Below, one piece after another: positions 1-48,604 of a DNA stretch of 48,604 nt. The notes beneath the pieces were generated by a model, which was not told the DNA's origin, did no database searches, and was given only the letters and a program-made list of their open reading frames with translations. The DNA is taken from assembly GCA_002378745.1 (NCBI GenBank), contig DFRR01000005.1, forward strand, positions 43,581 through 92,184, in the 5' to 3' direction. The position numbers and the translations under genes were made by a program. Numbering within the stretch: the stretch's first letter is position 1; every line of letters starts with the position of its first letter. The DNA is from Patescibacteria group bacterium UBA3458. GTDB taxonomy: Bacteria > Patescibacteriota > Minisyncoccia > Phycocordibacterales > UBA2100.

Positions 1-1207
1 CGCTATCCGGTGGCGTACTGGTTGCATTCGCTTCACTGGTAGTAGTCGGTATTGGTTCTTGAATGCTATCTGTTGTCGTTGCGGTCTGCTGCGAGCCGTC
101 AGCTGCTGGCTGCTGATTATCTGTTGTCGTTGCTGTTGGCTGTTCGGTATCTGTCGTTGTTGGTGCAGCCGGCTCTTGGCTATCTGTTGTTCCCTCTCCA
201 CTACCCGTCGTCGTTTGCTCTGAGCCGGTCTGTGCAGGCAAGCTACCAGCTGTTGGCTGTTGGCTACTCGTCGGCGGTGTGGTCACTGCGGGGTCGTACA
301 CATTGATGATGCGTGTCGCCTGTGCGGTGTTACCAACCTGGTCGTTTGCTTTGTATACTACCGTGTAGCTTGTGGTGGTTGCCGTGTCAATCTGCACCGA
401 CTGCACTTTCACCCCGTCAAGGAATATCTCGTAGCCAAGCTCACCCTGCTTGTTATCGTACACATAGGCCCCCAGGTCTGAGTACTGAGTTCGTAACGAA
501 ATGTACGCCGGATTGCTTCCAAGAACACTGATAACCGGTGGTACCATGTCGGACGGATCACCTGCTATGACAGAGCCGCCGGTGGTGGCGTCACCTCCTG
601 TTTGTGCATCTGCAGTAGCGTTCGTTGCAGCGTCTGCTGCTGTTCCCGGGTATGGTGCAGCTGGCTGTTCCTCCACGACAGGAACATACCCGGGTATTGT
701 CTCTGACTTCTCGTCAAGAAACTTGCCCACCAAGCCGGTGTATACGGTAGCAACCGTTTTGCTTGAGAGCCCTTGTGCTCGTTCTATCTCTTGTGTCGCC
801 TTCAGACGAAGCAACTCGCTGTCACGCACTTGCGCTAATTCTTTGGTCGCATACGTACCCAAGTCCTTCCCCACTATTGCATCCTTCGCTACTTTCAGCA
901 GCTGCTCTTTGCTCACGTCTTGCCACACACCGTCAACGAGGTCGATGGTATGCAGATTGTAGGCAACAAAATAGAAGAGTTCGTCTTCCGTTACGTTGGT
1001 TATTTCTATCGCCGTTGCGTACGTGTCGAGGTCGACGTGTACGATGCGTCCGTTATCAATTGAGCGCAGCTCTTGTTGTGACGACAATACCGTATCGCGC
1101 ACTTCCTCGCTTGCCGCGAACGCCATGCCGGAACCCAAGAACACGACACCGAGGAATATCGGAATGGCATTGTTGTATTGAATAAAATGTGAGATTTTGT
1201 TGAACAT
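1..1207 (-). CDS. Surface/secreted protein, C-terminus cut by window edge: signal-anchor, DUF5011-like Ig domain, Thr/Pro/Gln-rich tail
   Basis: Absent from the ORF track because it has no stop in the window. My reverse-complement translation from ATG 1207..1205 gives MFNKISHFIQYNNAIPIFLGVVFLGSGMAFAASEEV... and stays open to position 1. The segment PPVISVLGSNPAYISLRTQYSDLGAYVYDNKQGELGYEIFLDGVKVQSVQIDTATTTSYTVVYKANDQVGNTAQATRIINV fits the DUF5011 Ig-like pattern. The tail is TTPPTSSQQPTAGS...TTTDTEQPTATTTDNQQP. The start lies 2 nt after the stop of the upstream ORF. Confidence 0.75.
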   Translation of the reverse strand, partial: MFNKISHFIQYNNAIPIFLGVVFLGSGMAFAASEEVRDTVLSSQQELRSIDNGRIVHVDLDTYATAIEITNVTEDELFYFVAYNLHTIDLVDGVWQDVSKEQLLKVAKDAIVGKDLGTYATKELAQVRDSELLRLKATQEIERAQGLSSKTVATVYTGLVGKFLDEKSETIPGYVPVVEEQPAAPYPGTAADAATNATADAQTGGDATTGGSVIAGDPSDMVPPVISVLGSNPAYISLRTQYSDLGAYVYDNKQGELGYEIFLDGVKVQSVQIDTATTTSYTVVYKANDQVGNTAQATRIINVYDPAVTTPPTSSQQPTAGSLPAQTGSEQTTTGSGEGTTDSQEPAAPTTTDTEQPTATTTDNQQPAADGSQQTATTTDSIQEPIPTTTSEANATSTPPDS

Positions 1208-1209
1208 AA

Positions 1210-2382
1210 TTAGAAGTCACTAAACATCCAAAAAGCCATTCGCGAAGGTACGGTGTAGGTAACAGAGAGATACGGGTCTTCTGCCGTTCCTGCATATTCG
1301 GATGCATGTATTTGCATTTGATTGTGTGCATCGGGTACTGTATTTGTAGTATCGTGCCCTTCGCGTAGTCCGAAGCACGATACCCCTGCCGTGGCACTAC
1401 AGGCGCTCGACTCTCCATTCTTTTTTATCCACCCAAGCCCGGTCGCATTTAGAGTGAACGCAAGGGTCCCCGTGGCCATGCCGGTGAGGTCTTTACGCTG
1501 TGCAGTATCGATACCCTCTATCGGGTTAGTTACGGTGCCGGCGTTGTTGTAGTCGTCAAGCGTAAGTATCGTATGTGTTGCCTGGTCGGTTTGTACAACG
1601 GTGATATAGTCTGCGCCGTCATTGTCACTATTGGTTACATTTGTAACATGTACGTTCATCGTGGCTGCAGTGATGGTGGCGTCTGCCGGTATCGAAGAGG
1701 TAACAAACGGCAAAAATGCTCGACTTATACCATAAGTGGTGGCACCACTCTTGCCGACGCCTACACCTGCGTAGCTCCAGACTGAGATTACGTCAGAAGA
1801 GGTAGCGAGCGAGAGTCCTGAAGCAGCGTCGTGTGCCCCGCCCCAACTGGTTTGCTGACTAGTATACACATACCCATCACCCCCGCCGGTGTATATGGTA
1901 TCGGTAACCGCGTATGCGGTGGTGCCAAATAATGCATGGAGTATGCTGTGTCGCTTGGTCACTCGCTCAAAAATATCCTGTGGCGCCTCATCGTGTTCAA
2001 TGTAATACCATACGCCATCACGCTGGATGAACGCGTCCTGCGGATACGCAATGAGGCTCACGACTGCTTTTTCATCCGCTGTTCCTTCGTTTTCGATTCC
2101 CGTTTCTATGCTGTATGAAGACGAGGTGCGCAAGCTCACAATCTCGTTCTCGTGTAAAGTTGCCGGCAGTGGGTCACCGAGGTAGGCGTACCGCACGGTA
2201 TTAGAGAACACGCCCTCTTCAACACTGTAGTCAATAATTTCGCGCGCCGCGATAGTTTTGGCAATATCTTCTTGCGATTGCGCCTCGTTGCTATCGCCGT
2301 CTGGCGCAAAATGCCACGTTGCGCCTATGATGATCATGAGCGCCACCACAAAGAGTGCGATATCAATGAGAGTGTCCTTCAT
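1210..2382 (-). CDS. Membrane-anchored/secreted hypothetical protein (possible DNRLRE-like beta-sandwich domain)
   Basis: 390-aa ORF with an N-terminal hydrophobic helix (IDIALFVVALMIIIGATWHF). The C-terminal half (ISRAFLPFVTSSIPADATITAATMNVHVTN ... CFGLREGHD) resembles the DNRLRE-type secreted domain as I recall it. Tightly packed with the next gene. Confidence 0.7.
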   Translation of the reverse strand: MKDTLIDIALFVVALMIIIGATWHFAPDGDSNEAQSQEDIAKTIAAREIIDYSVEEGVFSNTVRYAYLGDPLPATLHENEIVSLRTSSSYSIETGIENEGTADEKAVVSLIAYPQDAFIQRDGVWYYIEHDEAPQDIFERVTKRHSILHALFGTTAYAVTDTIYTGGGDGYVYTSQQTSWGGAHDAASGLSLATSSDVISVWSYAGVGVGKSGATTYGISRAFLPFVTSSIPADATITAATMNVHVTNVTNSDNDGADYITVVQTDQATHTILTLDDYNNAGTVTNPIEGIDTAQRKDLTGMATGTLAFTLNATGLGWIKKNGESSACSATAGVSCFGLREGHDTTNTVPDAHNQMQIHASEYAGTAEDPYLSVTYTVPSRMAFWMFSDF

Positions 2383-2455
2383 ACATATAGTATATCGTTG
2401 AATAGTGGCTGTTCATAGAGGGCTACGGGGCACATAGTTGGTTTAATTTTAAATG

Positions 2456-2478
2456 AAGAATTTTGAATTTTGAATCAA
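2456..2478. repeat. Left arm of 23-bp inverted repeat bracketing the four-helix-bundle gene
   Basis: aagaattttgaattttgaatcaa pairs with 2923..2945 (ttgaatcaaaattcaaaattctt) at 22 of 23 positions, checked base by base. It overlaps the stop codon (2475-2477) of the enclosed gene. Confidence 0.8.
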
Positions 2479-2846
2479 TTTCTAATGTTTGAATTCTGTA
2501 ATGATGAAAGTATCTTGCCGAAAATAAGTGTGAGCTCCTGACATTCTTTCCATAACTTTCTCCCACTATCTTTAGTATTGGGGCTGGCGACCGCAAGTAT
2601 TTCAATCCAATATTTCGTCTCGCCGGCTTCTTTCTTGGCGATATGAATTTTATTTCTAAAGTCTTTTTTTGAACTGGCAGAATTTGCTTCGTGGTAATTT
2701 GCTCCGATACTTGTACCGGAACGAACGAGCTGGCTAATAAGTGGAGTGGTAACAATATCTTTTGGAATACTTCGACAAAAGGTGACAACTTGCTTCCCGA
2801 ATACTGTTGTTCTTTCCTCCAAATTATACTCAGATGTAGTCGCCAT
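2475..2846 (-). CDS. Four-helix-bundle protein (23S rRNA intervening-sequence protein family, PF05635/TIGR02436 type)
   Basis: 123 aa. LVRSGTSIGANYHEANSASSKKDFRNKIHIAKKEAGETKYWIEIL matches the family signature (R...SI.AN..EA......DF......A..E..ET.YW). Confidence 0.85.
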   Translation of the reverse strand: MATTSEYNLEERTTVFGKQVVTFCRSIPKDIVTTPLISQLVRSGTSIGANYHEANSASSKKDFRNKIHIAKKEAGETKYWIEILAVASPNTKDSGRKLWKECQELTLIFGKILSSLQNSNIRN

Positions 2847-2922
2847 ATGATTTATACTTTCACTTTATAAGACTTGGTGCGCAGACGCCCTTGCTCCATA
2901 TTCAACATTCTATCATTCAGAT

Positions 2923-2945
2923 TTGAATCAAAATTCAAAATTCTT
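2923..2945. repeat. Right arm of 23-bp inverted repeat bracketing the four-helix-bundle gene
   Basis: Its reverse complement aagaattttgaattttgattcaa differs from the left arm at one base. It lies 77 nt upstream of the enclosed gene's start. Confidence 0.8.
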
Positions 2946-3063
2946 AATTAATAATTAAGTCACTCTTTCGGTCATTGAAAATTAAATTAAAATTTAAAAT
3001 TAGTAATTTAAAATTAAGCTCCCGCTTTGATAATTGGTAATTTCAAATTAAGCTTTAAGCTCA

Positions 3064-6000
3064 TTAGTCGGTGAAGTTTGGCGTTTGTGCACCAAATATA
3101 CGAAGTGTTCCATTAGCGCTAGTTGCAAGGAAGCTCCACACATCGCACTTGTCGGCAGTGGTGGTTTGCGTTGGTGCTGTGCCTCCTGTCCAACGAATAG
3201 TGGTGCCCCAGGTAATAGCCCCAGCCGTTGAACCGTTTGGACTACAGGTAATGAGGCTGAGCTTTTGCCCGGCAATGTAGCCCGAGAAGTTGATTGTTGC
3301 AGCCGACGTGGTGAGGCGAATGAGCTGCTGGTTACCGTCACGCCAGTCAACCGCAATAGTTCCTGATGTAGTGAGCAACTCTTCTTCAACGGTAATGGCA
3401 CCCCCTGCCGCGATGGCAAGGCTCGTCCATGGTGTTGACGTACCAATACCGATAGCTGTTTCTGCGATGATGTTTCCGTTGCCGCTTGGTGTGCCTGCCG
3501 GACACGAGCCTCCTGAACAGACCCAGAGATTGTCGTCGTTCAAGCGTACGTCGTCACCATAGGCGTCGACGATGAGATCACCGGTTGAGTCTACCTGGAA
3601 TGTTGTATAGCGAGTAGCATCGTACGAAATGATGAACTGTGCATCTGAAACTGTCTCGGTAACTGAGAGCCGTTTTGTTGGTGTAACCACGCCGATTCCA
3701 AAGTCTCCCGATGAGGTTAGCACCGCCTGCGGGGTGCCGTCTACTGCGATATTTGCACCGAAGGTAAGTTTCCCACCGTTTACTCCCATTCCATACGCTA
3801 TACTGCCGTTGTCATATGCAGCAACTTTTATGGTGGTAATATCAGTGCCAAGAGATAGTTTTGCTGACGGATTTGTGGTTCCAATACCCACGTTTCCATC
3901 GTTATCAACTAACAGCCTGTGCTCGTTGTCCGTGTCGTTAAAGAACGAAAGCCCAATGGACGCAGCGCGTACACCCCAGCGATCACCTCCACCAGTGTCA
4001 TAGAGTCCGAGTTGCGGATTATCTCCCTCAATATGAATTCCTTTGTCGGGTGCTGATGTCCATCCACCAAACGGTGAGCTAGTACCTATACCGACATTAC
4101 CGGCATTGGTAATACGCATTCGCTCGTCAAGTGTTGACCCTCCTGAACGAGTAACAAACGTTAGGTCACCCGAATTACTACTTTTCCACTCATTATTAAT
4201 GCTCCATGTGCTAGCACCGGTTGTACGTGTGCGAAGGTAAATACCTGAGTAATTCGCACTATTAGAAGTGTTCCATACCTCAAGACCATGCGAGGTTCCT
4301 GGCTCATACGCAAGTGATGCTGCTGCAGGGTTTGCCTGTGTGTCTGAGTACAATACATCTAACTTCGATTTTGGTGACTCTGTACCAATACCAACTTTTC
4401 CGTCTGCTGCAAGGTAAATAGTTGATGTTCCAACTGCGGTGTTAGTACCCGAAAAGTATGCAATTTGTCCGGTGGTACCGGTGAGTGAGCTACCACCTGA
4501 ACCAAGGTCTGCCCAACTGCCGCCTGAGTTTTTGTACTGCAGTGTCCCAGCATTATCGCGAATACCATAACTTGAGGTGCCTACTGCGGTGCCGAAGTTT
4601 AAATAGCGATCGCTTCCCGAGAGCACCATGTCACCGTATACATCCAACTTCGCAAGTGGCGACGTGGTGCCGATGCCAATGTTTTGTGAGCTGTCTACGG
4701 TGAGAGCAGTTGTTCCTGCAGTGATAAGTGCGAGTTTGTCAGCACCATCACCACCAATACCGGTAGTGCTACTGCTTCGATGTGGCACGAGTGTTGGATT
4801 AGTTAGACTTGAAGCTGCATTCTCGAGCATCCACCCACTAGTATTGGCAGCAAAGATATTTCCATTAAAGACGGTGTATGAACCGGTTCCTTGTGTGTAG
4901 AAACGCGTGCCTCCACCAATAACAAAATTCATGGTACCCCCGTTTGCACTTGAATAGAACATGCCGGTGTCTGTGTCGTCAGTAAACGAGTATGCAGGAC
5001 TTGCACCGCTGCCACTCGCCGCAAGAAATCGCGTTGCGTTTACGTTGCCCGACGCAGTAATCTCCGCTGCTGTAGTTGTTGCAAGCGTGGTGGTACCAGT
5101 CACTGACAGTGTGCCCGTGAAGCTAATCGCGCCACTTGAGGTAATACCAGTGGCTGCGGCGATGGCACCGCTTGAATTCACCTGGAACAAGTCGCCGTTA
5201 CCGACGGTGAGGAGTGCTGCTGGTGAAGTGTCGCCGATACCAAAGTTGTTTGCAGTCACGTAGGTATTGCCTGAGCCATTTGGTGTAAGCGCAATACCGC
5301 CATTGAGGTTTGTTGCTGTAATGGCGTTACCTGATACTGAAAGATTGCCTCCCTGGATACCGTCTTCGAACTCAAGCAAGCTGTTGTCGCTGGTGCTTAT
5401 AACCTTACCGCCGGTTATCTGTATATTGCCCTTAAGCGCGATGATGCCGGTACCGGTTGGATTCAATTCAATATCTCCCGAGCCAGCTGTTTTGAGGTGC
5501 AATGATTGATTTGTATCAGCAGTAACAACGATGTTGCTTGCGTCTTCTTCAATCACCTTCTGTCCATTTATATAGAGTGAACCTGGTCCGATGTATACAT
5601 CTTGCCACTGCAAGCTTGGTGTACCGAGTGAGTACGTATTGTCTGTCGTTGGTACAATCGATCCGGCAATTGAGATACCTCCTGCAAATGTTGATGTTGC
5701 TGTCGACGTACTGATGAATGAGTCTGCTGTTACCGCACCCGCAACGGTAAGTTTTGATGATGGTGTTGTAGTGCCGATACCCACCCGTCCATTAGCCGTA
5801 TCAACAAACAAGTCATCCGTATTTACAGCAAGGTCTCCCGTTACAGTGGTTGTTGCAAATGTTGACGTCCCTGAGACTGCAAGTGTACCGGTAAAGCTAA
5901 TCGCACCACTTGAGGTAATACCAGTGGCTGCGGCGATGGCACCACTTGAGTTCACCTGGAACAAGTCGCCGTTACCTACGGTGAGAAGTGCTGACGGTGA

Positions 6001-9000
6001 GGTGTCGCCGATGCCGACGTTGCCGGCACTAAAGTATGTGCTGCCATCGGTGTTTACTCCCAAGAAGAGTGCTGCATTTGCACCGTTATTGAGTTCGCCC
6101 TGCGGTGCTCCTGTTGCGGTGGTTGATGCATACAAACCTTTATACCCAAAGTAGTATGCGAAACCACCAAAGTTATTAGTGTACCCACGTACTAGTGGAG
6201 CGTAGTTTCCATTGCTCTCAGACAAACTATTGTATGCTGCTCGCCCAAAAAATATTTTGTTATTTGGGTCACGCAACATGTTGTATCCGTTGTTATCAAC
6301 CGCACCCGCAGTGATTAGACCATTTACGTATGCGCTTCCATCTACATATAGCTTATAAGCCCCTGGCGTGGTTCCGATGCCTACGTTACCAGCTGCATCA
6401 ATGATAAACGGTGTACTGTCACTTCCTTGGTCATTCACCACAAAGCTGTTACCACTACCTGTGTTGGTGATTGAGAATACGTTTGAACCGGTGACGTTAA
6501 TGGTTGTCGACGCATCAAGCGTCAGTGCATCTTTAAACTCAGTGAAGTCGAGTGTGTCTGCAGTGACATCACTACCGTTGATAGTGGTGGTGGAGAGGAC
6601 ACCGCTGCCGTTCGTGCGGAGGATACCGCTGGTGAGGCCGCTGAAGGTGATGGTGCCACTTGAAGTGATGCCGGTGAGTGAACCAAGTGTACCTGCAATC
6701 GTTGAGTTGCCAGTGATTGCTGCGCCTCCTCCTGATACGGTGAGGCCGTTTGATGCAATGAGTGCTGTTGCAGTGGTGGTAGCAAGCGTGGTGGTACCAG
6801 TCACTGACAGTGTACCGGTGAAGTTGATTGCTCCACTTGAGGTGATGCCGGTTGCTGCGGCGATTGCACCGCTTGAATTCACTTGGAAGAGGTCGCCGTT
6901 GCCTACGGTGAAGAGTGCTGCTGGTGAAGAGTCGCCGATACCGACGTTGCCGGAGCTTGAAAGTACCAACTGGTTGGTATTTCCTTCTGTAAAGAGAGCT
7001 ATATCACGCAATGTGCCAGTACCATTTGCCTCACTCTGAATTTCGTAACGACTATTCGCAACATCCCAGTTCACGATGAGGCGTTCCCGGTTACCACTAC
7101 CGATGCCACCAAAGCCGTATACGACGAGCCCTGACTCATCTGTGCCATCAGCATCGTTGCTTGCGATTGCAAGGACGGAACCAAGACCTGAGGACTGTCC
7201 GACCAAACCAAACCATCCTGAGCTAGTACCACTCAGAGCGTAATCTTGTGCCGCATTTATATACGTAGTCGAACCTTCAAAAATACTATTCCCGTTTACG
7301 TGCAGTTTTGCACTTGGTGATGTCGTCCCGACGCCTACATTTCCTCCACTTGTTGCAAGGTACGTGTTCCCTGTCGTCGTTAGCTGTATTGCCGTAGTGG
7401 TAGCAAGTGTTGAAGTACCCGTCACTGAAAGTGTGTCAGTGAAGGTAATGGTGCCACTTGAGGTGATACCGGTTGCAGCGGCGATTGCTCCACTGCTGTT
7501 TACCTGGAAGAGGTCACCATTACCTACGGTGAGGAGTGCTGCTGGTGAGGTGTCGCCGATGCCGACGCGTCCGGTGCTCGTATCAACAAACAAGTCATCG
7601 GTGTTCACCGAGAAGTCACCGTCAGTGGCACCGGAGAAGTTTAGATTGAGGTCTGCGTCTGTACCGAAGCCTGCAATGGTACGACCACCGTCAGAAGCAA
7701 TGGTGTCAGTCCAGTATGCACTTGCATTATATGAGAGACGAAGTTGTTCGCTGGCACCGAGTATGTGGAGTTTCGCCGATGGCGACGTGGTGCCGATGCC
7801 AAGCTTCTCTGCAGAAGCGTCCCAAAAGAATTTAGCATTTACTCCCGCCTCCTCGAAGAGACTGAAATCTCCAAGTGCATCCAGTTGCATTCGAGTTGTA
7901 TAAGAGAAACTATCTATGTCCACACTAGAGGGAGCCGACGAAAAGACTAGTCCGAAGTTGCTGGAAGCTCCAGAAGGGTTTGATATGCTCCACGCGCGAG
8001 CAAGGGTAGTGTTTTGGTTAGCAACCAACTCAAGCGAGCTGCCTTGTCCACTAGAGTTTGCTGGTCGCAAATATGCTCCAGACGGTCCAAATCGTGATGC
8101 TACGTATAAGCCCTTCTTTGTAGTAATGGTATTGTCGTTTATCTGGAACGAAAAGTTCGGACTCGCCGTCCCCACACCAACCCGATTGTTGGTTGGATCA
8201 ATGTAGAGGGTGTTTGAATCAAAGTTGAGTGGGTAGCTCATTGCAATGGTGGTGGTTGCATCAAGCGTCAATGCATCTTTAAACTCAGTGAAGTCGAGCG
8301 TGTCTGCAGTGACGTCACTGCCGTTGATGGTGGTGGTTGAAAGGACTCCTGAACCGTTGGTGCGGAGGATACCGCTGGTAAGTGCGCTGAAGGTAATGGT
8401 GCCAGATGAGGTGATGCCGGTGAGAGAGCTGAGTGTACCGGCAATGGTTGAGTTGCCGGTGATTGCAGCACCACCACCTGATACGGTGAGACCGTTTGAG
8501 ACAGTGAGTGCGGTTGCGGTGGTAGTAGCAAGTGTGGTGGTGCCAGAGACTGCGAGTGTGCCGGTGAAGTTGATTGCACCACTTGAGGTGATGCCGGTAG
8601 CTGCGGCGATTGCTCCGCTTGAGTTCACCTGGAACAAGTCACCACTTCCTACAGTGAAGAGTGCTGCTGGTGAGGTGTCGCCGATTCCGACGTTGCCGTT
8701 CGTGCTGAGTAGTATGTCTCCACTTGCGTGATTGTTTGTGATAAGCAAATCTTCACTACCACTGTACCCAATTAAACCATTTGTTCCCGTGTTGTAATTG
8801 AAATCGATTCGAGAAACCGCTGTATTTTGCGCAGAATTACTATCTTGCAAGGTAAGTACGCCACTTGGCCCATATACATGTAGTAAGCTGCTTGGGCTTG
8901 TGGTACCGATCCCGACGTTTCCACTCGAAGTAACATACAAGCGTGCAGCACCATCGGTAATGATACTAACGTCTCCACCACTTCCGCCCACTCCTGCTGT

Positions 9001-12000
9001 TAGTGCCCCAGTACTTGGGATGAATACGGGGGTTGTCGCTGAAGAAGCTGAGTTACTTACCGCTGCCCCATTTTGGGCAGTAAATCGACTAGCAAGGAAC
9101 GTGAAGTAATTGGTGCCAGCAAGCGCGATGCGGAGTTGATCATCAGCACTTTCATAAAAACCAGTGTCACCATCGCCAAATGAGAGCGTCGGTGTAGTAG
9201 CATCATTGTCGAATGTCGTACCAAGTTGCAACAATGACGTCGGTGAGGGATTGTCAATACCAATATTGCCGGAATCAGTGATAATCATTCTCGGACTAGC
9301 AAAACCGTTTGAAACACTATTCGTCTGGGTGTAAAACTCAAGAGAAGTTGGATAATCCAAACTCTGTGACCCCCAGCCACCGCCAGTACCTCGAGCAATG
9401 ATTTTTGCCCCGATCCCGTCAGAGTCGCCTCCATTCACATCCGTGTCGGCAGTGAATAAAATTTGTCCTATGATCTCTTCACTTATGCTTGAGTCTCCGG
9501 TTCTCCGGATAGACAACACTCCACCTGCTGCATTAGCTACATCAACATCGTACAGTGGGTTTGCATTCCCCACACCAACCCTGTTGTTGGTTGGATCGAT
9601 GTACAAAGTATTTGAATCAAAGTTGAGTGGGTAACTCATTGCAACAGTGGTGGTTGCATCAAGTGTGAGGGCGTTTTTGAACTGTGCAAAATCAAGTGAA
9701 TCATTGACGATGTCGAGGGTCACTGCAGCACTTTCAGTACCTGAGTTTGCAACGGTAAAGAATGAGTTACCTGCATCAGCGAGCGTTGCGAGGTAGTTGC
9801 CGGTGGTGTGCGTGCCAAGCGTAATGAGATTGTTGAGTGTGGTTGCGCCGGTACCACCACGAGCCACTGGTAACGTGCCAGTAGTGCCCGCATCAATTGG
9901 AAGCCCTGTTGCGTCAATGAGATTAAATGCTGGGGTTGCATCAGAGCCACCAAGACTGAGTGTTATACCGCCGTATGATACGGTTGAATTTGCGAGTTCT
10001 GCGTTGTCGATTTGTCCGGCTGGAAGCGACACGGTTCCCGTACTTACGGTGAGACCACCATACAAGGTTGTAGTACCAGATACGTATGCGTTACCAGACA
10101 CGGCAAACTTGGCAGATGGTGACGATGTGCCTACACCAATGTTTCCTGAGTGGGTTATGGTAAAGAGTCGAGCTCCTGCTGAACTGTCTGCAACGAGTAC
10201 GGGTGCTGTCTGTCCTGTTTTTCCGACCAACTGGAGCGTTGGGACCGTTGTGGTGCTTGAGTCATTCTGGATGTAGAACGGCTGGTTGATGTCGAAGCGT
10301 TCAGTATCTGAGTCCCAGGCTATAACAGCATTTGGTACCACGGTGCCGCGGAAGAATACGAGGTTTACGTCTTCATCGTCCGAGGTAACGTTGTCGGTGT
10401 TAATGGTAAACGAGTTGTTTGCCGTACCACCGATTGTTGTTGAAGCGGCCGAGATACTGTTTACGTTGATGTTGTCAGCGTAGATTTCATCCCAGAAGTA
10501 TGATGGCGAACCAAGGTCGCGCACCGCGTTTTGGTCTGGAATGATGTCTGAGTTGATTGCGGAGTTGATGGTGAGGGTATCGGTGTTGGTGTTTCCGATA
10601 ACGATAGCTCCACCGTCAACCGTTAGGATGCCGTTAATGGTGGTGGTCGCGAGGTCTGCACTGCCGGTAACGACGAGATTAGTCGTGGTTGCGTTGGTGG
10701 CAGTGAAGTTTGTAAAGGCACCGGTGATTGCAGTGAGAATGTTGCTAAAGAAATTTGTACTGGTTGCGTTGGTAAAGACTGCATCTGTTGCATCGATACT
10801 ATCAACTGACACCGCGCCAATGGTTGTGGTGCCAAGTGCGGTGTCACCAGTTACCACCAAGTTTGTCGTGGTTGCGTTCGTAAGTGTCGCGTTGGTTGCC
10901 GTGAGGTTGGTAAAGATGCCGGTAATTGCGGTAACAAGGTTGCTGTAGAAGTTGGTGCTCGTTGCGTTCATAAAGACTGCGTCGGTGAACGTTGCGTTTG
11001 CACCAAAGAGCGTGGTGGTGGTTGCGTAGCTCGCGATGAGTCGTGTGATGTCTGCATCGGTAATGGTTGCGTCTGTGATGGTAGTCGTCGCAAGTGCGGT
11101 AGTCCCTGTTGCAACCAAATCAGTGGTGGTTGCGTTTGTTGCAACAAGATTCGTCGTTGTAGCGTTGGTTGCGCTAAAGTTTGTAACGCTAGAAGTGACT
11201 GCAGTAAGGAGGTTTGCAAAGAAGTTTGTTGAGGTTGCATTGGTGAATACTGCATCTGTTGCAGACAAGTCAGTTACCGTTGCGTCAGTTGCCACGAGGT
11301 TGGTGGTGGTTGCGTTGGTTGCAGTGAAGTTGGTGAACGCTCCAGTGATTACCGTAAGTGCATTAGTGAAGAAATTGGTGGTTGTGGCGTTCGTGAACGT
11401 TGCATTTGCACCAAAGAGCGTAGTGGTGGTTGCGTACGTGGCAACCAAACGAGTTACATCTGCATCTGTGATGGTAGTCGTCGCAAGTGCGGTACTTCCC
11501 GTAACAACTAAGTTCGTGCTCGTTGCGTTTGTGGCGGTAATATCGGTAACGGTTGCGTTAGTAATGCTTGTTGTCGCAAGTGTTGTAGTGCCTGTTGCAG
11601 TAAGCGTGTCGGTAGTGATGTCAGACGAGGAAAGGTTCGTCGTTGTAGCGTTGGTTGCGACAAGGTTGGTGGTGGTTGCGTTGGTTGCACTGAAGTTTGT
11701 AAACGCACCTGTAATTGCGGTAAGAACGCTGCTGAAGAAATTTGTACTGGTTGCGTTGGTAAGTGTAGCGTTCGTTCCTGAAAGGTTTGTAATGGTCGCA
11801 TCTGTAATTGTTGTGGTCGCAAGCGTCGTCGTACCAGACACGGCGAGGCCACCACCGACGGTGACCACCACGCCGTCATCAATGAGGATGCTGTCTGCAA
11901 GCGCTACGCCGGTTGCGTTGAATTTTGCAATAGTGTTTGCGGTACCTGTTGCCGAAGTAAGTGCACCGAAGCCGTTAATGTGTGCAATGCCAGCACTCAA

Positions 12001-13413
12001 CGGCGTTGTAAGGGTGCCCGTATAGGTCAAATCGTTGGCTACAAGACTGCTAAAGGTTGTCGTGCCAGTAACGGTGAGTGTACCAGCGATAGTGACGTCT
12101 TCAGCAAAAGAAGCGTCATCTGCAACCGTGAGTGACGTCGCCTCAACCGAAGAGTTTCGTATACGTGAATTTGTAATGAGTACGCCGCCCAATGTGTCGA
12201 TACGCTGTGTAAGCGCAATGCTGTGGAAGTTATCACCGATATCCGTAGCATTGTCTGCTCCAACACGCGCGATTTCTTTTCGTAATTCATTTTCTGTTTG
12301 TTGTAACTGTTCGAGTGTAACGCCGCTTTGTACAACGATGCGTTCTGTCTCAACAACACGTTCGATAACCGGCTGATTTTGCACGATGGTCGTGCGCTCA
12401 GGCGCCTGAGTGGTTGTGCCTGGTATGTACACAATCCGTGCCGGTGTTGTGTTGTGTGCAGCACCAGCGTCAGCAACTGCAGTGTTTGTTTCCTGCACAG
12501 CGCGAATTTGTATGTCTACCTGGCCGCGCACATTTCCCGAGCCGATAAGGCCGGTGTTTGTAACAAGTCGGGTTCCAGCGCCGCGGAAGAATGAAATAGC
12601 AGAGTCGTATGAATTCTGAAGCCATTCAATAGCGTTTACTTGAGCAAGTACATTGCGATTGAATTCAGGTAATCGCGGGTTCACGGTAAAGGCATCGAAA
12701 GCAAGGAGCGCTTCTTCAAATACCTCGTCTGCGGTAGCGAGCGTCTGTGGTAGTGCCATTGCTACCTGTACTGAACGATCAAATGCCTGTGCGATGCGAG
12801 CAGGTGCGGCGAGGTACTGCTCGCCACTTATTGCCGTACTTCCAAATACGATTGCAAATGCGGTAAGCAGTGCAACTGTCTTCTGTCCGAATTCACGAAA
12901 TGTATCAGCAGGAACAATTGGTGTGTACGGAATAAGTGCCCGTTGTGCACGTCGCTGATCTTCTTGCTCAGCAAGCACTTTGCGGAAGTAGGTGCCGGTA
13001 ATCGGCGCTTGTGCAAACGTGTATGTGTATGGATCGAAATACGCGTACTCTTGTGCTTGTACTGCATGAGAAGCGACACGCGCTACCGGTTGTGCGACGC
13101 GCACAACAGACTGCGCTGCTGCAGCTGCAACCTTTGGCAATTCTGCTTCTTCGATTTCTTGTTCGTAGTACTCACTCTTTCGCTGCTCTGAGAGTTGTTG
13201 GAGGCGAGCAGCCTTTTCATGTTCCCGAGCAATAACAAATTCCTTCAGTGAGTTTTCTTCAACAAACCAAGAGCGTCCGACACGCTCACAGGTAAGATTT
13301 CCCTCTCGACAGAGTTTTGCAACGTAGTCAGAAGTATAGCCGGCAGTTTTGCCAGCCTCCTGAGAAGAGAAATATATTTGGTTGTTAAATGTTAAGTGTT
13401 TACTCACAATCAA
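3064..13413 (-). CDS. Giant (3449 aa) type-II membrane-anchored surface fibre protein with N-terminal cytoplasmic excisionase/MerR-type HTH
   Basis: Single open frame of 10,350 nt with a TTG start (a GTG lies 2 codons later; there is no nearby ATG). aa 14-58 (IYFSSQEAGKTAGYTSDYVAKLCREGNLTCERVGRSWFVEENSLKEF) form an HTH_17-like module. One TM helix lies at about aa 178-196 (TVALLTAFAIVFGSTAISG). A Thr/Asn repeat tract spans about aa 525-925. About 20 copies of the motif G(N/R)(V/I)G(I/V)G(T/D)xxPxx(K/L)Lx(V/L) occur. Five copies of GIGDTSPAAL(F/L)TVGNGDLFQVNSSGAIAAATGITSSGA occur. Confidence 0.85.
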   Translation of the reverse strand: MIVSKHLTFNNQIYFSSQEAGKTAGYTSDYVAKLCREGNLTCERVGRSWFVEENSLKEFVIAREHEKAARLQQLSEQRKSEYYEQEIEEAELPKVAAAAAQSVVRVAQPVARVASHAVQAQEYAYFDPYTYTFAQAPITGTYFRKVLAEQEDQRRAQRALIPYTPIVPADTFREFGQKTVALLTAFAIVFGSTAISGEQYLAAPARIAQAFDRSVQVAMALPQTLATADEVFEEALLAFDAFTVNPRLPEFNRNVLAQVNAIEWLQNSYDSAISFFRGAGTRLVTNTGLIGSGNVRGQVDIQIRAVQETNTAVADAGAAHNTTPARIVYIPGTTTQAPERTTIVQNQPVIERVVETERIVVQSGVTLEQLQQTENELRKEIARVGADNATDIGDNFHSIALTQRIDTLGGVLITNSRIRNSSVEATSLTVADDASFAEDVTIAGTLTVTGTTTFSSLVANDLTYTGTLTTPLSAGIAHINGFGALTSATGTANTIAKFNATGVALADSILIDDGVVVTVGGGLAVSGTTTLATTTITDATITNLSGTNATLTNATSTNFFSSVLTAITGAFTNFSATNATTTNLVATNATTTNLSSSDITTDTLTATGTTTLATTSITNATVTDITATNATSTNLVVTGSTALATTTITDADVTRLVATYATTTTLFGANATFTNATTTNFFTNALTVITGAFTNFTATNATTTNLVATDATVTDLSATDAVFTNATSTNFFANLLTAVTSSVTNFSATNATTTNLVATNATTTDLVATGTTALATTTITDATITDADITRLIASYATTTTLFGANATFTDAVFMNATSTNFYSNLVTAITGIFTNLTATNATLTNATTTNLVVTGDTALGTTTIGAVSVDSIDATDAVFTNATSTNFFSNILTAITGAFTNFTATNATTTNLVVTGSADLATTTINGILTVDGGAIVIGNTNTDTLTINSAINSDIIPDQNAVRDLGSPSYFWDEIYADNINVNSISAASTTIGGTANNSFTINTDNVTSDDEDVNLVFFRGTVVPNAVIAWDSDTERFDINQPFYIQNDSSTTTVPTLQLVGKTGQTAPVLVADSSAGARLFTITHSGNIGVGTSSPSAKFAVSGNAYVSGTTTLYGGLTVSTGTVSLPAGQIDNAELANSTVSYGGITLSLGGSDATPAFNLIDATGLPIDAGTTGTLPVARGGTGATTLNNLITLGTHTTGNYLATLADAGNSFFTVANSGTESAAVTLDIVNDSLDFAQFKNALTLDATTTVAMSYPLNFDSNTLYIDPTNNRVGVGNANPLYDVDVANAAGGVLSIRRTGDSSISEEIIGQILFTADTDVNGGDSDGIGAKIIARGTGGGWGSQSLDYPTSLEFYTQTNSVSNGFASPRMIITDSGNIGIDNPSPTSLLQLGTTFDNDATTPTLSFGDGDTGFYESADDQLRIALAGTNYFTFLASRFTAQNGAAVSNSASSATTPVFIPSTGALTAGVGGSGGDVSIITDGAARLYVTSSGNVGIGTTSPSSLLHVYGPSGVLTLQDSNSAQNTAVSRIDFNYNTGTNGLIGYSGSEDLLITNNHASGDILLSTNGNVGIGDTSPAALFTVGSGDLFQVNSSGAIAAATGITSSGAINFTGTLAVSGTTTLATTTATALTVSNGLTVSGGGAAITGNSTIAGTLSSLTGITSSGTITFSALTSGILRTNGSGVLSTTTINGSDVTADTLDFTEFKDALTLDATTTIAMSYPLNFDSNTLYIDPTNNRVGVGTASPNFSFQINDNTITTKKGLYVASRFGPSGAYLRPANSSGQGSSLELVANQNTTLARAWSISNPSGASSNFGLVFSSAPSSVDIDSFSYTTRMQLDALGDFSLFEEAGVNAKFFWDASAEKLGIGTTSPSAKLHILGASEQLRLSYNASAYWTDTIASDGGRTIAGFGTDADLNLNFSGATDGDFSVNTDDLFVDTSTGRVGIGDTSPAALLTVGNGDLFQVNSSGAIAAATGITSSGTITFTDTLSVTGTSTLATTTAIQLTTTGNTYLATSGGNVGVGTTSPSAKLHVNGNSIFEGSTTYINAAQDYALSGTSSGWFGLVGQSSGLGSVLAIASNDADGTDESGLVVYGFGGIGSGNRERLIVNWDVANSRYEIQSEANGTGTLRDIALFTEGNTNQLVLSSSGNVGIGDSSPAALFTVGNGDLFQVNSSGAIAAATGITSSGAINFTGTLSVTGTTTLATTTATALIASNGLTVSGGGAAITGNSTIAGTLGSLTGITSSGTITFSGLTSGILRTNGSGVLSTTTINGSDVTADTLDFTEFKDALTLDASTTINVTGSNVFSITNTGSGNSFVVNDQGSDSTPFIIDAAGNVGIGTTPGAYKLYVDGSAYVNGLITAGAVDNNGYNMLRDPNNKIFFGRAAYNSLSESNGNYAPLVRGYTNNFGGFAYYFGYKGLYASTTATGAPQGELNNGANAALFLGVNTDGSTYFSAGNVGIGDTSPSALLTVGNGDLFQVNSSGAIAAATGITSSGAISFTGTLAVSGTSTFATTTVTGDLAVNTDDLFVDTANGRVGIGTTTPSSKLTVAGAVTADSFISTSTATSTFAGGISIAGSIVPTTDNTYSLGTPSLQWQDVYIGPGSLYINGQKVIEEDASNIVVTADTNQSLHLKTAGSGDIELNPTGTGIIALKGNIQITGGKVISTSDNSLLEFEDGIQGGNLSVSGNAITATNLNGGIALTPNGSGNTYVTANNFGIGDTSPAALLTVGNGDLFQVNSSGAIAAATGITSSGAISFTGTLSVTGTTTLATTTAAEITASGNVNATRFLAASGSGASPAYSFTDDTDTGMFYSSANGGTMNFVIGGGTRFYTQGTGSYTVFNGNIFAANTSGWMLENAASSLTNPTLVPHRSSSTTGIGGDGADKLALITAGTTALTVDSSQNIGIGTTSPLAKLDVYGDMVLSGSDRYLNFGTAVGTSSYGIRDNAGTLQYKNSGGSWADLGSGGSSLTGTTGQIAYFSGTNTAVGTSTIYLAADGKVGIGTESPKSKLDVLYSDTQANPAAASLAYEPGTSHGLEVWNTSNSANYSGIYLRTRTTGASTWSINNEWKSSNSGDLTFVTRSGGSTLDERMRITNAGNVGIGTSSPFGGWTSAPDKGIHIEGDNPQLGLYDTGGGDRWGVRAASIGLSFFNDTDNEHRLLVDNDGNVGIGTTNPSAKLSLGTDITTIKVAAYDNGSIAYGMGVNGGKLTFGANIAVDGTPQAVLTSSGDFGIGVVTPTKRLSVTETVSDAQFIISYDATRYTTFQVDSTGDLIVDAYGDDVRLNDDNLWVCSGGSCPAGTPSGNGNIIAETAIGIGTSTPWTSLAIAAGGAITVEEELLTTSGTIAVDWRDGNQQLIRLTTSAATINFSGYIAGQKLSLITCSPNGSTAGAITWGTTIRWTGGTAPTQTTTADKCDVWSFLATSANGTLRIFGAQTPNFTD
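10639..11841 (-). repeat. Thr/Asn-rich degenerate tandem-repeat tract inside the giant CDS (aa ~525-925)
   Basis: Runs such as TNATSTNFFSSVLTAITGAFTNFSATNATTTNLVATNATTTNL are reiterated about five times with variation. The opposite strand shows matching V/A-rich shadow ORFs (10541..10948, 11036..12025). Confidence 0.8.
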
Positions 13414-13617
13414 ATGATTGTTCGGAAACGCGATGTAACTACATATTACTAGCTATTTCGGCAATTACCTACTGCAATTTTGGGGATAAGGTTAGAGAGT
13501 TTTTAGTTACTAGTTTTCAGTTGGCAGAACCGATTGAATCACAACTCGCAGCAGTAAGTGAGCACCTTACAGAGATGCAACGAATACTTCCGTGGGTGCT
13601 GGGTTCGCAGTTTATAG

Positions 13618-13652
13618 TTGTTGATTGATAGAGATCGTAGGCTAAACAAGCT
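13618..13652 (+). repeat. TAG-ending heptad-like block (weaker copy)
   Basis: gcagtttatagttgttgattgatagagatcgtagg lies in the leader upstream of the giant gene. It is related to the 48194 and 22552 blocks. Confidence 0.45.
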
Positions 13653-13744
13653 CTATGCACTAAGAGAAACCATTATATGCCCTTTCATTGGAAACGTGAG
13701 AGTTTTTACTCACTGCTTTTAATTAGAAAGCGTGGGTACTGAGT

Positions 13745-13775
13745 AGACCCAGGATTCCTGAGGAATCCTGGGTCT
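13745..13775. terminator. Perfect 14-bp-stem hairpin downstream of the 374-aa HTH gene
   Basis: agacccaggattcc-tga-ggaatcctgggtct, indexed base by base. It lies about 90 nt past the stop at 13867. On the minus strand it is preceded by gctgatagtttgtag (TAG block) and has no clean U-run. Confidence 0.5.
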
Positions 13776-13790
13776 CTACAAACTATCAGC
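13776..13790 (-). repeat. TAG-heptad block abutting the 13745-13775 hairpin
   Basis: The minus strand reads gctgatagtttgtag. The gatagtttgtag core is identical to 48207-48218. Confidence 0.6.
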
Positions 13791-13866
13791 TATAATATTG
13801 TCACCCAATAACTCTGTTCTGGTCTATCCGAGAAACGCTCTATTAAGCTATTTTAGCCGAGATGTA

Positions 13867-14991
13867 CTACTCAGCAGTGTAAGAAAACTCTGCTCCAGGA
13901 AACACTTCTCCGTACTTTTCGCGAAGTACGTCTATTGTCTCATTAAAAGCTTTTGAATCGATGTGTATTTCCGGAATTCCATAGATATAGGTGAACGCCG
14001 CAGCCCCAGAGGCAATAATTAGTAGTGGCAGTACATACATGATGATCCGAACGTATAAAGCTCTCTGTTTTGGCTCCTCAAAGTGGTATGCTTCTTCCTT
14101 GGCTTCCTTAGATATCGCACTTAGTTTCTGTACTTCCTGTTCCCGAGATATGCTTTGTTTGAGCGACTTATTGCGTACCGCAATCTCGTCTCGGCCAACT
14201 TGTGGCGTTTGTCCGCTCGTGACTGTCGGAATACGTTTTATAACAGGAACTGCCGGTATATCACGAGGTGCATACACTTCAGTTTCTGCTTTTTGTATCA
14301 AAACCTTCTCGCCCAGAGTTTCTGCTGGTGGTATTGATGGCGGCAACTGTCGGGAGAACGTCTCTACCGGCTCTGCAAAGTAACGAACATTGAAATTGAT
14401 GTCTCCTGGTTCGATGTCTGTATGAATCTTCACTCCTATAGAAGCATCCTTGCTCGCCACATTGAGATGTTCTGTGTTTTCCTCACCAGGACGACGAATG
14501 CCACTAGCTTGTGCTTGCACTTGTGCGAGCAGTCCATCGTTATATTTTTTGTGCTTCAATAGTGCAGCTTTGTCGACAAACCATCGGCGACCAACTTTTC
14601 GTGCCTGCACTTCGCCATCTCTCGCCAACTGCCCTACATAATCTTGCGCATACCCGGTAATGTCCGCCGCACGTGACGTCGCAATGTACTCAACCCCATC
14701 ATATTTGAATGTGTCGTCACGAACATTGCCAACCTTCATGCCGTGCGTCGCAACTTTTTTTACTTCTTCCTGCGGTTCGCTTTCAGCTGCGGGCTTCGGT
14801 GTAATGCCGATTCCTGTCTCTTGGTATCTCTTGAGGCTTGCCTCATCGACATACCAGTTGCCAGACACTCTCCGGCATTCCACTTTTTCTTCTCGACAGA
14901 GCTGGCCGATGTAGTCTTTAGAATAGCTCGTGAGCTCAGAGGCTCGGTTTGTCGAGATAAGCTTTTCATCACCCACAAAAAGATCATTCAT
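13867..14991 (-). CDS. Tail-anchored protein with two excisionase/MerR-type HTH modules and a C-terminal TM helix
   Basis: 374 aa. Module 1 is LISTNRASELTSYSKDYIGQLCREEKVECRRVSGNWYVDEASLKRY. Module 2 is IATSRAADITGYAQDYVGQLARDGEVQARKVGRRWFVDKAALLKH. The TM helix is YVRIIMYVLPLLIIASGAAAFTYIYGI, with only about 35 aa after it. Confidence 0.8.
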   Translation of the reverse strand: MNDLFVGDEKLISTNRASELTSYSKDYIGQLCREEKVECRRVSGNWYVDEASLKRYQETGIGITPKPAAESEPQEEVKKVATHGMKVGNVRDDTFKYDGVEYIATSRAADITGYAQDYVGQLARDGEVQARKVGRRWFVDKAALLKHKKYNDGLLAQVQAQASGIRRPGEENTEHLNVASKDASIGVKIHTDIEPGDINFNVRYFAEPVETFSRQLPPSIPPAETLGEKVLIQKAETEVYAPRDIPAVPVIKRIPTVTSGQTPQVGRDEIAVRNKSLKQSISREQEVQKLSAISKEAKEEAYHFEEPKQRALYVRIIMYVLPLLIIASGAAAFTYIYGIPEIHIDSKAFNETIDVLREKYGEVFPGAEFSYTAE

Positions 14992-14997
14992 GAAATG

Positions 14998-15006
14998 ATT
15001 CTACCA
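14998..15006 (-). promoter_or_regulatory. Extended -10 (TGGTAGAAT) 6 nt upstream of ATG; candidate leaderless promoter
   Basis: The minus strand reads atatTGgTAGAATcatttcATG. No Shine-Dalgarno sequence is present. Confidence 0.4.
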
Positions 15007-15071
15007 ATATCTGCCGAGAAAGGGTATCTCGGCTAAAAAACACTGTGGATAGCGTAGCTCGTTTAGACGAG

Positions 15072-16511
15072 TTAGCCTATTTTTGCCTGCATGAGCTCTT
15101 TGAGTTTGCCCGGGTTTGCAGAACCGCGGCTGGCTTTCATTCCTTGACCAACAAGATACTGAAGCGCTTGTTCCTTCCCTGCTTTGTACTCGGCCACTAC
15201 CGCCTCATTCTCGGCAAGCACTGTGTCTACAATCTGCCCAAGTGCACCCTCGTCGCTTTGCTGTAGGAGCCCTTCCTGCTCTGCGAGCGACCGCACGGCC
15301 TTTTTATCAGAATTTCCGTTTCTAATGACATACTGAATAAGGCTCACCGCACCGTTTGAAGATATATCGCCATCATGTGCAAGTATAATAATCTCTGAGA
15401 ACGTTTGCGGTGTGATGTACTCCGTTACGTGATTTTCAAGCACATCACGCTGTGCAACAAGATTGTTGAGCACGTAGTTTGAAGTGAGTTTTGCCAATTT
15501 TGTACGATCCTGTGCATTCTCAAATAGATTCACTACTGCCTCAAAGAATGTAGCTAGTCGTACATCGGATACATATAGCTCGATTGCTTCTTCAGAAAGT
15601 CCGTATGATTCTTTGAGCCGCTCGCGCTTCGCATTTGGTAGCTCAGGCAATGTTGCGCGCAGTGCGTCGTGTGAAAATTCCGGCAATTCTGAAATTTTGA
15701 GTTTTGGTAAGTCAGGCTCTGGGAAGTACCGGTAGTCAGCAGCCTCCTCTTTAAGGCGTTGGCTGAACGTGACCTCTTTGTTCTCGTCCCAACCACGAGT
15801 TTCTTGAACCACGCGCTCTCCTGCCTCGATGAGGGCAATTTGTCGCTTAATCTCGAAGTCAATCGCGCGTTCAACTGCTCTAAACGAGTTTAGGTTCTTA
15901 ACTTCTACTTTCGTGCCCAATTCACCCTTATTTTTAGACACGGAAATGTTAGCTTCTACGCGCATCTCTCCTTTTTCCATGTTGGCGTGTGACACTTCCA
16001 ACGTTCGCAGCAGTAGCTGTAATTCGCGTGCAAAATCACCTGCCTGCTGTGCAGTGTGAATGACCGGCTCGGTTACCAACTCCATGAGCGGTACGCCCGC
16101 GCGGTTAAAATCAACCAAGCTAAACTCAGCATCGTTTGTGTGCAGCGAACGAGCTGTGTCTTCTTCGAGATGGATACGCGTTAGCGCAACTCCGGCAAGA
16201 GTACCGCCTTCAACAAAAGGAAATTCATATTGACTGAGTTGGAATGCTTTTGGTATGTCAGGATAGAAATAGTTTTTACGATCGAATTCTGAATAGTCGG
16301 CGAGCGTACCATCTACCGCGAGACCCACGCGTAGCAAACTGCGCACTGCCTCCTTGTTAATCGTGGGTAGCACTCCGGGATGTGCCATACACACTGGGCA
16401 TATGTTTACGTTCGGTGTTTTTTCATCGGGATCGTTCTTGGAGTTACAAAACATCTTCGTCTTAGTACGAAGCTCAGCATGAATCTCGAGTCCGATTGTC
16501 GGTTCAAACAT
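15072..16511 (-). CDS. gatB: Asp-tRNA(Asn)/Glu-tRNA(Gln) amidotransferase subunit B
   Basis: 479 aa. The N-terminus MFEPTIGLEIHAELRTKTKMFCNSKN...NICPVCMAHPGVLP and the overall length are typical of GatB. Confidence 0.95.
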   Translation of the reverse strand: MFEPTIGLEIHAELRTKTKMFCNSKNDPDEKTPNVNICPVCMAHPGVLPTINKEAVRSLLRVGLAVDGTLADYSEFDRKNYFYPDIPKAFQLSQYEFPFVEGGTLAGVALTRIHLEEDTARSLHTNDAEFSLVDFNRAGVPLMELVTEPVIHTAQQAGDFARELQLLLRTLEVSHANMEKGEMRVEANISVSKNKGELGTKVEVKNLNSFRAVERAIDFEIKRQIALIEAGERVVQETRGWDENKEVTFSQRLKEEAADYRYFPEPDLPKLKISELPEFSHDALRATLPELPNAKRERLKESYGLSEEAIELYVSDVRLATFFEAVVNLFENAQDRTKLAKLTSNYVLNNLVAQRDVLENHVTEYITPQTFSEIIILAHDGDISSNGAVSLIQYVIRNGNSDKKAVRSLAEQEGLLQQSDEGALGQIVDTVLAENEAVVAEYKAGKEQALQYLVGQGMKASRGSANPGKLKELMQAKIG

Positions 16512-16549
16512 GAGACTAATGGTAGAACGAATTACTACAAAATGCCAAC

Positions 16550-17524
16550 TTACTCGAGGGCACGTACAAACGCGAGTATGGTGTCTCGAAATGACTTCAC
16601 AGAGGCTTCGTCGTGAATAGAAACGGGGTATACATGCTCGGTGATAACCTTCAATTTCTGTACATGTTCTTCCTGTTCTTCTGCGCTGACAAGGTCTGTT
16701 TTGGTAACAGCGATGAGAAACGGCAATTTCTCCATCTCAGAGTCGTGTGCCACCAACTCCTTCATGAGTGCCGAAAATACTACATTTGGCTCATCTTGTT
16801 CAACCGAGATACAGAAAATAAGGGCTTTTGTGCGGTTTATGTGACGCAGGAACTTGTGTCCGAGACCCTTCCCAGATGATGCTCCTTCAATAATTCCGGG
16901 TATATCAGCAATGATATAGCCGTATAGCTCACCGAGGTTCGGATCAAGAGTCGTAAATGCGTAGTTACCCACCTTTGCTTTGGCGTTTGTGAGTACATTT
17001 AATAGAGAAGATTTGCCGGCATTTGGATATCCGACCAGTCCAAGGTCTGCAATAAGGCGCAGTTCTATTTCAAGTACATCTCGTTCCCCAGCTCGTCCCG
17101 AGGTTGTCTCGGTTGGACGCACATTCCGAGAACTCTTGAAGTGCTCGTTGCCGAGACCACCTGTACCGCCACGCAATACAACATGCTCGTCTCCTTCGTG
17201 CAAAAGTTCGAACACTTTTCCCTTCTGTTGCAGTCGAACAATAGAGCCTACCGGCAAATCAATAACTACATCTTCCCCATCTGCTCCATGCAAACTATTT
17301 TTTCCTCCATTGCCACCATGCTGTGCACTGAAGGATGGGTGCCCTCTATACTTACTCAATAGTGAGGTGTCACGAACAGCCCGAATACGGACATCACCTC
17401 CGCGACCACCGTCTCCACCGGCTGGACCACCTCGTGGATTGCTCCGACTTTGATTCCAACGGACCACTCCGTCGCCTCCATTACCGGCAACCGCTCCCAA
17501 TATTAGTTCATCAACAAATTTCAT
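16550..17524 (-). CDS. obg: GTPase Obg/CgtA
   Basis: MKFVDELILGAVAGNGGDGVVRWN...GGDGGRGGDV (glycine-rich Obg fold), then GLVGYPNAGKSSLL (G1) and DIPGIIEGA (G3). The start was moved to ATG 17524 because the 24-aa extension in the track ORF is non-homologous. Confidence 0.93.
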   Translation of the reverse strand: MKFVDELILGAVAGNGGDGVVRWNQSRSNPRGGPAGGDGGRGGDVRIRAVRDTSLLSKYRGHPSFSAQHGGNGGKNSLHGADGEDVVIDLPVGSIVRLQQKGKVFELLHEGDEHVVLRGGTGGLGNEHFKSSRNVRPTETTSGRAGERDVLEIELRLIADLGLVGYPNAGKSSLLNVLTNAKAKVGNYAFTTLDPNLGELYGYIIADIPGIIEGASSGKGLGHKFLRHINRTKALIFCISVEQDEPNVVFSALMKELVAHDSEMEKLPFLIAVTKTDLVSAEEQEEHVQKLKVITEHVYPVSIHDEASVKSFRDTILAFVRALE

Positions 17525-17672
17525 ATAAAATGTCTCGATACTTTTTTGAAATTTTTGCAATGCGCTACTTCGAAAAATGCAAAAAGCATGTTCCAAGAAA
17601 ATGTAGAGGGAAAAATTTCAAAAATGAGACCTTACTACTATAATCCAAAGCGAGAAAAAGTGCCAATAGCAT

Positions 17673-17695
17673 TAAAAAAGCCGCTTTAAGCGGCT
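17673..17695 (-). terminator. Rho-independent terminator after the yerC-like gene
   Basis: The minus strand reads agccgcttaaagcggct followed by tttttt. Confidence 0.7.
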
Positions 17696-17726
17696 AAAGA
17701 CAGTGACTTTCTATGACTTGTTACTT

Positions 17727-18038
17727 TTATAAACTAGTGCGATTTTCAGTTTCCTGAAGTTTGCCTAGCATGAGGGCGTAACCGCCTGTTCCCTCTTCCA
17801 TTACGCGCTTTATTCGAGAGATAGTCGCTGAACTCATACCAGTAATGCGCTCAACTTTGCGATAACTTGCTCCGAAATTAAGCATTTTTACAGCCTTCCA
17901 ACGCTTTGCTGCTTCTTCTATTTCCGAATGAGTAAAAAGGTCGCCAAGAAATGCTCGAGCTTCTGCAAGATTGTCGAGCTCGAGTAATGCGAGCATTAAT
18001 TCGTCGGTGTCATCATTTATCCACTTGTGTTTTGTCAT
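17727..18038 (-). CDS. TrpR-like YerC/YecD family protein
   Basis: 103 aa. The ...DLFTHSEIEEAAKRWKAVKMLNFGASYRKVERITGMSSATISRIKR... pattern is typical of the YerC/YecD Trp-repressor-like family. Confidence 0.8.
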   Translation of the reverse strand: MTKHKWINDDTDELMLALLELDNLAEARAFLGDLFTHSEIEEAAKRWKAVKMLNFGASYRKVERITGMSSATISRIKRVMEEGTGGYALMLGKLQETENRTSL

Positions 18039-18046
18039 ATCGCTTC

Positions 18047-18052
18047 ATTATA
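18047..18052 (-). promoter_or_regulatory. TATAAT box 8 nt upstream of ATG; candidate leaderless promoter
   Basis: The minus strand reads ttcaTATAATgaagcgatATG. Confidence 0.4.
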
Positions 18053-18072
18053 TGAAAGCGTTTCATAAAGTA

Positions 18073-18100
18073 AAGCGCTTGTCTGTGTGGACAAGCGCTT
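18073..18100. terminator. 11-bp-stem hairpin between the DUF360 gene and the yerC-like gene
   Basis: aagcgcttgtc-tgtgtg-gacaagcgctt, flanked by T-rich sequence on both strands. Confidence 0.6.
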
Positions 18101-18125
18101 ATTTTACGACTTTTGCCGTGTTTTG

Positions 18126-18452
18126 TTAATCTATACGAGAGCCTATTGCGCTGGCAACGGACACTGCAAGGGAGCCTAAGAGGGCCGGCAGGAACCCTGT
18201 CACCGTGAATCCTTCGACAAACGTTGAGAGAAACCAGAAGATTCCAGCATTCAAAAGGAACGCTGACAGCCCAAAAGTAACCAGGTGAATGGGAAGCGTG
18301 AGAATGGTAAACAATGGTTTAATGGTGATGTTTGCTAGTCCGAGCAAAACGGCAACGATGAGTGCTATATAAAGGCTGGTGACCTCAATACCAGGTATCC
18401 ATTGAGCTGCCGCCAAGAGTGCAAGGACAACGAGTGCAAATCGAATAAACAT
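18126..18452 (-). CDS. DUF360 / phage-holin-4_2 family small membrane protein (YvlD-like)
   Basis: 108 aa with 3-4 predicted TM helices. ...LLGLANITIKPLFTILTLPIHLVTFGLSAFLLNA... is typical of PF04020. Confidence 0.75.
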   Translation of the reverse strand: MFIRFALVVLALLAAAQWIPGIEVTSLYIALIVAVLLGLANITIKPLFTILTLPIHLVTFGLSAFLLNAGIFWFLSTFVEGFTVTGFLPALLGSLAVSVASAIGSRID

Positions 18453-18461
18453 ATATTTCTG

Positions 18462-19001
18462 TTACTTGCTAATGTGGTTAAATATTCCATTGAACATTAT
18501 ATATAAAAATTGTTGCCGTTGCTCGGTGAAGACTGTTTCACCCTCCCCCACTGAAATTTCTGGTATGTTGCTGATGGCAACCGTGTATGGCACGGCGTAC
18601 ATCTTGAGGGTCGCAACGAGTGCAAGTACGTGCTCAAGCGCACGCGTGCCACCGTACTGCCCATCGGACACGCCCACGAGCCCCACGGGCTTGTCCGCAT
18701 ACTCTTTGAAGGCACTATCGAGCAGGAGCTTCAGCTCGCCCGGGAACGAATGATTATATTCGGGCACCACAAGCACAAACGCGTCCATTTGGGCGGCAAT
18801 ATTGCGCCATTTTGAGGCATTTTCATCTGCTACCCAGGCGGGCACCGTAAATGGTGAAATAAGGTACTCTCGTGGGTCTATGAGGTGTACTTCCGGCGCT
18901 TCAGGGCGCTTTTTAAGCTCTTCTGCTATGTACTGGGCAATGTGTACAGAGCGGCGATCTTCTCGCCCGGTGCCGATGACGACTGCAATACGTGTATTCA
19001 T
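18462..19001 (-). CDS. NAD(P)H-dependent FMN reductase family protein
   Basis: 179 aa. IAVVIGTGREDRRS ... DAFVLVVPEYNHSFPGELKLLLD matches the PF03358 flavodoxin-like pattern. Confidence 0.8.
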   Translation of the reverse strand: MNTRIAVVIGTGREDRRSVHIAQYIAEELKKRPEAPEVHLIDPREYLISPFTVPAWVADENASKWRNIAAQMDAFVLVVPEYNHSFPGELKLLLDSAFKEYADKPVGLVGVSDGQYGGTRALEHVLALVATLKMYAVPYTVAISNIPEISVGEGETVFTEQRQQFLYIMFNGIFNHISK

Positions 19002-19008
19002 GTGTGGG

Positions 19009-19014
19009 AGTATA
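19009..19014 (-). promoter_or_regulatory. TATACT box 7 nt upstream of ATG; candidate leaderless promoter
   Basis: The minus strand reads ctgcTATACTcccacacATG. Confidence 0.4.
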
Positions 19015-19018
19015 GCAG

Positions 19019-19061
19019 ACGGAGTTGGTAGGGACGAGTTGATAGAAAACGGAGTTGGTAG
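19019..19061 (+). repeat. Two direct copies of ACGGAGTTGGTAG (30-nt period) with a GTTGATAG unit between them
   Basis: The 13-mer acggagttggtag occurs at 19019-19031 and 19049-19061. A third copy, inverted, lies at 19941-19953. The GC palindrome cgcgccg-a-cggcgcg (19064-19078) follows. Confidence 0.75.
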
Positions 19062-19091
19062 TGCGCGCCGACGGCGCGATGCTGCTGAGGG

Positions 19092-19120
19092 TTTACAAAT
19101 GTATATACAAAGTATATACT
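19092..19120 (+). promoter_or_regulatory. mazEF promoter with overlapping palindromic 8-mers (candidate operator)
   Basis: TTTACA (19092-97), a 17-nt spacer, then TATACT (19115-20). The self-complementary 8-mer GTATATAC occurs twice (19101-08, 19112-19), separated by AAA. Confidence 0.5.
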
Positions 19121-19190
19121 ATACACTACTTCCCCTTTAAGCCGTCCGCGTGGGTTTGACTGGTGTAGTTAAAAATTAATTTTGAATTAT

Positions 19191-19430
19191 ATGAAAACAA
19201 AGATTCAAAAGTGGGGCAATAGCCTTGGAGTGCGACTGCCTAAGAATATAACTGAACAAAAAGCCTTGCGAGAAGGTGTCGGTGTTTCGGTGATGCTCAA
19301 GGACGGTCAAATTGTGATTGAGCCTGTAGCAGATGAGCTTTCGCTTAATTCCCTACTCTCCATGATTTCGAGTGAAAATGTTCACGCTGAGACTGACTGG
19401 GCTGGGACTCGCGGGAATGAAGTATGGTAG
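19191..19430 (+). CDS. mazE: AbrB/MazE/SpoVT-type antitoxin
   Basis: MKTKIQKWGNSLGVRLPK... is the classic swapped-hairpin N-terminus. It overlaps mazF by 7 nt. ATG 19191 is preferred over the TTG at 19182. Confidence 0.85.
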   Translation: MKTKIQKWGNSLGVRLPKNITEQKALREGVGVSVMLKDGQIVIEPVADELSLNSLLSMISSENVHAETDWAGTRGNEVW

Positions 19431-19759
19431 CAAAAAACTATACCCCAAACAGAGGAGACTTAGTGTGGGTAGACCTTAATCCGACAAAAGGTCGTGAGCA
19501 GGCTAAAATGCGTCCTGCCATGGTGGCGTCTCCTAAGTCGTACAATCAGAAGACCGGGCTAGCCATTATGTGCCCCATTACCTCGGTACAGAAAGGATAC
19601 CCGTTTGAAGTACCAGTAAACGATAAGAAGGTAACCGGTGTTGTATTGTCCGACCATATTCGATCATTGGATTGGAAAGCACGAAATGTGCAGTTTATCG
19701 CCAAGGCGAAACCAAAAGTTGTCCAAGAAGTGCGGGCAAAGTTGCTACTACTGCTGTAG
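19424..19759 (+). CDS. mazF: MazF/PemK-family endoribonuclease toxin
   Basis: 111 aa. PNRGDLVWVDLNPTKGREQAKMRPAMVASP...AIMCPITS...GVVLSDHIRSLDW matches the MazF pattern. Confidence 0.9.
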   Translation: MVAKNYTPNRGDLVWVDLNPTKGREQAKMRPAMVASPKSYNQKTGLAIMCPITSVQKGYPFEVPVNDKKVTGVVLSDHIRSLDWKARNVQFIAKAKPKVVQEVRAKLLLLL

Positions 19760-19846
19760 CATACGAGCTATCAGCCAGTAGCTGTTAGCTACAGAATTTT
19801 GAATGACGAGTTTCGAATTTTGAGTCAAGATTGAATGTTGCAAAGA

Positions 19847-19879
19847 TTATAGTGAATAGGTTATAGGTGATAGAAACGG
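19847..19879 (+). repeat. TAG-ending heptad block upstream of the bidirectional terminator
   Basis: attatagtgaataggttataggtgatagaaacgg has no C until the final cgg. Confidence 0.6.
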
Positions 19880-19887
19880 AAACGAAC

Positions 19888-19926
19888 GAAACCCCTCGCT
19901 CTCAATAGGAGCGAGGGGTTTCTTTT
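19888..19926. terminator. Bidirectional intrinsic terminator between convergent mazF and secA
   Basis: gaaacccctcgctc-tcaatag-gagcgaggggtttc (14-bp stem), followed by tttt on the plus strand and by gttcgtttcc on the minus strand. Confidence 0.75.
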
Positions 19927-19953
19927 CTATAAACTAAAGACTACCAACTCCGT
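19927..19953 (-). repeat. TAG-heptad block (minus orientation) containing the third ACGGAGTTGGTAG copy
   Basis: The minus strand reads acggagttggtagtctttagtttatag. It sits directly after the secA stop and directly before the hairpin. Confidence 0.7.
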
Positions 19954-19959
19954 AAACTG

Positions 19960-22515
19960 CTAGCTTGCCGTGTGTGCGGTGCGTGCTTGATGCTCTGTTG
20001 AGTTAATCAGACCGCACTTTTTGTACTTCTGCCCTGAGCCGCATGGGCAGGGGTCGTTGCGTCCGACTTCATTTGCCTGTGTGCGTCGTACTGCCTGCGC
20101 TTTTGCATTACCATCCTTCTTACCAAGTGCTGTTGCACTTTCGTGCACCTCTTTCATCTCCTGTGTCTCTTGGCGAACAAACATGTCACCAGAGAGTTGC
20201 GGCATGTGTCGCAATACGTTTTCTTTGTAGGAGAGCTCGAGACCGTTAAAGAGTCGGAGCCCCTCCTTTTTGTATTCGATAAGTGGGTCGCGCTGGCCGT
20301 AGGCACGGAGATTCACGCTGCTGCGCAGGTAGTCCATGGTTTCAAGATGTTCCACCCAGAGCATATCAAGCGTTTGGAGAAGCACACGACGAGTTGTCGT
20401 GTAAAATGCCTCCTCCCCTATTTCCTTCTTTTTGTCGGCAACTATGTTTTGTGCTTCTTCATTACCCTCGGTGATTGATGCAAGCTCTACATCAATGTCC
20501 TCATTTGTGCCGAGCAGTATGTTGTTACGGCGTGCGTAGAGTGTCTTACGCTGCGCATTGAGTACGTCGTCGTACGCCAACACCTGTTTACGTGAATCAA
20601 AATGGAATCCTTCAATCTTCTTTTGCGCAGTTTCGAGTGAGCGAGTGATGATCTTATTTTGAATCGGCTCATCCTCAGGAATACCAAAACGCCCCATCAT
20701 GCCCTTAATGGTGTCACTTGCGAATACACGCATGAGGTTATCTTCAAGCGATACGAAAAATTGGGTCTCTCCCGGGTCGCCTTGACGTCCTGAGCGTCCA
20801 CGGAGCTGGTTGTCGATGCGACGGGCTTCGTGACGTTCCGTTCCAAGTACAAACAAACCGCCGAGTTGGCGAATTTCTTCTTGCTGTTCAGGTGTTGGGT
20901 TGTCACCCCCGAGCTTGATGTCGACACCACGCCCCGCCATGTTGGTGGATACTGTTACCGCACCACGACGACCGGCTTCAGCAATGATGCTTCCTTCACG
21001 CTCATGGTTTTTTGCGTTAAGAATTTCATGTGGAATACCCTCGCGCTTAAGGAATGCCCCGAGTAGTTCGTTCTTCTCTACAGATACCGTACCAATAAGT
21101 ACCGGCTGCCCCTTCTCGTGCAGTTCTCGCACCTTCTTCGCAATAGCCTTGAATTTACCCTGTTCTGTCTGAAAAATGAGGTCGTCGTGGTCAATACGGC
21201 GTATCTCCTTGTTTGTAGGCACAGCTACAGTATTGAGGCCGTATACTTTGTAAAATTCTTCGGAGCTGGTGACAGCGGTACCGGTCATACCGGCAAGTTT
21301 GTCGTAGTGACGGAAGTAGTTTTGATAGGTAATAGACGCAAACGTGCGAGATTCCTGCTGTACCTCTACCCCCTCTTTTGCCTCCATCGCTTGGTGGAGC
21401 CCCTCGCTCCAACGGCGGCCCGGCTGCATGCGACCGGTAAACTCGTCGACAATGATGACCTCCCCATTGTGTACTACATAGTCTTTGTCGCGTTCAAAAA
21501 GTGCCTTGGCGCGAACCGCGGTTTCAAGGTGGTGTACGTATTTAATGCCCTTGTCGGTATAGATATTTTCAACACCGAGCAGTTTTTCTGCTTTTGAGAT
21601 ACCCTCGTCAGTGAGCTGAATGGCGCGAAGTTTTTCGTCTACCGTATAGTCGGTCTCGCGCGCAAGCTGCTGTGCGATTTGTGCAAACTGCCCGTAGAGC
21701 TTCTCGGCGTCGGCCGAGGGTGCCGAAATGATGAGCGGTGTTCGTGCTTCGTCAATAAGGATTGAATCGATTTCGTCGACGATGGCAAAGTGGTAGCCAC
21801 CGTTTTCCGGTGTGCGCTGGCGAAGCTCGCCACGCGTGTACGTAATGTTGTCGCGAAGGTAGTCAAACCCAAACTCACTGTTGGTTCCATAGGTAATGTC
21901 GGCCGCGTACGCTTCTTGGCGGGTGCAGACTTTCAGAAAGTCTTCTACTACTTCAAACGAGCCCTTGGTGTCGCGCTCTTTGTCGGCCTCCGGTACCTCA
22001 TCTTTTGCCAGGTGTGCCTCATCGTATAGGTACGATGCCTCGTGGTTGATAATACCCACACTAAGGCCAAGAAATGTATAAATTTGCCCCATCCAGACGG
22101 CGTCACGGCGTGAGAGGTAGTCGTTTACCGTCACTACATGTACCCCCTTGCCAGTAAGGGCGTTGAGGTATGCTGGGAGTGTCGCCACCAGCGTTTTTCC
22201 TTCTCCGGTGCGCATTTCAGCGATGTCGCCATTGTGAAGCACTGCGCCACCGATTATTTGCACATCGTAATGTCGCTGCCCGAGTGTGCGCTTTGATGCT
22301 TCGCGGACCACCGCAAAGGCTTCCGCCATGATGTCTTCGAGGGTTTCGCCGTTAGCGAGACGCTCTTTAAAGTGAGCGGTTTTTGCTTTGAGTTGCTCGT
22401 CGGTGAGCGCTGTGTACTCCTCTTCGAGCGCATTTACGCGCGTAACGATACGTGACGCTTTTTTGAGCGCCCCTGCGTTTTCGTCTCCCAACAGTTTCTT
22501 AATTCCTTCAAACAT
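19960..22515 (-). CDS. secA: Preprotein translocase ATPase SecA
   Basis: 851 aa. It has MRTGEGKTLVATLPAYLNAL (Walker A), the DEIDSILIDEARTPLIIS motor motif and the C-terminal zinc motif CPCGSGQKYKKCG. Confidence 0.97.
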   Translation of the reverse strand: MFEGIKKLLGDENAGALKKASRIVTRVNALEEEYTALTDEQLKAKTAHFKERLANGETLEDIMAEAFAVVREASKRTLGQRHYDVQIIGGAVLHNGDIAEMRTGEGKTLVATLPAYLNALTGKGVHVVTVNDYLSRRDAVWMGQIYTFLGLSVGIINHEASYLYDEAHLAKDEVPEADKERDTKGSFEVVEDFLKVCTRQEAYAADITYGTNSEFGFDYLRDNITYTRGELRQRTPENGGYHFAIVDEIDSILIDEARTPLIISAPSADAEKLYGQFAQIAQQLARETDYTVDEKLRAIQLTDEGISKAEKLLGVENIYTDKGIKYVHHLETAVRAKALFERDKDYVVHNGEVIIVDEFTGRMQPGRRWSEGLHQAMEAKEGVEVQQESRTFASITYQNYFRHYDKLAGMTGTAVTSSEEFYKVYGLNTVAVPTNKEIRRIDHDDLIFQTEQGKFKAIAKKVRELHEKGQPVLIGTVSVEKNELLGAFLKREGIPHEILNAKNHEREGSIIAEAGRRGAVTVSTNMAGRGVDIKLGGDNPTPEQQEEIRQLGGLFVLGTERHEARRIDNQLRGRSGRQGDPGETQFFVSLEDNLMRVFASDTIKGMMGRFGIPEDEPIQNKIITRSLETAQKKIEGFHFDSRKQVLAYDDVLNAQRKTLYARRNNILLGTNEDIDVELASITEGNEEAQNIVADKKKEIGEEAFYTTTRRVLLQTLDMLWVEHLETMDYLRSSVNLRAYGQRDPLIEYKKEGLRLFNGLELSYKENVLRHMPQLSGDMFVRQETQEMKEVHESATALGKKDGNAKAQAVRRTQANEVGRNDPCPCGSGQKYKKCGLINSTEHQARTAHTAS

Positions 22516-22551
22516 GGTGTACCTGCGTTAGTAGGCGGCAGTATACCAAAT

Positions 22552-22584
22552 GGAGCTTATAGTTGATAGTTTTTAGTTTATAGG
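22552..22584 (+). repeat. TAG-ending heptad block upstream of secA
   Basis: ggagcttatagttgatagtttttagtttatagg is followed by the weak hairpin aggacg(N14)cgtcct at 22582-22607. A possible secA extended -10 (minus strand tTGgTATACT, 22540-22548) lies next to it. Confidence 0.6.
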
Positions 22585-22621
22585 ACGCCACAAGACGCAA
22601 ACGTCCTGCAAGTCAGTGGTT

Positions 22622-23356
22622 CTAGCCAGAAACCCTTGATAGCTCAACAAATATGCCTTGGTGGTCACTTATTCCTTTATGCAGCAGTATAGTATGTACA
22701 TAATATTGGTGCGTAGTGAAACACATATCAACCACCCTCGGTAAATGCCCTGCGCGGTGTAATGTGGGGTCAAGGGTCGTGTGCACAGAAACAGGTATGT
22801 TATCTGTGTACTTCTCTGCAAGAGCCCCCCACAAATAATTTTTTTCGCGAGGTGCATTTAAATCCCCAAACAAAGCAAACTCAGTTACATCAGAAACAAG
22901 CATTCGAAACACAGTGAAGTCTTCTTCTTGCATACTGGTTACTGTACCATTTGGTGACCACGTAAAGTGAGTCTGCAAGAGGGTGATTGTTTCGTTTTCG
23001 TGAACAACAGTAAGTTTCTGAAGATAGCGATTGCATTTACCGGTAACCATATCGAGAACGGGTATCTCCTCACCCGTGTGGGCATACACTGTCGATTCAC
23101 AGGAGGCAACATGCATACTATCTGATACATAACATGCGAGCCCCCATTCATACTCTTCATTAAATTTTAGTGCGCGTGCCATCGGTACATATTGCACGAG
23201 GCGCATACCGAGCATTCTAGCAATGTCTTCGGCTTCAGAAGAGATGACTTCTTGTAAGAAAACAACGTGTGGCGCGAAACTGCGAATGTGTTCGGGAAAT
23301 TTATTTAGATGCTTTGACGCTTCAATATTAAGTGAGTAGATGCGGATTGGATTCAT
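22622..23356 (-). CDS. Endonuclease/exonuclease/phosphatase (EEP) family protein
   Basis: 244 aa. IYSLNIEAS... VVFLQEV ... GDLNAPRE ... ISDHQGIFVEL are the EEP catalytic motifs. Confidence 0.75.
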   Translation of the reverse strand: MNPIRIYSLNIEASKHLNKFPEHIRSFAPHVVFLQEVISSEAEDIARMLGMRLVQYVPMARALKFNEEYEWGLACYVSDSMHVASCESTVYAHTGEEIPVLDMVTGKCNRYLQKLTVVHENETITLLQTHFTWSPNGTVTSMQEEDFTVFRMLVSDVTEFALFGDLNAPREKNYLWGALAEKYTDNIPVSVHTTLDPTLHRAGHLPRVVDMCFTTHQYYVHTILLHKGISDHQGIFVELSRVSG

Positions 23357-23397
23357 GAAGAAGTGCGCGTGTAACCAAATGGAGCATCGCGAAGGAA

Positions 23398-25611
23398 TTA
23401 TCGTAGCTGTTCTATTTCTTGCAGAGCCTGTTGGAGCATAGCGCTCATTTGCGGGTAGTTTTGCTCAAGATAGTATATTTCGTTGGTTGCGTCCTCCAGT
23501 CGGTCAAGCTGTGCGTAGACGCGTACAAGTGCGAAGAATTCGTCGGTGCTGATTTCGCCCCCCTGCTCTTGTTTGTGCGTAACGCCAAGCTCCCACGCTT
23601 GCCGTGCGTAGCTCGTTGCATTTGTGCGCACGAACGCAGCCAGAACGTTTGGTTCAAGTGCCTGCTCAGGAGCCTCAGTGACTACTTCGAATGCCTCTTG
23701 CGACATGCCCGCTCTTAGCAAGATGTGGATGTACGTAGCTCGTGCGTTGCCGTTTGACTCTTCAAGCTCGAGTGCCTGCTTTGCATATTTCACAGCTTGG
23801 TTTGTGTCCCCTGCGTTTGAGGCGGCTACTGCAAGTGGTACGAGAATGCCTTGTTTGGTTGGGCTGAGTTTAAGTGCCTCAAGAAACTCGTCTTGCGCCG
23901 CTTTGTAATTCCCCACCTTGTGATGCAATGCACCAAGCAAGAATGGAAAGCGCGCATCTTCGGGCGCGATCGCTTTTTGTGCTTCAAGCTCCTGCGCAGC
24001 AGCTGCGTACCATTCGTTTCGCTTCTCGGTTGGCATCCACGCTGCAACCGCAAGTGTGCCAGCTGCTTCGCCCCATTGCTCTCGCACTTCTTGTGTACCG
24101 AAAGAGCCTACAGCAACTGCCTTTTGAAACAGTGCAAAGGCGACGTCAGCGCTTGCAATTGCTGTTGTCGTGTCGCCGTTTTCAGCATACGCAGGTGCTG
24201 CGTATGCTGCTCGTAGTGCATCTAAGAGGTTCCTTGAAACAGTGAGTGGAACTATGTTTGCTGTCCATACAACTAGGGTCAAGAGTATTGCTAGTATAGG
24301 CATCCCAACGTATGCAACGACTGTACGCGAAAGAGTGGGCGCCTCCCATCGCCGCAGGAACCACACATCGTCCGCCTGTGCATATACCCACGCGATAACA
24401 CTGAAGAATAGGATGTAGCTCACTACGTTATCGAACACGGTGAGGTTATGAAAACCATAGCCGGCAAGCATACCGAATATCAACCATTTTTGAATCGCAG
24501 TGAAATGAACTGTCTGGTAGAGCGTCAGCAGCAACGTGATGAACACGAGGGCATACGAAAGTAACCCTAAGAATCCCGACGTTGCAAGTAATTCAAAGAC
24601 AATGTTGTGTGTTCTGTCAAACCACGGTTCCTGCGCATACATCCTCGGGTCATAATATTTGTTGAACACGAGGTTAAAGTTTTCCTGCCCCCAGCCAAGG
24701 AGAGGTTTCTCCTTCACGCCCTGCCACGCGATGCTCCATACTACCGTTCGGGAGTAGACTGTGTTTTCAGAAAAAGAAAGGTTCGTGAGGCGGTGGAGTG
24801 TGGGTTGCCCTTGAATAAGGGCTGTGTCGCGTGCTGCCCATAAGCCACCTACCATTACCAGTAACGCAATCAGGGTGATCCCGGCAAACACACGCACGCG
24901 CTTCACGTGACGCAGTGAAAATACTATACCAGTTAGTGCGAGCAAGAGACCGATGACGAGCCCAAGCGTTGCACCACGTGTTGCAGTGAGAAACAGTGTG
25001 GTGAACAGGAATGGCAGTATCGCCACATATGCAAGCCGCTCCCCTCGTGTGACGTCACGCCGTACTAGCAATATGAGTGCAATAAAAATATGAAAGAATG
25101 CATATATTGCAAGGTAAATCGGGTTGCCGAGAGTCGAAGCAATACGTGACGCCCCCGTATCTAGAAACTCCGCAAGTGCATGTAGCGACACAAAGGAAGC
25201 AACAACGAGTGATGTCCTCCAGAGCCACAACCACGCCGTATCGGTGGCGAGTACCGTACCGGCGACAATAGTATACGCAAAGAGGTGTAGTATGGTGACG
25301 AAGCCATCCATGCGTTCAAAATTGCTCCAAAAGCTCTTGTATGGATTTTCGCCAAGTGTTGCCGCAAGTGCCAATATACCGACGAATGCAGTGACTGAAA
25401 GTAGCAGTGCCGTCCAACGCGGCCGATACTGTGCATTGAGTAGTGCGAGCAACACCCACGCTGCCACAATAATCTCTACCAATATGCGAAATGCGATGTT
25501 TTTGCCAACGATGTATGGAAAAAAGAGGTTATCGACGACCAGTAAGACCACTAAAGGAAGCGCAAACACCCCCAGAAAGACGACTCCGCGCAATAATGCT
25601 TCCATATTCAT
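23398..25611 (-). CDS. Wzy_C (O-antigen ligase/polymerase/O-oligosaccharyltransferase superfamily) membrane protein with C-terminal TPR domain
   Basis: 737 aa with about 11-12 hydrophobic helices. The Wzy_C-type segment is [21 protein letters not shown]. The C-terminal ~250 aa are TPR-like ([20 protein letters not shown]..., [17 protein letters not shown]...). Confidence 0.8.
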
Positions 25612-25619
25612 TACTGCGG

Positions 25620-25625
25620 ATTATA
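25620..25625 (-). promoter_or_regulatory. TATAAT box 8 nt upstream of ATG; candidate leaderless promoter
   Basis: The minus strand reads gcTATAATccgcagtaATG. Confidence 0.4.
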
Positions 25626-25655
25626 GCAAACGGATGTATGGATGCTACCATGGTG

Positions 25656-25661
25656 TATACT
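25656..25661 (+). promoter_or_regulatory. TATACT box 9 nt upstream of the gmd ATG
   Basis: ggtgTATACTaaccaccatATG. It is divergent from the Wzy_C-TPR promoter in a 59-bp spacer. Confidence 0.4.
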
Positions 25662-25670
25662 AACCACCAT

Positions 25671-26729
25671 ATGAAAAAGGCATTGGTAACAGGTATCACG
25701 GGTCAGGACGGTTCATACCTTGCAGAGCTCCTCCTTGAAAAGGGGTACGAAGTGCATGGTGTTCAACGACCATCCAGCTCCATACGCACGGCACGTATCA
25801 ACCACTTATTCAATGACCCGGAGATACACGACCGTAAACTTTTTTTACATCATGGTGACCTTACTGATACAACAAACATTTCAAGCTTGATTCGTGATAT
25901 CGAGCCAGACGAAGTGTACAACCTAGCAGCTCAAAGCCACGTACGTATTTCGTTTGACTTACCGGAGCTGACTGCCGAAACTGACGCTCTCGGCACTCTG
26001 ACAATTCTGGAGTCTATACGCAAACAAGGCTTAACGCACAAAACAAAATTTTATCAGGCTTCGACTTCGGAACTATATGGGAAGGTGCAGGAAATTCCAC
26101 AAACCGAAAATACACCCTTTTATCCCCGCAGTCCGTATGGTGTTGCCAAACTATACAGCTTCTGGATTATTAAAAACTATCGCGAAGCGTACGATATGTA
26201 CGCATGCAATGGCATTCTCTTCAACCATGAAAGCGAACGGCGTGGATACAACTTCGTGACGCGGAAAATCACCATTGGTTTATCTAAGATTAAGCTTGGG
26301 CAACAGACGTTGTTAGAACTTGGAAATCTCGATGCTAAGCGAGATTGGGGGTACGCTAAAGAGTATGTGGAGGCAATGTGGCTGATGCTTCAACAGGAAA
26401 AGCCTGAGGACTTTGTGATTGCAACCGGTCAAACACACAGTGTGCGGGAATTTATTGAAGCAGCCTGTGAGGAGCTCGATATCGAACTTGAGTGGCACGG
26501 TGAAGGAGTTGATGAGATTGGTATCGATAAAAAAACTGGTAAACCAATCATAAAAATCAACCCCCGCTACTTCCGTCCAACAGAGGTTGATGTATTGCTC
26601 GGCGATCCGAGTAAAGCAAAGGAGAAACTTGGGTGGGAAGCAAAGACCAAATTTGCAGAACTCGCCAAACTAATGGTCAAGGCTGATTTTGAATTAATGC
26701 AGAAAACTAACGGTGAGTTTTGGTATTAA
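25671..26729 (+). CDS. gmd: GDP-mannose 4,6-dehydratase
   Basis: [30 protein letters not shown]... with YGVAKLY (YxxxK) and [11 protein letters not shown]. The track ORF start at 25491 was replaced by ATG 25671 because the 60-aa extension is non-homologous and overlaps the divergent gene. Confidence 0.95.
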
Positions 26730-26834
26730 AAGTAAGATCGTCTCGAATCGTTTTTCATCATTTAAGTCTGCGCTTAATAACCACTTCCTACCCCAACTTA
26801 CACTCTATAGCAACGGCACTCTAATCGACTAGTT

Positions 26835-27761
26835 ATGGATAAGCATGCAAAAATATACATAGCAGGACACCAAGGATTGGTTGGTTCGGCCATTGTCCGC
26901 AAACTGGCAACGGAGGGATATGCAAACATCCTTACCCGAACCCGGCAAGAACTAGATTTACTTAACCAACAAGCCGTGGCTGATTTCTTTGCGGCTGAAA
27001 AACCGGAGTATGTTTTTCTGGCTGCTGCCAAAGTGGGAGGCATTGTCGCCAATCGCGACTTCCCTGCCGACTTTATGTATCAAAATCTCCAAATTCAGAA
27101 TAATATTATTGAGAACTCGTACCGCAGTGGTGTAACCAAACTTCTCTTTCTCGGCTCTTCCTGTATTTACCCAAAACTTGCGCCCCAACCAATTACAGAA
27201 GAGTCTCTTCTGACGGGACCACTGGAGTCGACTAACGATGCGTATGCCGTTGCCAAAATTGCAGGCATTAAGATGTGCCAATCGTATAATAAGCAGTACG
27301 GCACAAACTTCATCAGCCTCATGCCAACGAACCTCTACGGTCCGAATGACAATTTTGACCTTGAGACCTCTCATGTTCTTCCTGCTTTGATTCGAAAATT
27401 TCACGAAGCGAGAGAGATGCATGCCCCCTCGGTCACACTCTGGGGTACCGGCTCACCAAAGCGTGAGTTCCTTCATGTTGACGATCTCGCCGACGCATCT
27501 GTATTCCTTATGAATAATTACGATGAATCCGATATCATTAACGTAGGTACCGGTGAAGACGTTACAATCAAAGAGCTTGCGGAACTAATACGAGAGACCG
27601 TTGGTTATACTGGGAGCATTGAGTGGGATTCCTCAAAGCCCGACGGGACGCCACGAAAATTACTCGATGTATCGCGTCTGCACAAACTGGGTTGGAAGCA
27701 TTCAATAGACCTTGAGAACGGAATTGGGAGCACGTACGACTGGTACTTTAAAAATTGGTAG
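26835..27761 (+). CDS. fcl: GDP-L-fucose synthase (GDP-4-keto-6-deoxymannose 3,5-epimerase/4-reductase)
   Basis: 308 aa. [15 protein letters not shown]..., [24 protein letters not shown] and NLYGPNDNF are characteristic of Fcl/WcaG. Confidence 0.92.
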
Positions 27762-27792
27762 CGAACACTCTCGTTTCTGGTTTCGAAATTAT

Positions 27793-29121
27793 ATGTACGC
27801 ACACCTAAACGCTTTCGCTCGCCTTCTGTTGCCCAATTGGATTTACACACACTTTATTGGCGACTGGAATACGGGAGCATTCAAAAAGTACTCCTACAAC
27901 ACGGGCTGGGCACTGCTCACCAGAACTGTCAGTATAGTGCTGTCTTTTTTAGTTACCATTTACCTCATCCGATACCTTGGTCCAGAAAACTACGGGCAGC
28001 TTAGTTATGCTGTATCATTTGTGGGGGTTTTCTCTATCATTTCATCTCTTGGCTTAGATAACATACTGTACCGAGACCTCATTAAGTATCCAGACCAACG
28101 AAATCACTACCTTGGATCCGCTTTCATACTAAAGCTTGTAGCTGGAACGATTGCAGCAACTCTAACTATAGTCACCGCATTTTTCTTATCACAAGGCGAC
28201 GTATCACGAATGGTGATATTTATGCTCGCAACTACCTTTATATTTAATGCGTTTAATGTAATCGGATATGAGTTTCAAGCAAATGTTCAACAAAAGTATC
28301 CTTCACTGGTTTCTCTTGCAGTAGTTGTTATTTTAAACATACTAAAGATCTTGGTCATCTTGCTTGATAAGGGAGTCTTGTACATAGGGCTTGTTCTTCT
28401 TCTAGAAGCAATCCTCTACGCCGCACTGTTTATATATATACGCAGGAGATACTACGGAACCTTATTTGCATGGCGCTTTAAGATTTCAGTTGCTCAAAGT
28501 TTATTAAAAGATTCATGGCCCTTTATCTTTATTGCTGCTTTTACCACCATATACGTCCGCATTGATCAGATTATGTTGAAATATCTGTTAGATGCTTCTG
28601 CCGTTGGTCTGTATGATGCAGCAGTGCGAATCGCCGAAGTGTGGCTTTTCATTCCAGCAATTATTGTTTCCTCGCTCTTCCCAGCAATCATGAACGCGAG
28701 AGCATCTAGTATTCAGGAGTATAAACGAAGATTATTGATACTTTGCGTGTTGTTATGCACCTTCGCTGCCGTAGTCGCGATTGCCTCATCGCTACTTTCA
28801 AAACCTCTCATGAGGTTACTGTATGGGCCTGCGTTTTTGGCGAGTGCTGGGGTATTTTCTATCTATGTATGGTCGGGCATCTGGGCATCACTGGACATTG
28901 TTGTTCGTTATTTCCTTATCGCGGAGAATAAGCGAGTGCTCATATTTACCACATCGTTAGCTGCAGCGGTGATTAATATTCTATTAAACCTTATCCTCAT
29001 ACCGTATCTGGGTATATATGGAGCTGCCTGGTCTACTTTTATTTCCTACATGTTATTGGCCTTCCCGGTTGTGCTCATACTTATAATGCAGGAGAAAAAG
29101 CTTGGAGCCACTACTTCTTAA
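27793..29121 (+). CDS. wzx: Wzx-type oligosaccharide flippase (MOP superfamily)
   Basis: About 442 aa with more than 10 TM helices. The N-terminal region ...LLTRTVSIVLSFLVTIYLIRYLGPENYGQLSYAVSF... is typical of polysaccharide biosynthesis flippases. The start was set to ATG 27793 to avoid overlap with fcl. Confidence 0.75.
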   Translation: MYAHLNAFARLLLPNWIYTHFIGDWNTGAFKKYSYNTGWALLTRTVSIVLSFLVTIYLIRYLGPENYGQLSYAVSFVGVFSIISSLGLDNILYRDLIKYPDQRNHYLGSAFILKLVAGTIAATLTIVTAFFLSQGDVSRMVIFMLATTFIFNAFNVIGYEFQANVQQKYPSLVSLAVVVILNILKILVILLDKGVLYIGLVLLLEAILYAALFIYIRRRYYGTLFAWRFKISVAQSLLKDSWPFIFIAAFTTIYVRIDQIMLKYLLDASAVGLYDAAVRIAEVWLFIPAIIVSSLFPAIMNARASSIQEYKRRLLILCVLLCTFAAVVAIASSLLSKPLMRLLYGPAFLASAGVFSIYVWSGIWASLDIVVRYFLIAENKRVLIFTTSLAAAVINILLNLILIPYLGIYGAAWSTFISYMLLAFPVVLILIMQEKKLGATTS

Positions 29122-30037
29122 GTAACGCTCTCAGTTCACTTTCTATTATTTCTAGTGAGGTTCTTGTTGGGCGATAGCCGAGGCTCGAAAGCTTTTCCGA
29201 TTCAGAGTAGTAGGCAGTCTTTTGTCCCGTAGGACTTTCTACTCGCATGGAATCAATGAATTCATATACGAGCCCGAGCTGTTGACCTATATATTCTAGC
29301 AACTCTATTTTTGACACAGGTTTAGCACTCTGCATGTCAAATGCTTCGTTTTGAGGCTCTTGCTCGCACAAAAACTGCACCACGTGCCATACGTCGTGTG
29401 CAGTAATGTAATCGCGAACCATATTGGCTGGCGTCGTGTACAGCGTCGTCCCGTCTTGCAAACACTTTGCTATTTCAGAAACTAAAAAAGAGTCCTCCGT
29501 ATCCAGGAAACGACTTACGAATGCAAATACGCGCAAATCAATTATGGCTAATCTTTGGTCTGCACGATGCTTTACTTCCGACATAAGTTTAGCGACTGCA
29601 TAACTATTGTCATTTCGGAGATTAAAAATAGCGTTGGTTGTGTCGGTTATTGGTCCGTCGGCTGCCAGCCCGTAAACGGAGCCAGAACTGATATTAAATA
29701 CCCGCGCATCAGGATGTTTCTTTAGATACTCTGCTAATAAGGTATCCATTTCTTCGATTACAGAAAATACCAACGATGGATTCTCGGACAGTTTTTTGGG
29801 ACTACCGATTCCCGTTGCGTTAATAACAATATCGTATTCTCCACTTAGCAATGCTTTGTAGGGTAAGACCAGAGGTGCATGTATACTCTGCGCTCCCAGA
29901 AACGCTTTGGCCTGGATAACATTGCGCGAAAATGCAGCCACTTCAAAACTAAATTCTTTGGCACCCGCGAGTAATGATCGACCTATATAGCCAGTCGCTC
30001 CTAGCACCGCAACTTTTGGATTAGGTTGTCCCTTCAT
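29111..30037 (-). CDS. NAD(P)-dependent sugar epimerase/reductase (extended SDR)
   Basis: 308 aa with the Rossmann motif VAVLGATGYIGRSL and YAVAKLMSE (YxxxK). A 4-nt overlap with the upstream ThDP enzyme suggests coupling. Confidence 0.75.
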   Translation of the reverse strand: MKGQPNPKVAVLGATGYIGRSLLAGAKEFSFEVAAFSRNVIQAKAFLGAQSIHAPLVLPYKALLSGEYDIVINATGIGSPKKLSENPSLVFSVIEEMDTLLAEYLKKHPDARVFNISSGSVYGLAADGPITDTTNAIFNLRNDNSYAVAKLMSEVKHRADQRLAIIDLRVFAFVSRFLDTEDSFLVSEIAKCLQDGTTLYTTPANMVRDYITAHDVWHVVQFLCEQEPQNEAFDMQSAKPVSKIELLEYIGQQLGLVYEFIDSMRVESPTGQKTAYYSESEKLSSLGYRPTRTSLEIIESELRALLKK

Positions 30038-31836
30038 TTCGAATCTTTCTCATCAACAGGCTTAATTAAGAGGTTGTTGCGATATTCTTCGCGATCGAGA
30101 AACGGCATCATGTCCTCAAGCGGACGTGAGACCATAGTGCCATCTTCGCGCCTTACTGAAGCCACGGCAGGTACTACCGGCTCATTCTTTGGACACATCA
30201 CTTCTACTAGCGCCGCGCCTTTATAGGCCAGCACTTTTTTAAGGTCTTTTTCCAACGTGACGCTGTTCGAGAGTTTAAAATATTTTATCCCGTACGCACC
30301 GGCGATCTTTTCCAGGCTAGGGATTGATACTCCCGACTCCGGACCAGTACCAATTAGATGTCCTTCAAAGAATTTATTTTGAGTTGCCCTAATCGAGAGA
30401 TAACCGCTGTTATTTAATACGAAGGTCTTAACGGGGAGCTTATTATGCACAATTGTCTGTAATTCCTGGATGTTTAGCTGCAGCGAACCATCGCCGGTAA
30501 TCCCATATACTTCTCCACCTTTGGCAACTGCCGCGCCAATACTAGCCGGCACAGTAAAACCCATATCTGCTTGGCCACCGCTGGTTAGGTAACGTTGCTT
30601 CTTCTTTATGTTTACTGCCATAGTAGTGACATAAAACGAAGACCCGGCATCAGAAACAACTACGCCGTCCGCAGGCATGAGTCGACTCAGCGTATCAATC
30701 AGGTTGAACATACTGATTTTGCCCTTGAGCGTCCGATACGCTGGTAAACAGACAGGGTACTTCTTTTTCCATTCGCGACATTGTTTCAACCAAAAACGTA
30801 CATCGGGCATCTGTTTTGGTTGAAAACGTGTAATGAATTCTTTTGCGTCGGCATTGATGAAAAGGTCAATCTTTATTGTTGGCTTCTTGTGCTCTACAGG
30901 GTCAATGTCAATCACAATTTTCTTTGCCTCACGTGCGAATAACTCATACTCGTATCCGATTGCCGTTACACTCAAACGTGTTCCAATCGCGATGATTAGA
31001 TCGGCGTTTTGCATCGCTAGGTTGCCCGACCGACTTGCCTTTGTTCCAATTACACCAATATAATTCGAGTGGTCGGTCGGCAAGTTTGATACTCCAAGGT
31101 ACGGAGCAACTACTGGGATTTTGTATTTCTCAACGAACTTCTTGAACTCGGGAAGCGCACCTGCGAGTCGCAGACCTTGCCCGCCAATGATAACTGGTCG
31201 CTTGGCTTCTTTCAGCATCTTTTCAAGAGCGGATAACTCGCGCTTAGTCGGTACTTTTTTGTATTCTTTTTTCAACTCTTTTGGGTCGAACTTTTTTTGC
31301 TTTGTACTGTCAAAAAAAGCACCTTGTACATCCATTGGAATATCGATCCATACCGGGCCTGGACGCCCTGTCTTTGCAAGATATAAAGCTTTCTCAATAT
31401 GGTATGCAACCTCGTGTGGATCGTTGAGCATTACAGCATACTTGGTGAGTGACTTTACAATTGGAATGATGTCGGCTTCTTGCGTACCGATTTGCCGCAA
31501 CGGAATATCTGAATTATGTGTAGTTTCTTTACGCTTAACTTGCCCGGAAACAAAGACGCACGGAACACTATCTTGCCATGCGTCGAGCAAACCTGTTATT
31601 GCGTTTGTCGCTCCACAACCTGTGCTCGTATACGCAACTCCTATACCGCCCGTATACTTAGCGTACCCGACAGCGGCCATCGCACTCGCCTGTTCATGGT
31701 GATTACAAACTGCCTTAAGTTTCGGATGCACATATACACTGTCAGAAAGAAACATCATACCACCGCCAGTCAACATAAAAATGTCTTTAGCGCCTTCTCT
31801 GTAAAGACGATCTGTAATGTAATCAACGACTCGCAT
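30034..31836 (-). CDS. Thiamine-diphosphate-dependent enzyme, acetolactate-synthase-large-subunit-like (YerE-like candidate)
   Basis: 600 aa. The ThDP motif is GDGSLQLNIQELQTIVHNKLPVKTFVLNNSGY (GDG-x24-NN). The N-terminal Pyr domain is FMLTGGGMMFLSD...NHHEQASAMAAVGYAK. Confidence 0.85.
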   Translation of the reverse strand: MRVVDYITDRLYREGAKDIFMLTGGGMMFLSDSVYVHPKLKAVCNHHEQASAMAAVGYAKYTGGIGVAYTSTGCGATNAITGLLDAWQDSVPCVFVSGQVKRKETTHNSDIPLRQIGTQEADIIPIVKSLTKYAVMLNDPHEVAYHIEKALYLAKTGRPGPVWIDIPMDVQGAFFDSTKQKKFDPKELKKEYKKVPTKRELSALEKMLKEAKRPVIIGGQGLRLAGALPEFKKFVEKYKIPVVAPYLGVSNLPTDHSNYIGVIGTKASRSGNLAMQNADLIIAIGTRLSVTAIGYEYELFAREAKKIVIDIDPVEHKKPTIKIDLFINADAKEFITRFQPKQMPDVRFWLKQCREWKKKYPVCLPAYRTLKGKISMFNLIDTLSRLMPADGVVVSDAGSSFYVTTMAVNIKKKQRYLTSGGQADMGFTVPASIGAAVAKGGEVYGITGDGSLQLNIQELQTIVHNKLPVKTFVLNNSGYLSIRATQNKFFEGHLIGTGPESGVSIPSLEKIAGAYGIKYFKLSNSVTLEKDLKKVLAYKGAALVEVMCPKNEPVVPAVASVRREDGTMVSRPLEDMMPFLDREEYRNNLLIKPVDEKDSK

Positions 31837-31838
31837 AC

Positions 31839-33020
31839 CTATCGTTCGGTTAACGCTGCTCTTAATCTGTCTATTCCTTTTTGTATATCCTCCCGCGAAC
31901 TAACTACGCACATACGAATATAGCCTTCGCCATAATTTCCGAAGTTGGTACCCGGCAACACTGCAACACCAGCTTCTTCAAGTGCAAAGTCAGTAAATTC
32001 TTCGCTGGTCATACCTGTATCACGAATGCTCGGGAACACGTAGATGGCACCACTTGGTGGCAAACATCTAATGCCCGGGATCGAATTTAATCCATCGACT
32101 AACACTTGCATACGCATTTTATATTCATCGGCCATAGCGTTAACTGCACTCTGATCGCCTGAAATTGCCTCAATTGCAGCATACTGAATAAATGGGGGCA
32201 CACAAGAGGAGGTTGTTTGTAGGAGCAAGTCCATCTTTGCGATCACGTCAGCCGGACCAACCAGTGCACCGATACGCCAACCGGTCATTGCAAATGCCTT
32301 GCTAAAGCCATTTGCAATGATAGTACGCTCTTTGCAGTGATCCAAAAATGAAGGGCTGCTAAAGTATACCCCTTCGGCAAAATACATTCTTGAATAAATT
32401 TCGTCACTATATAGATATACATCATGGTCTTTCGCGATTTTTGCAATTTCTACAACCTCCTCTTTAGTCATTACGGAACCTGTTGGATTTTGTGGGGAGT
32501 TAATGATAATCATTCTCGTTTTTGGTGTTATTGCCGCCCGCACGTCATCTGGGTTCATACGAAATGCATTCTCCTCCTTTAGAGGTACACGGACTGCAGT
32601 GACCCCACACGCTTTTAAGACCGAGTAGTAGGTTGGAAATCCGGGATCAGGAACAATAACTTCGTCTCCAGGTTCAACTAGACAGCGAACTGCATAGTAG
32701 ATACCTATGTTAGCACCAGGCACGATTAGTACTTGGTTTAAATCGGGTAAAAACTTGCGCGAGCGTGCCGTAGTGGCACGAACAGACTCGCGTAACTCTT
32801 TAATGCCAGTCGAAGGTGCATAGTGTGTCTTTCCTTCACGAAGTGCTTTCACGCCAGCATCTGTGATGTTTTTTGGGGTTTCAAAATCGGGATCACCAAT
32901 TTCAAAATGAATGATATCTTTCCCCTCCTTTTGCATCTCCTGTACTTTAGCAAGCACTTTGAACATTGGTTGTCCGTCAATGGTATTGGCAAATTTTGTT
33001 AATCGGTATTTCATATACAT
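31839..33020 (-). CDS. Class I/II PLP-dependent aminotransferase (AspC-like)
   Basis: 393 aa. The NGFSKAFAMTGWRIG lysine motif and INSPQNPTG are typical of fold-type I class-I aminotransferases. Confidence 0.85.
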   Translation of the reverse strand: MYMKYRLTKFANTIDGQPMFKVLAKVQEMQKEGKDIIHFEIGDPDFETPKNITDAGVKALREGKTHYAPSTGIKELRESVRATTARSRKFLPDLNQVLIVPGANIGIYYAVRCLVEPGDEVIVPDPGFPTYYSVLKACGVTAVRVPLKEENAFRMNPDDVRAAITPKTRMIIINSPQNPTGSVMTKEEVVEIAKIAKDHDVYLYSDEIYSRMYFAEGVYFSSPSFLDHCKERTIIANGFSKAFAMTGWRIGALVGPADVIAKMDLLLQTTSSCVPPFIQYAAIEAISGDQSAVNAMADEYKMRMQVLVDGLNSIPGIRCLPPSGAIYVFPSIRDTGMTSEEFTDFALEEAGVAVLPGTNFGNYGEGYIRMCVVSSREDIQKGIDRLRAALTER

Positions 33021-33036
33021 TCACGATGGAAATTAG

Positions 33037-33807
33037 CTACCACAGTTTCCATGGGGGTTTTCCATTACTCCACATTTCTTCCAACTTATGCTTATCGCTG
33101 AGAGTGTCCATCGGGTGCCAGAAACCGTCGTGAGAATACGACGACAATCCACCTTCGTGGGCCAGGTTTTTAAGCGGGGCTTGTTCAAGTACCGTGGCAT
33201 CCCCTTCTTCTAGCGAATCGAAAATCTGTGGCTCAAACACAAAAAAGCCAGCACTAATGCGTTTTTGATTATCTGTCTTCTCGCTAAAGTTTGTTACTGC
33301 ATTGCTTTCTCCGACCTCAACGACGCCAAATCTTCCGTCTGGGATAACTGTGGTTACTGTGGCTATACGTCCGTTTTCTTTGTGGTGCGCCAGAAGCTTG
33401 TTCACATTGATGTCTCCCACGCCATCACCATACGTCATCATAAACGCCTCATTCCCGATATGCTCCCGCACCCGCAGCAAGCGTCCGCCAGTCATGGTTG
33501 TTAATCCTGTATCAATCAGCGTAACTTTCCATGGCTCAGGTGCCGGAGTATGCATTTCTATCGAACCTGTAGTGAAATCAAAAGTGACGTTACTTGTGTA
33601 TAAATGATATCGAGAGAACCACTCTTTGATGAATTCGCCTCTATACCCCAAACAGATAACAAACTCATTGAATCCATAGTGGGAATAGATTTTCATAATA
33701 TGCCACAACATTGGCATACCACCGACTTCTACCATTGGTTTAGGTCGCACATGCGTTTCCTCCGCCAAGCGTGTCCCCAATCCTCCAGCTAGTATTACTA
33801 CTTTCAT
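33037..33807 (-). CDS. rfbF: Glucose-1-phosphate cytidylyltransferase
   Basis: MKVVILAGGLGTRLAEETHVRPKPMVEVGGMPMLWHIMKIYSHYGFNEFVICLGYRG is a near-canonical RfbF/DdhA N-terminus. 256 aa. Confidence 0.92.
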   Translation of the reverse strand: MKVVILAGGLGTRLAEETHVRPKPMVEVGGMPMLWHIMKIYSHYGFNEFVICLGYRGEFIKEWFSRYHLYTSNVTFDFTTGSIEMHTPAPEPWKVTLIDTGLTTMTGGRLLRVREHIGNEAFMMTYGDGVGDINVNKLLAHHKENGRIATVTTVIPDGRFGVVEVGESNAVTNFSEKTDNQKRISAGFFVFEPQIFDSLEEGDATVLEQAPLKNLAHEGGLSSYSHDGFWHPMDTLSDKHKLEEMWSNGKPPWKLW

Positions 33808-33810
33808 AAT

Positions 33811-34914
33811 CTATTCTGAGAAATTAAAATAATCCAGTATCTGCTCTTGCGTGATGCGGGATACACTCTCAGGGTCTTCCGCTGTCACTGCATACCAACG
33901 AACAGTTTCTTTTAAAGTTTTTTCAAATGACCACCGTGAAGCCCACCCCAGCCGGCGGTACGCCTTCGTGGTGTCCAAGACCAATTCGGTAGATTCGTGC
34001 TTTGTTTGTGCCACAGCAGAGTCCTGCGCTATTTGTACAGAACCTTTCCCTAGTTGCGCAAGTGCTTTTGTGGCAAAATCACCAACAGTAACCCACGAAG
34101 TATGCTGAGGACCAAAATTCCAAGCTCCCGAAACTTCAGTGTCCCCTTTTGCTAAACGCATACCCATTAATAGGTACCCAGACAACGGCTCAAGAACATG
34201 CTCCCACGGGCGAACCGCATGAGGGTTGCGTATAGAAACATTGCCATCACCATGTAATACTGAGCGCATGATGTCCGGAACCAGCCTGTCTTCGGACCAA
34301 TCCCCACCACCAATCACGTTGCCGGCGCGGGCAATGCCCAACAACGTAGTGTGCGCATCACCGTACTTTGCTGGGTTAAAAAATGACAATCGATATGCGT
34401 TTGCGACAATATCCGCTGCGGCCTTACTGCCACTATACGGATCGTATCCACCGAGCTTTTCGTTCTCACGATACCCATATACCCACTCTTGATTTTCATA
34501 TACTTTATCTGTGGTTATCACAACCATTGCCGTAACAGTTGGTGTTGTACGCACCGCTTCAAGTACATTAGTGGTCCCGACAACATTGGTTGTAATAGTG
34601 AATACGGGCTCCTCGTAACTTCGTCGCACTAAAGCTTGTGCAGCAAGGTGGAATACTATGTCGGGCTTTTCTGTAGAGACTATCTTTTGAATTTCGTCGG
34701 CATCTCGCACATCACACTCATAGTGTCGTACACGAGATTGCAAATCGGTCTGCGTGAACATGCGCTTGTCCGGCTCAACCGGTAGTGCCACACCAACCAC
34801 ATCTGCACCTAGCAGCAACAAAACATGAGTTAACCAAGAACCTTTAAAACCCGTATGTCCTGTAACGAGAACCTTTTTGCCCCGATAGAATTCTTGCAAC
34901 CTTTTATCATCCAT
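33811..34914 (-). CDS. rfbG: CDP-glucose 4,6-dehydratase
   Basis: FYRGKKVLVTGHTGFKGSWL..., DPYSGSKAAADIV (YxxxK) and the ~367-aa length. The start was set to ATG 34914, which has AGGAG 5 nt upstream. Confidence 0.9.
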   Translation of the reverse strand: MDDKRLQEFYRGKKVLVTGHTGFKGSWLTHVLLLLGADVVGVALPVEPDKRMFTQTDLQSRVRHYECDVRDADEIQKIVSTEKPDIVFHLAAQALVRRSYEEPVFTITTNVVGTTNVLEAVRTTPTVTAMVVITTDKVYENQEWVYGYRENEKLGGYDPYSGSKAAADIVANAYRLSFFNPAKYGDAHTTLLGIARAGNVIGGGDWSEDRLVPDIMRSVLHGDGNVSIRNPHAVRPWEHVLEPLSGYLLMGMRLAKGDTEVSGAWNFGPQHTSWVTVGDFATKALAQLGKGSVQIAQDSAVAQTKHESTELVLDTTKAYRRLGWASRWSFEKTLKETVRWYAVTAEDPESVSRITQEQILDYFNFSE

Positions 34915-35011
34915 AGTTCTCCTATTTATATAGGAGTTACCATACATAGTCAAAAGAAAAGCGAGCATGATATACTGTCTAGAATTCACATTAAAATCAA
35001 TACATTTCACT

Positions 35012-36211
35012 ATGAAAGTCCCCTACGCGAAGTCAGTACACGGCGAAGAAGAAATAGAAGCTGTGGTTGAAGTGCTACGCGGTAATACGGCGCTCGGCCC
35101 GAAAGCCGACGAATTTGAAAAGAAGATCGCCGCTATGTTTGGCAAAGAGTACGGAATAATGGTCAACTCCGGTTCATCGGCCAACTTGCTTGCTTTTGAG
35201 GCGATGGGGCTTGAGCCGGGTGATGAGGTGATTACTCCACTTTTAACATTTGGTACTGTCGTTGCACCTATCATTCAGAAGGGTCTGGTGCCGGTTTTTG
35301 TCGATGTAGAAGAGGGTACCTATATTGTTGATCCGGACTCGGTCGAAGCAGCTGTTACCGAAAAAACCCGAGTCCTGATGATCCCGTCTCTTTTGGGCAA
35401 TATTCCAAACCTGGAGCGTCTTCGCGAAATCGCCGACAAACACAAACTATGGCTGGTAGAAGATTCTTGTGACACTCTTGGTGGAACATATAAAGGAAAA
35501 CCGTCCGGTTCGTATTCGGACATATCTACCACCAGCTTCTACGGTTCACATATCATAAACGGTGCCGGTGGTGGTGGTATGATCATGGTTCATGATCAAA
35601 AACTTGCAGAACGTCTAGTAGTACTTCGTGGTTGGGGCCGACGATCTTCGCTCTACGGAGAAACCGCAACATCTGAACTACTGGAAAATCGGTTCGAGGT
35701 GGAGCTCGAAGGAGTACCTTACGACAACAAATTTGTATTTAGCGAAATCGGCTACAACTTCTTGCCGCTAGAGCTTCAGGCTGCTTTTGCGTTAGTGCAA
35801 CTAACTCGCTTCCCCGATTTTGCCAAAGCACGCAAGGCGCACTTTGCAGCCATGCTGGAGTTCTTCAAACAGTATGAAGAATATTTCATTCTTCCTAAGC
35901 AGACACCAAACTCTGAAACCAACTGGTTGGCTTTCCCAGTTGTAATCAAGGACAGTGCACCCTTTGACCGTAAAGGCCTGGCTACTTTTCTCGAGAAAAA
36001 TGGTATTCAGACCCGACCAGTGTTTACCGGCGACATATTGAAGCAGCCAGCCTTCAAGAACATTCCACACCGTCTGGCAGAAACCTCCTACGCCAACACA
36101 GAAGCGGTCATGCGCGGCGGGCTGGTATTTGCCTGCCACCAAGGACTGACTGGCGATCAGATTTCTTATGTACAAGAACATATTTCTTCGTACATTGCCT
36201 CCCGACAATAG
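35012..36211 (+). CDS. DegT/DnrJ/EryC1-fold sugar 3-dehydratase (ColD/E1-type, His replaces catalytic Lys)
   Basis: 399 aa. The active-site region TSFYGSHIINGAGGGGMI has His where aminotransferases of this fold have Lys (SF..xK..xxGEGG). Only 2 Cys occur in the whole protein. The start was set to ATG 35012. Confidence 0.8.
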   Translation: MKVPYAKSVHGEEEIEAVVEVLRGNTALGPKADEFEKKIAAMFGKEYGIMVNSGSSANLLAFEAMGLEPGDEVITPLLTFGTVVAPIIQKGLVPVFVDVEEGTYIVDPDSVEAAVTEKTRVLMIPSLLGNIPNLERLREIADKHKLWLVEDSCDTLGGTYKGKPSGSYSDISTTSFYGSHIINGAGGGGMIMVHDQKLAERLVVLRGWGRRSSLYGETATSELLENRFEVELEGVPYDNKFVFSEIGYNFLPLELQAAFALVQLTRFPDFAKARKAHFAAMLEFFKQYEEYFILPKQTPNSETNWLAFPVVIKDSAPFDRKGLATFLEKNGIQTRPVFTGDILKQPAFKNIPHRLAETSYANTEAVMRGGLVFACHQGLTGDQISYVQEHISSYIASRQ

Positions 36212-36438
36212 CCGCATGCGCAAGCAAGGCTTGTGCTACAATCCCTGGGTATGTACGTCAATCCAACGTCACTGCAGGCGTGTACCTTATTACATTTGAT
36301 CAGTTTACTGACAACTGAGGATCACTGACAACGGTATTCACTCAAGCCAGTCCCTATGCTTTTTATAAACTACTGCACTCAATACCTCTTAGATTTGCCT
36401 GAACTAGAGCAAAAACTATACCTTTTGCCTCTTTTGAC

Positions 36439-37377
36439 ATGAATTTTGAAACCAAACTCAGCATCTGTATACCAACGTTCAATAACTCGAGAGGCCTCGA
36501 CGAAATTTTACTTATACTGAGTAAACAGGCCAATGACTTTGGGCTGATGGACCGAATAGAAGTTTGTATATCTGATAACTCCCAATATGGTCTAAACGAG
36601 CGGATGATTGCCTACAATAAAAGTAACTTGGATATTGTTATCAACTATTCTCAAAATGAAAGTAACATCGGATACGATCGTAATGTAGATCGCGTCCTCA
36701 AAATGGCAACGGGTGACTTCTGCTGGTTACTATCTGACAATGAAAACATCTCCGACGACGCCCTTAGAAATATCTACCAGGTTGTTAGCGCGTATCCTCA
36801 AGTGGGCCATATACTAATCTGCCAGTCTGATTCTCGGGTTGACGTCTCGCGACGTTTCGAATCATTGTCTGCAGCAATGGAATTTCTGTGGCCATGGATA
36901 CCGGGCGGGTTAATATCACGAAATATTTTCGCACGGAACCTTCTTCCCAAAGACCTAACTAAGTATTACGGAAATGACTGGATCCATATGTCTCTAGCTA
37001 TAGAAATAGGTCGCACCAACCCAGTTGTATGTATCGGAGAGCTGCTAAGTGGTACCGAGAGCGAAGTCTGCCTCTGGGCCAAGAATGGACAAACTTTCCG
37101 TACATATATGAATCTACTAAATATAATGCGGAATTTGCCACACGAATATGATCAAAAGATCAAAAGCAGAATAGTTGGTGCCATGCAAAAAAGAGTACCG
37201 CGTGAGATACTATCATCAAAGCTGTACGGACTTACTAATACACTTAGCGTACGCCAGGAAATACGAAAACAGTTGGAAAGAAGGTCTGCTCTTAAATTCT
37301 TATCACTAGTAGCTCTTGCGACACCAGCCACATTGATAAAGCATGCAAAAAAATTCAAAAATTATTTTGGTTATTGA
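36439..37377 (+). CDS. Glycosyltransferase family 2-like
   Basis: LSICIPTFNNSRGLDEILLIL...ICISDNSQ... is a GT-A N-terminal pattern. 312 aa. Confidence 0.65.
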   Translation: MNFETKLSICIPTFNNSRGLDEILLILSKQANDFGLMDRIEVCISDNSQYGLNERMIAYNKSNLDIVINYSQNESNIGYDRNVDRVLKMATGDFCWLLSDNENISDDALRNIYQVVSAYPQVGHILICQSDSRVDVSRRFESLSAAMEFLWPWIPGGLISRNIFARNLLPKDLTKYYGNDWIHMSLAIEIGRTNPVVCIGELLSGTESEVCLWAKNGQTFRTYMNLLNIMRNLPHEYDQKIKSRIVGAMQKRVPREILSSKLYGLTNTLSVRQEIRKQLERRSALKFLSLVALATPATLIKHAKKFKNYFGY

Positions 37378-38392
37378 CGTAGGCAATCCCGATTGCGACG
37401 GCAAACTATTTGACCGTGATTTTTTAAGCAATATTAGCCATACATTGTTGCCTATTTATGAACTGGTGAAAATGTGCGATTCATTAGGAATAAAGTGTGT
37501 AACACCTGATGTAGTCCTGAGTAAAGAAATTACACAAGGCGACCAAGAATTACTTCTCATTTCTCACCTTGTTAATAATCGCACCACTAACCTTATTTCG
37601 AGGGGAGCAAAACCTTTCCTGCTCTTATGTCAAGAGTCACCAATGATTGCTACGCGCTTTTACACAAATTTCCGCAACCTGTCAAAACCTTTTGCTTATA
37701 CACTAGCTTTCAGTGGTATGAAAAAGCGAGCTCATGTTAAAACTAATTTCATTCCGCTCCACTTTCCTGTCTATTTTGATACAAGAGCCACGCCAACTAT
37801 TCCATTTTCCGAAAAAAAGCTAATAGCACTGATTGCAGGTAACAAGAGTGCTCCAGCGTGGAAGGCAGTATTAATGAAACTTTTTTTTGGTACTAAGGTT
37901 AAATTGATCTATCCAGTCCGAAAAAAGTTTGTAACGGGTCTAGCGTCAAAGAAAGTTATAGATTTATACGGGAAAGGGTGGGATACTGATAGCAATGAGT
38001 CAGTCCGTGCTGTATATAAAGGATTAGTTCCTGCCGACGGTAAATTAGAGACTCTTTCAAAATATAAGTTTACACTATGCTTTGAAAATGCCATTTTCCC
38101 TGGTTATGTGACCGAAAAGTTGTTTGATGCACTCCTAGCCGGTAGCGTGCCAGTATATCTTGGTGATCCCGACATCTTTGAGAGTATACCAAAGAATATC
38201 TTTGTCGACGCACGTGAGTTCACAGATGTAGATAGCCTACACAGATATTTGAGCAACATGTCAAAAGATATATACGAACAGTACCGAAAAGCTGGTGAGG
38301 AATTCTTAACTTCTTCTGCCTTCGATAAATTTAGTTACGAAACTTTTATTGAAAAGGTGATAAACCTCATAAAATCTTATGAATTCAACTAG
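37343..38392 (+). CDS. GT10 alpha-1,3/4-fucosyltransferase
   Basis: KYKFTLCFENAIFPGYVTEKLFDALLAGSVPVYLG matches the conserved GT10 motif (FENS..xGYVTEK..DA...G.VP.Y.G) known from H. pylori FutA/B. Confidence 0.8.
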   Translation: MQKNSKIILVIDVGNPDCDGKLFDRDFLSNISHTLLPIYELVKMCDSLGIKCVTPDVVLSKEITQGDQELLLISHLVNNRTTNLISRGAKPFLLLCQESPMIATRFYTNFRNLSKPFAYTLAFSGMKKRAHVKTNFIPLHFPVYFDTRATPTIPFSEKKLIALIAGNKSAPAWKAVLMKLFFGTKVKLIYPVRKKFVTGLASKKVIDLYGKGWDTDSNESVRAVYKGLVPADGKLETLSKYKFTLCFENAIFPGYVTEKLFDALLAGSVPVYLGDPDIFESIPKNIFVDAREFTDVDSLHRYLSNMSKDIYEQYRKAGEEFLTSSAFDKFSYETFIEKVINLIKSYEFN

Positions 38393-39302
38393 ACTAACGG
38401 TTGCCATTCCTACATATAATCGTCAGACTTACCTGAGACAAACACTCGAAAGTTTACAGGGTCAGACAGAACAGTCTTTTAAGGTAATATTGTTTGACAA
38501 TGCTAGTTCTTACGACATAAAACATTTGATATCCTTGTTCCCCTCACTATCAATTACATTGGAACAAAACGCCAGTAATATGGGCAACCAGGCAAACTTC
38601 GAGCGCGTGATGACCTACCCATTCGACACGCCTTATGTAATGATTTTCCACGATGATGACACAATTCATCCAAATTATTTTAAGAAGGCCTTGCCCGTGT
38701 TAGACCACAACGAAAACATTTATTGGGTAGGGTCTTTCATTAAGTACACTCACTCAACAGCTGATATGATGAAATTTTGGGACGACACATCAAATGTACT
38801 GATGTGCACTTATAACCGCCTCGAACTAGCAGATCTCTTTATGAGCAATCTTCCGGTCGGATTTTCCCCAGTGATTTACCGAACATCAACGCTTTCGAAC
38901 ACTAAACCTAACGCCACTCGTTTTTACAAATGGCTTGACCGTCCGTTTATGCTCGACGCGGCGGGTGGTGGACAGGCGGCAATATTTCATTTTCCTTTCG
39001 TTAATTACCGCATCCACCCCTCACAAGATTCCGCTCAGAAATATGACGAGCACATTCCGGAAATGATAAACTTGACCGAATATATTAGCTCCGCTGGCAA
39101 CATATCAAAGGGAAGAAAATACGCCACCGCCAACGCTCTTCGCACTGCAATTCAAAATGCCAGTTCCATAAAAGAATTCAGTTGTCTACTTAATAGATTC
39201 CGAGAGCGCGGCTTATACCGAACAGTGGATATTCGCCCATACGCGATTTACTGGTTATTTAGAGTCTGGGCGAAAAGAATTTCGGACTTTTACAAAAAAT
39301 GA
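38379..39302 (+). CDS. Glycosyltransferase family 2
   Basis: LTVAIPTYNRQTYLRQTLESLQGQTEQSFKVILFDNAS... and HDDD. Confidence 0.8.
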   Translation: MNSTRLTVAIPTYNRQTYLRQTLESLQGQTEQSFKVILFDNASSYDIKHLISLFPSLSITLEQNASNMGNQANFERVMTYPFDTPYVMIFHDDDTIHPNYFKKALPVLDHNENIYWVGSFIKYTHSTADMMKFWDDTSNVLMCTYNRLELADLFMSNLPVGFSPVIYRTSTLSNTKPNATRFYKWLDRPFMLDAAGGGQAAIFHFPFVNYRIHPSQDSAQKYDEHIPEMINLTEYISSAGNISKGRKYATANALRTAIQNASSIKEFSCLLNRFRERGLYRTVDIRPYAIYWLFRVWAKRISDFYKK

Positions 39303-39385
39303 GTGCCCGCGGACTAAGTAATCAATCTGAATGGTTTTGTACAAGGCGTGGCTCTCTAACTGGCCTAGTTATTGTTAACTCTCAG

Positions 39386-39394
39386 TGGTATAAA
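39386..39394 (+). promoter_or_regulatory. Extended -10 (TGgTATAAA) 8 nt upstream of ATG; candidate leaderless promoter
   Basis: cagTGgTATAAAataaatcgATG. Confidence 0.4.
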
Positions 39395-39402
39395 ATAAAT
39401 CG

Positions 39403-40281
39403 ATGATAACTATCTATACTCATACATGGAATCCGCTCACGAAGGAGTTTTGGAAGTGGGTGGTGAGGAAACTGGCTCGAAAGTTTAGCGGTCCGGACGC
39501 AGTAGCTTGTAGCGTGGTGCGCGGATTGCAAGAATTAAATGTACCGTTTTTGTATAACCCACTTTTTCGTCAGAATGACACAGCAGTGGTGCTCTCAGGA
39601 GTGTGCGCACTGAAGAACGCAATTGCAGCAAAGAAGAGAGGTGCATTGAAAAAGTTGATTGCTGGACCAAATGTAGTGATGCAACCAGATGCCGAGCATG
39701 GCATTATGCAAAGTGAATATATTGACCACATTCTCGTTCCTTCGCAGTGGGTAGCAGATTTGTGGGCACACCAAGCTCCAGATATATCAAGAAAGTTGAT
39801 TGTTTGGGCAGCTGGTGTTGAAATCAAGAATGCTTCAACACGCACTGGCGTGCCAATACTCTATGATAAGCTCGGCGACCGTGCGCTCACCTCACAAATA
39901 CAGCAACAGATAGGCTCTTCAGCGAAGATATTTACGTACGGCACCTTTAAAAGAGAAGACTATCTGAAGTCGCTCACCGAGGCATCCTTTATGGTGTATC
40001 TTTCGCGCTCAGAAAGCCAAGGTCTTGCTTTGCAAGAGGCGTGGGCACATGATGTGCCAACAATTATAAATAAAAGCACGAATTGGCAAAATAACGGACT
40101 GTCTTGGCAGGCTTCGCAAATAAATTGCCCGTATTTACACCCTGCATTAGGTATGATTTTTGAGAACGTGCAAGACATTCCTGAACTAGCTCGTCAGATA
40201 ACTTCTTTACACCCCAAACACTACTGTGATCAAGAATTATCTGATCGTGCAAGCATCCAAAACTTGCTTAAAATTATATGA
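39403..40281 (+). CDS. GT-B fold glycosyltransferase (GT4-like, short)
   Basis: 292 aa. The C-terminal SRSESQGLALQEAWAHDVPTII resembles the GT4 E-x7-E region. Confidence 0.6.
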   Translation: MITIYTHTWNPLTKEFWKWVVRKLARKFSGPDAVACSVVRGLQELNVPFLYNPLFRQNDTAVVLSGVCALKNAIAAKKRGALKKLIAGPNVVMQPDAEHGIMQSEYIDHILVPSQWVADLWAHQAPDISRKLIVWAAGVEIKNASTRTGVPILYDKLGDRALTSQIQQQIGSSAKIFTYGTFKREDYLKSLTEASFMVYLSRSESQGLALQEAWAHDVPTIINKSTNWQNNGLSWQASQINCPYLHPALGMIFENVQDIPELARQITSLHPKHYCDQELSDRASIQNLLKII

Positions 40282-41009
40282 GAGCGTTTATTAAAAAACT
40301 TGTCAGGCTCATGCAAATGCCCTTTGTCCTGAGGGACTACTTTCGATTCGCTAGAAGTAGTGACGAGCGCTTCTCATTAGCCTTATGGAACGCATACCCC
40401 TGCTTGAAGGATAAAACGATGCAAACCGGCTTTGATAGGCATTACGTCTACCACACTGCATGGGCAGCGCGAGTTCTACAAGAAACCAAGCCCGAAACGC
40501 ATACTGACATTGCATCAAGCCTCTATTTTTCTGCAATTGTTTCAGCCTTTGTGCCGACGACATTCTACGACTACCGTCCGGCAAAGTTGGAATTACAGAA
40601 CCTCACCAGTGAGCGTGCCGACCTCACTCAGTTACCGTTTCCGGATAACAGCGTGAAGTCGCTCTCCTGCATGCACACCGTTGAACATGTTGGCCTTGGA
40701 AGATACGGTGACCCTGTTGACCCGGAAGGAGATATAAAAGCGGCTCGTGAACTTTCCCGCGTACTCGCACCTGGCGGTTCACTATTGTTCGTTGCCCCTA
40801 TCGGGAAAAACGCCGTGATAGAATTTAATGCACACCGCATATATACATACGAAGCGGTGTTGGAGCTCTTCCCAGAACTTACCCTCAGCGAATTCTCTCT
40901 CATACCAGAGCATGAAAAAAACGGTGGGCTCATCCGTAATGCGGAGCCCGCAGTGCTAGAGAACGAACACTACGCATGCGGCTGTTTTCACTTCACCAAA
41001 CCAATATGA
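40278..41009 (+). CDS. DUF268-type class I SAM-dependent methyltransferase (probable sugar O-methyltransferase)
   Basis: SLSCMHTVEHVGLGRYGDPVDPEGDIKAARELSRVLAPGGSLLFVAPIG...FNAHRIY matches the DUF268 signature (EH.GLGRYGDP.DP.GD ... FNAHRIY) as I recall it. Both ends have ATGA overlaps. Confidence 0.65.
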   Translation: MRAFIKKLVRLMQMPFVLRDYFRFARSSDERFSLALWNAYPCLKDKTMQTGFDRHYVYHTAWAARVLQETKPETHTDIASSLYFSAIVSAFVPTTFYDYRPAKLELQNLTSERADLTQLPFPDNSVKSLSCMHTVEHVGLGRYGDPVDPEGDIKAARELSRVLAPGGSLLFVAPIGKNAVIEFNAHRIYTYEAVLELFPELTLSEFSLIPEHEKNGGLIRNAEPAVLENEHYACGCFHFTKPI

Positions 41010-41845
41010 TTATCGTCAATCTAAAAGGTGGGCTTGGGAATCAAATGTTTCAGTATGCATGCGGTCGAGCACTCGCGTTACGCACCCGTGATGAGTTGCA
41101 GATTATTGCGGAAGGCCTAGAAGCAGCTAACGCTATTGGTGACCTCTATCGCCCGTTTTCGCTACAAAAGTTCGCTATCGCCGGAGAAGTAATTGGAAAG
41201 AACGAGATACCTCTATGGCATCGTTTGTATTCCCTTTTCGAACAAAAAGTCCTTCGTCGATTCTATGTACATTTTGAACCGTCCCTTTTTTCCAAGAAGG
41301 GTACGGTGTACCTCAATGGTTATTTCCAATCCGAAAAGTACTTTGCCGACTACGCTGATACAATCAGAAGGGAGCTTCGGATACAGGATCCGCTTGGTGC
41401 AGCAGCCGCTGATACCGCTTCGATAGTTACAAACGACGACGTCTCGGTGTCGCTACATGTACGGCGTGGCGACTACGTTACGCACCCAGAATTTGGTGGG
41501 ATTGCCGACGTTTCCTACTACCAACGCGCAGTTGCGAAGATGCAACAGCGAGTGCCACACGCGCATTTTTATGTTTTTTCTGACGACATCGAGTGGTGTA
41601 GAAACAACCTTGCTCTCCCAAAAGACGCGGTTTTTGTTTCCGGCACAGAAATGCAAGACTATGAGGAGCTACACTTGATGTCGCTCTGTCGCCACAATAT
41701 CATTGCCAACTCCTCTTTCTCTTGGTGGGGTGCATGGCTCAATGCCAATCCTGACAAGATAATCATCGCCCCTTCACGTTGGGCGCACGGTAAAAAAGAG
41801 AAAGATTTCCGTGATATTATTCCAGAAAGATGGATTCGGGTATGA
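41006..41845 (+). CDS. GT11 alpha-1,2-fucosyltransferase
   Basis: MIIVNLKGGLGNQMFQYA..., HVRRGDY and SSFSWWGAWLN are the conserved GT11 motifs (FutC/WbsJ type). Confidence 0.88.
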   Translation: MIIVNLKGGLGNQMFQYACGRALALRTRDELQIIAEGLEAANAIGDLYRPFSLQKFAIAGEVIGKNEIPLWHRLYSLFEQKVLRRFYVHFEPSLFSKKGTVYLNGYFQSEKYFADYADTIRRELRIQDPLGAAAADTASIVTNDDVSVSLHVRRGDYVTHPEFGGIADVSYYQRAVAKMQQRVPHAHFYVFSDDIEWCRNNLALPKDAVFVSGTEMQDYEELHLMSLCRHNIIANSSFSWWGAWLNANPDKIIIAPSRWAHGKKEKDFRDIIPERWIRV

Positions 41846-42228
41846 GAAAGGAGTTCGACAGTTGGAACAAGATCAAGAAAGAGACGGACGGCCGAACTGA
41901 CCGTCTTTTATACAAAAAGCGTGAGATACGCTGGTGTACACTCGGTGCCAATATTGGCTTTGAACAAGATGGGACCGGTAGCGGCTTTGCACGGCCCGTG
42001 CTGGTGATAAAAGACTTTAACCAACACGTCTGCCTAGTCGTCCCTCTTACTACCTCAACAAAAGAAAATCCTTACCACTACAAGATTGGAGAGATTGATG
42101 GTCAACAAGCGTCCGTTATTATTTCTCAGCTACGCTTAGTTGATACCAAGCGCCTGTATAAGAAAATTGCTACACTGAACGAGAAAAAGTTCTCCGCAAT
42201 AATAAAAGCGATCAAAGATATGCTTTGA
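41842..42228 (+). CDS. PemK/MazF-family toxin-like protein, no cognate antitoxin gene nearby
   Basis: About 128 aa. EIRWCTLGANIGFEQDGTGSGFARPVLVIKDFNQHVCLVVPLTT follows the PemK pattern (W...G.N.G.EQ.G....RPVLV......C.V.PLT). The ATG overlaps the GT11 stop (ATGA at 41842-45). Confidence 0.75.
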   Translation: MRKEFDSWNKIKKETDGRTDRLLYKKREIRWCTLGANIGFEQDGTGSGFARPVLVIKDFNQHVCLVVPLTTSTKENPYHYKIGEIDGQQASVIISQLRLVDTKRLYKKIATLNEKKFSAIIKAIKDML

Positions 42229-42236
42229 TCGCTTTT
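42208..42236 (+). terminator. Intrinsic terminator overlapping the 3' end of the PemK-like gene
   Basis: gcgatcaaag-atatg-ctttgatcgc followed by tttt. Confidence 0.6.
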
Positions 42237-42292
42237 ACATTTTGTCCCTTCTCCTTTCAGAGAAAGGCAAGCCCGAAGGCGTTTGTAAAATT

Positions 42293-43069
42293 ATGATAAA
42301 AGAATCAGAAAAAAAGTCAAGACCGTTGGTATCTATTATAATGACTACCTACAACCGCGCTCATTTCATACGTGAGGCTATAGAGAGCGTGCTACAGCAG
42401 ACATACCAGAACTGGGAACTTTTGATTTTGGACGACGCTTCTACTGACGATACGGAACATGTTATAGACTCCTTTGTCACTGGTGATTCTCGTATACAAT
42501 ACCTCCCCACCCCACAAAATCTTGGTATTACTAAAAATCGCAACCGTGGATTGCGCGAGGCGCACGGTGAATACATTGCGATACTTGATAGCGACGACGT
42601 ATGGTGCGATGCAACCAAACTGGAGCGTCAGGTTTCATATCTTGAATCACACCCTGACGCACTACTCGTCGGCACACAAGTGAAGGTAATTGACGAAAAC
42701 GGTGCACAAGTCGGTGCTCTTGCATACAAAATTGCTGACGCGGACATTCGCAAAACCATTCTGCTGCGTAACGAGTTCGCGCACTCAAGTATCGTTTTCC
42801 GTATGTGCCCGGGTGTGCACTATGACGAAACTGTTCCCATCTGGGAGGACTATGAACTTATTCTCAATCTCGGTACCCGCGGCGCGCTCGCCAACCTCAC
42901 TGAGACTATGACGGCATATCGAAAACACTCCGGAAATATTTCAAAAGAGGATGCACTCCGTGGCGGTCGCACCCACCTTGCCATTGTACACAAATACAAA
43001 GATAGTTATCCAAACTACTACCCAGCGGTGGTAAAAGGCTACCTACGTATTCTGAAAGCGTACTTCTAG
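42293..43069 (+). CDS. Glycosyltransferase family 2
   Basis: LVSIIMTTYNRAHFIREAIESVLQQTYQNWELLILDDASTDDT... and ILDSDD. ATG 42293 is preferred over the TTG at 42242. Confidence 0.85.
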   Translation: MIKESEKKSRPLVSIIMTTYNRAHFIREAIESVLQQTYQNWELLILDDASTDDTEHVIDSFVTGDSRIQYLPTPQNLGITKNRNRGLREAHGEYIAILDSDDVWCDATKLERQVSYLESHPDALLVGTQVKVIDENGAQVGALAYKIADADIRKTILLRNEFAHSSIVFRMCPGVHYDETVPIWEDYELILNLGTRGALANLTETMTAYRKHSGNISKEDALRGGRTHLAIVHKYKDSYPNYYPAVVKGYLRILKAYF

Positions 43070-44241
43070 TGGCTCGGCATCTTTGTGACATTGGCATAAT
43101 ACAGCCGGCGGTATGCCTTTGTGGTTGCGCCGATGTGAAAAGTAAGTGAGCGTTCTTGATTCGCTTCGGCAAGCTTTGAGCGTTCGCTCTCGTTGTTCAT
43201 GAGAAACTTGAGACGCTCTTGAAAGGCTCCTTGGTCTCCCGCAGGATACACCTGTAGATCGGTGTATGGCAGCTGCTCACGCGCGCCACCGACGTCGGAT
43301 GCGAGTATAGGTATTCCAGCAGAGAGAGCCTCCAATATGGCTATAGAGAAGCCCTCGTAGCGTGAAGGCAGAACGAATAGATCAAAAGCCTTGAGGAAAG
43401 ACGCCGCCAGCGGCATCTCCCCCACTAACGTGAACCGATTTCGCACTTTTTGTGCGCGTATATACTGTTCTAACTTAGACCGCAGCGGGCCCTCCCCGAT
43501 GACACAGGCCTGTATACTTGGATTCTCGCTCTGCAGTAATGCAACTTGCTGAATAAGGAATTCGTAGTTTTTCGCCATATCAAGCCGTCCGATTGAGCCA
43601 ATAAGGAACGCGCTCTCCAATATCTCTACTTCTGCTAGTTGTGCAAGTTTTCTACGTGCTGTTGTCCTATCGAGAAAGTGTAGCTCATCGGTGCGAAGTC
43701 CGTTATGTATCACTGTAGTGGTGGTTTTTGTTAGGCGCATCTTTTTTGCAGCTTCTGCATTTGTATTACTTACAAACACCACATTGTCGACAAAACGCAA
43801 TAATGTCCGCATGACGTGTGTATACACGATTCTTACCATCGAAGAAATATCCACGCCCTCATCGAGAAACGAAAGGCCGTGTACCGTGAACACTGTTTTT
43901 GGCTTTGCCCGAGAGAGCTTTGCGCTGAGTGTTGCTACCAGCGCGTTTGAGCTGTGCATGTGGATGATATCGTATTGTTCTGAGTCGAAATAGCGTTTCA
44001 TCTCCCAGAGTGCGGAGAGATTTTTGAATGGGTTCATGCTGCGACGGAGCGCTGTGAGTCGATGTGTGCGAATACCTGCCTTGGTGCATTCTGTTTCGAG
44101 GTAGTCACCGTCGCCGAAGGCGACGGTGACTTTCTCCCCTGCTTCGTGCAAACCCTTAGCGAGATTGAGTACTACGGCTTGTGCACCACCGACAGTGCCG
44201 CGCGTTACTACGAGTAGGATATTTCTAGTTTTTTGCTCCAT
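43066..44241 (-). CDS. Glycosyltransferase family 4
   Basis: 391 aa. ILLVVTRGTVGGAQAVVLNLAKGL and LFVLPSRYEGFSIAILEALSAGIPILASDVGG (E-x7-E). Confidence 0.85.
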   Translation of the reverse strand: MEQKTRNILLVVTRGTVGGAQAVVLNLAKGLHEAGEKVTVAFGDGDYLETECTKAGIRTHRLTALRRSMNPFKNLSALWEMKRYFDSEQYDIIHMHSSNALVATLSAKLSRAKPKTVFTVHGLSFLDEGVDISSMVRIVYTHVMRTLLRFVDNVVFVSNTNAEAAKKMRLTKTTTTVIHNGLRTDELHFLDRTTARRKLAQLAEVEILESAFLIGSIGRLDMAKNYEFLIQQVALLQSENPSIQACVIGEGPLRSKLEQYIRAQKVRNRFTLVGEMPLAASFLKAFDLFVLPSRYEGFSIAILEALSAGIPILASDVGGAREQLPYTDLQVYPAGDQGAFQERLKFLMNNESERSKLAEANQERSLTFHIGATTKAYRRLYYANVTKMPSH

Positions 44242-45187
44242 AGGTTTCGAGTGTTGACGTTACCATGTCGGCAAGCGTATGCGTTGCTCTCCATGCGCTT
44301 GCGGTATGCATCTTTTCTACATCGGCAATCGCTGTGCCCGCATCACCCGCTCGTCGTGGTTGTACAACATACGGTACATCGTACCCCAGCGCTGCTGCAA
44401 ACGCCTTGATGACTTCCAGTACCGAGTGCCCCTGATTCATACCAAGGTTGAATGTGCCGTGCAGTGGCTCGTTAATGCTGTGAACGTGCGCTTCAACAAT
44501 ATCGTTGATATGTATGTAGTCACGTACCCCGGTGCCATCTGTGGTCTCATAATCGTCTCCAAACACCGTAGCTCCTCTGCCCTCGCGCACTGCCTGCGCG
44601 ATGAGCGGAAATAGATTTGCTGCTTTTTCTTCTTTGAACCGCAGCCCTGCGTCACCCGCAACATTAAAATATCTAAATATCGTCGCTGTAGTGAGCTTTT
44701 GTGTGCGCACACATTCATTAATAAGCATTTCTGCAATGAGCTTGGTGGTTCCGTACACACTGAGTGGTTCCATTGCATCTTCTTCGGAATATACCCCTGT
44801 CGCGTGTGGTTGGTACACCGCAGCAGTCGAAGAGAATATAAGGTGCGGTACGTCATGTTTTGCAACCGCTTCCAGAACATTAATGGTTCCTACCACATTT
44901 ATGCTGAAGTATTTCTCTGGATTGTGTTCACCCTCTTCTACTGACTTCCCTGCTGCAAGATGAATAACGACATTCGGCACACTCTGTGCAAAAGCAGTAT
45001 CGAGCGCCTGTGCATCTCGAATATCTCCTTCAATGAAAGCTGCGTCCTCCGAAACGGCATCACGTTTCCCTGAGGAAAGATTGTCGAATACCGTTACTCG
45101 ATGTCCTTCTGCACTGAGACGTGCAACGCACGCCGAGCCAATATAGCCGGCGCCACCAATGACGAGTATCTGTTTTGTTGTGGTCAT
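44225..45187 (-). CDS. galE: UDP-glucose 4-epimerase-like NAD-dependent epimerase
   Basis: ILVIGGAGYIGSACVARLSAEGHRVTVFDNLSSG, SVYGTTKLIAE (YxxxK) and RYFNVAG. 320 aa. Confidence 0.8.
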   Translation of the reverse strand: MTTTKQILVIGGAGYIGSACVARLSAEGHRVTVFDNLSSGKRDAVSEDAAFIEGDIRDAQALDTAFAQSVPNVVIHLAAGKSVEEGEHNPEKYFSINVVGTINVLEAVAKHDVPHLIFSSTAAVYQPHATGVYSEEDAMEPLSVYGTTKLIAEMLINECVRTQKLTTATIFRYFNVAGDAGLRFKEEKAANLFPLIAQAVREGRGATVFGDDYETTDGTGVRDYIHINDIVEAHVHSINEPLHGTFNLGMNQGHSVLEVIKAFAAALGYDVPYVVQPRRAGDAGTAIADVEKMHTASAWRATHTLADMVTSTLETYGAKN

Positions 45188-46470
45188 TTCTTTACTTCAG
45201 TGACTTCGAAGCCCTCGACGATAAGTGGCTGTTTACGCAGCAATAGCAGCGCTCCTGCTGCAAGTGTAAGTAGCGCTCCGAGCGCCAGATACCAGTATAT
45301 GTCATTTTTTGACGATTCTTTAGGCAGACTGCTTACGGCAGCTGCCGTCTGCTGAGTGGTTGTCGATACCTGCTCTACAGGTGCTGCTTCGGGCGTTTGG
45401 GGTGTGTTGGCTGATATGTCAGTGGTATTTGATCGCGGCACGCTGGTGCCAAGCACTGTGGATGCCGGTGTTTTCTGTGCTTGCGCTGAGGTTGTTGTGG
45501 TAGTAGTTGCAATGGTGGTGGTCGCTTGTGTGAGTACGTCTTCCTCGTCACTTGCTACTTCGCCCACTACGGCAATTGCATTGTCTGGGAATCGTAATGC
45601 TGCTTCTTGGGTGGCGCGAAGAAAACTGAGGCCAGTGACATCTGTGGCGAACCGAACTACTTTAAGTGGCGCAATAAACGTGTGCTCAGGAATGATGAAG
45701 TATTGCCCGTTGCTGGTAATGCGCCAACTGGAAAGATTGAGTTCGTATTCGCTTCCGTTTCCAATGGCTACCCATTCGCCGTCTTCGGCAATGGTGAGCG
45801 TTGCTACAAGCGGCACTACTGTCGCCTGTATGTGTTGCTGGTCGGTGAGCGAGCCACTTTCAAGTGTTGCGGTTACCGTATATTCGCCTTCGTATGCAAA
45901 TTGGTGACTGACTACTCTGCCCGTGCCGGCACTGCCGTCGCCAAAGCTCCACGAGACGGTGCCGCCCGTAAGGGCGGCACCGGTTGCGTCGTAACTCTCT
46001 GCGACGAACTCGGTAGATGCACCGACAGTGGTCACGATGTGCTCGGGCACGCGCAGGTATACATCTTGTGGCGGCTCAATGGTGACCGTCTCGTATTGGT
46101 ACTGGGTAATGGTATTAAACACAGTCTCCGTTGGCGTCTGCGCCTGTGTAGTTGTTGCAGCATCACTGGTATTCTGTGTTGTTTCGCCGACGGTGATGTG
46201 ATCTTTTATCTTAACGAATGTCGATTCCCAAAGTCGGTCAATCGTTGGGTGTATAATCTGCTCAATAGTAGTGAATGGACCATGTGCCTCACGATAATCG
46301 ACAATGCGTTCCGCGAGTGTCGTACCAATACCTTCCAGTTCTTTAAGTGTTTCTACATCAGCAGTATTGATATTAATGAGCGCGCCGTCACCGTGTGCTG
46401 CATGACTGAGCGCAGGCACACCGGTTGCTACAAAAACGCACAGGGTAAGCACTGTGACCACCCGGCGCAT
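45184..46470 (-). CDS. ComEA-like helix-hairpin-helix DNA receptor fused to PKD and lamin-tail domains, C-terminal TM anchor
   Basis: Signal peptide MRRVVTVLTLCVFVATGVPALSHA. HhH segment ININTADVETLKELEGIGTTLAERIVDYREAHGPFTTIEQI. PKD segment VSWSFGDGSAGTGRVVSHQFAYEGEYTVTATL. LTD-like segment GEWVAIGNGSEYELNLSSWRITSNGQYFIIPEHTFIAPLKVVRF. Thr-rich linker. TM helix IYWYLALGALLTLAAGALLLL. Confidence 0.8.
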   Translation of the reverse strand: MRRVVTVLTLCVFVATGVPALSHAAHGDGALININTADVETLKELEGIGTTLAERIVDYREAHGPFTTIEQIIHPTIDRLWESTFVKIKDHITVGETTQNTSDAATTTQAQTPTETVFNTITQYQYETVTIEPPQDVYLRVPEHIVTTVGASTEFVAESYDATGAALTGGTVSWSFGDGSAGTGRVVSHQFAYEGEYTVTATLESGSLTDQQHIQATVVPLVATLTIAEDGEWVAIGNGSEYELNLSSWRITSNGQYFIIPEHTFIAPLKVVRFATDVTGLSFLRATQEAALRFPDNAIAVVGEVASDEEDVLTQATTTIATTTTTTSAQAQKTPASTVLGTSVPRSNTTDISANTPQTPEAAPVEQVSTTTQQTAAAVSSLPKESSKNDIYWYLALGALLTLAAGALLLLRKQPLIVEGFEVTEVKK

Positions 46471-46472
46471 AC

Positions 46473-48131
46473 TTACTCGTCGGTATCGAGAAGCTTTTTA
46501 AGTACGTCGCGCGGCACTTCCCCTCTTGCGTGTTGCGCATCGCTTTCTGACTGACTCGCCTTAGTTTGTGCTGCCTCTTTCGATATCTCTACTTCCGGCT
46601 CGGTATCGACGACGGCTTTGGCTTGCTGTGTGTTTTGTATGATACCTGCGAGTGCTGCGCGTAAGTTTTCGCGGTCGTTCTTCTCAGGCGCCGAATGGTG
46701 TACGCTACCCTCTTTTTGTTCGGGTTTTGGTGCGGGGGTAGCGTCAGACGTTGCCTGCGGTTCGCCTCCTCCACCTTTTTTCTTCTTTTTCTTCTTTTTC
46801 TTTTTGTTGAGGTTTTCGAATCCGCCCGGACTTAGCAATGCATCGATGGAGCCGATACTTTTCTCAACGCTTGTGCGTGAGCGTCCGTATGTTTCTCGTG
46901 AACGCGCGATGATTTGATCTACGAAATGCACCGCCGGGTCTTCAACTGGTGGTAGTGTGGTGGCAGAAAACGGTTGCGAACCGATACCGTTTATCATGAG
47001 TGTGAGGTAAATTTGGGCGAACCCGAGGTTCACTAAGTCTTCAGCGAAGAATGTTGGTTCGAAAATGGTTTTGAGTGTTTCGGCGTCAAACGGACCAACG
47101 CGGAATGCGATGGTGGTGCCGACGTTGCCGAACACTGCCGCGCGAATGTTCTCCTCAACCTGCTCAATATATTGGTGTGCAATAGTGAGTGAGAGCTTGT
47201 ATTTACGTGCTTCTGAGAGAATGTTGGCGAACGAGTCGTTTACCACCGACTGAAACTCGTCGACGTATAAATAGAACGGTGGCAACTTTGCGATACCTTG
47301 TGCCGACTCTTCAGCACGACTCATCGCTGCAAGATAGATTTTCGTGGTGAGCATACTTCCGAGCAAATCGGCATTTTGCTCGCCCATGCGCCCTTTTGAG
47401 AGGTTGACGATGAAGATTTTACGCTCGTCCATTATTTTGCGTAAATCGAAAGTGGACTTTGGCTGTGCGATGATGTTGCGCACCAGTGGGTTGGACGCGA
47501 ACTGCCCTATCTTGTTCTGGATTGCCGGCGTTGCTTCCTGTGTGTAGCGGTCGGTGTAGCCCAAGAATTCTTCAACCCAGAAGCGCTTCACGATTGGGTC
47601 GGTGATGTACTCGATCACTTTGTTGCGAAACTCTTTGTTAACGAGCATACGGTTCACATCGATGAGGGTACTGTCGGGGTACTCAAGCAATGCAAAGAGC
47701 ACATTTTGTAAGATGTACTCCATACGTGCAGACCACGCATCTACCCAGATGCGCTGGAATGAGCTCATGAGCCCGGCCACCACGAGATGTCGCTTGTCGT
47801 AGCCGACGTCCTCCATGACGTTGAACCCTACCGGGTAGTCGACATCAAACGGTGCAAAGTATATAACGTCGTTGATGCGTGACTCGGGTACGTACTCGAG
47901 TAGCTTCTCGGCTGTGGTGCCGTGCGGGTCAATAAAACAGAGACCGTCACCGTTTTGGATATCTTGAATCGCCATGTTTTCGAGCAAGGTAGATTTACCC
48001 ATACCCGTCTTTCCGATGACGTACATGTGACGCATACGGTCGACGGCGCGAATACCGAATGGCGTCTTTTTGTTGCGTGAGTCAGTAGCCGCAAAGTACG
48101 TGACGCGTTGTGGGTCGTACTCGTATTCCAT
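46473..48131 (-). CDS. Soluble VirD4/TraG/TraD-like (T4SS coupling-protein-type) P-loop ATPase with disordered Lys/Gly-rich C-terminus
   Basis: Walker A VIGKTGMGKSTLL, DPHG, Walker B PFYLYVDEFQ, and LSLTIAHQY. No TM helix. K10-G4 tract near the C-terminus. ATG 48131 is preferred over GTG 48152 because TATACT lies 7 nt upstream. Confidence 0.8.
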   Translation of the reverse strand: MEYEYDPQRVTYFAATDSRNKKTPFGIRAVDRMRHMYVIGKTGMGKSTLLENMAIQDIQNGDGLCFIDPHGTTAEKLLEYVPESRINDVIYFAPFDVDYPVGFNVMEDVGYDKRHLVVAGLMSSFQRIWVDAWSARMEYILQNVLFALLEYPDSTLIDVNRMLVNKEFRNKVIEYITDPIVKRFWVEEFLGYTDRYTQEATPAIQNKIGQFASNPLVRNIIAQPKSTFDLRKIMDERKIFIVNLSKGRMGEQNADLLGSMLTTKIYLAAMSRAEESAQGIAKLPPFYLYVDEFQSVVNDSFANILSEARKYKLSLTIAHQYIEQVEENIRAAVFGNVGTTIAFRVGPFDAETLKTIFEPTFFAEDLVNLGFAQIYLTLMINGIGSQPFSATTLPPVEDPAVHFVDQIIARSRETYGRSRTSVEKSIGSIDALLSPGGFENLNKKKKKKKKKKGGGGEPQATSDATPAPKPEQKEGSVHHSAPEKNDRENLRAALAGIIQNTQQAKAVVDTEPEVEISKEAAQTKASQSESDAQHARGEVPRDVLKKLLDTDE

Positions 48132-48138
48132 GGTGGTA

Positions 48139-48144
48139 AGTATA
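48139..48144 (-). promoter_or_regulatory. TATACT box 7 nt upstream of ATG; a -35-like GTGACA lies 17 nt further upstream
   Basis: The minus strand reads taGTGACActatagttagtgctgggTATACTtaccaccATG. Confidence 0.45.
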
Positions 48145-48146
48145 CC

Positions 48147-48180
48147 CAGCACTAACTATAGTGTCACTAAGTTAGTGCTG
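48147..48180. promoter_or_regulatory. 11-bp perfect inverted repeat bracketing the -35 of the ATPase promoter (candidate operator)
   Basis: cagcactaact (48147-57) and agttagtgctg (48170-80), with a 12-nt loop. Confidence 0.5.
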
Positions 48181-48193
48181 GGTGAATCGTACT

Positions 48194-48227
48194 CGAGTTG
48201 GTAGTTGATAGTTTGTAGTTGATAGAA
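48194..48227 (+). repeat. TAG-ending heptad block (best copy)
   Basis: cgagttggtagttgatagtttgtagttgatagaa. After the first base there is no C for 33 nt. TTGATAG/TTTGTAG/TTGATAG have a 7-nt period, which places TAG in all three frames. Confidence 0.75.
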
Positions 48228-48240
48228 CCGGTATAGAAAT

Positions 48241-48271
48241 GTCCCCGTCGGCGCAAAGCGTCGACGGGGAC
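48241..48271. terminator. 10-bp GC-rich hairpin after the small ORF
   Basis: gtccccgtcg-(11 nt)-cgacggggac. On the minus strand it is followed by atttctatacc. Confidence 0.6.
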
Positions 48272-48277
48272 TGGGGT

Positions 48278-48463
48278 TCATCTGCTGGCGAGAATCGGCA
48301 ACAGGAAGATGAGTACGACCAGCGCAAGCCAACTGAGAGTCTGGCTTGAGACGGTAACGAAGCGACTGAACCACAGAAACATGCTTTTGAAGCCGTCTTC
48401 GGCGGTTACTTCAAGGCGTGGCGTCCTCTGTGGGATATCATCCCCTTTTCTCGACTTTCTCAA
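48278..48463 (-). CDS. Small (61 aa) basic protein with C-terminal TM helix, unknown function
   Basis: TTG start preceded by GAGGAGGAG (48467-75). TATACT-like box at 48497-48502. A terminator hairpin lies 7 nt past the stop. Hydrophobic tail SWLALVVLIFLLPILA. Confidence 0.45.
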   Translation of the reverse strand: MRKSRKGDDIPQRTPRLEVTAEDGFKSMFLWFSRFVTVSSQTLSWLALVVLIFLLPILASR

Positions 48464-48530
48464 CGTCTCCTCCTCTCTAAAGAACCTGTGTGCTACAGTA
48501 TACTCGGCACTAGCGTACCCGCCCAGTGCT

Positions 48531-48559
48531 TGAGTTGGTAGTTTGTAGTTGATAGTAAG
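48531..48559 (+). repeat. TAG-ending heptad block
   Basis: tgagttggtagtttgtagttgatagtaag is C-free and shares gagttggtag and tttgtagttgatag with the 48194 copy. Confidence 0.75.
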
Positions 48560-48572
48560 ACGAAGATGAAAT

Positions 48573-48604
48573 AAACCACCAAATTGGGCCCAATTTGGTG
48601 GTTT
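48573..48604. terminator. Perfect 32-nt palindrome (16-bp arms) at window edge
   Basis: aaaccaccaaattggg|cccaatttggtggttt. On the minus strand it is followed by atttcat. Confidence 0.55.

What the first reader, a model, noticed from the sequence alone, without database searches (positions are those of the whole stretch)
13240..14961. Same HTH module used three times in two adjacent membrane-anchored genes
The giant protein carries one copy and the upstream 374-aa protein two copies of a ~45-aa module. The consensus is S-x-x-(E/R)-A-x-x-x-(T/S)-(G/S)-Y-(S/T/A)-x-D-Y-(V/I)-(A/G)-(K/Q)-L-(C/A)-R-(E/D)-(G/E)-x-(V/L)-x-(C/A)-x-(R/K)-V-(G/S)-(R/G)-x-W-(F/Y)-V-(D/E). This is the excisionase/HTH_17 pattern. 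Both proteins are membrane-tethered: the small one is tail-anchored and the giant one is type II. A membrane-tethered double-HTH protein next to an HTH-headed surface fibre looks like a two-component module, for example a membrane-sequestered regulator or partner of the fibre. I am not aware that this has been described.
Basis: partly seen in the sequence, partly recalled or inferred. Interest (0 to 1): 0.7.

Follow-up and report, generated by a model that had tools for sequence, protein, structure and literature searches.

The report
Shared DNA-binding head on two membrane proteins
Two neighbouring genes of an ultra-small (CPR/Kaiserbacteria-type) bacterium, one small membrane protein and one 3,447-residue surface fibre, both begin with the same DNA-binding-type fold on the inner side of the membrane; this pairing is conserved across this bacterial group and I found no description of it, so it hints at a direct physical or regulatory link between the chromosome and the cell-surface fibres.

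Summary
The 374-aa protein carries two copies and the adjacent 3,447-aa protein one copy of a ~47-aa module. Copies are 40-43% identical pairwise, and the window holds no others. The module is a divergent HTH_17 (MerR/excisionase-type winged helix). AlphaFold2 models it at pLDDT >90, and Foldseek returns only DNA-binding relatives: Xis, BldC, RacA, TraN, RdfS. Both proteins are predicted to span the membrane once, with the heads cytoplasmic.

- The order gatB, then small, then HTH-headed large gene holds in 74 of 77 testable loci from different species.
- The fold is a winged helix.

- The pair belongs to a large unnamed family (3,810 representative clusters) built as one or two N-terminal heads, a helix, a disordered tether, one TM helix and an ectodomain of 40 to over 7,000 aa. 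The small protein is its conserved member with almost no ectodomain.
- The "13414-13866 leader" is mostly not a leader.
- The three module classes are ancient paralogues that share one invariant recognition-helix face.

I read the heads as membrane-tethered DNA binders, working like RocS/RicO or like ToxR. DNA binding is inferred, not shown. Verdict: a new variant of a known kind. Interest 0.6.

The parts
13867..14991 (-). Small gene, 374 aa. Layout: two wHTH modules, a helix, a ~145-aa disordered linker, one TM helix and a 37-aa outer tail.
   Evidence: ORF and translation. 193 homologues, with names such as Candidatus Kaiserbacteria and Pacebacteria. AlphaFold2 model.
14824..14964 (-). Module 1 (class m1), residues 10-56: beta-hairpin, helix 14-21, recognition helix 25-33, wing 39-49, helix 50-59.
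   Evidence: Profile hit at 85.7 bits. pLDDT 91-96. Invariant residues A17 Y23 D26 Y27 G29 Q30 L31 R33 W46.
14551..14694 (-). Module 2 (class m2), residues 100-147.
   Evidence: Profile hit at 85.8 bits. Best HTH_17 stretch at residues 108-146. pLDDT 94-98. Invariant residues Y114 D117 Y118 A123 R124 W137.
14503..14571 (-). Long helix directly after module 2 (residues 141-163), carrying the conserved motif HKKxNDxLLAAVQAxSVG.
   Evidence: AlphaFold2 helix H141-163. H147 D152 Q159 G164 are invariant.
14068..14496 (-). Low-confidence, poorly conserved cytoplasmic tether (residues 166-308). It contains the short conserved motifs Y204 and P218.
   Evidence: pLDDT 43-64. Alignments A1 and A2.
13981..14064 (-). 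Transmembrane helix of the small protein (residues 310-337).
   Evidence: AlphaFold2 helix H310-337. Hydrophobicity scan. K/R residues lie on the N-terminal flank.
13870..13980 (-). Short outer tail (residues 338-374) with a helix at 346-360 and a near-invariant Tyr371.
14998..15052 (-). Promoter-like region of the small gene. CTATCCACA lies at 15044-15052. The inverted repeat GCCGAGA-N7-TCTCGGC lies at 15013-15033. The -10-like TAGAAT lies at 14998-15003, only 6 nt before the ATG, so the mRNA is leaderless or nearly so.
   Evidence: Sequence. The same layout occurs in related loci. CCGAGA is enriched upstream of the small gene: 7.9 per kb against 1.3 per kb in other intergenic DNA.
13745..13775 (-). 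Perfect 15-bp hairpin downstream of the small gene. It looks like a terminator but has no T-run.
   Evidence: RNA fold of -28.7 kcal/mol, z-score -5.15.
13443..13489 (-). Promoter-like block of the giant gene: TTATCCCCA (13481-13489), 29 nt, then TAGTAATAT (13443-13451). GTG at 13407 follows 35 nt later.
   Evidence: Sequence. The motif is exact in 47 of 74 related intergenic regions, at a median of 115 nt before the module. TAGTAAAAT-like sequence is present in 35 of 74.
3064..13407 (-). Giant gene, 3,447 aa counted from GTG. Layout: one wHTH head, a long helix, a tether, one TM helix and a ~3,250-aa ectodomain with no Pfam match.
13237..13377 (-). Giant-head module (class g).
   Evidence: Profile hit at 68.3 bits. 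pLDDT 93-98. Foldseek: Pukovnik Xis prob 1.00, TM-score 0.70-0.72, rmsd 1.4-1.5 A; RacA prob 0.97-0.99; BldC TM-score up to 0.79.
13144..13257 (-). 38-residue helix directly after the giant's wHTH (residues 51-88).
   Evidence: AlphaFold2 helix H51-88, pLDDT 93-97 up to about residue 80. Conserved pattern Fl..Qe..k..Rr..L...R..EY.
12826..12903 (-). Transmembrane helix of the giant (residues 169-194).
   Evidence: Conserved TM consensus hK.vAL..A..ltfGtYA.
11608..12825 (-). Conserved base of the ectodomain (to about residue 600). Sequence beyond it is mosaic between species.
   Evidence: BLASTP against 33 downstream giants: 32 match, nearly all over query residues ~10-450/600 at 24-45% identity.

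Best explanation
Architecture. Both genes encode single-pass membrane proteins. Each cytoplasmic N-terminus is a MerR/excisionase-type winged-helix DNA-binding domain, two in the small protein and one in the fibre. Each head is followed by a long helix and a flexible tether that leads to one transmembrane helix.

Proposed mechanism. I propose that the heads hold DNA at the inner face of the membrane.
- The small protein has almost no ectodomain and is conserved across the lineage next to gatB. I read it as the core nucleoid-membrane tether. Its logic matches RocS/RicO/RacA, with a TM helix in place of an amphipathic helix or DivIVA.
- The fibre carries the same head with the same recognition face. 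Its base would therefore dock on the same DNA or nucleoprotein patch. This couples the fibre, and possibly its gene, to the nucleoid.
- The small protein's two heads would supply additional or competing DNA-binding valency.

Shown: domain identity, predicted fold, predicted topology, conserved gene pairing, family breadth, and a conserved recognition-helix face.

Inferred: DNA binding, a shared target, co-assembly, and the physiological outcome.
For: - Fold. Both heads are modelled at pLDDT >90 as beta-hairpin, helix, helix, wing, helix. Every high-probability Foldseek match is a DNA-binding MerR/Xis-type domain. For the small protein these are TraN, a tandem internal dimer of two such domains, plus Xis, BldC, RacA, RdfS and Rv2175c. 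For the giant head they are Xis (prob 1.00, rmsd 1.4 A), RacA-DNA and BldC.
- Charge. Modules are net positive: +1.6, +2.7 and +3.6 for classes m1, m2 and g.
- Recognition face. The invariant residues D26, G29, Q30 and R33 (D117, G120, Q121, R124 in module 2; D27, A30, K/R31, R34 in giants) sit at positions i, i+3, i+4 and i+7 of the second helix. That places them on one exposed face. This face is kept in all three paralogue classes across 80 species, although the classes themselves are old: within-class identity is 0.48-0.62 against 0.37-0.46 between classes. A single common ligand would explain this. Diverged regulons would not.
- Pairing and context. The order gatB, small, HTH-headed giant holds in 74 of 77 testable loci, and gatB lies directly upstream in 67 of 81. 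The neighbours are housekeeping genes: obg, secA, gatB.
- Generic anchor module. The same head plus TM sits on ectodomains of 40 to 7,214 aa and on extra giants in some loci.
- Precedent. The RocS/RicO/RacA family has an N-terminal MerR-type wHTH, a coiled coil and a membrane anchor, and it tethers chromosomal origins to the membrane. The RocS amphipathic helix can be replaced by a TM domain (bioRxiv 10.64898/2026.03.06.710092). Both proteins here have a long helix right after the wHTH.
Against: - No experiment and no direct computation here shows DNA binding.
- An invariant Asp at the centre of a recognition helix is unusual for a DNA reader.
- The invariant face would equally fit a conserved protein partner.
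- The window shows no origin-proximal features: no dnaA and no cluster of DnaA boxes.
- The candidate DNA sites I found are not specific to this pair.
- The relative position of the two heads in the small protein is undefined (pTM 0.36).
- No sequence-level similarity to RacA, RocS or RicO was detected. The PDB profile search returned nothing relevant.
- Conserved adjacency in reduced CPR genomes can persist without functional coupling.
Confidence: 0.45

Rival explanations
1. ToxR/CadC/VtrA-like one-component transmembrane signalling. The fibre is a contact or ligand sensor, and its cytoplasmic head switches transcription directly. The small protein is the co-component: a decoy, competitor or co-activator at the same operators, possibly autoregulated.
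For: - Same topology as ToxR-like receptors: an N-terminal cytoplasmic winged helix, a flexible linker, one TM helix and an outer domain. For the family, see PMC5430869 and PMC7496328.
- ToxR/ToxS and VtrA/VtrC are adjacent-gene 'co-component' pairs (PMC9214523).
- CCGAGA/TCTCGG repeats sit between the upstream element and the -10 of the small gene in the window. They are enriched sixfold upstream of the small gene, in 54 of 81 loci. That is an operator-like position.
- The ectodomain is mosaic and fast-evolving while the head is fixed.
Against: - All heads, including those on extra giants in the same locus, keep the same recognition face. Distinct sensors would therefore all address the same sites.
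- The small protein has almost no sensor domain.
- The CCGAGA palindromes also occur at other gene ends and may be terminator-like hairpins of the upstream gatB.
- The DNA-binding domain is not OmpR-type.
Confidence: 0.3
2. The winged-helix heads do not bind DNA. They are protein-protein modules, as the RodZ HTH binds MreB. They would dock the fibre bases and the small protein to a conserved cytoplasmic partner or to each other, for positioning or assembly.
For: - A strictly invariant surface stripe that includes an acidic residue, kept in all paralogue classes, is typical of a conserved protein interface.
- RodZ gives a precedent for an HTH, TM, outer-domain layout with a non-DNA role. This rests on my own knowledge and was not tested here.
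Against: - All close structural relatives bind DNA.
- The modules are net positive, and the wing keeps the G-R-x-W signature of HTH_17.
- No RodZ-type (XRE) HTH or DUF4115 was detected.
Confidence: 0.13
3. The two genes are merely adjacent paralogues, a legacy of tandem duplication or domain shuffling. They share an anchoring head but have no functional interplay.
For: - They belong to one family with the same head-TM plan.
- They appear to have separate promoters, with a strong hairpin between them.
- Gene order around them is conserved in general, for example secA, FMN_red, obg, gatB.
Against: - Adjacency and orientation hold in 74 of 77 loci, although small-protein identity falls to about 27-30% and the giant's distal part turns over.
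- The module classes are ancient, not recent copies.
Confidence: 0.1
4. The modules are remnants of a prophage or integrative-element excisionase.
For: Weak sub-threshold hit to TIGR01764 'excise'. Xis is a top structural match.
Against: - No tRNA gene was found and no integrase family appeared in the Pfam scans.
- The modules are fused to TM proteins.
- The locus is a conserved housekeeping neighbourhood in 80 species.
Confidence: 0.02

Closest known systems
RocS / RicO / RacA chromosome-anchoring proteins (Firmicutes)
   Same: An N-terminal MerR-type winged helix is followed by a long helix or coiled coil and a C-terminal membrane attachment, bridging DNA and membrane. RacA is a high-probability structural match for both heads. 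The RocS amphipathic helix can be swapped for a TM domain.
   Different: - No sequence-level relationship was detected.
- The anchor here is a true TM helix plus a short outer tail.
- The small protein has two heads in tandem.
- A ~145-aa disordered tether replaces most of the coiled coil.
- The same head also sits on giant surface proteins.
- Neither DNA binding nor an origin association is shown.
ToxR-like transmembrane transcription factors with co-components (ToxR/ToxS, TcpP/TcpH, CadC, VtrA/VtrC)
   Same: Single-pass topology with an N-terminal cytoplasmic winged helix and an outer domain. The partner gene is adjacent. A membrane-bound transcription factor can hold its target locus at the membrane, the 'transertion' model (PMC9977878, PMC9214523, PMC5430869).
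   Different: - The DNA-binding domain is HTH_17 (MerR/Xis type), not OmpR/PhoB type.
- The ectodomain is a fibre of several thousand residues, or nearly absent.
- The partner carries DNA-binding heads itself, unlike ToxS or VtrC.
TraN of plasmid pIP501 (PDB 4pm3, 4p0z)
   Same: Two excisionase/MerR-like winged-helix units in one polypeptide, binding double-stranded DNA. It is the top Foldseek match for the small protein, prob 0.93-0.97 (PMC6158623).
   Different: TraN is a compact, cytosolic internal dimer of about 120 aa. Here the two units are separated by a ~40-aa low-confidence linker and tied to the membrane. The alignment rmsd is poor (about 9 A) because the relative domain placement differs or is undefined.
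Excisionase / BldC-type small wHTH proteins (Pfam HTH_17, TIGR01764)
   Same: Same fold and sequence family. These proteins often oligomerise head-to-tail on repeated DNA sites, which would suit heads contributed by two different proteins.
   Different: Those are small soluble proteins of mobile elements or developmental regulators. Here the domain is the N-terminal head of chromosomal membrane proteins, with its own conserved signature GY(S/A)QDY(I/V)GQL(A/C)R.
RodZ
   Same: Layout of a cytoplasmic HTH, a linker, one TM helix and an outer domain.
   Different: The RodZ HTH is XRE-type and binds MreB. No such domain or DUF4115 is detected here. This comparison rests on my own knowledge of RodZ.

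Membership tests
Pfam HTH_17 (PF12728) / MerR-excisionase winged-helix superfamily | Sequence match at or above the curated Pfam cut-off (27 bits). | tested here: met
   The small protein scores 36.5 bits, E = 6e-9, with two stretches. Homologues carry precomputed PF12728.
Pfam HTH_17 (PF12728) / MerR-excisionase winged-helix superfamily | The same criterion applied to the giant's head. | tested here: inconclusive
   Only 14.8 bits, E = 0.036, below the cut-off. It is nevertheless homologous to the small protein's modules (E = 2e-14; 68 bits to the module profile). Membership therefore follows by transitivity and by fold.
Pfam HTH_17 (PF12728) / MerR-excisionase winged-helix superfamily | Fold: helix-turn-helix followed by a beta-hairpin wing. 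| tested here: met
   AlphaFold2 at pLDDT >90. Foldseek: Xis rmsd 1.4-1.5 A; BldC TM-score 0.74-0.79.
Excisionase (TIGR01764) as a recombination directionality factor | Score above the NCBIfam cut-off (28.8 bits) and association with an integrase or mobile element. | tested here: not met
   25.3 and 15.3 bits. No integrase family or tRNA gene appeared in the scans; the context is conserved housekeeping genes.
ToxR-like transmembrane transcription factors | OmpR/PhoB-type winged-helix DNA-binding domain (Trans_reg_C). | tested here: not met
   No such Pfam hit; the domain is HTH_17.
ToxR-like transmembrane transcription factors | Single-pass topology: cytoplasmic N-terminal DNA-binding domain, one TM helix, outer domain. 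| tested here: met
   Predicted from hydrophobicity and AlphaFold2. This is a prediction only.
ToxR-like transmembrane transcription factors | Sequence-specific promoter binding and transcriptional activation. | not testable with these tools
   There are only candidate sites, CCGAGA repeats and TTATCCMCA, and neither is specific to the pair.
RacA/RocS/RicO chromosome anchors | N-terminal MerR-type wHTH followed by a self-associating helix or coiled coil. | tested here: inconclusive
   The wHTH matches RacA structurally, prob 0.97-0.99, TM-score about 0.6. Long helices follow the heads: residues 51-88 in the giant and 141-163 in the small protein. Oligomerisation was not tested, and no sequence homology was detected.
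RacA/RocS/RicO chromosome anchors | Membrane attachment through a C-terminal amphipathic helix or DivIVA. | tested here: not met
   The attachment here is an integral TM helix. It is functionally analogous but not the same feature.
RacA/RocS/RicO chromosome anchors | Binding to origin-proximal sites and a role in chromosome segregation. | not testable with these tools
   No dnaA or oriC features in the window. No experimental data.
RodZ | XRE-type HTH and C-terminal DUF4115. | tested here: not met
   Neither is detected.

The most novel reading that the evidence does not exclude
In these ultra-small bacteria, giant host-attachment fibres are wired to the chromosome within a single polypeptide. 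The first ~90 residues made by the ribosome are a DNA-binding head. It grips DNA while the rest of the 10-kb message is still being translated and exported. Gene, nucleoid and fibre base are thus held together at one membrane site, in the manner of transertion. Afterwards the head could relay contact or tension from the fibre to DNA. The neighbouring double-headed protein, which has almost no ectodomain, would set how many such sites exist by co-assembling on the same DNA sites or competing for them. This would be a new class of surface-to-nucleoid coupling, specific to CPR bacteria.
Probability: 0.2. Interest if true: 0.85.

Novelty: new variant of a known kind. Interest (0 to 1): 0.6.

Why it matters
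CPR/Patescibacteria live attached to host cells. They carry many giant surface proteins of unknown function and few recognisable regulators.

This family places a DNA-binding fold directly on the cytoplasmic end of such fibres. A lineage-wide double-headed companion is encoded next door. It spans at least 473 stretches in species-representative genomes and 3,810 protein clusters. The family could explain any of three things: how these cells position their attachment organelles, how they organise or segregate a chromosome with a minimal toolkit, or how they sense host contact without two-component systems.

The finding also gives concrete reagents for testing this: two soluble head constructs, two defined promoters and two candidate DNA motifs. 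If DNA binding is confirmed, it would extend the principle of a DNA-binding domain joined to a membrane anchor (ToxR-like factors, RocS/RicO) to a new domain type and to giant adhesin-like proteins.

Tried and rejected
- **Word-index search with the giant's first 213 residues.** It returned nothing, not even the protein itself. The exhaustive phmmer search later recovered it and 3,810 relatives, so the earlier zero reflects a limit of that tool.
- **Known RNA in the 450-nt spacer.** Rfam found nothing at gathering thresholds anywhere in the window.
- **Sequence-level relatives of known structure.** A profile of 107 small-protein homologues found none. The only hit was a designed coiled coil matching the TM region, E = 0.2.
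- **TTATCC(A/C)CA as the operator of the heads.** The motif is identical to the DnaA-box consensus. I rejected it as specific to the pair. It occurs 139 times in 1.11 Mb of related loci, with about 17 expected, always co-oriented with a downstream gene, and more than half of the copies precede unrelated genes. It is a general promoter-proximal element of the lineage.
- **CCGAGA(T)/(A)TCTCGG as a private operator.** It is enriched upstream of the small gene. However, the palindromic form also occurs in other intergenic regions and right after gatB and obg. It may be a gene-end hairpin. I leave this open.
- **Origin-proximal location, as for RacA or RicO sites.** No dnaA is present in the window. 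The cumulative GC-skew maximum near 13 kb is driven by the giant gene's own composition.
- **Prophage or excisionase origin.** Rejected on context.
- **Pfam domains in the giant's ectodomain.** None, even at E <= 1. Relatives carry Peptidase_S74 and Ig-like domains, or RCC1, WD40 and Laminin_G domains.
- **Not attempted.** Complex prediction of the small protein with the giant head; the tool folds single chains only.

Full report
**1. What is in the sequence**

The region holds two co-oriented genes on the minus strand, downstream of gatB, obg, an FMN reductase and secA.
- The small gene (13867-14991) encodes 374 aa.
- The giant ORF (3064-13413) most likely starts at GTG 13407. That gives 3,447 aa, matching the database protein P0121 and the start called in a relative.

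Pairwise BLASTP gives 40-43% identity without gaps, E = 2e-14 to 3e-18. A profile of 61 modules, 60 of them from homologues, finds exactly these three copies in all six frames of the 48.6-kb window and nothing else.

**2. What the module is**

- Pfam HTH_17 matches the small protein above its curated cut-off (36.5 bits, two stretches). It matches the giant's head only weakly at 14.8 bits. TIGR01764 'excise' is below cut-off for both.
- AlphaFold2, given a 107-sequence alignment, models both small-protein modules at pLDDT 91-98. The fold is a beta-hairpin, two helices, a beta-hairpin wing and a further helix. A 23-residue helix follows module 2. Then come about 145 low-confidence residues, a TM helix (310-337) and a short helical tail.
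- The giant's first 600 residues, with a 30-sequence alignment, show the same head at pLDDT 93-98. It is followed by a 38-residue helix, a disordered stretch, a further helix and a TM helix at 169-194.
- Foldseek against the PDB returns only DNA-binding MerR/Xis-type domains with high probability. For the small protein the top hit is TraN of pIP501, itself a tandem of two such domains. Pukovnik Xis, BldC, RacA, RdfS and Rv2175c follow. For the giant head the hits are Xis (prob 1.00, rmsd 1.4-1.5 A, 26% identity), RacA-DNA, TraN and BldC.

**3. Topology**

Neither protein has an N-terminal hydrophobic signal. Each has one strongly hydrophobic helix, with K/R residues on its N-terminal flank. 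I infer that the heads are cytoplasmic. The small protein is C-terminally anchored but keeps a conserved 37-residue outer tail with a near-invariant Tyr371.

**4. Conservation and synteny**

- The small protein has 193 detectable homologues in the 90%-clustered database. All are 290-390 aa. Names, where given, are Candidatus Kaiserbacteria, Pacebacteria or Patescibacteria, and 'hypothetical' or 'helix-turn-helix domain-containing'.
- A scan of one genome per GTDB species found 473 stretches encoding a relative. The 80 best loci were fetched.
- In 74 of 77 loci with enough downstream sequence, the next same-strand ORF within 1.5 kb begins with the module and has a TM helix about 130-190 residues later. 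gatB lies directly upstream in 67 of 81 loci.
- Most downstream ORFs run off the contig. Complete ones reach 3,462 codons, and truncated ones exceed 3,400.
- In two long contigs the downstream genes are 5,970 and 5,118 aa. One carries Peptidase_S74 and Ig-like domains, the other RCC1, WD40 and Laminin_G domains.
- The first ~450-600 residues of the downstream protein are conserved in 32 of 33 long examples. The remainder is mosaic.

**5. The pair is part of a larger family**

An exhaustive phmmer search with the giant's first 300 residues found 3,810 representative clusters at E <= 1e-3, of which 495 are at E <= 1e-10. Among the best 150:
- the module always sits at the extreme N-terminus, with a median start at residue 10;
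- 127 have a TM helix about 133 residues after the last module;
- 25 exceed 1,000 aa, up to 7,214 aa, and 9 of those have two modules;
- 57 are of the small type: two modules, a TM helix, 250-450 aa.

Some loci carry extra HTH-headed giants. They lie upstream on the other strand in L024, L040 and L072, and in tandem in L018 and L052. L002 and L053 instead carry an extra short module-bearing ORF (166 and 85 aa) ahead of the large one. The general plan is one or two heads, a helix, a tether, one TM helix and an ectodomain of any length. The small protein is the member with almost no ectodomain.

**6. The three module classes are old paralogues with one shared face**

Across 81 loci, identity within a class (m1 0.59, m2 0.62, giant 0.48) exceeds identity between classes (0.37-0.46), even within one locus. 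Recent copying or gene conversion is therefore excluded.

Yet D26, G29, Q30 and R33 of module 1 are invariant or nearly so in all classes. The equivalents are D117, G120, Q121, R124 in module 2 and D27, A30, K/R31, R34 in giants. These residues occupy positions i, i+3, i+4 and i+7 of the second helix of the HTH (H25-33). They thus form one exposed stripe, which is where MerR/Xis-type domains face DNA. That last point is established knowledge of the fold, not tested here. Modules are net positive. All heads most likely bind the same ligand.

**7. Regulatory surroundings**

- The giant's start is preceded by a block conserved across the loci: TTATCC(A/C)CA, 29 nt, (C)CGAAATA-n-C-TAGTAAAAT. In the window this lies at 13443-13489, 35 nt before GTG.
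- The small gene has CTATCCACA (15044-15052), 40 nt, then TAGAAT only 6 nt before its ATG. Relatives show the same near-leaderless layout.
- Between the two genes lies a perfect 15-bp hairpin, -28.7 kcal/mol, z-score -5.15.

I infer two separate transcription units. Most of 13414-13866 is then the 3' flank of the small gene plus spacer, not a leader of the giant.

TTATCCACA equals the DnaA-box consensus. It is a general, gene-oriented promoter-proximal element in this lineage, with 139 copies against about 17 expected, and many precede unrelated genes.

CCGAGA(T)/(A)TCTCGG repeats are enriched about sixfold upstream of the small gene, in 54 of 81 loci, and about twofold just after it. In the window they form GCCGAGA-N7-TCTCGGC between the upstream element and the -10. 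However, the palindromic form also occurs at other gene ends. It may be an operator or a gene-end hairpin.

**8. Mechanism**

I commit to membrane-tethered DNA binding.

My preferred version (0.45) is a nucleoid-membrane tether with the logic of RocS/RicO/RacA. Those proteins have an N-terminal MerR-type winged helix, a coiled coil and a membrane anchor, and they tether chromosomal origins to the membrane. The RocS amphipathic helix can be replaced by a TM domain, and one RicO site lies upstream of ricO itself (bioRxiv 10.64898/2026.03.06.710092). Four observations fit:
- the small protein's lineage-wide, housekeeping-type conservation;
- the long helix after each head;
- use of the same head on many different ectodomains;
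- the invariant recognition face.

The fibre would dock on the same DNA patch through its own head.

The main rival (0.30) is ToxR/CadC/VtrA-like one-component signalling with an adjacent co-component (PMC9214523, PMC5430869, PMC7496328). A membrane-bound factor capturing its locus for transertion (PMC9977878) is a related idea.

Lesser rivals are a protein-binding head in the manner of RodZ (0.13), unlinked paralogues (0.10) and a mobile-element remnant (0.02).

One further inference: in cells this small, the whole nucleoid lies within reach of a 50-150-residue tether. Membrane-tethered DNA binding would therefore cost little.

**9. Comparison and novelty**

The domain is a divergent member of HTH_17. 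The small protein meets the curated cut-off. The giant head qualifies only through homology to the small protein's modules and through fold.

The system is not a member of any of these families:
- ToxR-like: the DNA-binding domain is of the wrong type.
- RacA/RocS/RicO: no sequence relationship, and a TM helix rather than an amphipathic helix.
- RodZ: no XRE-type HTH or DUF4115.
- Excisionases: no mobile element.

It works most like the first two. Seven full-text searches found no description of HTH_17-headed membrane proteins or giant proteins in CPR, and database names are uninformative.

I rate it a new variant of a known kind: a DNA-binding domain joined to a membrane anchor, here with a new domain type, a tandem-headed companion and giant ectodomains. 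Interest is 0.6. The finding is lineage-wide and directly testable, but its function is so far only inferred.

Noticed in passing
window 13481-13489 (-), 15044-15052 (-), 18086-18094 (-); loci L001-L082: TTATCC(A/C)CA, identical to the DnaA-box consensus, is a strand-oriented promoter-proximal element in this lineage. There are 139 exact copies in 1.11 Mb, with about 17 expected. All examined copies point towards a downstream gene, 32-41 nt before a -10-like hexamer. In the window, exact or one-mismatch copies precede the giant, the small gene and the Trp-repressor-like gene. Whether DnaA, a sigma factor or another protein reads it is unknown.
   Followed up: partly
window 15013-15033, 13857-13863, 13828-13833; related loci: (A)TCTCGG / CCGAGA(T) repeats, often arranged as TCTCGG-N3-4-CCGAGA palindromes, are concentrated around the small gene: 7.9 per kb upstream against 1.3 per kb in other intergenic DNA. 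They also occur after gatB and obg and upstream of extra HTH-headed giants (L024 6575, L037 1751, L052 19508). They could be operators or conserved gene-end RNA hairpins.
   Followed up: partly
window 14991-15003: The -10-like TAGAAT of the small gene ends 6 nt before the ATG. Relatives show TATACT, then 7-8 nt, then ATG. This suggests a leaderless or nearly leaderless mRNA.
   Followed up: partly
window 14896 and 14875 (small C32, C39); 13309 and 13288 (giant C33, C40): Module 1 and the giant head in this clade carry a Cys pair (C-x6-C). Module 2, and module 1 of most other lineages, have Ala/Ala or Ala/Ser at the same two columns. The two positions co-vary, so they probably pack together. 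A redox or metal role is not excluded.
   Followed up: no
L002 11181-11681: One relative has an extra 166-aa gene (one divergent module plus a TM helix) inserted between the small gene and its 5,118-aa giant. Other loci have giants with two heads: L018, L037, L052, L067, L073, L081, L082.
   Followed up: partly
loci L003-L082: Most contigs end inside the downstream giant gene, so public assemblies systematically truncate these genes. The giants' distal parts are mosaic between species. Relatives carry Peptidase_S74 with Ig-like domains, or RCC1, WD40 and Laminin_G domains, whereas the window's giant has no Pfam hit at all.
   Followed up: partly
window 10001-12000: GC skew is very strong (+0.245 on the plus strand) inside the giant gene. 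This produces the cumulative-skew maximum near 13 kb. It reflects the gene's biased composition, not a replication landmark.
   Followed up: no
window 45184-46470 (-) and 46473-48152 (-): Two adjacent genes sit at the far end of the window. One encodes a ComEA-like HHH_3 domain fused to PKD domains. The other matches TraG-D_C (a VirD4/TraD-like coupling-protein region). They may form a DNA-uptake or transfer module.
   Followed up: no
window 25491-45187: A ~20-kb surface-polysaccharide biosynthesis cluster lies beyond the Wzy_C-TPR gene (23398-25611). It holds GDP-mannose dehydratase and epimerases, a flippase, aminotransferases and GT2, GT4, GT10 and GT11 glycosyltransferases.
   Followed up: no
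window 17727-18038 (-) and 18126-18452 (-): A Trp-repressor-family protein (103 aa) and a Phage_holin_4_2-family membrane protein (108 aa) are conserved members of the same neighbourhood in relatives. The former is another candidate reader of the local DNA motifs.
   Followed up: no

Follow-up and report, generated by a model that had tools for sequence, protein, structure and literature searches.

What does a bacterium make with a CDP-hexose operon that carries both an acetolactate synthase (ALS)-like ThDP enzyme and a class-I aminotransferase? The question is raised by a stretch of 48,604 nucleotides from a Patescibacteria group bacterium (contig DFRR01000005.1), which was analysed as a whole and is referred to here as the window. 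An earlier sequence-only reading had proposed a yersiniose-type or amino-branched deoxysugar. Our analysis points to a YerE-type route to a C4-branched CDP-deoxyhexose for a surface glycan, in which the aminotransferase (AT1) would make the 2-oxo-acid donor, the ThDP enzyme would add it and an SDR would reduce the product, and we give this reading a somewhat better than even chance. The genes concerned are the following:

33811..34914, minus strand: rfbG/ddhB, CDP-glucose 4,6-dehydratase, first gene of the operon (TIGR02622 equivalog)
33037..33807, minus strand: rfbF/ddhA, glucose-1-phosphate cytidylyltransferase (TIGR02623 equivalog)
31839..33014, alternative start 33020, minus strand: AT1, class-I (AspAT I-gamma-like) PLP aminotransferase (PF00155)
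30034..31836, minus strand: predicted YerE/JanthE-like ThDP-dependent carboligase, 600 aa (TPP_enzyme N, M and C domains)
29111..30037, minus strand: extended SDR, candidate YerF-type reductase of the branch carbonyl (PF01370)
35012..36211, plus strand: E1/RfbH-like PMP-dependent 3-dehydrase variant without Fe-S cysteines (3bcx is the best PDB match)

The five minus-strand open reading frames lie where the earlier reading had placed them, in the order rfbG, rfbF, AT1, ThDP enzyme and SDR, and are joined by gaps of 2-22 nt or a 4-nt overlap. Three nucleotides separate rfbG from rfbF and two separate AT1 from the ThDP gene, which overlaps the SDR gene by 4 nt; the gap between rfbF and AT1 is 16 nt, or 22 nt if AT1 is given the start seen in its orthologues and in the public gene call. 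The operon opens with an ATG at 34914, preceded by a GGAG ribosome-binding site, and the public gene call gives rfbG 367 aa. The E1-like gene lies on the opposite strand and diverges from rfbG. The order rfbF-rfbG-E1-AT1-ThDP-SDR recurs among 80 genome loci from many phyla, the placement of the ThDP gene beside rfbF, rfbG, an E1-like gene and an SDR is kept in at least 50 loci, and the module is spread over many bacterial phyla and some archaea. The operon is thus conserved as a unit in other genomes, a point that the sequence-only reading had put up for checking, and with an identical gene order in dozens of unrelated genomes the arrangement is no chance juxtaposition. Genes for Wzx, a Wzy-like protein and glycosyltransferases lie near the operon, as do, within 10 kb, gmd and an fcl-like gene whose match is barely over its cutoff (515 vs 500).

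The first two genes pass equivalog cutoffs, rfbG with 449 bits against TIGR02622 (cutoff 278) and rfbF with 370 bits over its full length against TIGR02623 (cutoff 300). The ThDP enzyme has the three-domain ALS-type fold (PF02776, PF00205 and PF02775 were all found), a catalytic Glu48 (HHE48Q) and a ThDP/Mg motif made up of GDG448-450 and NN475-476. It misses every acetohydroxyacid synthase (AHAS) cutoff, scoring 378 against 538 for TIGR00118 and falling far under the cutoffs of all PRK AHAS models. Its best match in the PDB is JanthE (8rph; 362 bits, E 5e-107, full-length alignment), followed by PpYerE (5ahk; 271 bits, E 2e-79), which has a modest margin over the AHAS entries (at most 247 bits; plant AHAS E 3e-72). 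Identity to characterised YerE-like enzymes is about 34-36% (JanthE 33.5%, PpYerE about 36% over 481 aa). Moreover, a rough neighbour-joining tree, which carries no support values and leaves out YpYerE, ErwE, MMAR_2332 and MyGE, places the enzyme outside the group of E. coli IlvI and plant AHAS; it shows no clustering with bona fide AHAS. At the position of residue 574 in plant AHAS, where the acceptor Trp stands, the window enzyme has Thr485; this Trp (At W574, Ec AHAS II W464) selects the acceptor in AHAS. A C-terminal DGT[ML]VSxPLED motif is common to the window enzyme and JanthE, and no AHAS small-subunit gene (ACT/ilvN-type) was found in the window. These sequence comparisons support the assignment of the enzyme to the YerE-like, ketone-accepting carboligase family, and C-C bond formation between a 2-oxo-acid donor and a ketosugar is predicted for it. 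With scores below the AHAS cutoffs, JanthE and PpYerE as nearest relatives and a conserved operon, the earlier proposal of a YerE-like carboligase and a reductase that make a branched sugar in a CDP-hexose cluster is supported.

AT1 was correctly described as class I and not DegT-type, as it matches PF00155 with an E value of 2e-72 and the DegT model only weakly and partially. It reaches no NCBIfam equivalog, the best being GntC (347 vs 415) and the PRK08361 AspAT (339 vs 624); assignments as a named aspartate, aromatic or LL-DAP aminotransferase equivalog were rejected, since the curated cutoffs are not passed. The catalytic set for alpha-amino-acid/2-oxo-acid chemistry is complete, comprising (in 393-aa numbering) the PLP lysine Lys241 (GFSKAF), the cofactor ligands Asn178, Asp206 and Tyr209, the phosphate arginine Arg249 and the alpha-carboxylate arginine Arg369, and all six residues are invariant in 58 orthologues. 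A GQPMF motif at the N-terminus is specific to the family. Position 104 is Asn where acidic-substrate AspATs carry Lys, as is also the case in the P. horikoshii aromatic aminotransferase. In 58 genome loci the gene immediately before the ThDP gene encodes an AT1 orthologue (50-81% identity), usually at a spacing of -4 to +23 nt, and among metagenomic relatives of at least 56% identity with room downstream, all are directly followed by a ThDP gene. Cultured carriers of the AT1 type include Marinomonas sargassi C2222 and Methylophilaceae LSUCC0401.

The distribution of AT1 across related loci bears most directly on its role. Typed by Pfam, 58 of 76 genome loci carry AT1, and of the 18 that do not, 16 have another cassette in the neighbourhood: a DmpF/DmpG-type pair of acetaldehyde dehydrogenase and 4-hydroxy-2-oxovalerate aldolase in eight, a PanB-like enzyme in five and a UxaA-like dehydratase cassette in three. 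These cassettes mostly sit just upstream of the ThDP gene, with the exception of some loci in which the PanB-like gene is just downstream and of two in which the aldolase genes are several kb upstream. AT1 is never found together with any of the three (Fisher p 1e-14, not corrected for phylogeny, with the exclusivity resting on about nine independent non-AT1 lineages). The property that AT1 and the aldolase, PanB-like and UxaA-like cassettes share is the production of a 2-oxo acid. The DmpF/DmpG-type pair corresponds to the ErwJ/ErwI cassette, which makes the donor for erwiniose (PMC9306805), and JanthE favours C4-C6 2-oxo acids over pyruvate (PMC12247030).

The pathway that we propose would begin with CDP-glucose from RfbF and its conversion by RfbG to CDP-4-keto-6-deoxyglucose, two steps that follow from equivalog-level assignments. 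The divergent E1-like enzyme would then probably remove the 3-hydroxyl to give CDP-4-keto-3,6-dideoxyglucose. AT1 may transaminate an amino acid to the 2-oxo acid; judging by the range of related enzymes, candidate substrates are neutral or hydrophobic amino acids or 4-functionalised ones (homoserine, methionine). Family membership and gene context suggest that the ThDP enzyme decarboxylates this 2-oxo acid and transfers the resulting acyl-anion equivalent to the ketone at C4, which would yield a tertiary alcohol with an acyl branch. Its carbonyl would be reduced to a 1-hydroxyalkyl group by the SDR in a YerF-like manner, and Wzx, the Wzy-like protein and the glycosyltransferases would build a polymer with this sugar and fucose. 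The SDR matches PF01370 and has an NAD(P) motif (GATGYIG at 13-19) and a triad (Ser117/118, Tyr146-x3-Lys150); no close solved homologue was found, the best PDB matches being remote (E 5e-5). Seventeen loci have the same SDR family after the ThDP gene, and in most of the remaining ones another SDR family takes that place. If AT1 supplies the donor, the donor is probably not pyruvate, and the operon would then make something other than yersiniose. With a transaminase and not an aldolase as the donor-forming enzyme, the side chain of an amino acid would end up in the branch.

The sequence-only reading had left AT1 two roles, supply of a keto-acid donor or amination of an acetyl branch, and comparative genomics favours the first. 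In the second, AT1 would act after the ThDP enzyme, aminating an acyl branch derived from pyruvate or another common 2-oxo acid to a 4-C-(1-aminoalkyl) deoxysugar, and the SDR would serve elsewhere, in epimerisation or reduction. The tight, near-obligate linkage of AT1 and ThDP genes fits this equally well, and it persists outside the CDP context, for example in a cluster with heptose and radical-SAM genes (L107). The active site of AT1 cannot separate the two roles, because its alpha-carboxylate arginine would also be needed for a ketone amination driven by glutamate. In addition, the ThDP enzymes of AT1-type loci barely differ from those of the other loci: they are up to 80% identical to those of aldolase-type loci, and a lone column (Ser/Thr395 to Ala) separates the two sets, so the donor pocket shows few signs of having been reshaped. 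In secondary metabolism, moreover, acetyl branches are reported to undergo further changes through reductases, transaminases or oxygenases (PMC9306805). Against amination of the branch, AT1 excludes three cassettes whose sole common trait is 2-oxo acid production, whereas a tailoring aminotransferase would be expected to occur alongside any donor cassette. An SDR still follows the ThDP gene in 44 of 55 AT1-type loci (at least 80%), so AT1 is no substitute for ketoreduction, and the position of AT1 upstream of the ThDP gene is the pathway order expected for donor supply. To our knowledge, the NDP-sugar aminotransferases known so far all belong to the DegT type and none to class I, nor are we aware of an aminoalkyl-branched sugar in any surface glycan. 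We therefore regard amination after branching as unlikely, and we are equally doubtful that AT1 is a nucleotide-sugar class-I aminotransferase giving a 1-aminoalkyl branch, in a pathway whose Patescibacteria version would run with an E3-independent, Fe-S-free E1. Should AT1 aminate the branch after all, a widespread class of amino-branched deoxysugars, not seen before, would come to light in the surface glycans of bacteria and archaea.

A second question is which sugar the E1-like enzyme acts on. The presence of a 3-dehydratase, noted earlier, is borne out, but its gene lies outside the minus-strand operon, is transcribed divergently and encodes a Cys-less variant, and no E3 gene (Fer2/FAD_binding_6/NAD_binding_1, FNR-type) was found in the window. 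In the PDB the protein matches Yersinia E1 (3bcx; E 4e-80, 273 bits) ahead of ColD (E 2e-50, 175 bits), and it scores 366 against a cutoff of 423 with the RfbH model PRK15407. The catalytic His is kept, with SFYGSH aligned to SFYPAH(220)H of E1, a position at which entry 3bb8, the H220K mutant, shows Lys. Where E1 has the motif DWGRDCxC..DNTC the window enzyme reads GWGRRSSLYGE, and DWGRDCyCapgCdntC of E1 aligns with the Cys-free GWGRRSSLYGETATSE, with all Fe-S cysteines lost. Having no Fe-S cluster, the enzyme would therefore act independently of E3, as ColD does, with PMP regenerated from an amino donor. The Cys-less variant is common to seven Patescibacteria loci (L003-L006, L016, L028 and L036), whereas canonical loci have a true E1 at the in-line operon position, and three of them (L043, L053 and L071) carry the E3 gene.

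It is thus conceivable, though we judge it improbable, that this enzyme is a ColD analogue that serves a GDP-mannose branch with gmd and the fcl-like gene, leading to a colitose-type sugar, and that the ThDP enzyme branches CDP-4-keto-6-deoxyglucose with its 3-hydroxyl kept. The combination of a catalytic His with the lack of an Fe-S cluster is that of ColD, the window holds no E3 gene, the fcl match clears its cutoff by a narrow margin, and gmd and fcl occur within 10 kb both here and in L003, L004, L016 and L036. This assignment is at odds with the much closer similarity to the CDP-specific E1 than to ColD, with a promoter region that the E1-like gene and the divergent rfbG have in common in the window and in L003, L004 and L016, and with the two Saccharibacteria loci (L005 and L006) in which the same E1 variant accompanies rfbF, rfbG and the ThDP gene without gmd or fcl. 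Moreover, genuine ColD-type genes with an SSFFSHH motif occur in related loci as a separate group, and the in-line position of canonical loci is taken by a true E1.

An Ehrlich-type route, in which AT1, the ThDP enzyme and the SDR would turn an amino acid into a 2-oxo acid, an aldehyde and finally an alcohol for use as a non-sugar glycan substituent, agrees with the gene order and with AT1-like/ThDP pairs that have no CDP-sugar genes within 6 kb (L105, L107 and L111). We consider it very improbable, given the ALS/YerE carboligase architecture with its middle domain, the closer relationship to ketone-accepting carboligases than to decarboxylases, the embedding of the ThDP gene between E1 and a reductase in CDP-ketosugar operons, and the agreement of aldolase-type loci with the experimentally supported logic of erwiniose (PMC9306805). 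That the ThDP enzyme and AT1 are a housekeeping AHAS and aspartate aminotransferase placed in a glycan locus by chance is scarcely credible: homologues are auto-annotated as acetolactate synthase large subunit and AHAS models match at E values of about 1e-113, but the missed AHAS cutoffs, the lack of a small-subunit gene in the window, Thr485 in place of the acceptor Trp, the position outside the AHAS clade and the linkage to CDP-sugar genes kept across phyla all speak against it.

Finally, the operon most likely makes an unusual, carbon-branched surface sugar by a widespread, uncharacterised version of a known pathway, with a dedicated aminotransferase that probably derives the branch keto-acid from an amino acid. 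The YerE/YerF pathway to CDP-yersiniose A in Yersinia pseudotuberculosis has the same CDP-glucose start via RfbF, RfbG and an E1-type 3-dehydrase, and the same addition of a branch at the C4 ketone by an ALS-like ThDP enzyme, followed by a reductase gene. It differs in that the window E1 has no Fe-S cluster and comes without an E3 gene, and in that YerE uses pyruvate, whereas the window has a dedicated class-I aminotransferase whose gene is translationally close to that of the ThDP enzyme; we know of no aminotransferase in the YerE cluster. YerE is no longer the only well-studied case, as had been assumed, since ErwE, MMAR_2332, MyGE and JanthE have been characterised (PMC9306805, PMC12247030). 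Among solved structures the window enzyme is nearest to JanthE from Janthinobacterium sp. HH01, which can use C3-C6 2-oxo acids as well as ketone acceptors (PMC12247030, PMC12188165). The physiological substrates and role of JanthE itself are not known (PMC12188165), and it has an unusual CDG ThDP motif where the window enzyme has the canonical GDG. The E1-like enzyme resembles E1 (RfbH/DdhC/AscC) in sequence and in the His that replaces the PLP lysine, without sharing its Fe-S cysteines or E3, and resembles ColD in cofactor content while being more distant from it in sequence. Steitz et al. (2022) brought ErwE/ErwF with ErwI/ErwJ (erwiniose), MMAR_2332 (caryophyllose) and MyGE into a 'unifying scheme', in which transamination appears as a synthetic route to donors and not as a biosynthetic module (PMC9306805). 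The erwiniose system follows the same logic as the one proposed here, with a cluster-encoded non-pyruvate 2-oxo-acid donor, attachment by a YerE-like enzyme and a finishing reductase, and its DmpF/DmpG-type cassettes take the place of AT1 in eight related loci; the erwiniose donor comes from an aldolase, whereas that of the window operon would come from a transaminase.

The six genes from which we argue are arranged as follows:

33811..34914, minus strand: rfbG, CDP-glucose 4,6-dehydratase (TIGR02622, 449 bits against a cutoff of 278)
33037..33807, minus strand: rfbF, glucose-1-phosphate cytidylyltransferase (TIGR02623, 370 against a cutoff of 300)
31839..33014/33020, minus strand: AT1, class-I/II aminotransferase (PF00155, E 2e-72)
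30034..31836, minus strand: ThDP enzyme of 600 aa with all three ThDP-enzyme domains
29111..30037, minus strand: extended SDR, the last ORF of the operon
35012..36211, plus strand: E1-like gene of the DegT family, divergent from the operon

The tight packing of the five minus-strand ORFs noted in the sequence-only reading is borne out, with junctions of +3, +16 (or +22), +2 and -4 nt. A GGAG ribosome-binding site precedes the rfbG start at 34914, and the operon boundaries match the public gene call (same metagenome contig; beach sand, run SRR1569742). The 3-dehydratase which that reading counted among the pathway genes exists, but it is the divergent E1-like gene and lies outside 29111-34914. 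Since a promoter and terminator scan of 28800..36500 returned counts that do not exceed those in shuffled sequence, it is uninformative; the 3' ends of the SDR and convergent Wzx genes overlap by 11 nt (29111..29121), where no terminator-like site stands out in the scan. We consider it very likely that these genes form a branched-chain CDP-sugar operon. For the full mechanism our preference is slight: RfbF, RfbG and the E1-like enzyme would provide a CDP-ketosugar, AT1 a 2-oxo acid, the ThDP enzyme would branch C4, and the SDR would reduce the product, which would then enter a glycan.

The ThDP subfamily is very large and strongly conserved, with thousands of database matches, the best 120 of which are 57-85% identical. 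A scan of a genome collection returned 80 loci related to the operon, including loci from Patescibacteria, Desulfobacterota, Campylobacterota, Beta- and Gammaproteobacteria, Firmicutes, Verrucomicrobiota, the Lentisphaerae/Kiritimatiellae group, Planctomycetes, Spirochaetes, Acidobacteria, Chloroflexi and two archaeal lineages; ORFs were called in all 80 and then clustered. The canonical gene order is rfbF-rfbG-E1-AT1-ThDP-SDR, and 58 loci carry an AT1 orthologue (50-81% identity), mostly directly upstream of the ThDP gene at a spacing of mostly -4 to +23 nt. This recurring order demonstrates that the operon is conserved as a unit, a point on which the earlier proposal had been made to depend. 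The AT1-coupled form is the commonest arrangement in the sample (58 of 76 typed loci) and occurs in Proteobacteria, Firmicutes, Verrucomicrobia, Campylobacterota, Spirochaetes, Patescibacteria and some archaea; its cultured carriers include Marinomonas sargassi C2222 (L053), Methylophilaceae LSUCC0401 (L079) and Lachnospiraceae M18-1 (L082). In gene order and identity the nearest matches are Patescibacteria MAGs: the closest of these loci share 74-76% identity in the ThDP enzyme, 76-81% in AT1 and 77-79% in the E1-like enzyme, and synteny with a Nomurabacteria contig spans Wzx, fcl, gmd and Wzy-TPR as far as SecA. The window thus probably derives from a CPR bacterium. In Burkholderia pseudomallei, BPSS0419-0422 are annotated as a G1P cytidylyltransferase, CDP-glucose 4,6-dehydratase, RfbH and an 'aminotransferase' (PMC4275268), an order that matches the canonical module; the searchable literature yielded nothing relevant on these locus tags.

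Canonical loci encode a true E1 with SFYP[AP]HH[IM]T-MGEGG and DWGRDCxC..DNTC motifs, and some of them (L043, L053, L071) also its reductase partner E3, recognized by Fer2, FAD_binding_6 and NAD_binding_1 domains. The E1-like enzyme, a divergently transcribed variant of the RfbH-like 3-dehydrase, is nearest to Yersinia E1 (E 4e-80, against 2e-50 for ColD) and keeps the catalytic His, with all Fe-S cysteines lost; no E3-type gene was found in the window. Seven Patescibacteria loci (L003-L006, L016, L028, L036) share this Cys-less form. We infer that it would act on a CDP substrate independently of E3, by a ColD-like mechanism. Alternatively, it may serve the GDP branch represented by gmd and fcl in the same locus; however, L005 and L006 carry the variant with rfbF, rfbG and the ThDP gene and have neither gmd nor fcl, which argues against such a role, and we prefer the predicted action on a CDP substrate. 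Four further loci (L044 at 3665-4372, L050, L015, L061) encode a 235-aa protein between E1 and AT1 with NAD_binding_1 only and no Fer2, which may be a truncated E3-type reductase.

In line with the earlier proposal, the ThDP enzyme is YerE-like rather than an acetohydroxyacid synthase (AHAS): it stays under the cutoff of every curated AHAS model (for example, 378 against 538 for TIGR00118), has JanthE and PpYerE as its nearest solved relatives and lies outside plant AHAS in a tree. Its best solved-structure match is JanthE (8rph; E 5e-107 over the full length, 33.5% identity), and Pseudomonas protegens YerE (PpYerE, 5ahk) matches at E 2e-79 (35.8% identity), compared with E 3e-72 or weaker for plant, bacterial and yeast AHAS. 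These two relatives are the ketone-accepting 'YerE-like' carboligases (PMC12247030, PMC12188165), and JanthE has no known physiological substrate (PMC12188165). The catalytic Glu48 and the canonical GDG448-450...NN475-476 motif are present, whereas JanthE has CDG in place of GDG. Thr485 is aligned to the AHAS Trp (At W574), the residue that selects the 2-oxo-acid acceptor, and a C-terminal motif is common to the ThDP enzyme and JanthE at a site where AHAS and PpYerE do not align. In a neighbor-joining tree rooted on EcIlvI, which is rough, has no support values and leaves out YpYerE, ErwE, MMAR_2332 and MyGE, the enzyme forms a clade with 20 homologues, with JanthE and PpYerE on its stem and plant AHAS outside. 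The window holds no AHAS small-subunit gene. A housekeeping pair of AHAS and aspartate aminotransferase was rejected in view of the model cutoffs, the missing Trp, the lack of a small-subunit gene in the window, the tree and the synteny. A phosphonate- or sulfonate-type aminotransferase with a decarboxylase was dropped in view of the full 600-aa ALS architecture and the equivalog-level CDP-glucose enzymes RfbF and RfbG.

AT1 reached no model cutoff for a named equivalog but has the complete residue set of an alpha-amino-acid/2-oxo-acid transaminase (Lys241, Asn178, Asp206, Tyr209, Arg249, Arg369), which is invariant among orthologues, as is a family-specific N-terminal GQPMF motif. Its best solved relatives are the aromatic and aspartate aminotransferases of Pyrococcus horikoshii (1dju, 1gd9), with which it shares Asn104; Phormidium AspAT (1j32) has Lys there, and in acidic-substrate enzymes such as Thermus AspAT this Lys binds the distal carboxylate. 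In a metagenome scan with an AT1 profile, all relatives of at least about 56% identity with downstream room had a ThDP gene directly downstream, those at 47-56% were mostly paired with more divergent ALS-like enzymes, and below about 50% the link was mostly gone. Among those at 47-56%, the relative in L138 belongs to a different CDP-sugar cluster, where its partner is PpYerE-like. In L107 (1630-10584), an AT1-like gene of 54% identity is paired with an ALS-like ThDP enzyme that has diverged to 36% identity. Their cluster also encodes two radical-SAM enzymes, a SIS isomerase, an HldE-like kinase/nucleotidyltransferase, a GT2 and a methyltransferase; use of the AT-ThDP pair thus extends beyond CDP-hexose pathways, apparently to heptose-type sugars.

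The 18 typed loci (of 76) that lack AT1 bear on its role. By Pfam assignment, eight encode an acylating acetaldehyde dehydrogenase and a 4-hydroxy-2-oxovalerate aldolase (DmpF/DmpG type), five a ketopantoate-hydroxymethyltransferase-like (PanB) protein and three an altronate/galactarate-dehydratase-like protein with accessory genes; in the other two, none of these cassettes is present. Cultured examples are Thiomicrorhabdus arctica DSM 13458 (L043) and Petralouisia muris (L054) for the aldolase type and Sporomusa acidovorans (L039) for loci with neither AT1 nor an aldolase cassette. The DmpF/DmpG-type cassette has the arrangement of ErwJ/ErwI, which was shown to provide the YerE-like ErwE with its donor, 4-hydroxy-2-oxopentanoate (Steitz et al., PMC9306805). 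The alternative cassettes lie mainly just upstream of the ThDP gene, except that the PanB-like gene is just downstream in some loci and the aldolase genes are several kb upstream in two. AT1 and the three cassettes have 2-oxo-acid products in common, and AT1 does not co-occur with any of them (Fisher p 1e-14, a test that ignores phylogeny; the non-AT1 loci represent roughly nine independent lineages). Of the 55 AT1-type loci with downstream room, 44 retain an SDR-fold gene after the ThDP gene, so AT1 is no substitute for YerF-type reduction; no informative solved homologue of the SDR was found. The sequence-only reading had left AT1 either to supply a keto-acid donor or to aminate the branch. 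Cassette exclusivity, the retained SDR and the linkage in the AT1-profile scan favor supply of the 2-oxo-acid donor, and from these sequence comparisons we judge this role moderately likely.

With regard to the donor itself, JanthE prefers C4-C6 2-oxo acids over pyruvate (PMC12247030), and ErwE takes 4-hydroxy-2-oxobutanoate and 4-methylthio-2-oxobutanoate, not pyruvate (PMC9306805). AT1-type and aldolase-type ThDP enzymes are up to 80% identical; no column separates them at 85% conservation, and relaxing the threshold yields a single column worth noting, Ser/Thr395 to Ala in 8/8 aldolase-type sequences from 3 clades. Given these preferences and this similarity, the donor may resemble the aldolase product, and we tentatively name homoserine- or methionine-derived keto acids as candidates. 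The UxaA-like cassette upstream of the ThDP gene (L010 at 5831-10001, L023, L060), which comprises the altronate/galactarate dehydratase, a mannitol-dehydrogenase-like protein, an inositol-monophosphatase-family protein and a second nucleotidyltransferase, may be a source of donors of the caryophyllose or gastriose kind, namely polyhydroxylated 2-keto-3-deoxy acids. The PanB-like protein, whose gene adjoins the ThDP gene where AT1 is absent (L015 at 764-1753, L024 at 11841-12782, L028, L036, L063), may represent a fourth type of enzyme that forms the donor, with a hydroxymethylated 2-oxo acid as its product.

The operon is surrounded by gmd, fcl, genes for a Wzx flippase, a Wzy-like TPR protein, GT2/GT4/GT10/GT11 glycosyltransferases and a DUF268 methyltransferase, and we therefore regard the region as a surface-glycan locus. 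Its product is unlikely to be a classical O-antigen. Further features of the window are:

25638..27761, 37343..38392 and 40976..41845, plus strand: gmd and fcl with GT10 and GT11 fucosyltransferase-family genes
41830..42228, plus strand: PemK/MazF-type toxin ORF (Pfam), between glycosyltransferase genes
3064..13413, minus strand: giant single ORF of 3449 aa with a TTG start
45184..48152, minus strand: HHH (ComEA-like) and PKD-domain protein and a TraG/TraD-like protein, at the window edge

As gmd and fcl share the locus with the GT10 and GT11 genes, fucose is a probable further constituent of the glycan. The match for fcl barely passes its cutoff (515 against 500), and the gene may instead encode a ColC-like colitose synthase. 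No homologue of the 3449-aa ORF was found in the 80 related loci. Taken with the HHH/PKD-domain and TraG/TraD-like proteins at the window edge, this ORF fits a genome of CPR type.

To our knowledge, the long C-branched sugars of surface glycans arise enzymatically by YerE-type branching alone, and in the handful of studied YerE-type enzymes of which we are aware the donor is pyruvate or made by an aldolase. Should AT1 be the source of the donor, 4-C-(1-hydroxyalkyl) sugars with amino-acid side chains would be expected to form a whole series, the donor cassette of a genome could predict the branch structure, and the module would be a natural transaminase-carboligase-reductase cascade to chiral tertiary alcohols, of interest for biocatalysis. 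Moreover, a Cys-less E1 would represent a natural experiment in 3-deoxygenation without E3 and, in a probable CPR genome, would bear on surface display in such minimal cells. The searchable literature held nothing relevant on an aminotransferase-coupled YerE module or on amino-branched sugars. Compared with known systems, YerE-like branching is established, including a 'unifying scheme' with cluster-encoded donor synthesis; its transaminase-coupled form is new here, and to a lesser degree so is the Fe-S-free E1.

Follow-up and report, generated by a model that had tools for sequence, protein, structure and literature searches.

A gene in the surface-glycan island of the tiny, uncultured Patescibacteria group bacterium UBA3458 encodes a protein (P0001) that, judged by its sequence, is related to the dehydratase E1 and retains the catalytic histidine of that enzyme but lacks the iron-sulfur site. 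We consider it probable (about 0.7) that P0001 is a PMP-dependent 3-dehydratase of CDP-4-keto-6-deoxy-D-glucose that works without a reductase and releases its product hydrolytically. The E1/E3 couple is the textbook case of PMP-dependent, iron-sulfur, radical-type deoxygenation and the usual presumed route to CDP-3,6-dideoxyhexoses. E1, CDP-6-deoxy-L-threo-D-glycero-4-hexulose 3-dehydrase (PDB 3bcx, 3bb8), holds its [2Fe-2S] cluster through Cys193, Cys251, Cys253 and Cys261 (C-X57-C-X1-C-X7-C), and E3 (RfbI/DdhD/AscD) is composed of Fer2, FAD_binding_6 and NAD_binding_1 domains. The features discussed below are given in Table 1 by their positions in the window, i.e. the whole stretch of 48,604 nucleotides that was analysed.

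Catalytic histidine and cluster ligands

P0001 (399 amino acids, in an intact frame) has the DegT (AAT type I) fold; it scored 280 bits against Pfam DegT_DnrJ_EryC1 and 365.1 bits against the NCBIfam RfbH equivalog, the latter below the cut-off of 423. Its top match among PDB sequences was E1 (3bcx, 273 bits); ColD scored 175 bits (phmmer). The AlphaFold model (mean pLDDT 94.9) gave the same order in Foldseek, where the E1 structures 3bcx and 3bb8 came first (TM 0.91-0.92) and ColD next (TM 0.87). The protein sequence includes TSFYGSHIINGAGGGG, and its SFYGSH motif begins at residue 175. An earlier note on this DNA, made from the letters alone, had claimed a histidine in place of the PLP-binding lysine. 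Indeed, in alignments with E1 and ColD, His180 falls in the column of E1 His220, the column that holds lysine in the H220K mutant 3bb8 (phmmer alignments), and is equivalent to the catalytic histidine of ColD (in SFYSNH). The roles of residues other than this histidine and the four cysteines were taken from PMC8987622 and from alignments.

The same note had counted only two cysteines and claimed that the iron-sulfur ligands of E1 were lost. P0001 contains exactly two cysteines, at positions 153 and 375. In a MAFFT alignment, the E1 positions 220/193/251/253/261 read H-C-S-L-L in P0001, H-C-C-C-C in Salmonella RfbH and H-C-R-L-T in ColD; three of the four cluster cysteines (251, 253 and 261) are thus replaced by Ser, Leu and Leu, and the fourth does not discriminate. 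Cys153, the equivalent of E1 Cys193, does not point to a residual cluster, because cluster-free ColD has a cysteine in this column as well and the closely related Roseibium and Palleronia proteins have alanine (H-A-S-L-x). On these grounds we rejected a residual cluster held through Cys153, a residue that also lies outside the invariant columns of an alignment of 28 clade sequences (A1). The loop between the WGR and YD motifs, which carries the cluster in E1, has the E1 length of 26 residues in P0001 (18 in ColD) and was modelled as short helices (pLDDT 81-88). The N-terminal extension of E1 (about 33 residues) is missing from P0001.

In a family tree (quick LG+G4, with a weak backbone), P0001 was placed in a 47-row Fe-S-free clade (SH-aLRT 99) nearer to E1 than to ColD, and ColD formed a separate clade with 9 other rows. 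The Fe-S-free state is not a feature of chance or decay, since none of the 120 database homologues closest to P0001 (64-88% identity) has the CxCx7C motif, and a simple motif test found the histidine in 118 of them. In alignment A1, 29 columns are invariant and 27 more nearly so, the active-site residues Asp151, Asp154, Ser175 and His180 among them, and the replaced loop has a conserved consensus of its own in the clade (WGRxSxxxGExxSE). The Fe-S-free E1-like branch is large and widespread: at least 588 confirmed relatives of P0001 were found among species-representative genomes, and culturable carriers of the clade include Roseibium, Paracoccus and Sinorhizobium. The Roseibium aggregatum protein is 53% identical to P0001. 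The earlier note had called ColD-type chemistry on a CDP-sugar an uncommon combination. This holds for the literature searched, which yielded neither a characterised cluster-free CDP-sugar 3-dehydratase nor biochemistry on any clade member, but not for genomes, where these relatives are common. Relatives of P0001 are currently annotated as 'NarL family transcriptional regulator' or as generic aminotransferases.

Reductase search and gene neighbourhood

No ddhD-like gene had been noticed in the island, and our search for ddhD/E3 in the whole genome was likewise empty. Across the 699-kb assembly there were no Pfam matches to FAD_binding_6 (PF00970) or Fer2 (PF00111), and tblastn with Salmonella RfbI gave a best E-value of 2.3; since the assembly is 94.72% complete, the absence of E3, as any absence from it, is unproven. 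SufBD, NifU_N and radical-SAM domains were not found in this genome either, while the controls were positive in 11-14 of 14 genomes. Within the same phylum, FAD_binding_6 was present in none of five genomes with the Fe-S-free type of dehydratase versus four of five with the Fe-S type. Among carriers, SufBD was detected in 11 of the 16 with the Fe-S type and in 2 of the 8 with the Fe-S-free type, and the figure for all genomes was 130 of 401; with few and related genomes, this trend is no more than suggestive. A strict tie between dehydratase type and SufBD did not hold cleanly. The CxCx10-11C variant of the cysteine motif was seen in genomes G183, G228, G104 and G315.

The dehydratase gene lies head-to-head with rfbG-rfbF; next come the genes of the class I aminotransferase, the YerE-like ThDP enzyme and the SDR listed in Table 1. 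The divergent pairing with rfbG and rfbF reported earlier was confirmed, both genes scoring above their profile cut-offs; for rfbG, the start codon and RBS led us to move the start to the ATG at 34914. The sigma-70-like match between the divergent genes (34947-34976, plus strand) agrees with the consensus only, and such matches were no more numerous than in shuffled sequence. AHAS models score under their cut-offs on the YerE-like enzyme, and its arrangement with the SDR recurs in related loci.

Table 1. Positions in the window of the dehydratase gene, its diagnostic sites and the genes discussed with it
Feature	Position	Strand	Basis or remark
Fe-S-free His-type PMP-dependent NDP-4-keto-6-deoxyhexose 3-dehydratase (P0001), as predicted	35012..36211	+	ORF, family profiles, PDB sequence matches
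Cys153 codon, equivalent of E1 Cys193	35468..35470	+	alignment states
His180 codon, catalytic His replacing the PLP lysine	35549..35551	+	pairwise and multiple alignments
Loop residues 211-236, between WGR and YD	35642..35719	+	alignments; Cys251/253/261 to Ser/Leu/Leu
Intergenic region rfbG/dehydratase gene, 97 bp, divergent	34915..35011		one sigma-70-like match
rfbG, CDP-glucose 4,6-dehydratase, maker of the presumed substrate	33811..34914	-	TIGR02622, 449 bits vs cut-off 278
rfbF, glucose-1-phosphate cytidylyltransferase	33037..33807	-	TIGR02623, 370 bits vs cut-off 300
Class I/II aminotransferase	31839..33020	-	Pfam Aminotran_1_2, 245 bits
YerE-like ThDP-dependent carboligase, acetolactate-synthase fold	30034..31836	-	all three Pfam TPP_enzyme domains
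Extended SDR, YerF-like reductase candidate	29111..30037	-	Pfam Epimerase, 64 bits
gmd and fcl, separate GDP-L-fucose branch	25491..27761	+	TIGR01472, NF047922
Fucosyltransferases GT10 / GT11	37343-38392 / 40976-41845		same island as gmd

Together with the dehydratase gene, rfbG-rfbF and the aminotransferase, YerE-like and SDR genes look like a yersiniose-type operon for a branched 3,6-dideoxyhexose. The YerE-like enzyme is presumably the consumer of CDP-4-keto-3,6-dideoxyglucose, as YerE acts on a 3-deoxy-4-keto sugar, its known acceptor (PMC9306805). The 2-oxo acid donor that the ThDP enzyme needs probably comes from the class I aminotransferase, which may also recycle glutamate; PMC9306805 mentions a transamination route to donor keto acids. 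Just four of the 80 related loci (L050, L052, L083 and L085) have this aminotransferase gene, always with the closest subtypes of the ThDP enzyme, which makes a role in feeding the branch donor more likely. The idea that it is a general glutamate-regenerating partner of the dehydratase was rejected on the same count; coupling through glutamate is possible but not needed.

The 80 loci of relatives (54-79% identity to P0001; genes within 10 kb of the dehydratase counted) support the CDP-sugar context, which here consists of divergent rfbG/rfbF and a YerE-like consumer in the operon. Of these loci, 41 have both rfbF and rfbG and 29 a YerE-like homologue; none has an E3 homologue, and 28 are without a 4,6-dehydratase in that range. 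The rfbF-rfbG-dehydratase synteny recurs in relatives, and Roseibium and Palleronia have rfbF-rfbG-dehydratase-methyltransferase-reductase operons without E3. Clade members differ in the nucleotide, however, since P0122 (54% identity), which is one of them, carries a fused dTDP-glucose 4,6-dehydratase.

Proposed mechanism and alternatives

With its histidine kept and neither an Fe-S site nor a reductase partner, P0001 probably removes the 3-OH by ColD-type chemistry, in which hydrolytic release is combined with glutamate-driven regeneration of PMP; this is the only known cluster-free turnover (PMC8987622, PMC10440746). Since E1 resembles P0001 more closely than ColD does, we infer this chemistry from the missing parts rather than from homology. 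Of the two outcomes envisaged by the earlier note, reductase-free ColD-type chemistry on a CDP-sugar is thus the one best supported by context and phylogeny, its mechanistic part standing as a proposal. RfbF and RfbG would make CDP-4-keto-6-deoxy-D-glucose, the likely substrate, and PMP would form a ketimine with C4 of this sugar. His180 would then abstract the C4' proton, and the 3-OH would leave. With no [2Fe-2S] cluster and no E3, the delta-3,4-glucoseen adduct would stay unreduced, and its hydrolytic release, as in ColD, would yield CDP-4-keto-3,6-dideoxy-D-glucose, ammonia and PLP. An amino acid, probably L-glutamate, would restore PMP, and the YerE-like enzyme and the SDR would convert the product into a C4-branched 3,6-dideoxyhexose for the island's surface glycan. 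Under conditions like those of SpnQ transamination, E1 had no such transferase activity (PMC8987622), suggesting that an E1-like scaffold might not accept an amino donor without additional changes.

The other outcome, colitose synthesis, would have P0001 dehydrate GDP-4-keto-6-deoxy-D-mannose from Gmd, with a ColC-like enzyme completing GDP-colitose. The gene gmd (25491-26729; TIGR01472, 567 vs cut-off 415) does lie in the same island, about 8-9 kb upstream and so close to the 9 kb given before, and with RfbG it accounts for all 4,6-dehydratases of the genome; every characterised Fe-S-free 3-dehydratase is GDP-linked (PMC8987622, PMC10440746), and 5 of the 80 related loci have gmd without rfbG within 10 kb. 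However, the gene beside gmd, the sole one of the Fcl/ColC family, is a true fcl (515.5 against NCBIfam NF047922, cut-off 500; 59% identity with E. coli Fcl, 39% with ColC), and gmd and fcl are accounted for by the two fucosyltransferases of the island. P0001, moreover, was placed outside the ColD clade, its loop has the length of that in E1 and its YD motif is of the E1 type, and rfbG/rfbF are adjacent to the dehydratase gene here and in most close relatives. The gmd/fcl pair is not the partner of the dehydratase, and we regard the colitose route as very unlikely. Alternatively, PMP might be retained and the glucoseen adduct reduced as in E1, with electrons from a non-Fe-S source and no amino donor; the source may be direct hydride from NAD(P)H via a partner SDR or a flavoprotein. 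Such a reduction would fit the closeness of P0001 to E1, the SDR-type reductases that are often adjacent or fused to clade members (P0123, P0128) and an NADPH-dependent FMN reductase gene in the window (18462-19001). Yet these SDRs are accounted for as 4-ketoreductases or 4,6-dehydratases, the FMN reductase gene is 16 kb off amid unrelated genes, the literature searched offered no precedent, and ColD chemistry already explains cluster-free turnover, so that we hold this reduction to be unlikely.

P0001 might also carry out no net 3-deoxygenation, acting as a 4-aminotransferase (the side reaction of SpnQ, which transaminates without a reductase) or as an enzyme of the 3,4-ketoisomerase or epimerase type, in which case the sugar would not be 3-deoxy. 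This appears rather improbable: 118 of the 120 close homologues have His rather than Lys at the catalytic position, efficient transamination needs the lysine, and E1 H220K transaminates only in a non-catalytic way (PMC8987622), and enzymes of the YerE type, with their 3-deoxy-4-keto acceptor (PMC9306805), are present in 29 of the 80 related loci. The loss of three ligands and of the E1 N-terminal extension could, finally, be read as the decay of an E1 gene that became inactive after losing its cluster. The frame, however, is intact, hundreds of relatives across phyla are in the same state, and both the invariant columns with Asp151, Asp154, Ser175 and His180 and the replaced loop itself are conserved, which leaves decay hardly credible.

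If the clade works without cluster or reductase, as the hydrolytic reading holds, 3,6-dideoxy and branched sugars could be predicted for many genomes in which a missing E3 now looks like a gap in the pathway, and the misannotated NarL regulators and generic aminotransferases could be renamed. Chemo-enzymatic synthesis of CDP-4-keto-3,6-dideoxyglucose would gain a route that needs one enzyme and is insensitive to oxygen, and it would mean that rare surface sugars are possible in an ultra-small bacterium without detectable Fe-S assembly genes. Hydride reduction, were it true, would add a third way of deoxygenating sugars at C-3, open to cells in which those genes are not detectable.

Comparison with known systems

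E1 (RfbH/DdhC/AscC of Salmonella and Yersinia) is the best sequence match of P0001, with about 40% identity for Salmonella RfbH. The two have in common the His for Lys, the ED-x-C-D motif, the 26-residue loop and the position beside rfbF/rfbG. Unlike E1, P0001 is without Cys251/253/261 and the N-terminal extension, scores below the RfbH cut-off and comes from a genome that shows no RfbI/DdhD/AscD. ColD (E. coli O55; PDB 2gms/3b8x), the GDP-4-keto-6-deoxy-D-mannose 3-dehydratase, likewise has His for Lys, no Fe-S cluster and no reductase, but it is about 31% identical to P0001, belongs to a separate clade and has the shorter loop. Its context is GDP-mannose with ColC, colD adjoining colC in E. 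coli O55, whereas P0001 stands in a CDP-glucose context where ColC is absent. Fe-S-free, glutamate-driven 3-deoxygenation is known from ColD and from the C3-dehydratases of C. jejuni HS:5/HS:11, which also combine His for Lys with the lack of a cluster and of a reductase (PMC8987622, PMC10440746).

SpnQ, the TDP-4-keto-2,6-dideoxyglucose 3-dehydratase of spinosyn biosynthesis, resembles P0001 in having no dedicated E3 gene in its cluster; it keeps the [2Fe-2S] motif, however, and uses general ferredoxin/flavodoxin reductases (PMC8987622), whereas that motif is missing in P0001 and Fer2 and FAD_binding_6 were not found in the genome. The yersiniose A and acyl-branched pathways (DdhA-D, YerE, YerF; ErwE/ErwF; MMAR_2332) follow the same operon logic as the genes described here: rfbF, rfbG, a 3-dehydratase, a ThDP carboligase and a reductase. 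The difference is that here the 3-deoxygenation enzyme is cluster-free and comes with no E3. The erwiniose and caryophyllose clusters have an aldolase where this operon has the class I aminotransferase (PMC9306805).

The active site of P0001

P0001, the 3-dehydratase homologue under study, matched Pfam DegT_DnrJ_EryC1 with 280 bits. Its top NCBIfam model was the RfbH equivalog (365 bits, under the 423-bit cut-off), matched only from profile position 36. A search of PDB sequences returned E1, the [2Fe-2S], PMP-dependent CDP-sugar 3-dehydrase (3bcx and 3bb8, 273 and 270 bits), ahead of ColD, the cluster-free and reductase-free GDP-4-keto-6-deoxy-D-mannose 3-dehydratase. E1 was also the best structural match (TM 0.91-0.92), followed by ColD (TM 0.87), for the AlphaFold model of P0001 (mean pLDDT 94.9). 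Judged from sequence, 35012 is the likely start codon of the gene, because relatives align from P0001 residues 1-3; the longer alternative, ATG 34967, adds 15 residues not present in them.

The earlier note had proposed a histidine in place of the PLP lysine and loss of the E1 cluster ligands, and both held upon alignment with E1 and ColD. In the PDB-sequence alignments, DCYCAPGCDNTC of E1 lay over RSSLYGETATSELL of P0001, the SFYGSH histidine (His180) aligned with E1 His220, and the H220K mutant 3bb8 had its lysine in this column. Reference sequences (Salmonella RfbH, RfbI, RfbF and RfbG; E. coli O55 ColD, ColC and Fcl) came from annotated records. At E1 positions 220/193/251/253/261, a 120-row MAFFT alignment gave H-C-S-L-L for P0001, H-C-C-C-C for Salmonella RfbH and H-C-R-L-T for ColD. 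The whole protein has two cysteines, 153 and 375, the former equivalent to E1 Cys193. We dropped the idea of a residual cluster held through Cys153, because cluster-free ColD has the same cysteine and the Roseibium and Palleronia relatives have alanine.

Features with their coordinates (window positions, except for the plasmid loci)
Feature	Position	Strand	Description
P0001 dehydratase gene	35012-36211	+	ORF, 399 aa
NADPH-dependent FMN reductase	18462-19001	-	Pfam FMN_red 104 bits; no NCBIfam assignment
SecA	19960-22515		
Roseibium aggregatum plasmid locus L044	10001-13614		rfbF-rfbG-(cluster-free dehydratase)-(~415-aa class I SAM methyltransferase)-oxidoreductase-GT2
Palleronia sp. THAF1 plasmid locus L045			same operon form as L044

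Reductase partner and turnover

The lack of a ddhD/ascD-like gene for E3, the reductase partner of E1, extends from the island to the genome (698,950 bp in 17 contigs, estimated 94.72% complete): tblastn with Salmonella RfbI gave a best E of 2.3, and domain searches found no FAD_binding_6 or Fer2 anywhere in it. SufBD, NifU_N and radical-SAM domains also gave no match in this genome, and the same searches were positive in 14, 11 and 14 of 14 control genomes. An E1 needing Fe-S would thus have neither partner nor apparent maturation here, and the organism, its genome being ~5% incomplete, may assemble few Fe-S proteins or none. Of 401 genomes sampled from the phylum, 130 had SufBD; it occurred in 11 of 16 Fe-S-type carriers versus 2 of 8 Fe-S-free carriers (small, non-independent numbers), and FAD_binding_6 in 4 of 5 genomes with the Fe-S-type homologue versus none of 5 with the Fe-S-free type.

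All 3-dehydratases open alike, with a PMP ketimine and a His-initiated elimination of the 3-OH that yields a 3,4-hexoseen adduct; E1 and SpnQ reduce it via their own [2Fe-2S] cluster, and in ColD it is hydrolysed, ammonia is freed and PMP is remade from glutamate (PMC8987622, a 2022 review). The C. jejuni C3-dehydratases follow the ColD route (PMC10440746). P0001 would likewise form the ketimine with its sugar and lose the 3-OH through its histidine; we infer that the resulting 3,4-hexoseen adduct is hydrolysed as in ColD, with release of ammonia, and that PMP is regenerated from a presumed amino donor. We give the ColD-type route a probability of about 0.7, because it is the only documented turnover without cluster and reductase; that PMP is instead retained on P0001 and the adduct reduced by hydride from a partner enzyme seems improbable.

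Substrate and gene neighbourhood

Divergent from the P0001 gene, as the earlier note had it, rfbG (TIGR02622, 449 bits) and rfbF (TIGR02623, 370 bits) were found to head an operon. The rfbG ORF as listed is too long; its real start is ATG 34914, with a GGAGA-type ribosome-binding site ahead, so the intergenic region is 97 bp. After them come, in this order, genes for a class I aminotransferase, a ThDP enzyme of acetolactate-synthase fold and an extended SDR. Pathways to yersiniose A and acyl-branched sugars have the same operon logic: YerE-type enzymes put a 2-oxo-acid-derived branch onto CDP-4-keto-3,6-dideoxy-D-glucose and YerF-type reductases complete the sugar (PMC9306805). The aminotransferase is most likely the source of the branch-donor 2-oxo acid and, speculatively, might also return glutamate; in related loci it goes with the closest ThDP-enzyme subtype rather than with the dehydratase. 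The FMN reductase gene is 16 kb away from this sugar cluster, in an unrelated neighbourhood that includes SecA.

The genome encodes just two 4,6-dehydratase-type enzymes, RfbG and Gmd, both inside the window; nothing in it scored above the RmlB cut-off. The choice had been between ColD chemistry on a CDP-sugar and colitose synthesis from the Gmd product. The colitose reading of P0001 is weak: the gene after gmd (567 bits) encodes a protein that clears the cut-off of the equivalog model for GDP-L-fucose synthase (515.5, cut-off 500) and is closer to E. coli Fcl (59% identity) than to ColC (39%), the colitose-pathway successor of ColD. Since the island also holds GT10 and GT11 fucosyltransferases, gmd is explained by fucose, and ColC is absent. 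The CDP alternative is the one favoured by the rfbF/rfbG operon, from which we infer CDP as the nucleotide for P0001.

Relatives and known systems

CxCx7C was absent from all 120 closest large-database proteins (64-88% identity). Close homologues bear the patescibacterial names Nomurabacteria, Kaiserbacteria and Parcubacteria; NCBI/nr records call four of them (P0036, P0039, P0042, P0090) 'NarL family transcriptional regulator', clearly a wrong name, passed on between records, for a DegT-fold enzyme. In the 150 best representatives (50% clustering), SFY[GA]SH rows lacked the cysteines and SFYPAH rows mostly had them. In a quick IQ-TREE tree (LG+G4, 120 rows, three Lys-type aminotransferases as the root, backbone weakly supported), P0001 fell within a 47-row clade with SH-aLRT 99, none of whose rows had the three cysteines. 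ColD stood near the base in another clade, of 10 rows, and Salmonella RfbH in an 18-row clade, all Fe-S; proportions of the two types are biased because rows were picked by similarity to P0001. The tree needs 11-12 changes of cluster state (losses or gains), at least six of them forced by starred branches.

Natural fusions (P0122, P0123, P0128, P0129, P0139, P0155, P0189) join a 3-dehydratase homologue to a dTDP-glucose 4,6-dehydratase, RmlD-like reductase or RmlC-like epimerase, as one-polypeptide deoxysugar pathways; a CxC scan found no cysteine motif in them, RfbH-scoring P0139 included. As the fused domain of cluster-free P0122 (54% identity) scores above the cut-off of the dTDP-glucose 4,6-dehydratase model (388 versus 365), the nucleotide handle is probably not the same throughout the Fe-S-free clade. 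Several homologues (P0127, P0147, P0172, P0200, P0229, P0261 and P0166, P0181, P0213, P0235, P0243, P0256) are split by large insertions, with Intein_splicing and Hint matches in P0127 and a LAGLIDADG match in P0166. Because the insertions sit at the ED-x-C-D motif (around query residue 150) or just ahead of the Cys loop (around 211-222), a conserved cysteine may be the intein +1 residue.

A clade-specific pattern gave at least 599 matches in species-representative genomes, 588 confirmed among the matches listed. Of the best 80 of at least 588 confirmed loci (54-79% identity, flanks up to 10 kb each side), 41 had both rfbF and rfbG homologues and 29 had a YerE-like gene; 19 carried an RmlC-like plus RfbJ/RmlD-like pair, 12 a large class I methyltransferase, 4 the class I aminotransferase (≥50% identity) and 3 an RmlB-like gene. 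None had a homologue of RfbI (E3). Paracoccus, Erythrobacter, Actibacterium, a Legionella MAG and Bacteroidota are among the carriers in the matches listed, and relatives are also present in Roseibium aggregatum, Palleronia, Leisingera, Sinorhizobium and Ensifer, there on plasmid or chromid records. Those of Roseibium and Palleronia hold rfbF-rfbG-X-methyltransferase-oxidoreductase operons with no E3, which we predict to make a C-methylated CDP-3,6-dideoxyhexose in culturable marine Alphaproteobacteria. Within the phylum the distribution is patchy (any match in 41 of 401 genomes, none in 7 of the same order).

A limited literature search turned up no characterisation of a cluster-free 3-dehydratase from a CDP context; the variant is widespread and directly testable in culturable carriers. 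P0001 has an E1-like scaffold and probably works by ColD-like chemistry. With Salmonella E1 it shares the catalytic histidine and a 26-residue WGR-to-YD loop, but it lacks Cys251/253/261 and the N-terminal extension (median 32 residues in Fe-S-type rows). With ColD it shares the histidine and the absence of a cluster, but the ColD loop is shorter (18 residues) and its score lower (175 bits versus 273 for E1).

Follow-up and report, generated by a model that had tools for sequence, protein, structure and literature searches.

A coupling-protein-family ATPase and a modular surface protein form a conserved gene pair in Paceibacteria, suggesting a part in DNA capture or import

The first two genes of a four-gene operon, which encode an ATPase of the type IV coupling-protein family and a modular surface-anchored protein, are a conserved pair in Paceibacteria (ultra-small CPR bacteria). 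Comparative evidence suggests that this pair is an undescribed part of DNA capture or import in these organisms. To our knowledge, this surface partner has not been described before. The operon lies on the minus strand, as do all features given below, of a 48.6-kb stretch of DNA analyzed as a whole (the window), which the initial annotation had correctly attributed to CPR bacteria.

ORF analysis of the window gives the gene order ATPase, 428-aa surface protein, epimerase, and GT4. A 2-nt spacer separates the stop codon of the ATPase gene (ending at 46473) from the start of the next gene (46470); the surface gene (45184..46470) overlaps the epimerase gene (44225..45187) by 4 nt, and the latter overlaps the GT4 gene (43066..44241) by 17 nt. 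These coordinates bear out the gap, both overlaps, and the tight operon that had been read from the sequence, with the pair at the head of sugar-modifying genes. The surface gene is probably translationally coupled to the ATPase gene. The third gene encodes a GalE-like NAD-dependent sugar epimerase/dehydratase (Epimerase 6.5e-53), and many related loci have an SDR gene in the corresponding place. The final gene encodes a GT4 glycosyltransferase (Glycos_transf_1 1.2e-30), is convergent with plus-strand glycan genes, and has family members downstream in 57 of 80 loci. The ATPase ORF (46473..48152) spans 559 aa from a GTG, but translation probably begins at the ATG at 48131, giving 552 aa in agreement with database entry P0001, instead of the 550 aa given earlier. 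A promoter-like site, GTGACA-17-TATACT (48139..48167), identified by consensus match only, ends 8 nt before this ATG and falls within an inverted repeat; the region holds four sites of this type versus 4.9 expected.

The ATPase (46473..48131) matches the Pfam models TraG-D_C (1e-6) and TrwB_AAD_bind (1.6e-5), both only slightly above their cut-offs, and NCBIfam concurs. In a PDB sequence search, TrwB was the sole match passing the E-value threshold of 0.001. Foldseek returned DotL (8e-10), Cagβ (2e-8), TrwB (5e-7, TM-score 0.63), and HerA (5e-7); the protein models as a coupling-protein or HerA-type NTPase and not as the unrelated NTPase that would have counted against the initial annotation. 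Its Walker A motif GKTGMGKS (aa 40-47, 47991..48014) aligns to the TrwB P-loop, with G40, K41, G43, G45, K46, and S47 invariant and T42 and M44 conserved at ≥90% in 56 sequences. The Walker B motif FYLYVDE (aa 286-292, 47256..47276), in which V290, D291, and E292 are invariant, aligns to the corresponding TrwB region. Since no 19-residue window exceeds a Kyte-Doolittle value of 1.6, the ATPase has no membrane segment, in line with the anchorless protein proposed at the outset. The Lys10-Gly4 run described there as a tail is present but internal (aa 443-456, 46764..46805). It sits in a disordered basic linker and is followed by 96 residues that end in a conserved helix. The codons of the Lys run mix AAA and AAG, so it is not a homopolymer, and relatives carry different basic low-complexity linkers at this position. 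The amphipathic C-terminal helix, E-V-P-x-x-V-L-K-K-L-L (aa 538-552, 46476..46520; residues 541-548 in the structure model), has conserved E538, L544, and L548, and its motif is kept regardless of which gene comes downstream. More than 8000 homologues share 58-86% identity, and the core of ~430 aa is nearly invariant in this very large Patescibacterial family, which spans many Paceibacterial lineages. Such a core is unlike that of coupling proteins of mobile elements. The gene is located among housekeeping genes.

Profile searches and an AlphaFold model confirm the proposed anatomy of the surface protein: signal peptide, HhH, PKD, lamin-tail-like domain, Thr-rich linker, and C-terminal anchor. 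The N-terminal hydrophobic helix (aa 1-24, 46399..46470), read as a signal peptide, reaches a Kyte-Doolittle maximum of 2.1 at aa 4-22 and is modeled as a helix at residues 2-21; an A-x-A-like site ahead of the HhH is conserved. The ComEA-type HhH domain (aa 31-93, 46192..46380) scores above the curated cut-offs of both HHH_3 (7.7e-17) and TIGR00426 (1e-15) and matches B. subtilis ComEA 8dfk at 2.3e-12; on these matches it is a genuine ComEA homologue. The label "textbook" needs correction, however: the first GIG hairpin is intact, but the second hairpin is degenerate, reading HPTIDRLWE where 16 of 17 aligned relatives have NVSGIG and one has NVQGIG. A frameshift is not the cause. A disordered stretch (aa 97-127 of the model) separates the HhH from two Ig-like domains, each with pLDDT >90. 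The first is a PKD domain (aa 137-219, 45814..46062; PKD_4 1.7e-9; TM-score of 0.73 to the ColG PKD). The second is a lamin-tail-like β-sandwich, LTD (aa 223-305, 45556..45804; 2.9e-5), whose score of 24.8 bits is below the Pfam cut-off of 34.3. A disordered Thr/Ser/Ala-rich stalk follows (aa 310-387, 45310..45543; pLDDT about 30), with 21 Thr among the 83 residues 306-388; the adjoining glycosyltransferase genes make it a candidate O-glycosylation target. Hydropathy and the model agree on a C-terminal membrane helix (aa 390-411, 45238..45303). Beyond it lies a short cytoplasmic tail of 17 aa, RKQPLIVEGFEVTEVKK (45187..45237), with an acidic motif; comparable acidic tails (EWDIVEE, EEFDIE, DGFEIVEE) occur in 21 of 49 partners. 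The surface protein is fast-evolving, in contrast to the very conserved ATPase.

The pair is syntenic across Paceibacteria in both directions, an outcome in favor of the initial annotation, which had proposed a check of synteny. In 49 of 80 species genomes, the gene that immediately follows the ATPase encodes an anchored protein with PKD and LTD. Reciprocally, the ATPase lies directly upstream in 13 of the 16 metagenome HhH-PKD loci with enough upstream sequence (two more are cut by contig ends), and the gene contexts of P0132 and P0129 agree with the pairing. The ATPase was found beside none of 52 loci matched via the HhH region alone (classical ComEA-type; 54 minus the incomplete contigs L112 and L117). 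The 2-nt spacing or an overlap between the two genes recurs in distant lineages. Where the surface gene is missing, as in about a quarter of the loci, the ATPase directly abuts SDR/epimerase or GT4 genes. The block as a whole keeps the order Mur ligases-RsmI-small ORF-DUF4015-ATPase-(partner)-SDR-GT4, so adjacency may owe something to a gene order inherited within a single class.

The conserved part of the pair is not the HhH, which only 10 of 49 partners carry (~20%). An LTD replaces it in about 36 of the 49 (Pfam 1e-17 to 1e-29), and a second LTD stretch scored in five of 10 relatives scanned. Both partner types are interspersed on the ATPase tree, with the HhH type in at least four separate clades. 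This repeated exchange of HhH and LTD points towards DNA. LTDs recur in extracellular DNA enzymes: a ΔLTD form of ExeM has reduced in-vitro activity (PMC6085458), and LTDs occur in a DNA-degradation locus of Izemoplasma (PMC8289736) and in ComEC-like and Hvo_1477 proteins (PMC5118699). The bacterial LTD may serve in membrane or envelope targeting.

A Saccharibacterial ATPase, either a paralogue or an orthologue, is 47% identical over a 449-aa core. This long form is membrane-anchored, with N-terminal membrane helices and a fused DUF8128 region of ~350 aa. In 6/6 contigs it lies in a dprA-...-topA-σ70_r4/HARE-HTH-ATPase block; seven prepilin-type genes follow it in one contig, and it faces a murG-ftsW-mraY-pbp cluster in three of the six. 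The dprA-topA linkage at family level points towards DNA; because dprA-topA is a common bacterial pair, the linkage may be incidental.

The best reading, to which we assign a probability of about 40%, is a surface DNA receptor with a cytoplasmic motor that assists DNA uptake. The ATPase is a cytoplasmic P-loop NTPase of the VirD4/TrwB family without the usual N-terminal membrane domain; its partner is exported via Sec and fixed in the membrane through a C-terminal helix. The long Thr-rich stalk, which is probably glycosylated, and the two Ig domains would hold the ligand-binding head off the cell, that head being a ComEA-type HhH for dsDNA binding here and a lamin-tail domain in most relatives. 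We infer that extracellular DNA reaching the cell surface is captured by this head and that the two proteins are in contact: the ATPase may be recruited to the membrane via the short acidic tail of the receptor, via the basic linker and amphipathic helix of the ATPase itself, or both. As a ring motor, it would then pull or handle DNA entering via a channel encoded elsewhere, most likely ComEC, taking the motor role of Firmicutes ComFA. ComEC-dependent uptake moves ssDNA, and we know of no coupling protein shown to work with ComEC. As first reported for ComEC and pilus genes, a search of the window's main ORFs and of 10 kb of upstream sequence from the same contig found no comEC, pilin, or T4SS gene, and no comFC is present in the window or contig flank. 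ComEC is encoded in most Patescibacterial MAGs and ComEA in some only (PMC13293708), and ComFA is absent from a list of conserved Patescibacterial com genes (PMC10633639). The DNA-capture or uptake module put forward initially finds partial support. Pair synteny, the coupling-protein fold, the HhH/LTD exchange, and the dprA-topA block favor it, whereas the rarity of the HhH among partners, its degenerate second hairpin here, and the frequent position of the ATPase directly before epimerase or GT4 genes do not.

The ATPase could instead be the true coupling protein of the chromosomal monoderm-type (MPF-FATA-like) T4SS widespread in Patescibacteria, encoded away from virB4, an explanation that we consider improbable but worth weighing. 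Its task would be to recruit substrates, either protein or DNA, for export into a host cell, with the surface protein as an adhesin or contact factor. The top structural matches are indeed coupling proteins, Pfam and NCBIfam concur, and the tandem Ig ectodomain is similar to adhesion molecules. TraJ, the coupling protein of the monoderm system pIP501, likewise has no membrane domain and relies on a partner for tethering. Moreover, T4SS genes are common in Patescibacteria, coupling-protein genes can be far from virB4, and orphan VirD4-like genes have been noted there previously; however, only 148 of 5,713 Patescibacterial homologues are near virB4, and relaxases are rare (PMC12102498). S. epibionticum can grow without the coupling-protein homologue, as it can without comEC, comF, or dprA, whereas other T4SS genes are essential (PMC12102498, PMC10633639). 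The lack of T4SS genes in the window and 10 kb upstream extends to the conserved neighbor families of the 80 loci, and a secretion role would leave the extreme conservation and the ComEA/LTD heads without explanation.

It is also conceivable, if doubtful, that the pairing is positional and not mechanistic, both genes belonging to an inherited cell-envelope block. The surface protein would then be a component of the envelope or a stalk that carries glycans and uses its head to bind DNA or matrix, serving in adhesion or in the scavenging of nutrients without any ATPase, and the ATPase would act separately in the cell wall, division, or chromosome handling. The conserved block order fits this, as do the abutting SDR/GT4 genes in partner-less loci, the murG-ftsW-mraY-pbp cluster facing the Saccharibacterial form, the C-terminal ATPase motif kept with or without the partner, and the Sec signal of the partner, which requires no dedicated ATPase. 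Recurrent tight spacing across distant lineages argues against it, and HhH-PKD genes seldom occur without the ATPase in the reciprocal test. At least one CPR genome encodes a canonical FtsK and so already has a septal DNA pump, and we know of no envelope pathway that uses a coupling-type ATPase. Finally, an anti-phage or conflict role as a mad8 (MADS) relative acting with the surface protein and a "conflict-type" GT4 is already unlikely, indeed hardly credible: the best profile match across all libraries is PADLOC mad8 (2.6e-17, aa 30-358) and the GT4 touches the GT4-conflict model (1.9e-7), but the latter spans just 44 residues of a generic GT4, partner and GT4 have no PADLOC match, no methyltransferase, nuclease, or other MADS gene is nearby, and near-universal presence, extreme conservation, and a fixed housekeeping context are the opposite of defense islands.

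Returning to the receptor-motor reading, the pair resembles several known systems in part. Like type IV coupling proteins (VirD4/TrwB/TraD/DotL/Cagβ), the ATPase has a P-loop nucleotide-binding domain with an inserted all-α domain and, as in TraD, a disordered C-terminal tail that has a conserved peptide at its end. It differs in lacking the N-terminal membrane domain, in having no link to virB4, relaxase, or mobile element, and in having a surface receptor as partner instead of a relaxosome; compared with plasmid coupling proteins, it is chromosomal, its core is far more conserved, and its Pfam scores are barely above cut-offs. The Saccharibacterial DUF8128-T4CP shares its extreme conservation and orphan status with respect to virB4 but has the membrane helices and DUF8128 that the window ATPase lacks, and a dprA-topA-σ70_r4/HARE-HTH context in place of a surface receptor and GT genes. 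ComEA and the surface protein share a homologous HhH, export, and membrane anchoring, and the latter is predicted to hold dsDNA at the surface. Unlike ComEA, the 428-aa protein carries its HhH as one head alongside PKD, LTD, stalk, and C-terminal anchor; the second hairpin is degenerate, and among orthologous partners this head is exchanged for an LTD. The gene of the surface protein lies outside any comE operon containing comEC and has the ATPase gene as its partner. With ComFA, the ATPase would share only the proposed role, that of a cytoplasmic NTPase pulling incoming DNA at the inner membrane face; the folds are unrelated, ComFA being a DEAD-box helicase and the window ATPase a member of the FtsK/HerA/VirD4 class. 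ExeM/NucH, Hvo_1477, and ComEC-like MBL proteins carry an exported LTD beside DNA-handling modules, as does the partner family, in which LTD and ComEA HhH share one N-terminal position, although the surface protein, unlike these enzymes, has no nuclease domain.

Four minus-strand genes lie head to tail, with the ATPase gene first and the gene for its surface partner directly behind it. The ATPase reading frame (48152..46473) likely starts at an ATG at 48131, yielding a 552-aa protein identical to the database entry P0001. The partner gene (46470..45184; 428 aa) begins 2 nt past the ATPase stop codon and overlaps an NAD-dependent epimerase gene (45187..44225) by 4 nt. This gene in turn overlaps by 17 nt a GT4 glycosyltransferase gene (44241..43066), which is convergent to the plus-strand glycan genes. 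Upstream hairpins and a promoter-like site suggest that the ATPase gene is the first of the transcription unit. The preceding DUF4015 gene is terminated by a strong hairpin with a T-run (48604-48573, minus strand), and a promoter-like GTGACA-17-TATACT on the minus strand, a match to consensus only, ends 8 nt 5' of the ATPase ATG. If this -10 box is real, the ATPase transcript would be nearly leaderless. Between the DUF4015 and ATPase genes sits a 61-aa ORF (48278-48463, minus strand) that has a Shine-Dalgarno sequence and a hairpin terminator of its own and whose product carries a hydrophobic helix at the C-terminus; it has no Pfam match, and L002, an 82% relative, has a 58-aa counterpart of similar sequence.

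Two repeated elements occur in the same upstream region. A near-perfect inverted repeat at 48140-48185 (minus strand; cccagcactaact...agttagtgctggg) overlaps the promoter-like site directly 5' of the ATPase start codon and could act as an operator or form a 5' structure. A 22-nt motif, TATCAACTAnAAACTAyCAACT, is present in four copies versus zero expected by chance (three or fewer mismatches), all intergenic: 48203-48224, 48533-48554, and 22561-22582 on the minus strand and 19928-19949 on the plus strand. These positions are upstream of the ATPase, the small ORF, and secA, plus the secA 3' end. The motif also occurs upstream of the ATPase in L002 and could serve this lineage as a promoter or operator element.

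A large glycan cluster, including Wzy-TPR, Wzx, GDP-mannose dehydratase, and several glycosyltransferases, fills 23.4 to 45.2 kb. Within it, a MazF/PemK-type toxin gene (41830-42228, plus strand; 6.7e-16) overlaps the tail end of the GT11 gene before it, and no antitoxin was identified for it. The remaining window holds housekeeping genes (secA, obg, gatB) and, adjoining them, a single 3449-aa ORF (3064-13413, minus strand) with no Pfam family at E < 1e-4. The source contig derives from a beach-sand metagenome; its next 10 kb in the upstream direction carry Mur ligase, RsmI-like methylase, and DUF4015 genes. As the initial annotation had noted for ComEC and pilus genes, no comEC, pilin, or T4SS genes were found in the window; Rfam and tRNA scans of the window also gave no matches.

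The assignment of the ATPase to the VirD4/TraG/TraD type holds at the level of both sequence and fold. Pfam matches to TraG-D_C (1e-6) and TrwB_AAD_bind (1.6e-5) are weak but coherent, NCBIfam gives partial TraD and VirD4-like matches far under their cut-offs, and TrwB alone falls within the E-value threshold of 0.001 in a PDB sequence search. The monomeric AlphaFold model has an overall pLDDT of 73, with blocks across residues 51-290 mostly averaging 82-95 and one at 69. Foldseek aligns this model to DotL (8e-10), Cagβ (2e-8), and TrwB (5e-7; TM-score 0.63), each with a probability of 1.00, followed by HerA (5e-7) and a VirB4-type chain (2e-4); nothing beyond these five was retrieved at an E-value below 0.1. 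Walker A (GKTGMGKS, aa 40-47) and Walker B (FYLYVDE, aa 286-292) align to the TrwB motifs. Across 56 sequences, G40, K41, G43, G45, K46, and S47 of the former and V290, D291, and E292 of the latter are invariant. TrwB_AAD_bind matches aa 40-353, and in the model a helical block (aa 111-235) lies between the two Walker motifs, corresponding to the all-α inserted domain.

We also agree that the protein has no membrane anchor: the 19-residue Kyte-Doolittle maximum is 1.35, with no window above 1.6, and its start lies close to that of the soluble TrwBΔN70 fragment. The 430-aa core is followed by a disordered basic linker containing a K10G4 run (aa 443-456), then a short LRxAL helix and a conserved amphipathic helix, EVPxxVLKKLL. 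The mixed AAA and AAG codons of the K10 run rule out a slippage-prone homopolymer.

This ATPase belongs to a very large family. A database search returned more than 8000 homologues with 58-86% identity, which NCBI calls [quoted passage not shown]; those named are labelled Kaiserbacteria, Pacebacteria/Paceibacterota, Minisyncoccia, or Parcubacteria and Patescibacteria groups. At least 588 GTDB species genomes match, as do 7067 representatives of 50%-identity clusters at E < 1e-30. Long forms of about 750-1200 aa, in which N-terminal membrane helices and a DUF8128 module of ~350 aa precede the core, are numerous among these representatives. Most named long forms are labelled Saccharibacteria; in the core, they share 47% identity with the window ATPase. 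The DUF8128 module was not matched as a separate gene near the short, soluble form in the 80 GTDB loci described below or in the window. Two further homologues, P0293 (1210 aa) and P0259 (814 aa), have unusual layouts, one with two tandem coupling-type cores and one with a C-terminal S1 RNA-binding domain.

The partner is a modular surface protein. Its AlphaFold model shows a signal helix (aa 2-21), a helix-hairpin-helix (HhH) domain (aa 31-93), a disordered stretch (aa 97-127), two Ig domains with pLDDT above 90 (a PKD at aa 137-219 and a lamin-tail-domain (LTD)-like one at aa 223-305), a disordered Thr/Ser/Ala stalk (aa 310-387), and a membrane helix (aa 390-411), which leaves a cytoplasmic tail, RKQPLIVEGFEVTEVKK, at aa 412-428. 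PKD_4 scores 1.7e-9 (38 bits, cut-off 27), the WSFGDG motif is conserved, and the β-sandwich superposes on a ColG PKD with a TM-score of 0.73. The LTD match (PF00932; 2.9e-5) reaches 24.8 bits, below the gathering cut-off of 34.3, and a confident Ig fold is modelled there. A fold search of the surface protein gave generic tandem Ig and PKD matches, which are uninformative on function.

The initial annotation described the HhH segment as a textbook ComEA domain, and this is correct for the family assignment and the first hairpin. HHH_3 (7.7e-17; 61.6 bits, cut-off 27) and the TIGR00426 ComEA HhH profile (1e-15; 57.5 bits, cut-off 53.1) both score above their cut-offs, the segment matches B. subtilis ComEA in its DNA-binding domain (8dfk, 2.3e-12), and the first hairpin is intact (EGIG). 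The second GIG hairpin, however, is replaced by HPTIDRLWE, whereas it is retained in each of the 17 aligned relatives, as NVSGIG in 16 and NVQGIG in 1. A compensated frameshift was ruled out, as the GIG hairpin is absent from all alternative frames.

We compared 80 GTDB loci by using iterated HMM searches and all-against-all clustering. An anchored PKD and LTD homologue is the gene directly 3' of the ATPase in 49 of them and lies ~0.8-1.5 kb farther downstream in 3 more; in another 4, the contig ends. Most of the 49 adjacent partners (about 36) carry a strong N-terminal LTD (Pfam 1e-17 to 1e-29 at aa 20-140), while 10 have an HhH head, 2 another Ig-like head, and 1 (L020) no head assignment. 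Among 10 partners scanned, the N-terminal LTD scored 33.8-100 bits in 9 (L006 being 0.5 bits under the cut-off) and was absent only from L021; 5 have a second LTD stretch. A neighbour-joining tree of the ATPase cores, built without support values, places HhH-type partners in at least four separate clades amid LTD types and, taken at face value, therefore indicates repeated head exchange.

The pairing is also recovered from the partner side. A metagenome scan with the HhH-PKD alignment found 25 loci matching beyond the HhH. Sixteen of these have 1.7 kb or more of upstream sequence, and the ATPase is directly upstream in 13 of the 16; in 2 others its 3' end is visible at the contig edge. By contrast, only 2 of 54 loci that match in the HhH region alone (classical ComEA-type) have the ATPase, both on truncated contigs with a cut partner gene. 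Two database relatives of the partner carry the same gene block; the most divergent relative, P0138, lacks the block, any detected LTD, and a clear C-terminal membrane helix. The association first seen in a single genome is real and far beyond chance.

Part of this adjacency is nonetheless inherited with a conserved envelope and glycan block, and the ATPase and partner could be independent neighbours within it, which we consider unlikely. On the upstream side of the ATPase, genes for Mur ligases, an RsmI-like methylase, DUF4015, and a small ORF are found repeatedly; on the downstream side, 57 of 80 loci have a GT4 family. Many partner-less loci have an SDR epimerase or GT4 gene adjoining the ATPase. 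Between loci, the GT4 and the epimerase that follow the ATPase have only paralogue-level identity (22-40%), save for two loci with a 47-49% epimerase; the gene class is conserved, but the exact gene is not. The DUF4015 putative glycoside hydrolase (about 420-430 aa, 4.7e-85) occurs in 39 of the 80 Paceibacterial loci, 1-3 genes upstream in 36 of the 39, and an unannotated conserved protein of ~87 aa recurs upstream in 28 of 80.

We further observed that the C-terminal motif of the ATPase (EVPxxVLxxLL, FEVPExxLRxILKG, or LxPKxLERMMRV) co-varies with how the partner ends, either in an acidic tail (EWDIVEE/EEFDIE) or with a stop after the membrane helix. The two proteins may touch, or the pattern may come from shared phylogeny alone; because these explanations are inseparable, we do not use the co-variation as evidence.

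The Saccharibacterial long form has a different context. All six contigs examined (L167-L172) share the order dprA, zero to three small genes, topA, zero to two small genes, a σ70_r4/HARE-HTH gene, and the ATPase, with the last two genes 46-214 nt apart. In L170 (9745-15227), the ATPase is directly followed by a run of seven prepilin-type (N_methyl) genes. A convergent murG-ftsW-mraY-pbp neighbour is present in 3 of the 6, and in a fourth murG lies ~7 kb downstream. Genes for Cas9 and an Apyc1-like anti-Pycsar protein also lie close by in L167.

Patescibacteria cannot synthesize nucleotides, and natural transformation occurs in at least some of them. Three independent observations tie the ATPase family to DNA uptake parts, and we propose, with a probability of about 0.4, that a surface DNA receptor and a coupling-type ATPase together aid DNA uptake. 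The partner would take DNA outside the cell, and a ring of the ATPase at the cytoplasmic face of the membrane would help bring it in through a channel whose gene lies elsewhere. Candidates for recruiting the ATPase to the membrane are the acidic cytoplasmic tail of the partner, found in 21 of 49 partners, and the basic linker and amphipathic terminal helix of the ATPase itself. This mechanism is the most economical because of the ComEA head, the LTD head in the same position, and dprA (once also pilins) adjoining the long form. The same heads and the dprA linkage strengthen the DNA-capture idea of the initial annotation, which stays conjectural. We set the probability no higher because we infer every functional step and because three facts run contrary to a machine made strictly of these two proteins: only a minority of partners have the HhH head, which is degenerate in the window partner, the partner is absent from about a quarter of genomes, and the adjacency is partly inherited.

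According to the literature, LTDs accompany extracellular DNA enzymes. ExeM works more slowly in vitro once its LTD is removed, one protein encoded in an Izemoplasma DNA-degradation locus combines nuclease, nucleic-acid-binding, and LTD domains, and haloarchaeal ComEC-like and Hvo_1477 proteins also have LTDs. Most MAGs encode ComEC, but only some encode ComEA (PMC13293708). The Patescibacterial uptake machinery named so far consists only of ComEC, ComFC, DprA, and type IV pili; the conserved com genes are ComEC, ComFC, and DprA, with ComFA unmentioned, and they are dispensable for growth, with transformation needing comEC (PMC10633639).

The fold matches would also suit a coupling protein that serves a Patescibacterial T4SS remotely, a reading we regard as improbable. 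No T4SS or relaxase genes were found in the window, in the 10 kb upstream, or among the recurrent neighbour families of the 80 loci. Of 5,713 VirD4-like homologues in 2,918 Patescibacterial genomes, just 148 have virB4 nearby, and relaxases are seldom found; S. epibionticum does not need its homologue, whereas other T4SS genes are essential, and exaptation of orphan VirD4-like genes to another function is held possible (PMC12102498). This dispensability matches com genes rather than T4SS genes and so lends further support to DNA uptake. A defence ATPase (mad8 of MADS) is extremely improbable and was rejected on gene context: the PADLOC mad8 profile matches at 2.6e-17, but it is the only profile of the 8-gene mad operon, with its methyltransferase and partners, to do so, and the neighbours are housekeeping and glycan genes.

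Returning to DNA uptake, a broader and rather doubtful extension is that the Patescibacterial family is the missing cytoplasmic motor of competence or DNA-scavenging uptake rather than a secretion component, soluble in Paceibacteria and DUF8128-anchored in Saccharibacteria. The Paceibacterial partner would then be a modular, glycosylated surface DNA receptor with a ComEA-HhH or LTD head, and the alternation of heads would give bacterial LTDs a role in DNA binding. We know of no description of a coupling-type ATPase importing DNA beside a Com-type system, which is what the uptake hypothesis, if true, would provide, along with a functional clue for bacterial lamin-tail domains. The ATPase-receptor pair is undescribed in the literature searched (lamin tail domain with ComEA; Parcubacteria with VirD4/TraG). 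The hypothesis is directly testable in Southlakia or Nanosynbacter, where transformation-based genetics works. Even if it fails, the family is among the most conserved Patescibacterial proteins without known function, and this orphan VirD4-like family gains two genomic partners, a ComEA/LTD-headed surface protein in Paceibacteria and the dprA-topA block in Saccharibacteria.

These results place both proteins beside, but not within, known systems. The partner shares the HhH DNA-binding domain with ComEA but departs from it in its 428-aa build with PKD, LTD, stalk, and C-terminal anchor, and the full-length profile TIGR01259 reaches only 49.4 bits versus a cut-off of 152. ComEA is encoded in a comE operon with comEC, whereas no comEC lies near the partner gene in the window. 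The partner is therefore not a ComEA by architecture or context, yet it holds a genuine ComEA HhH domain. The ATPase, likewise, has the FtsK/HerA-class P-loop and inserted all-α domain of type IV coupling proteins but neither their N-terminal transmembrane anchor nor their T4SS (virB4)/relaxase linkage, and for these reasons the most fitting description is an orphan subfamily derived from coupling proteins.
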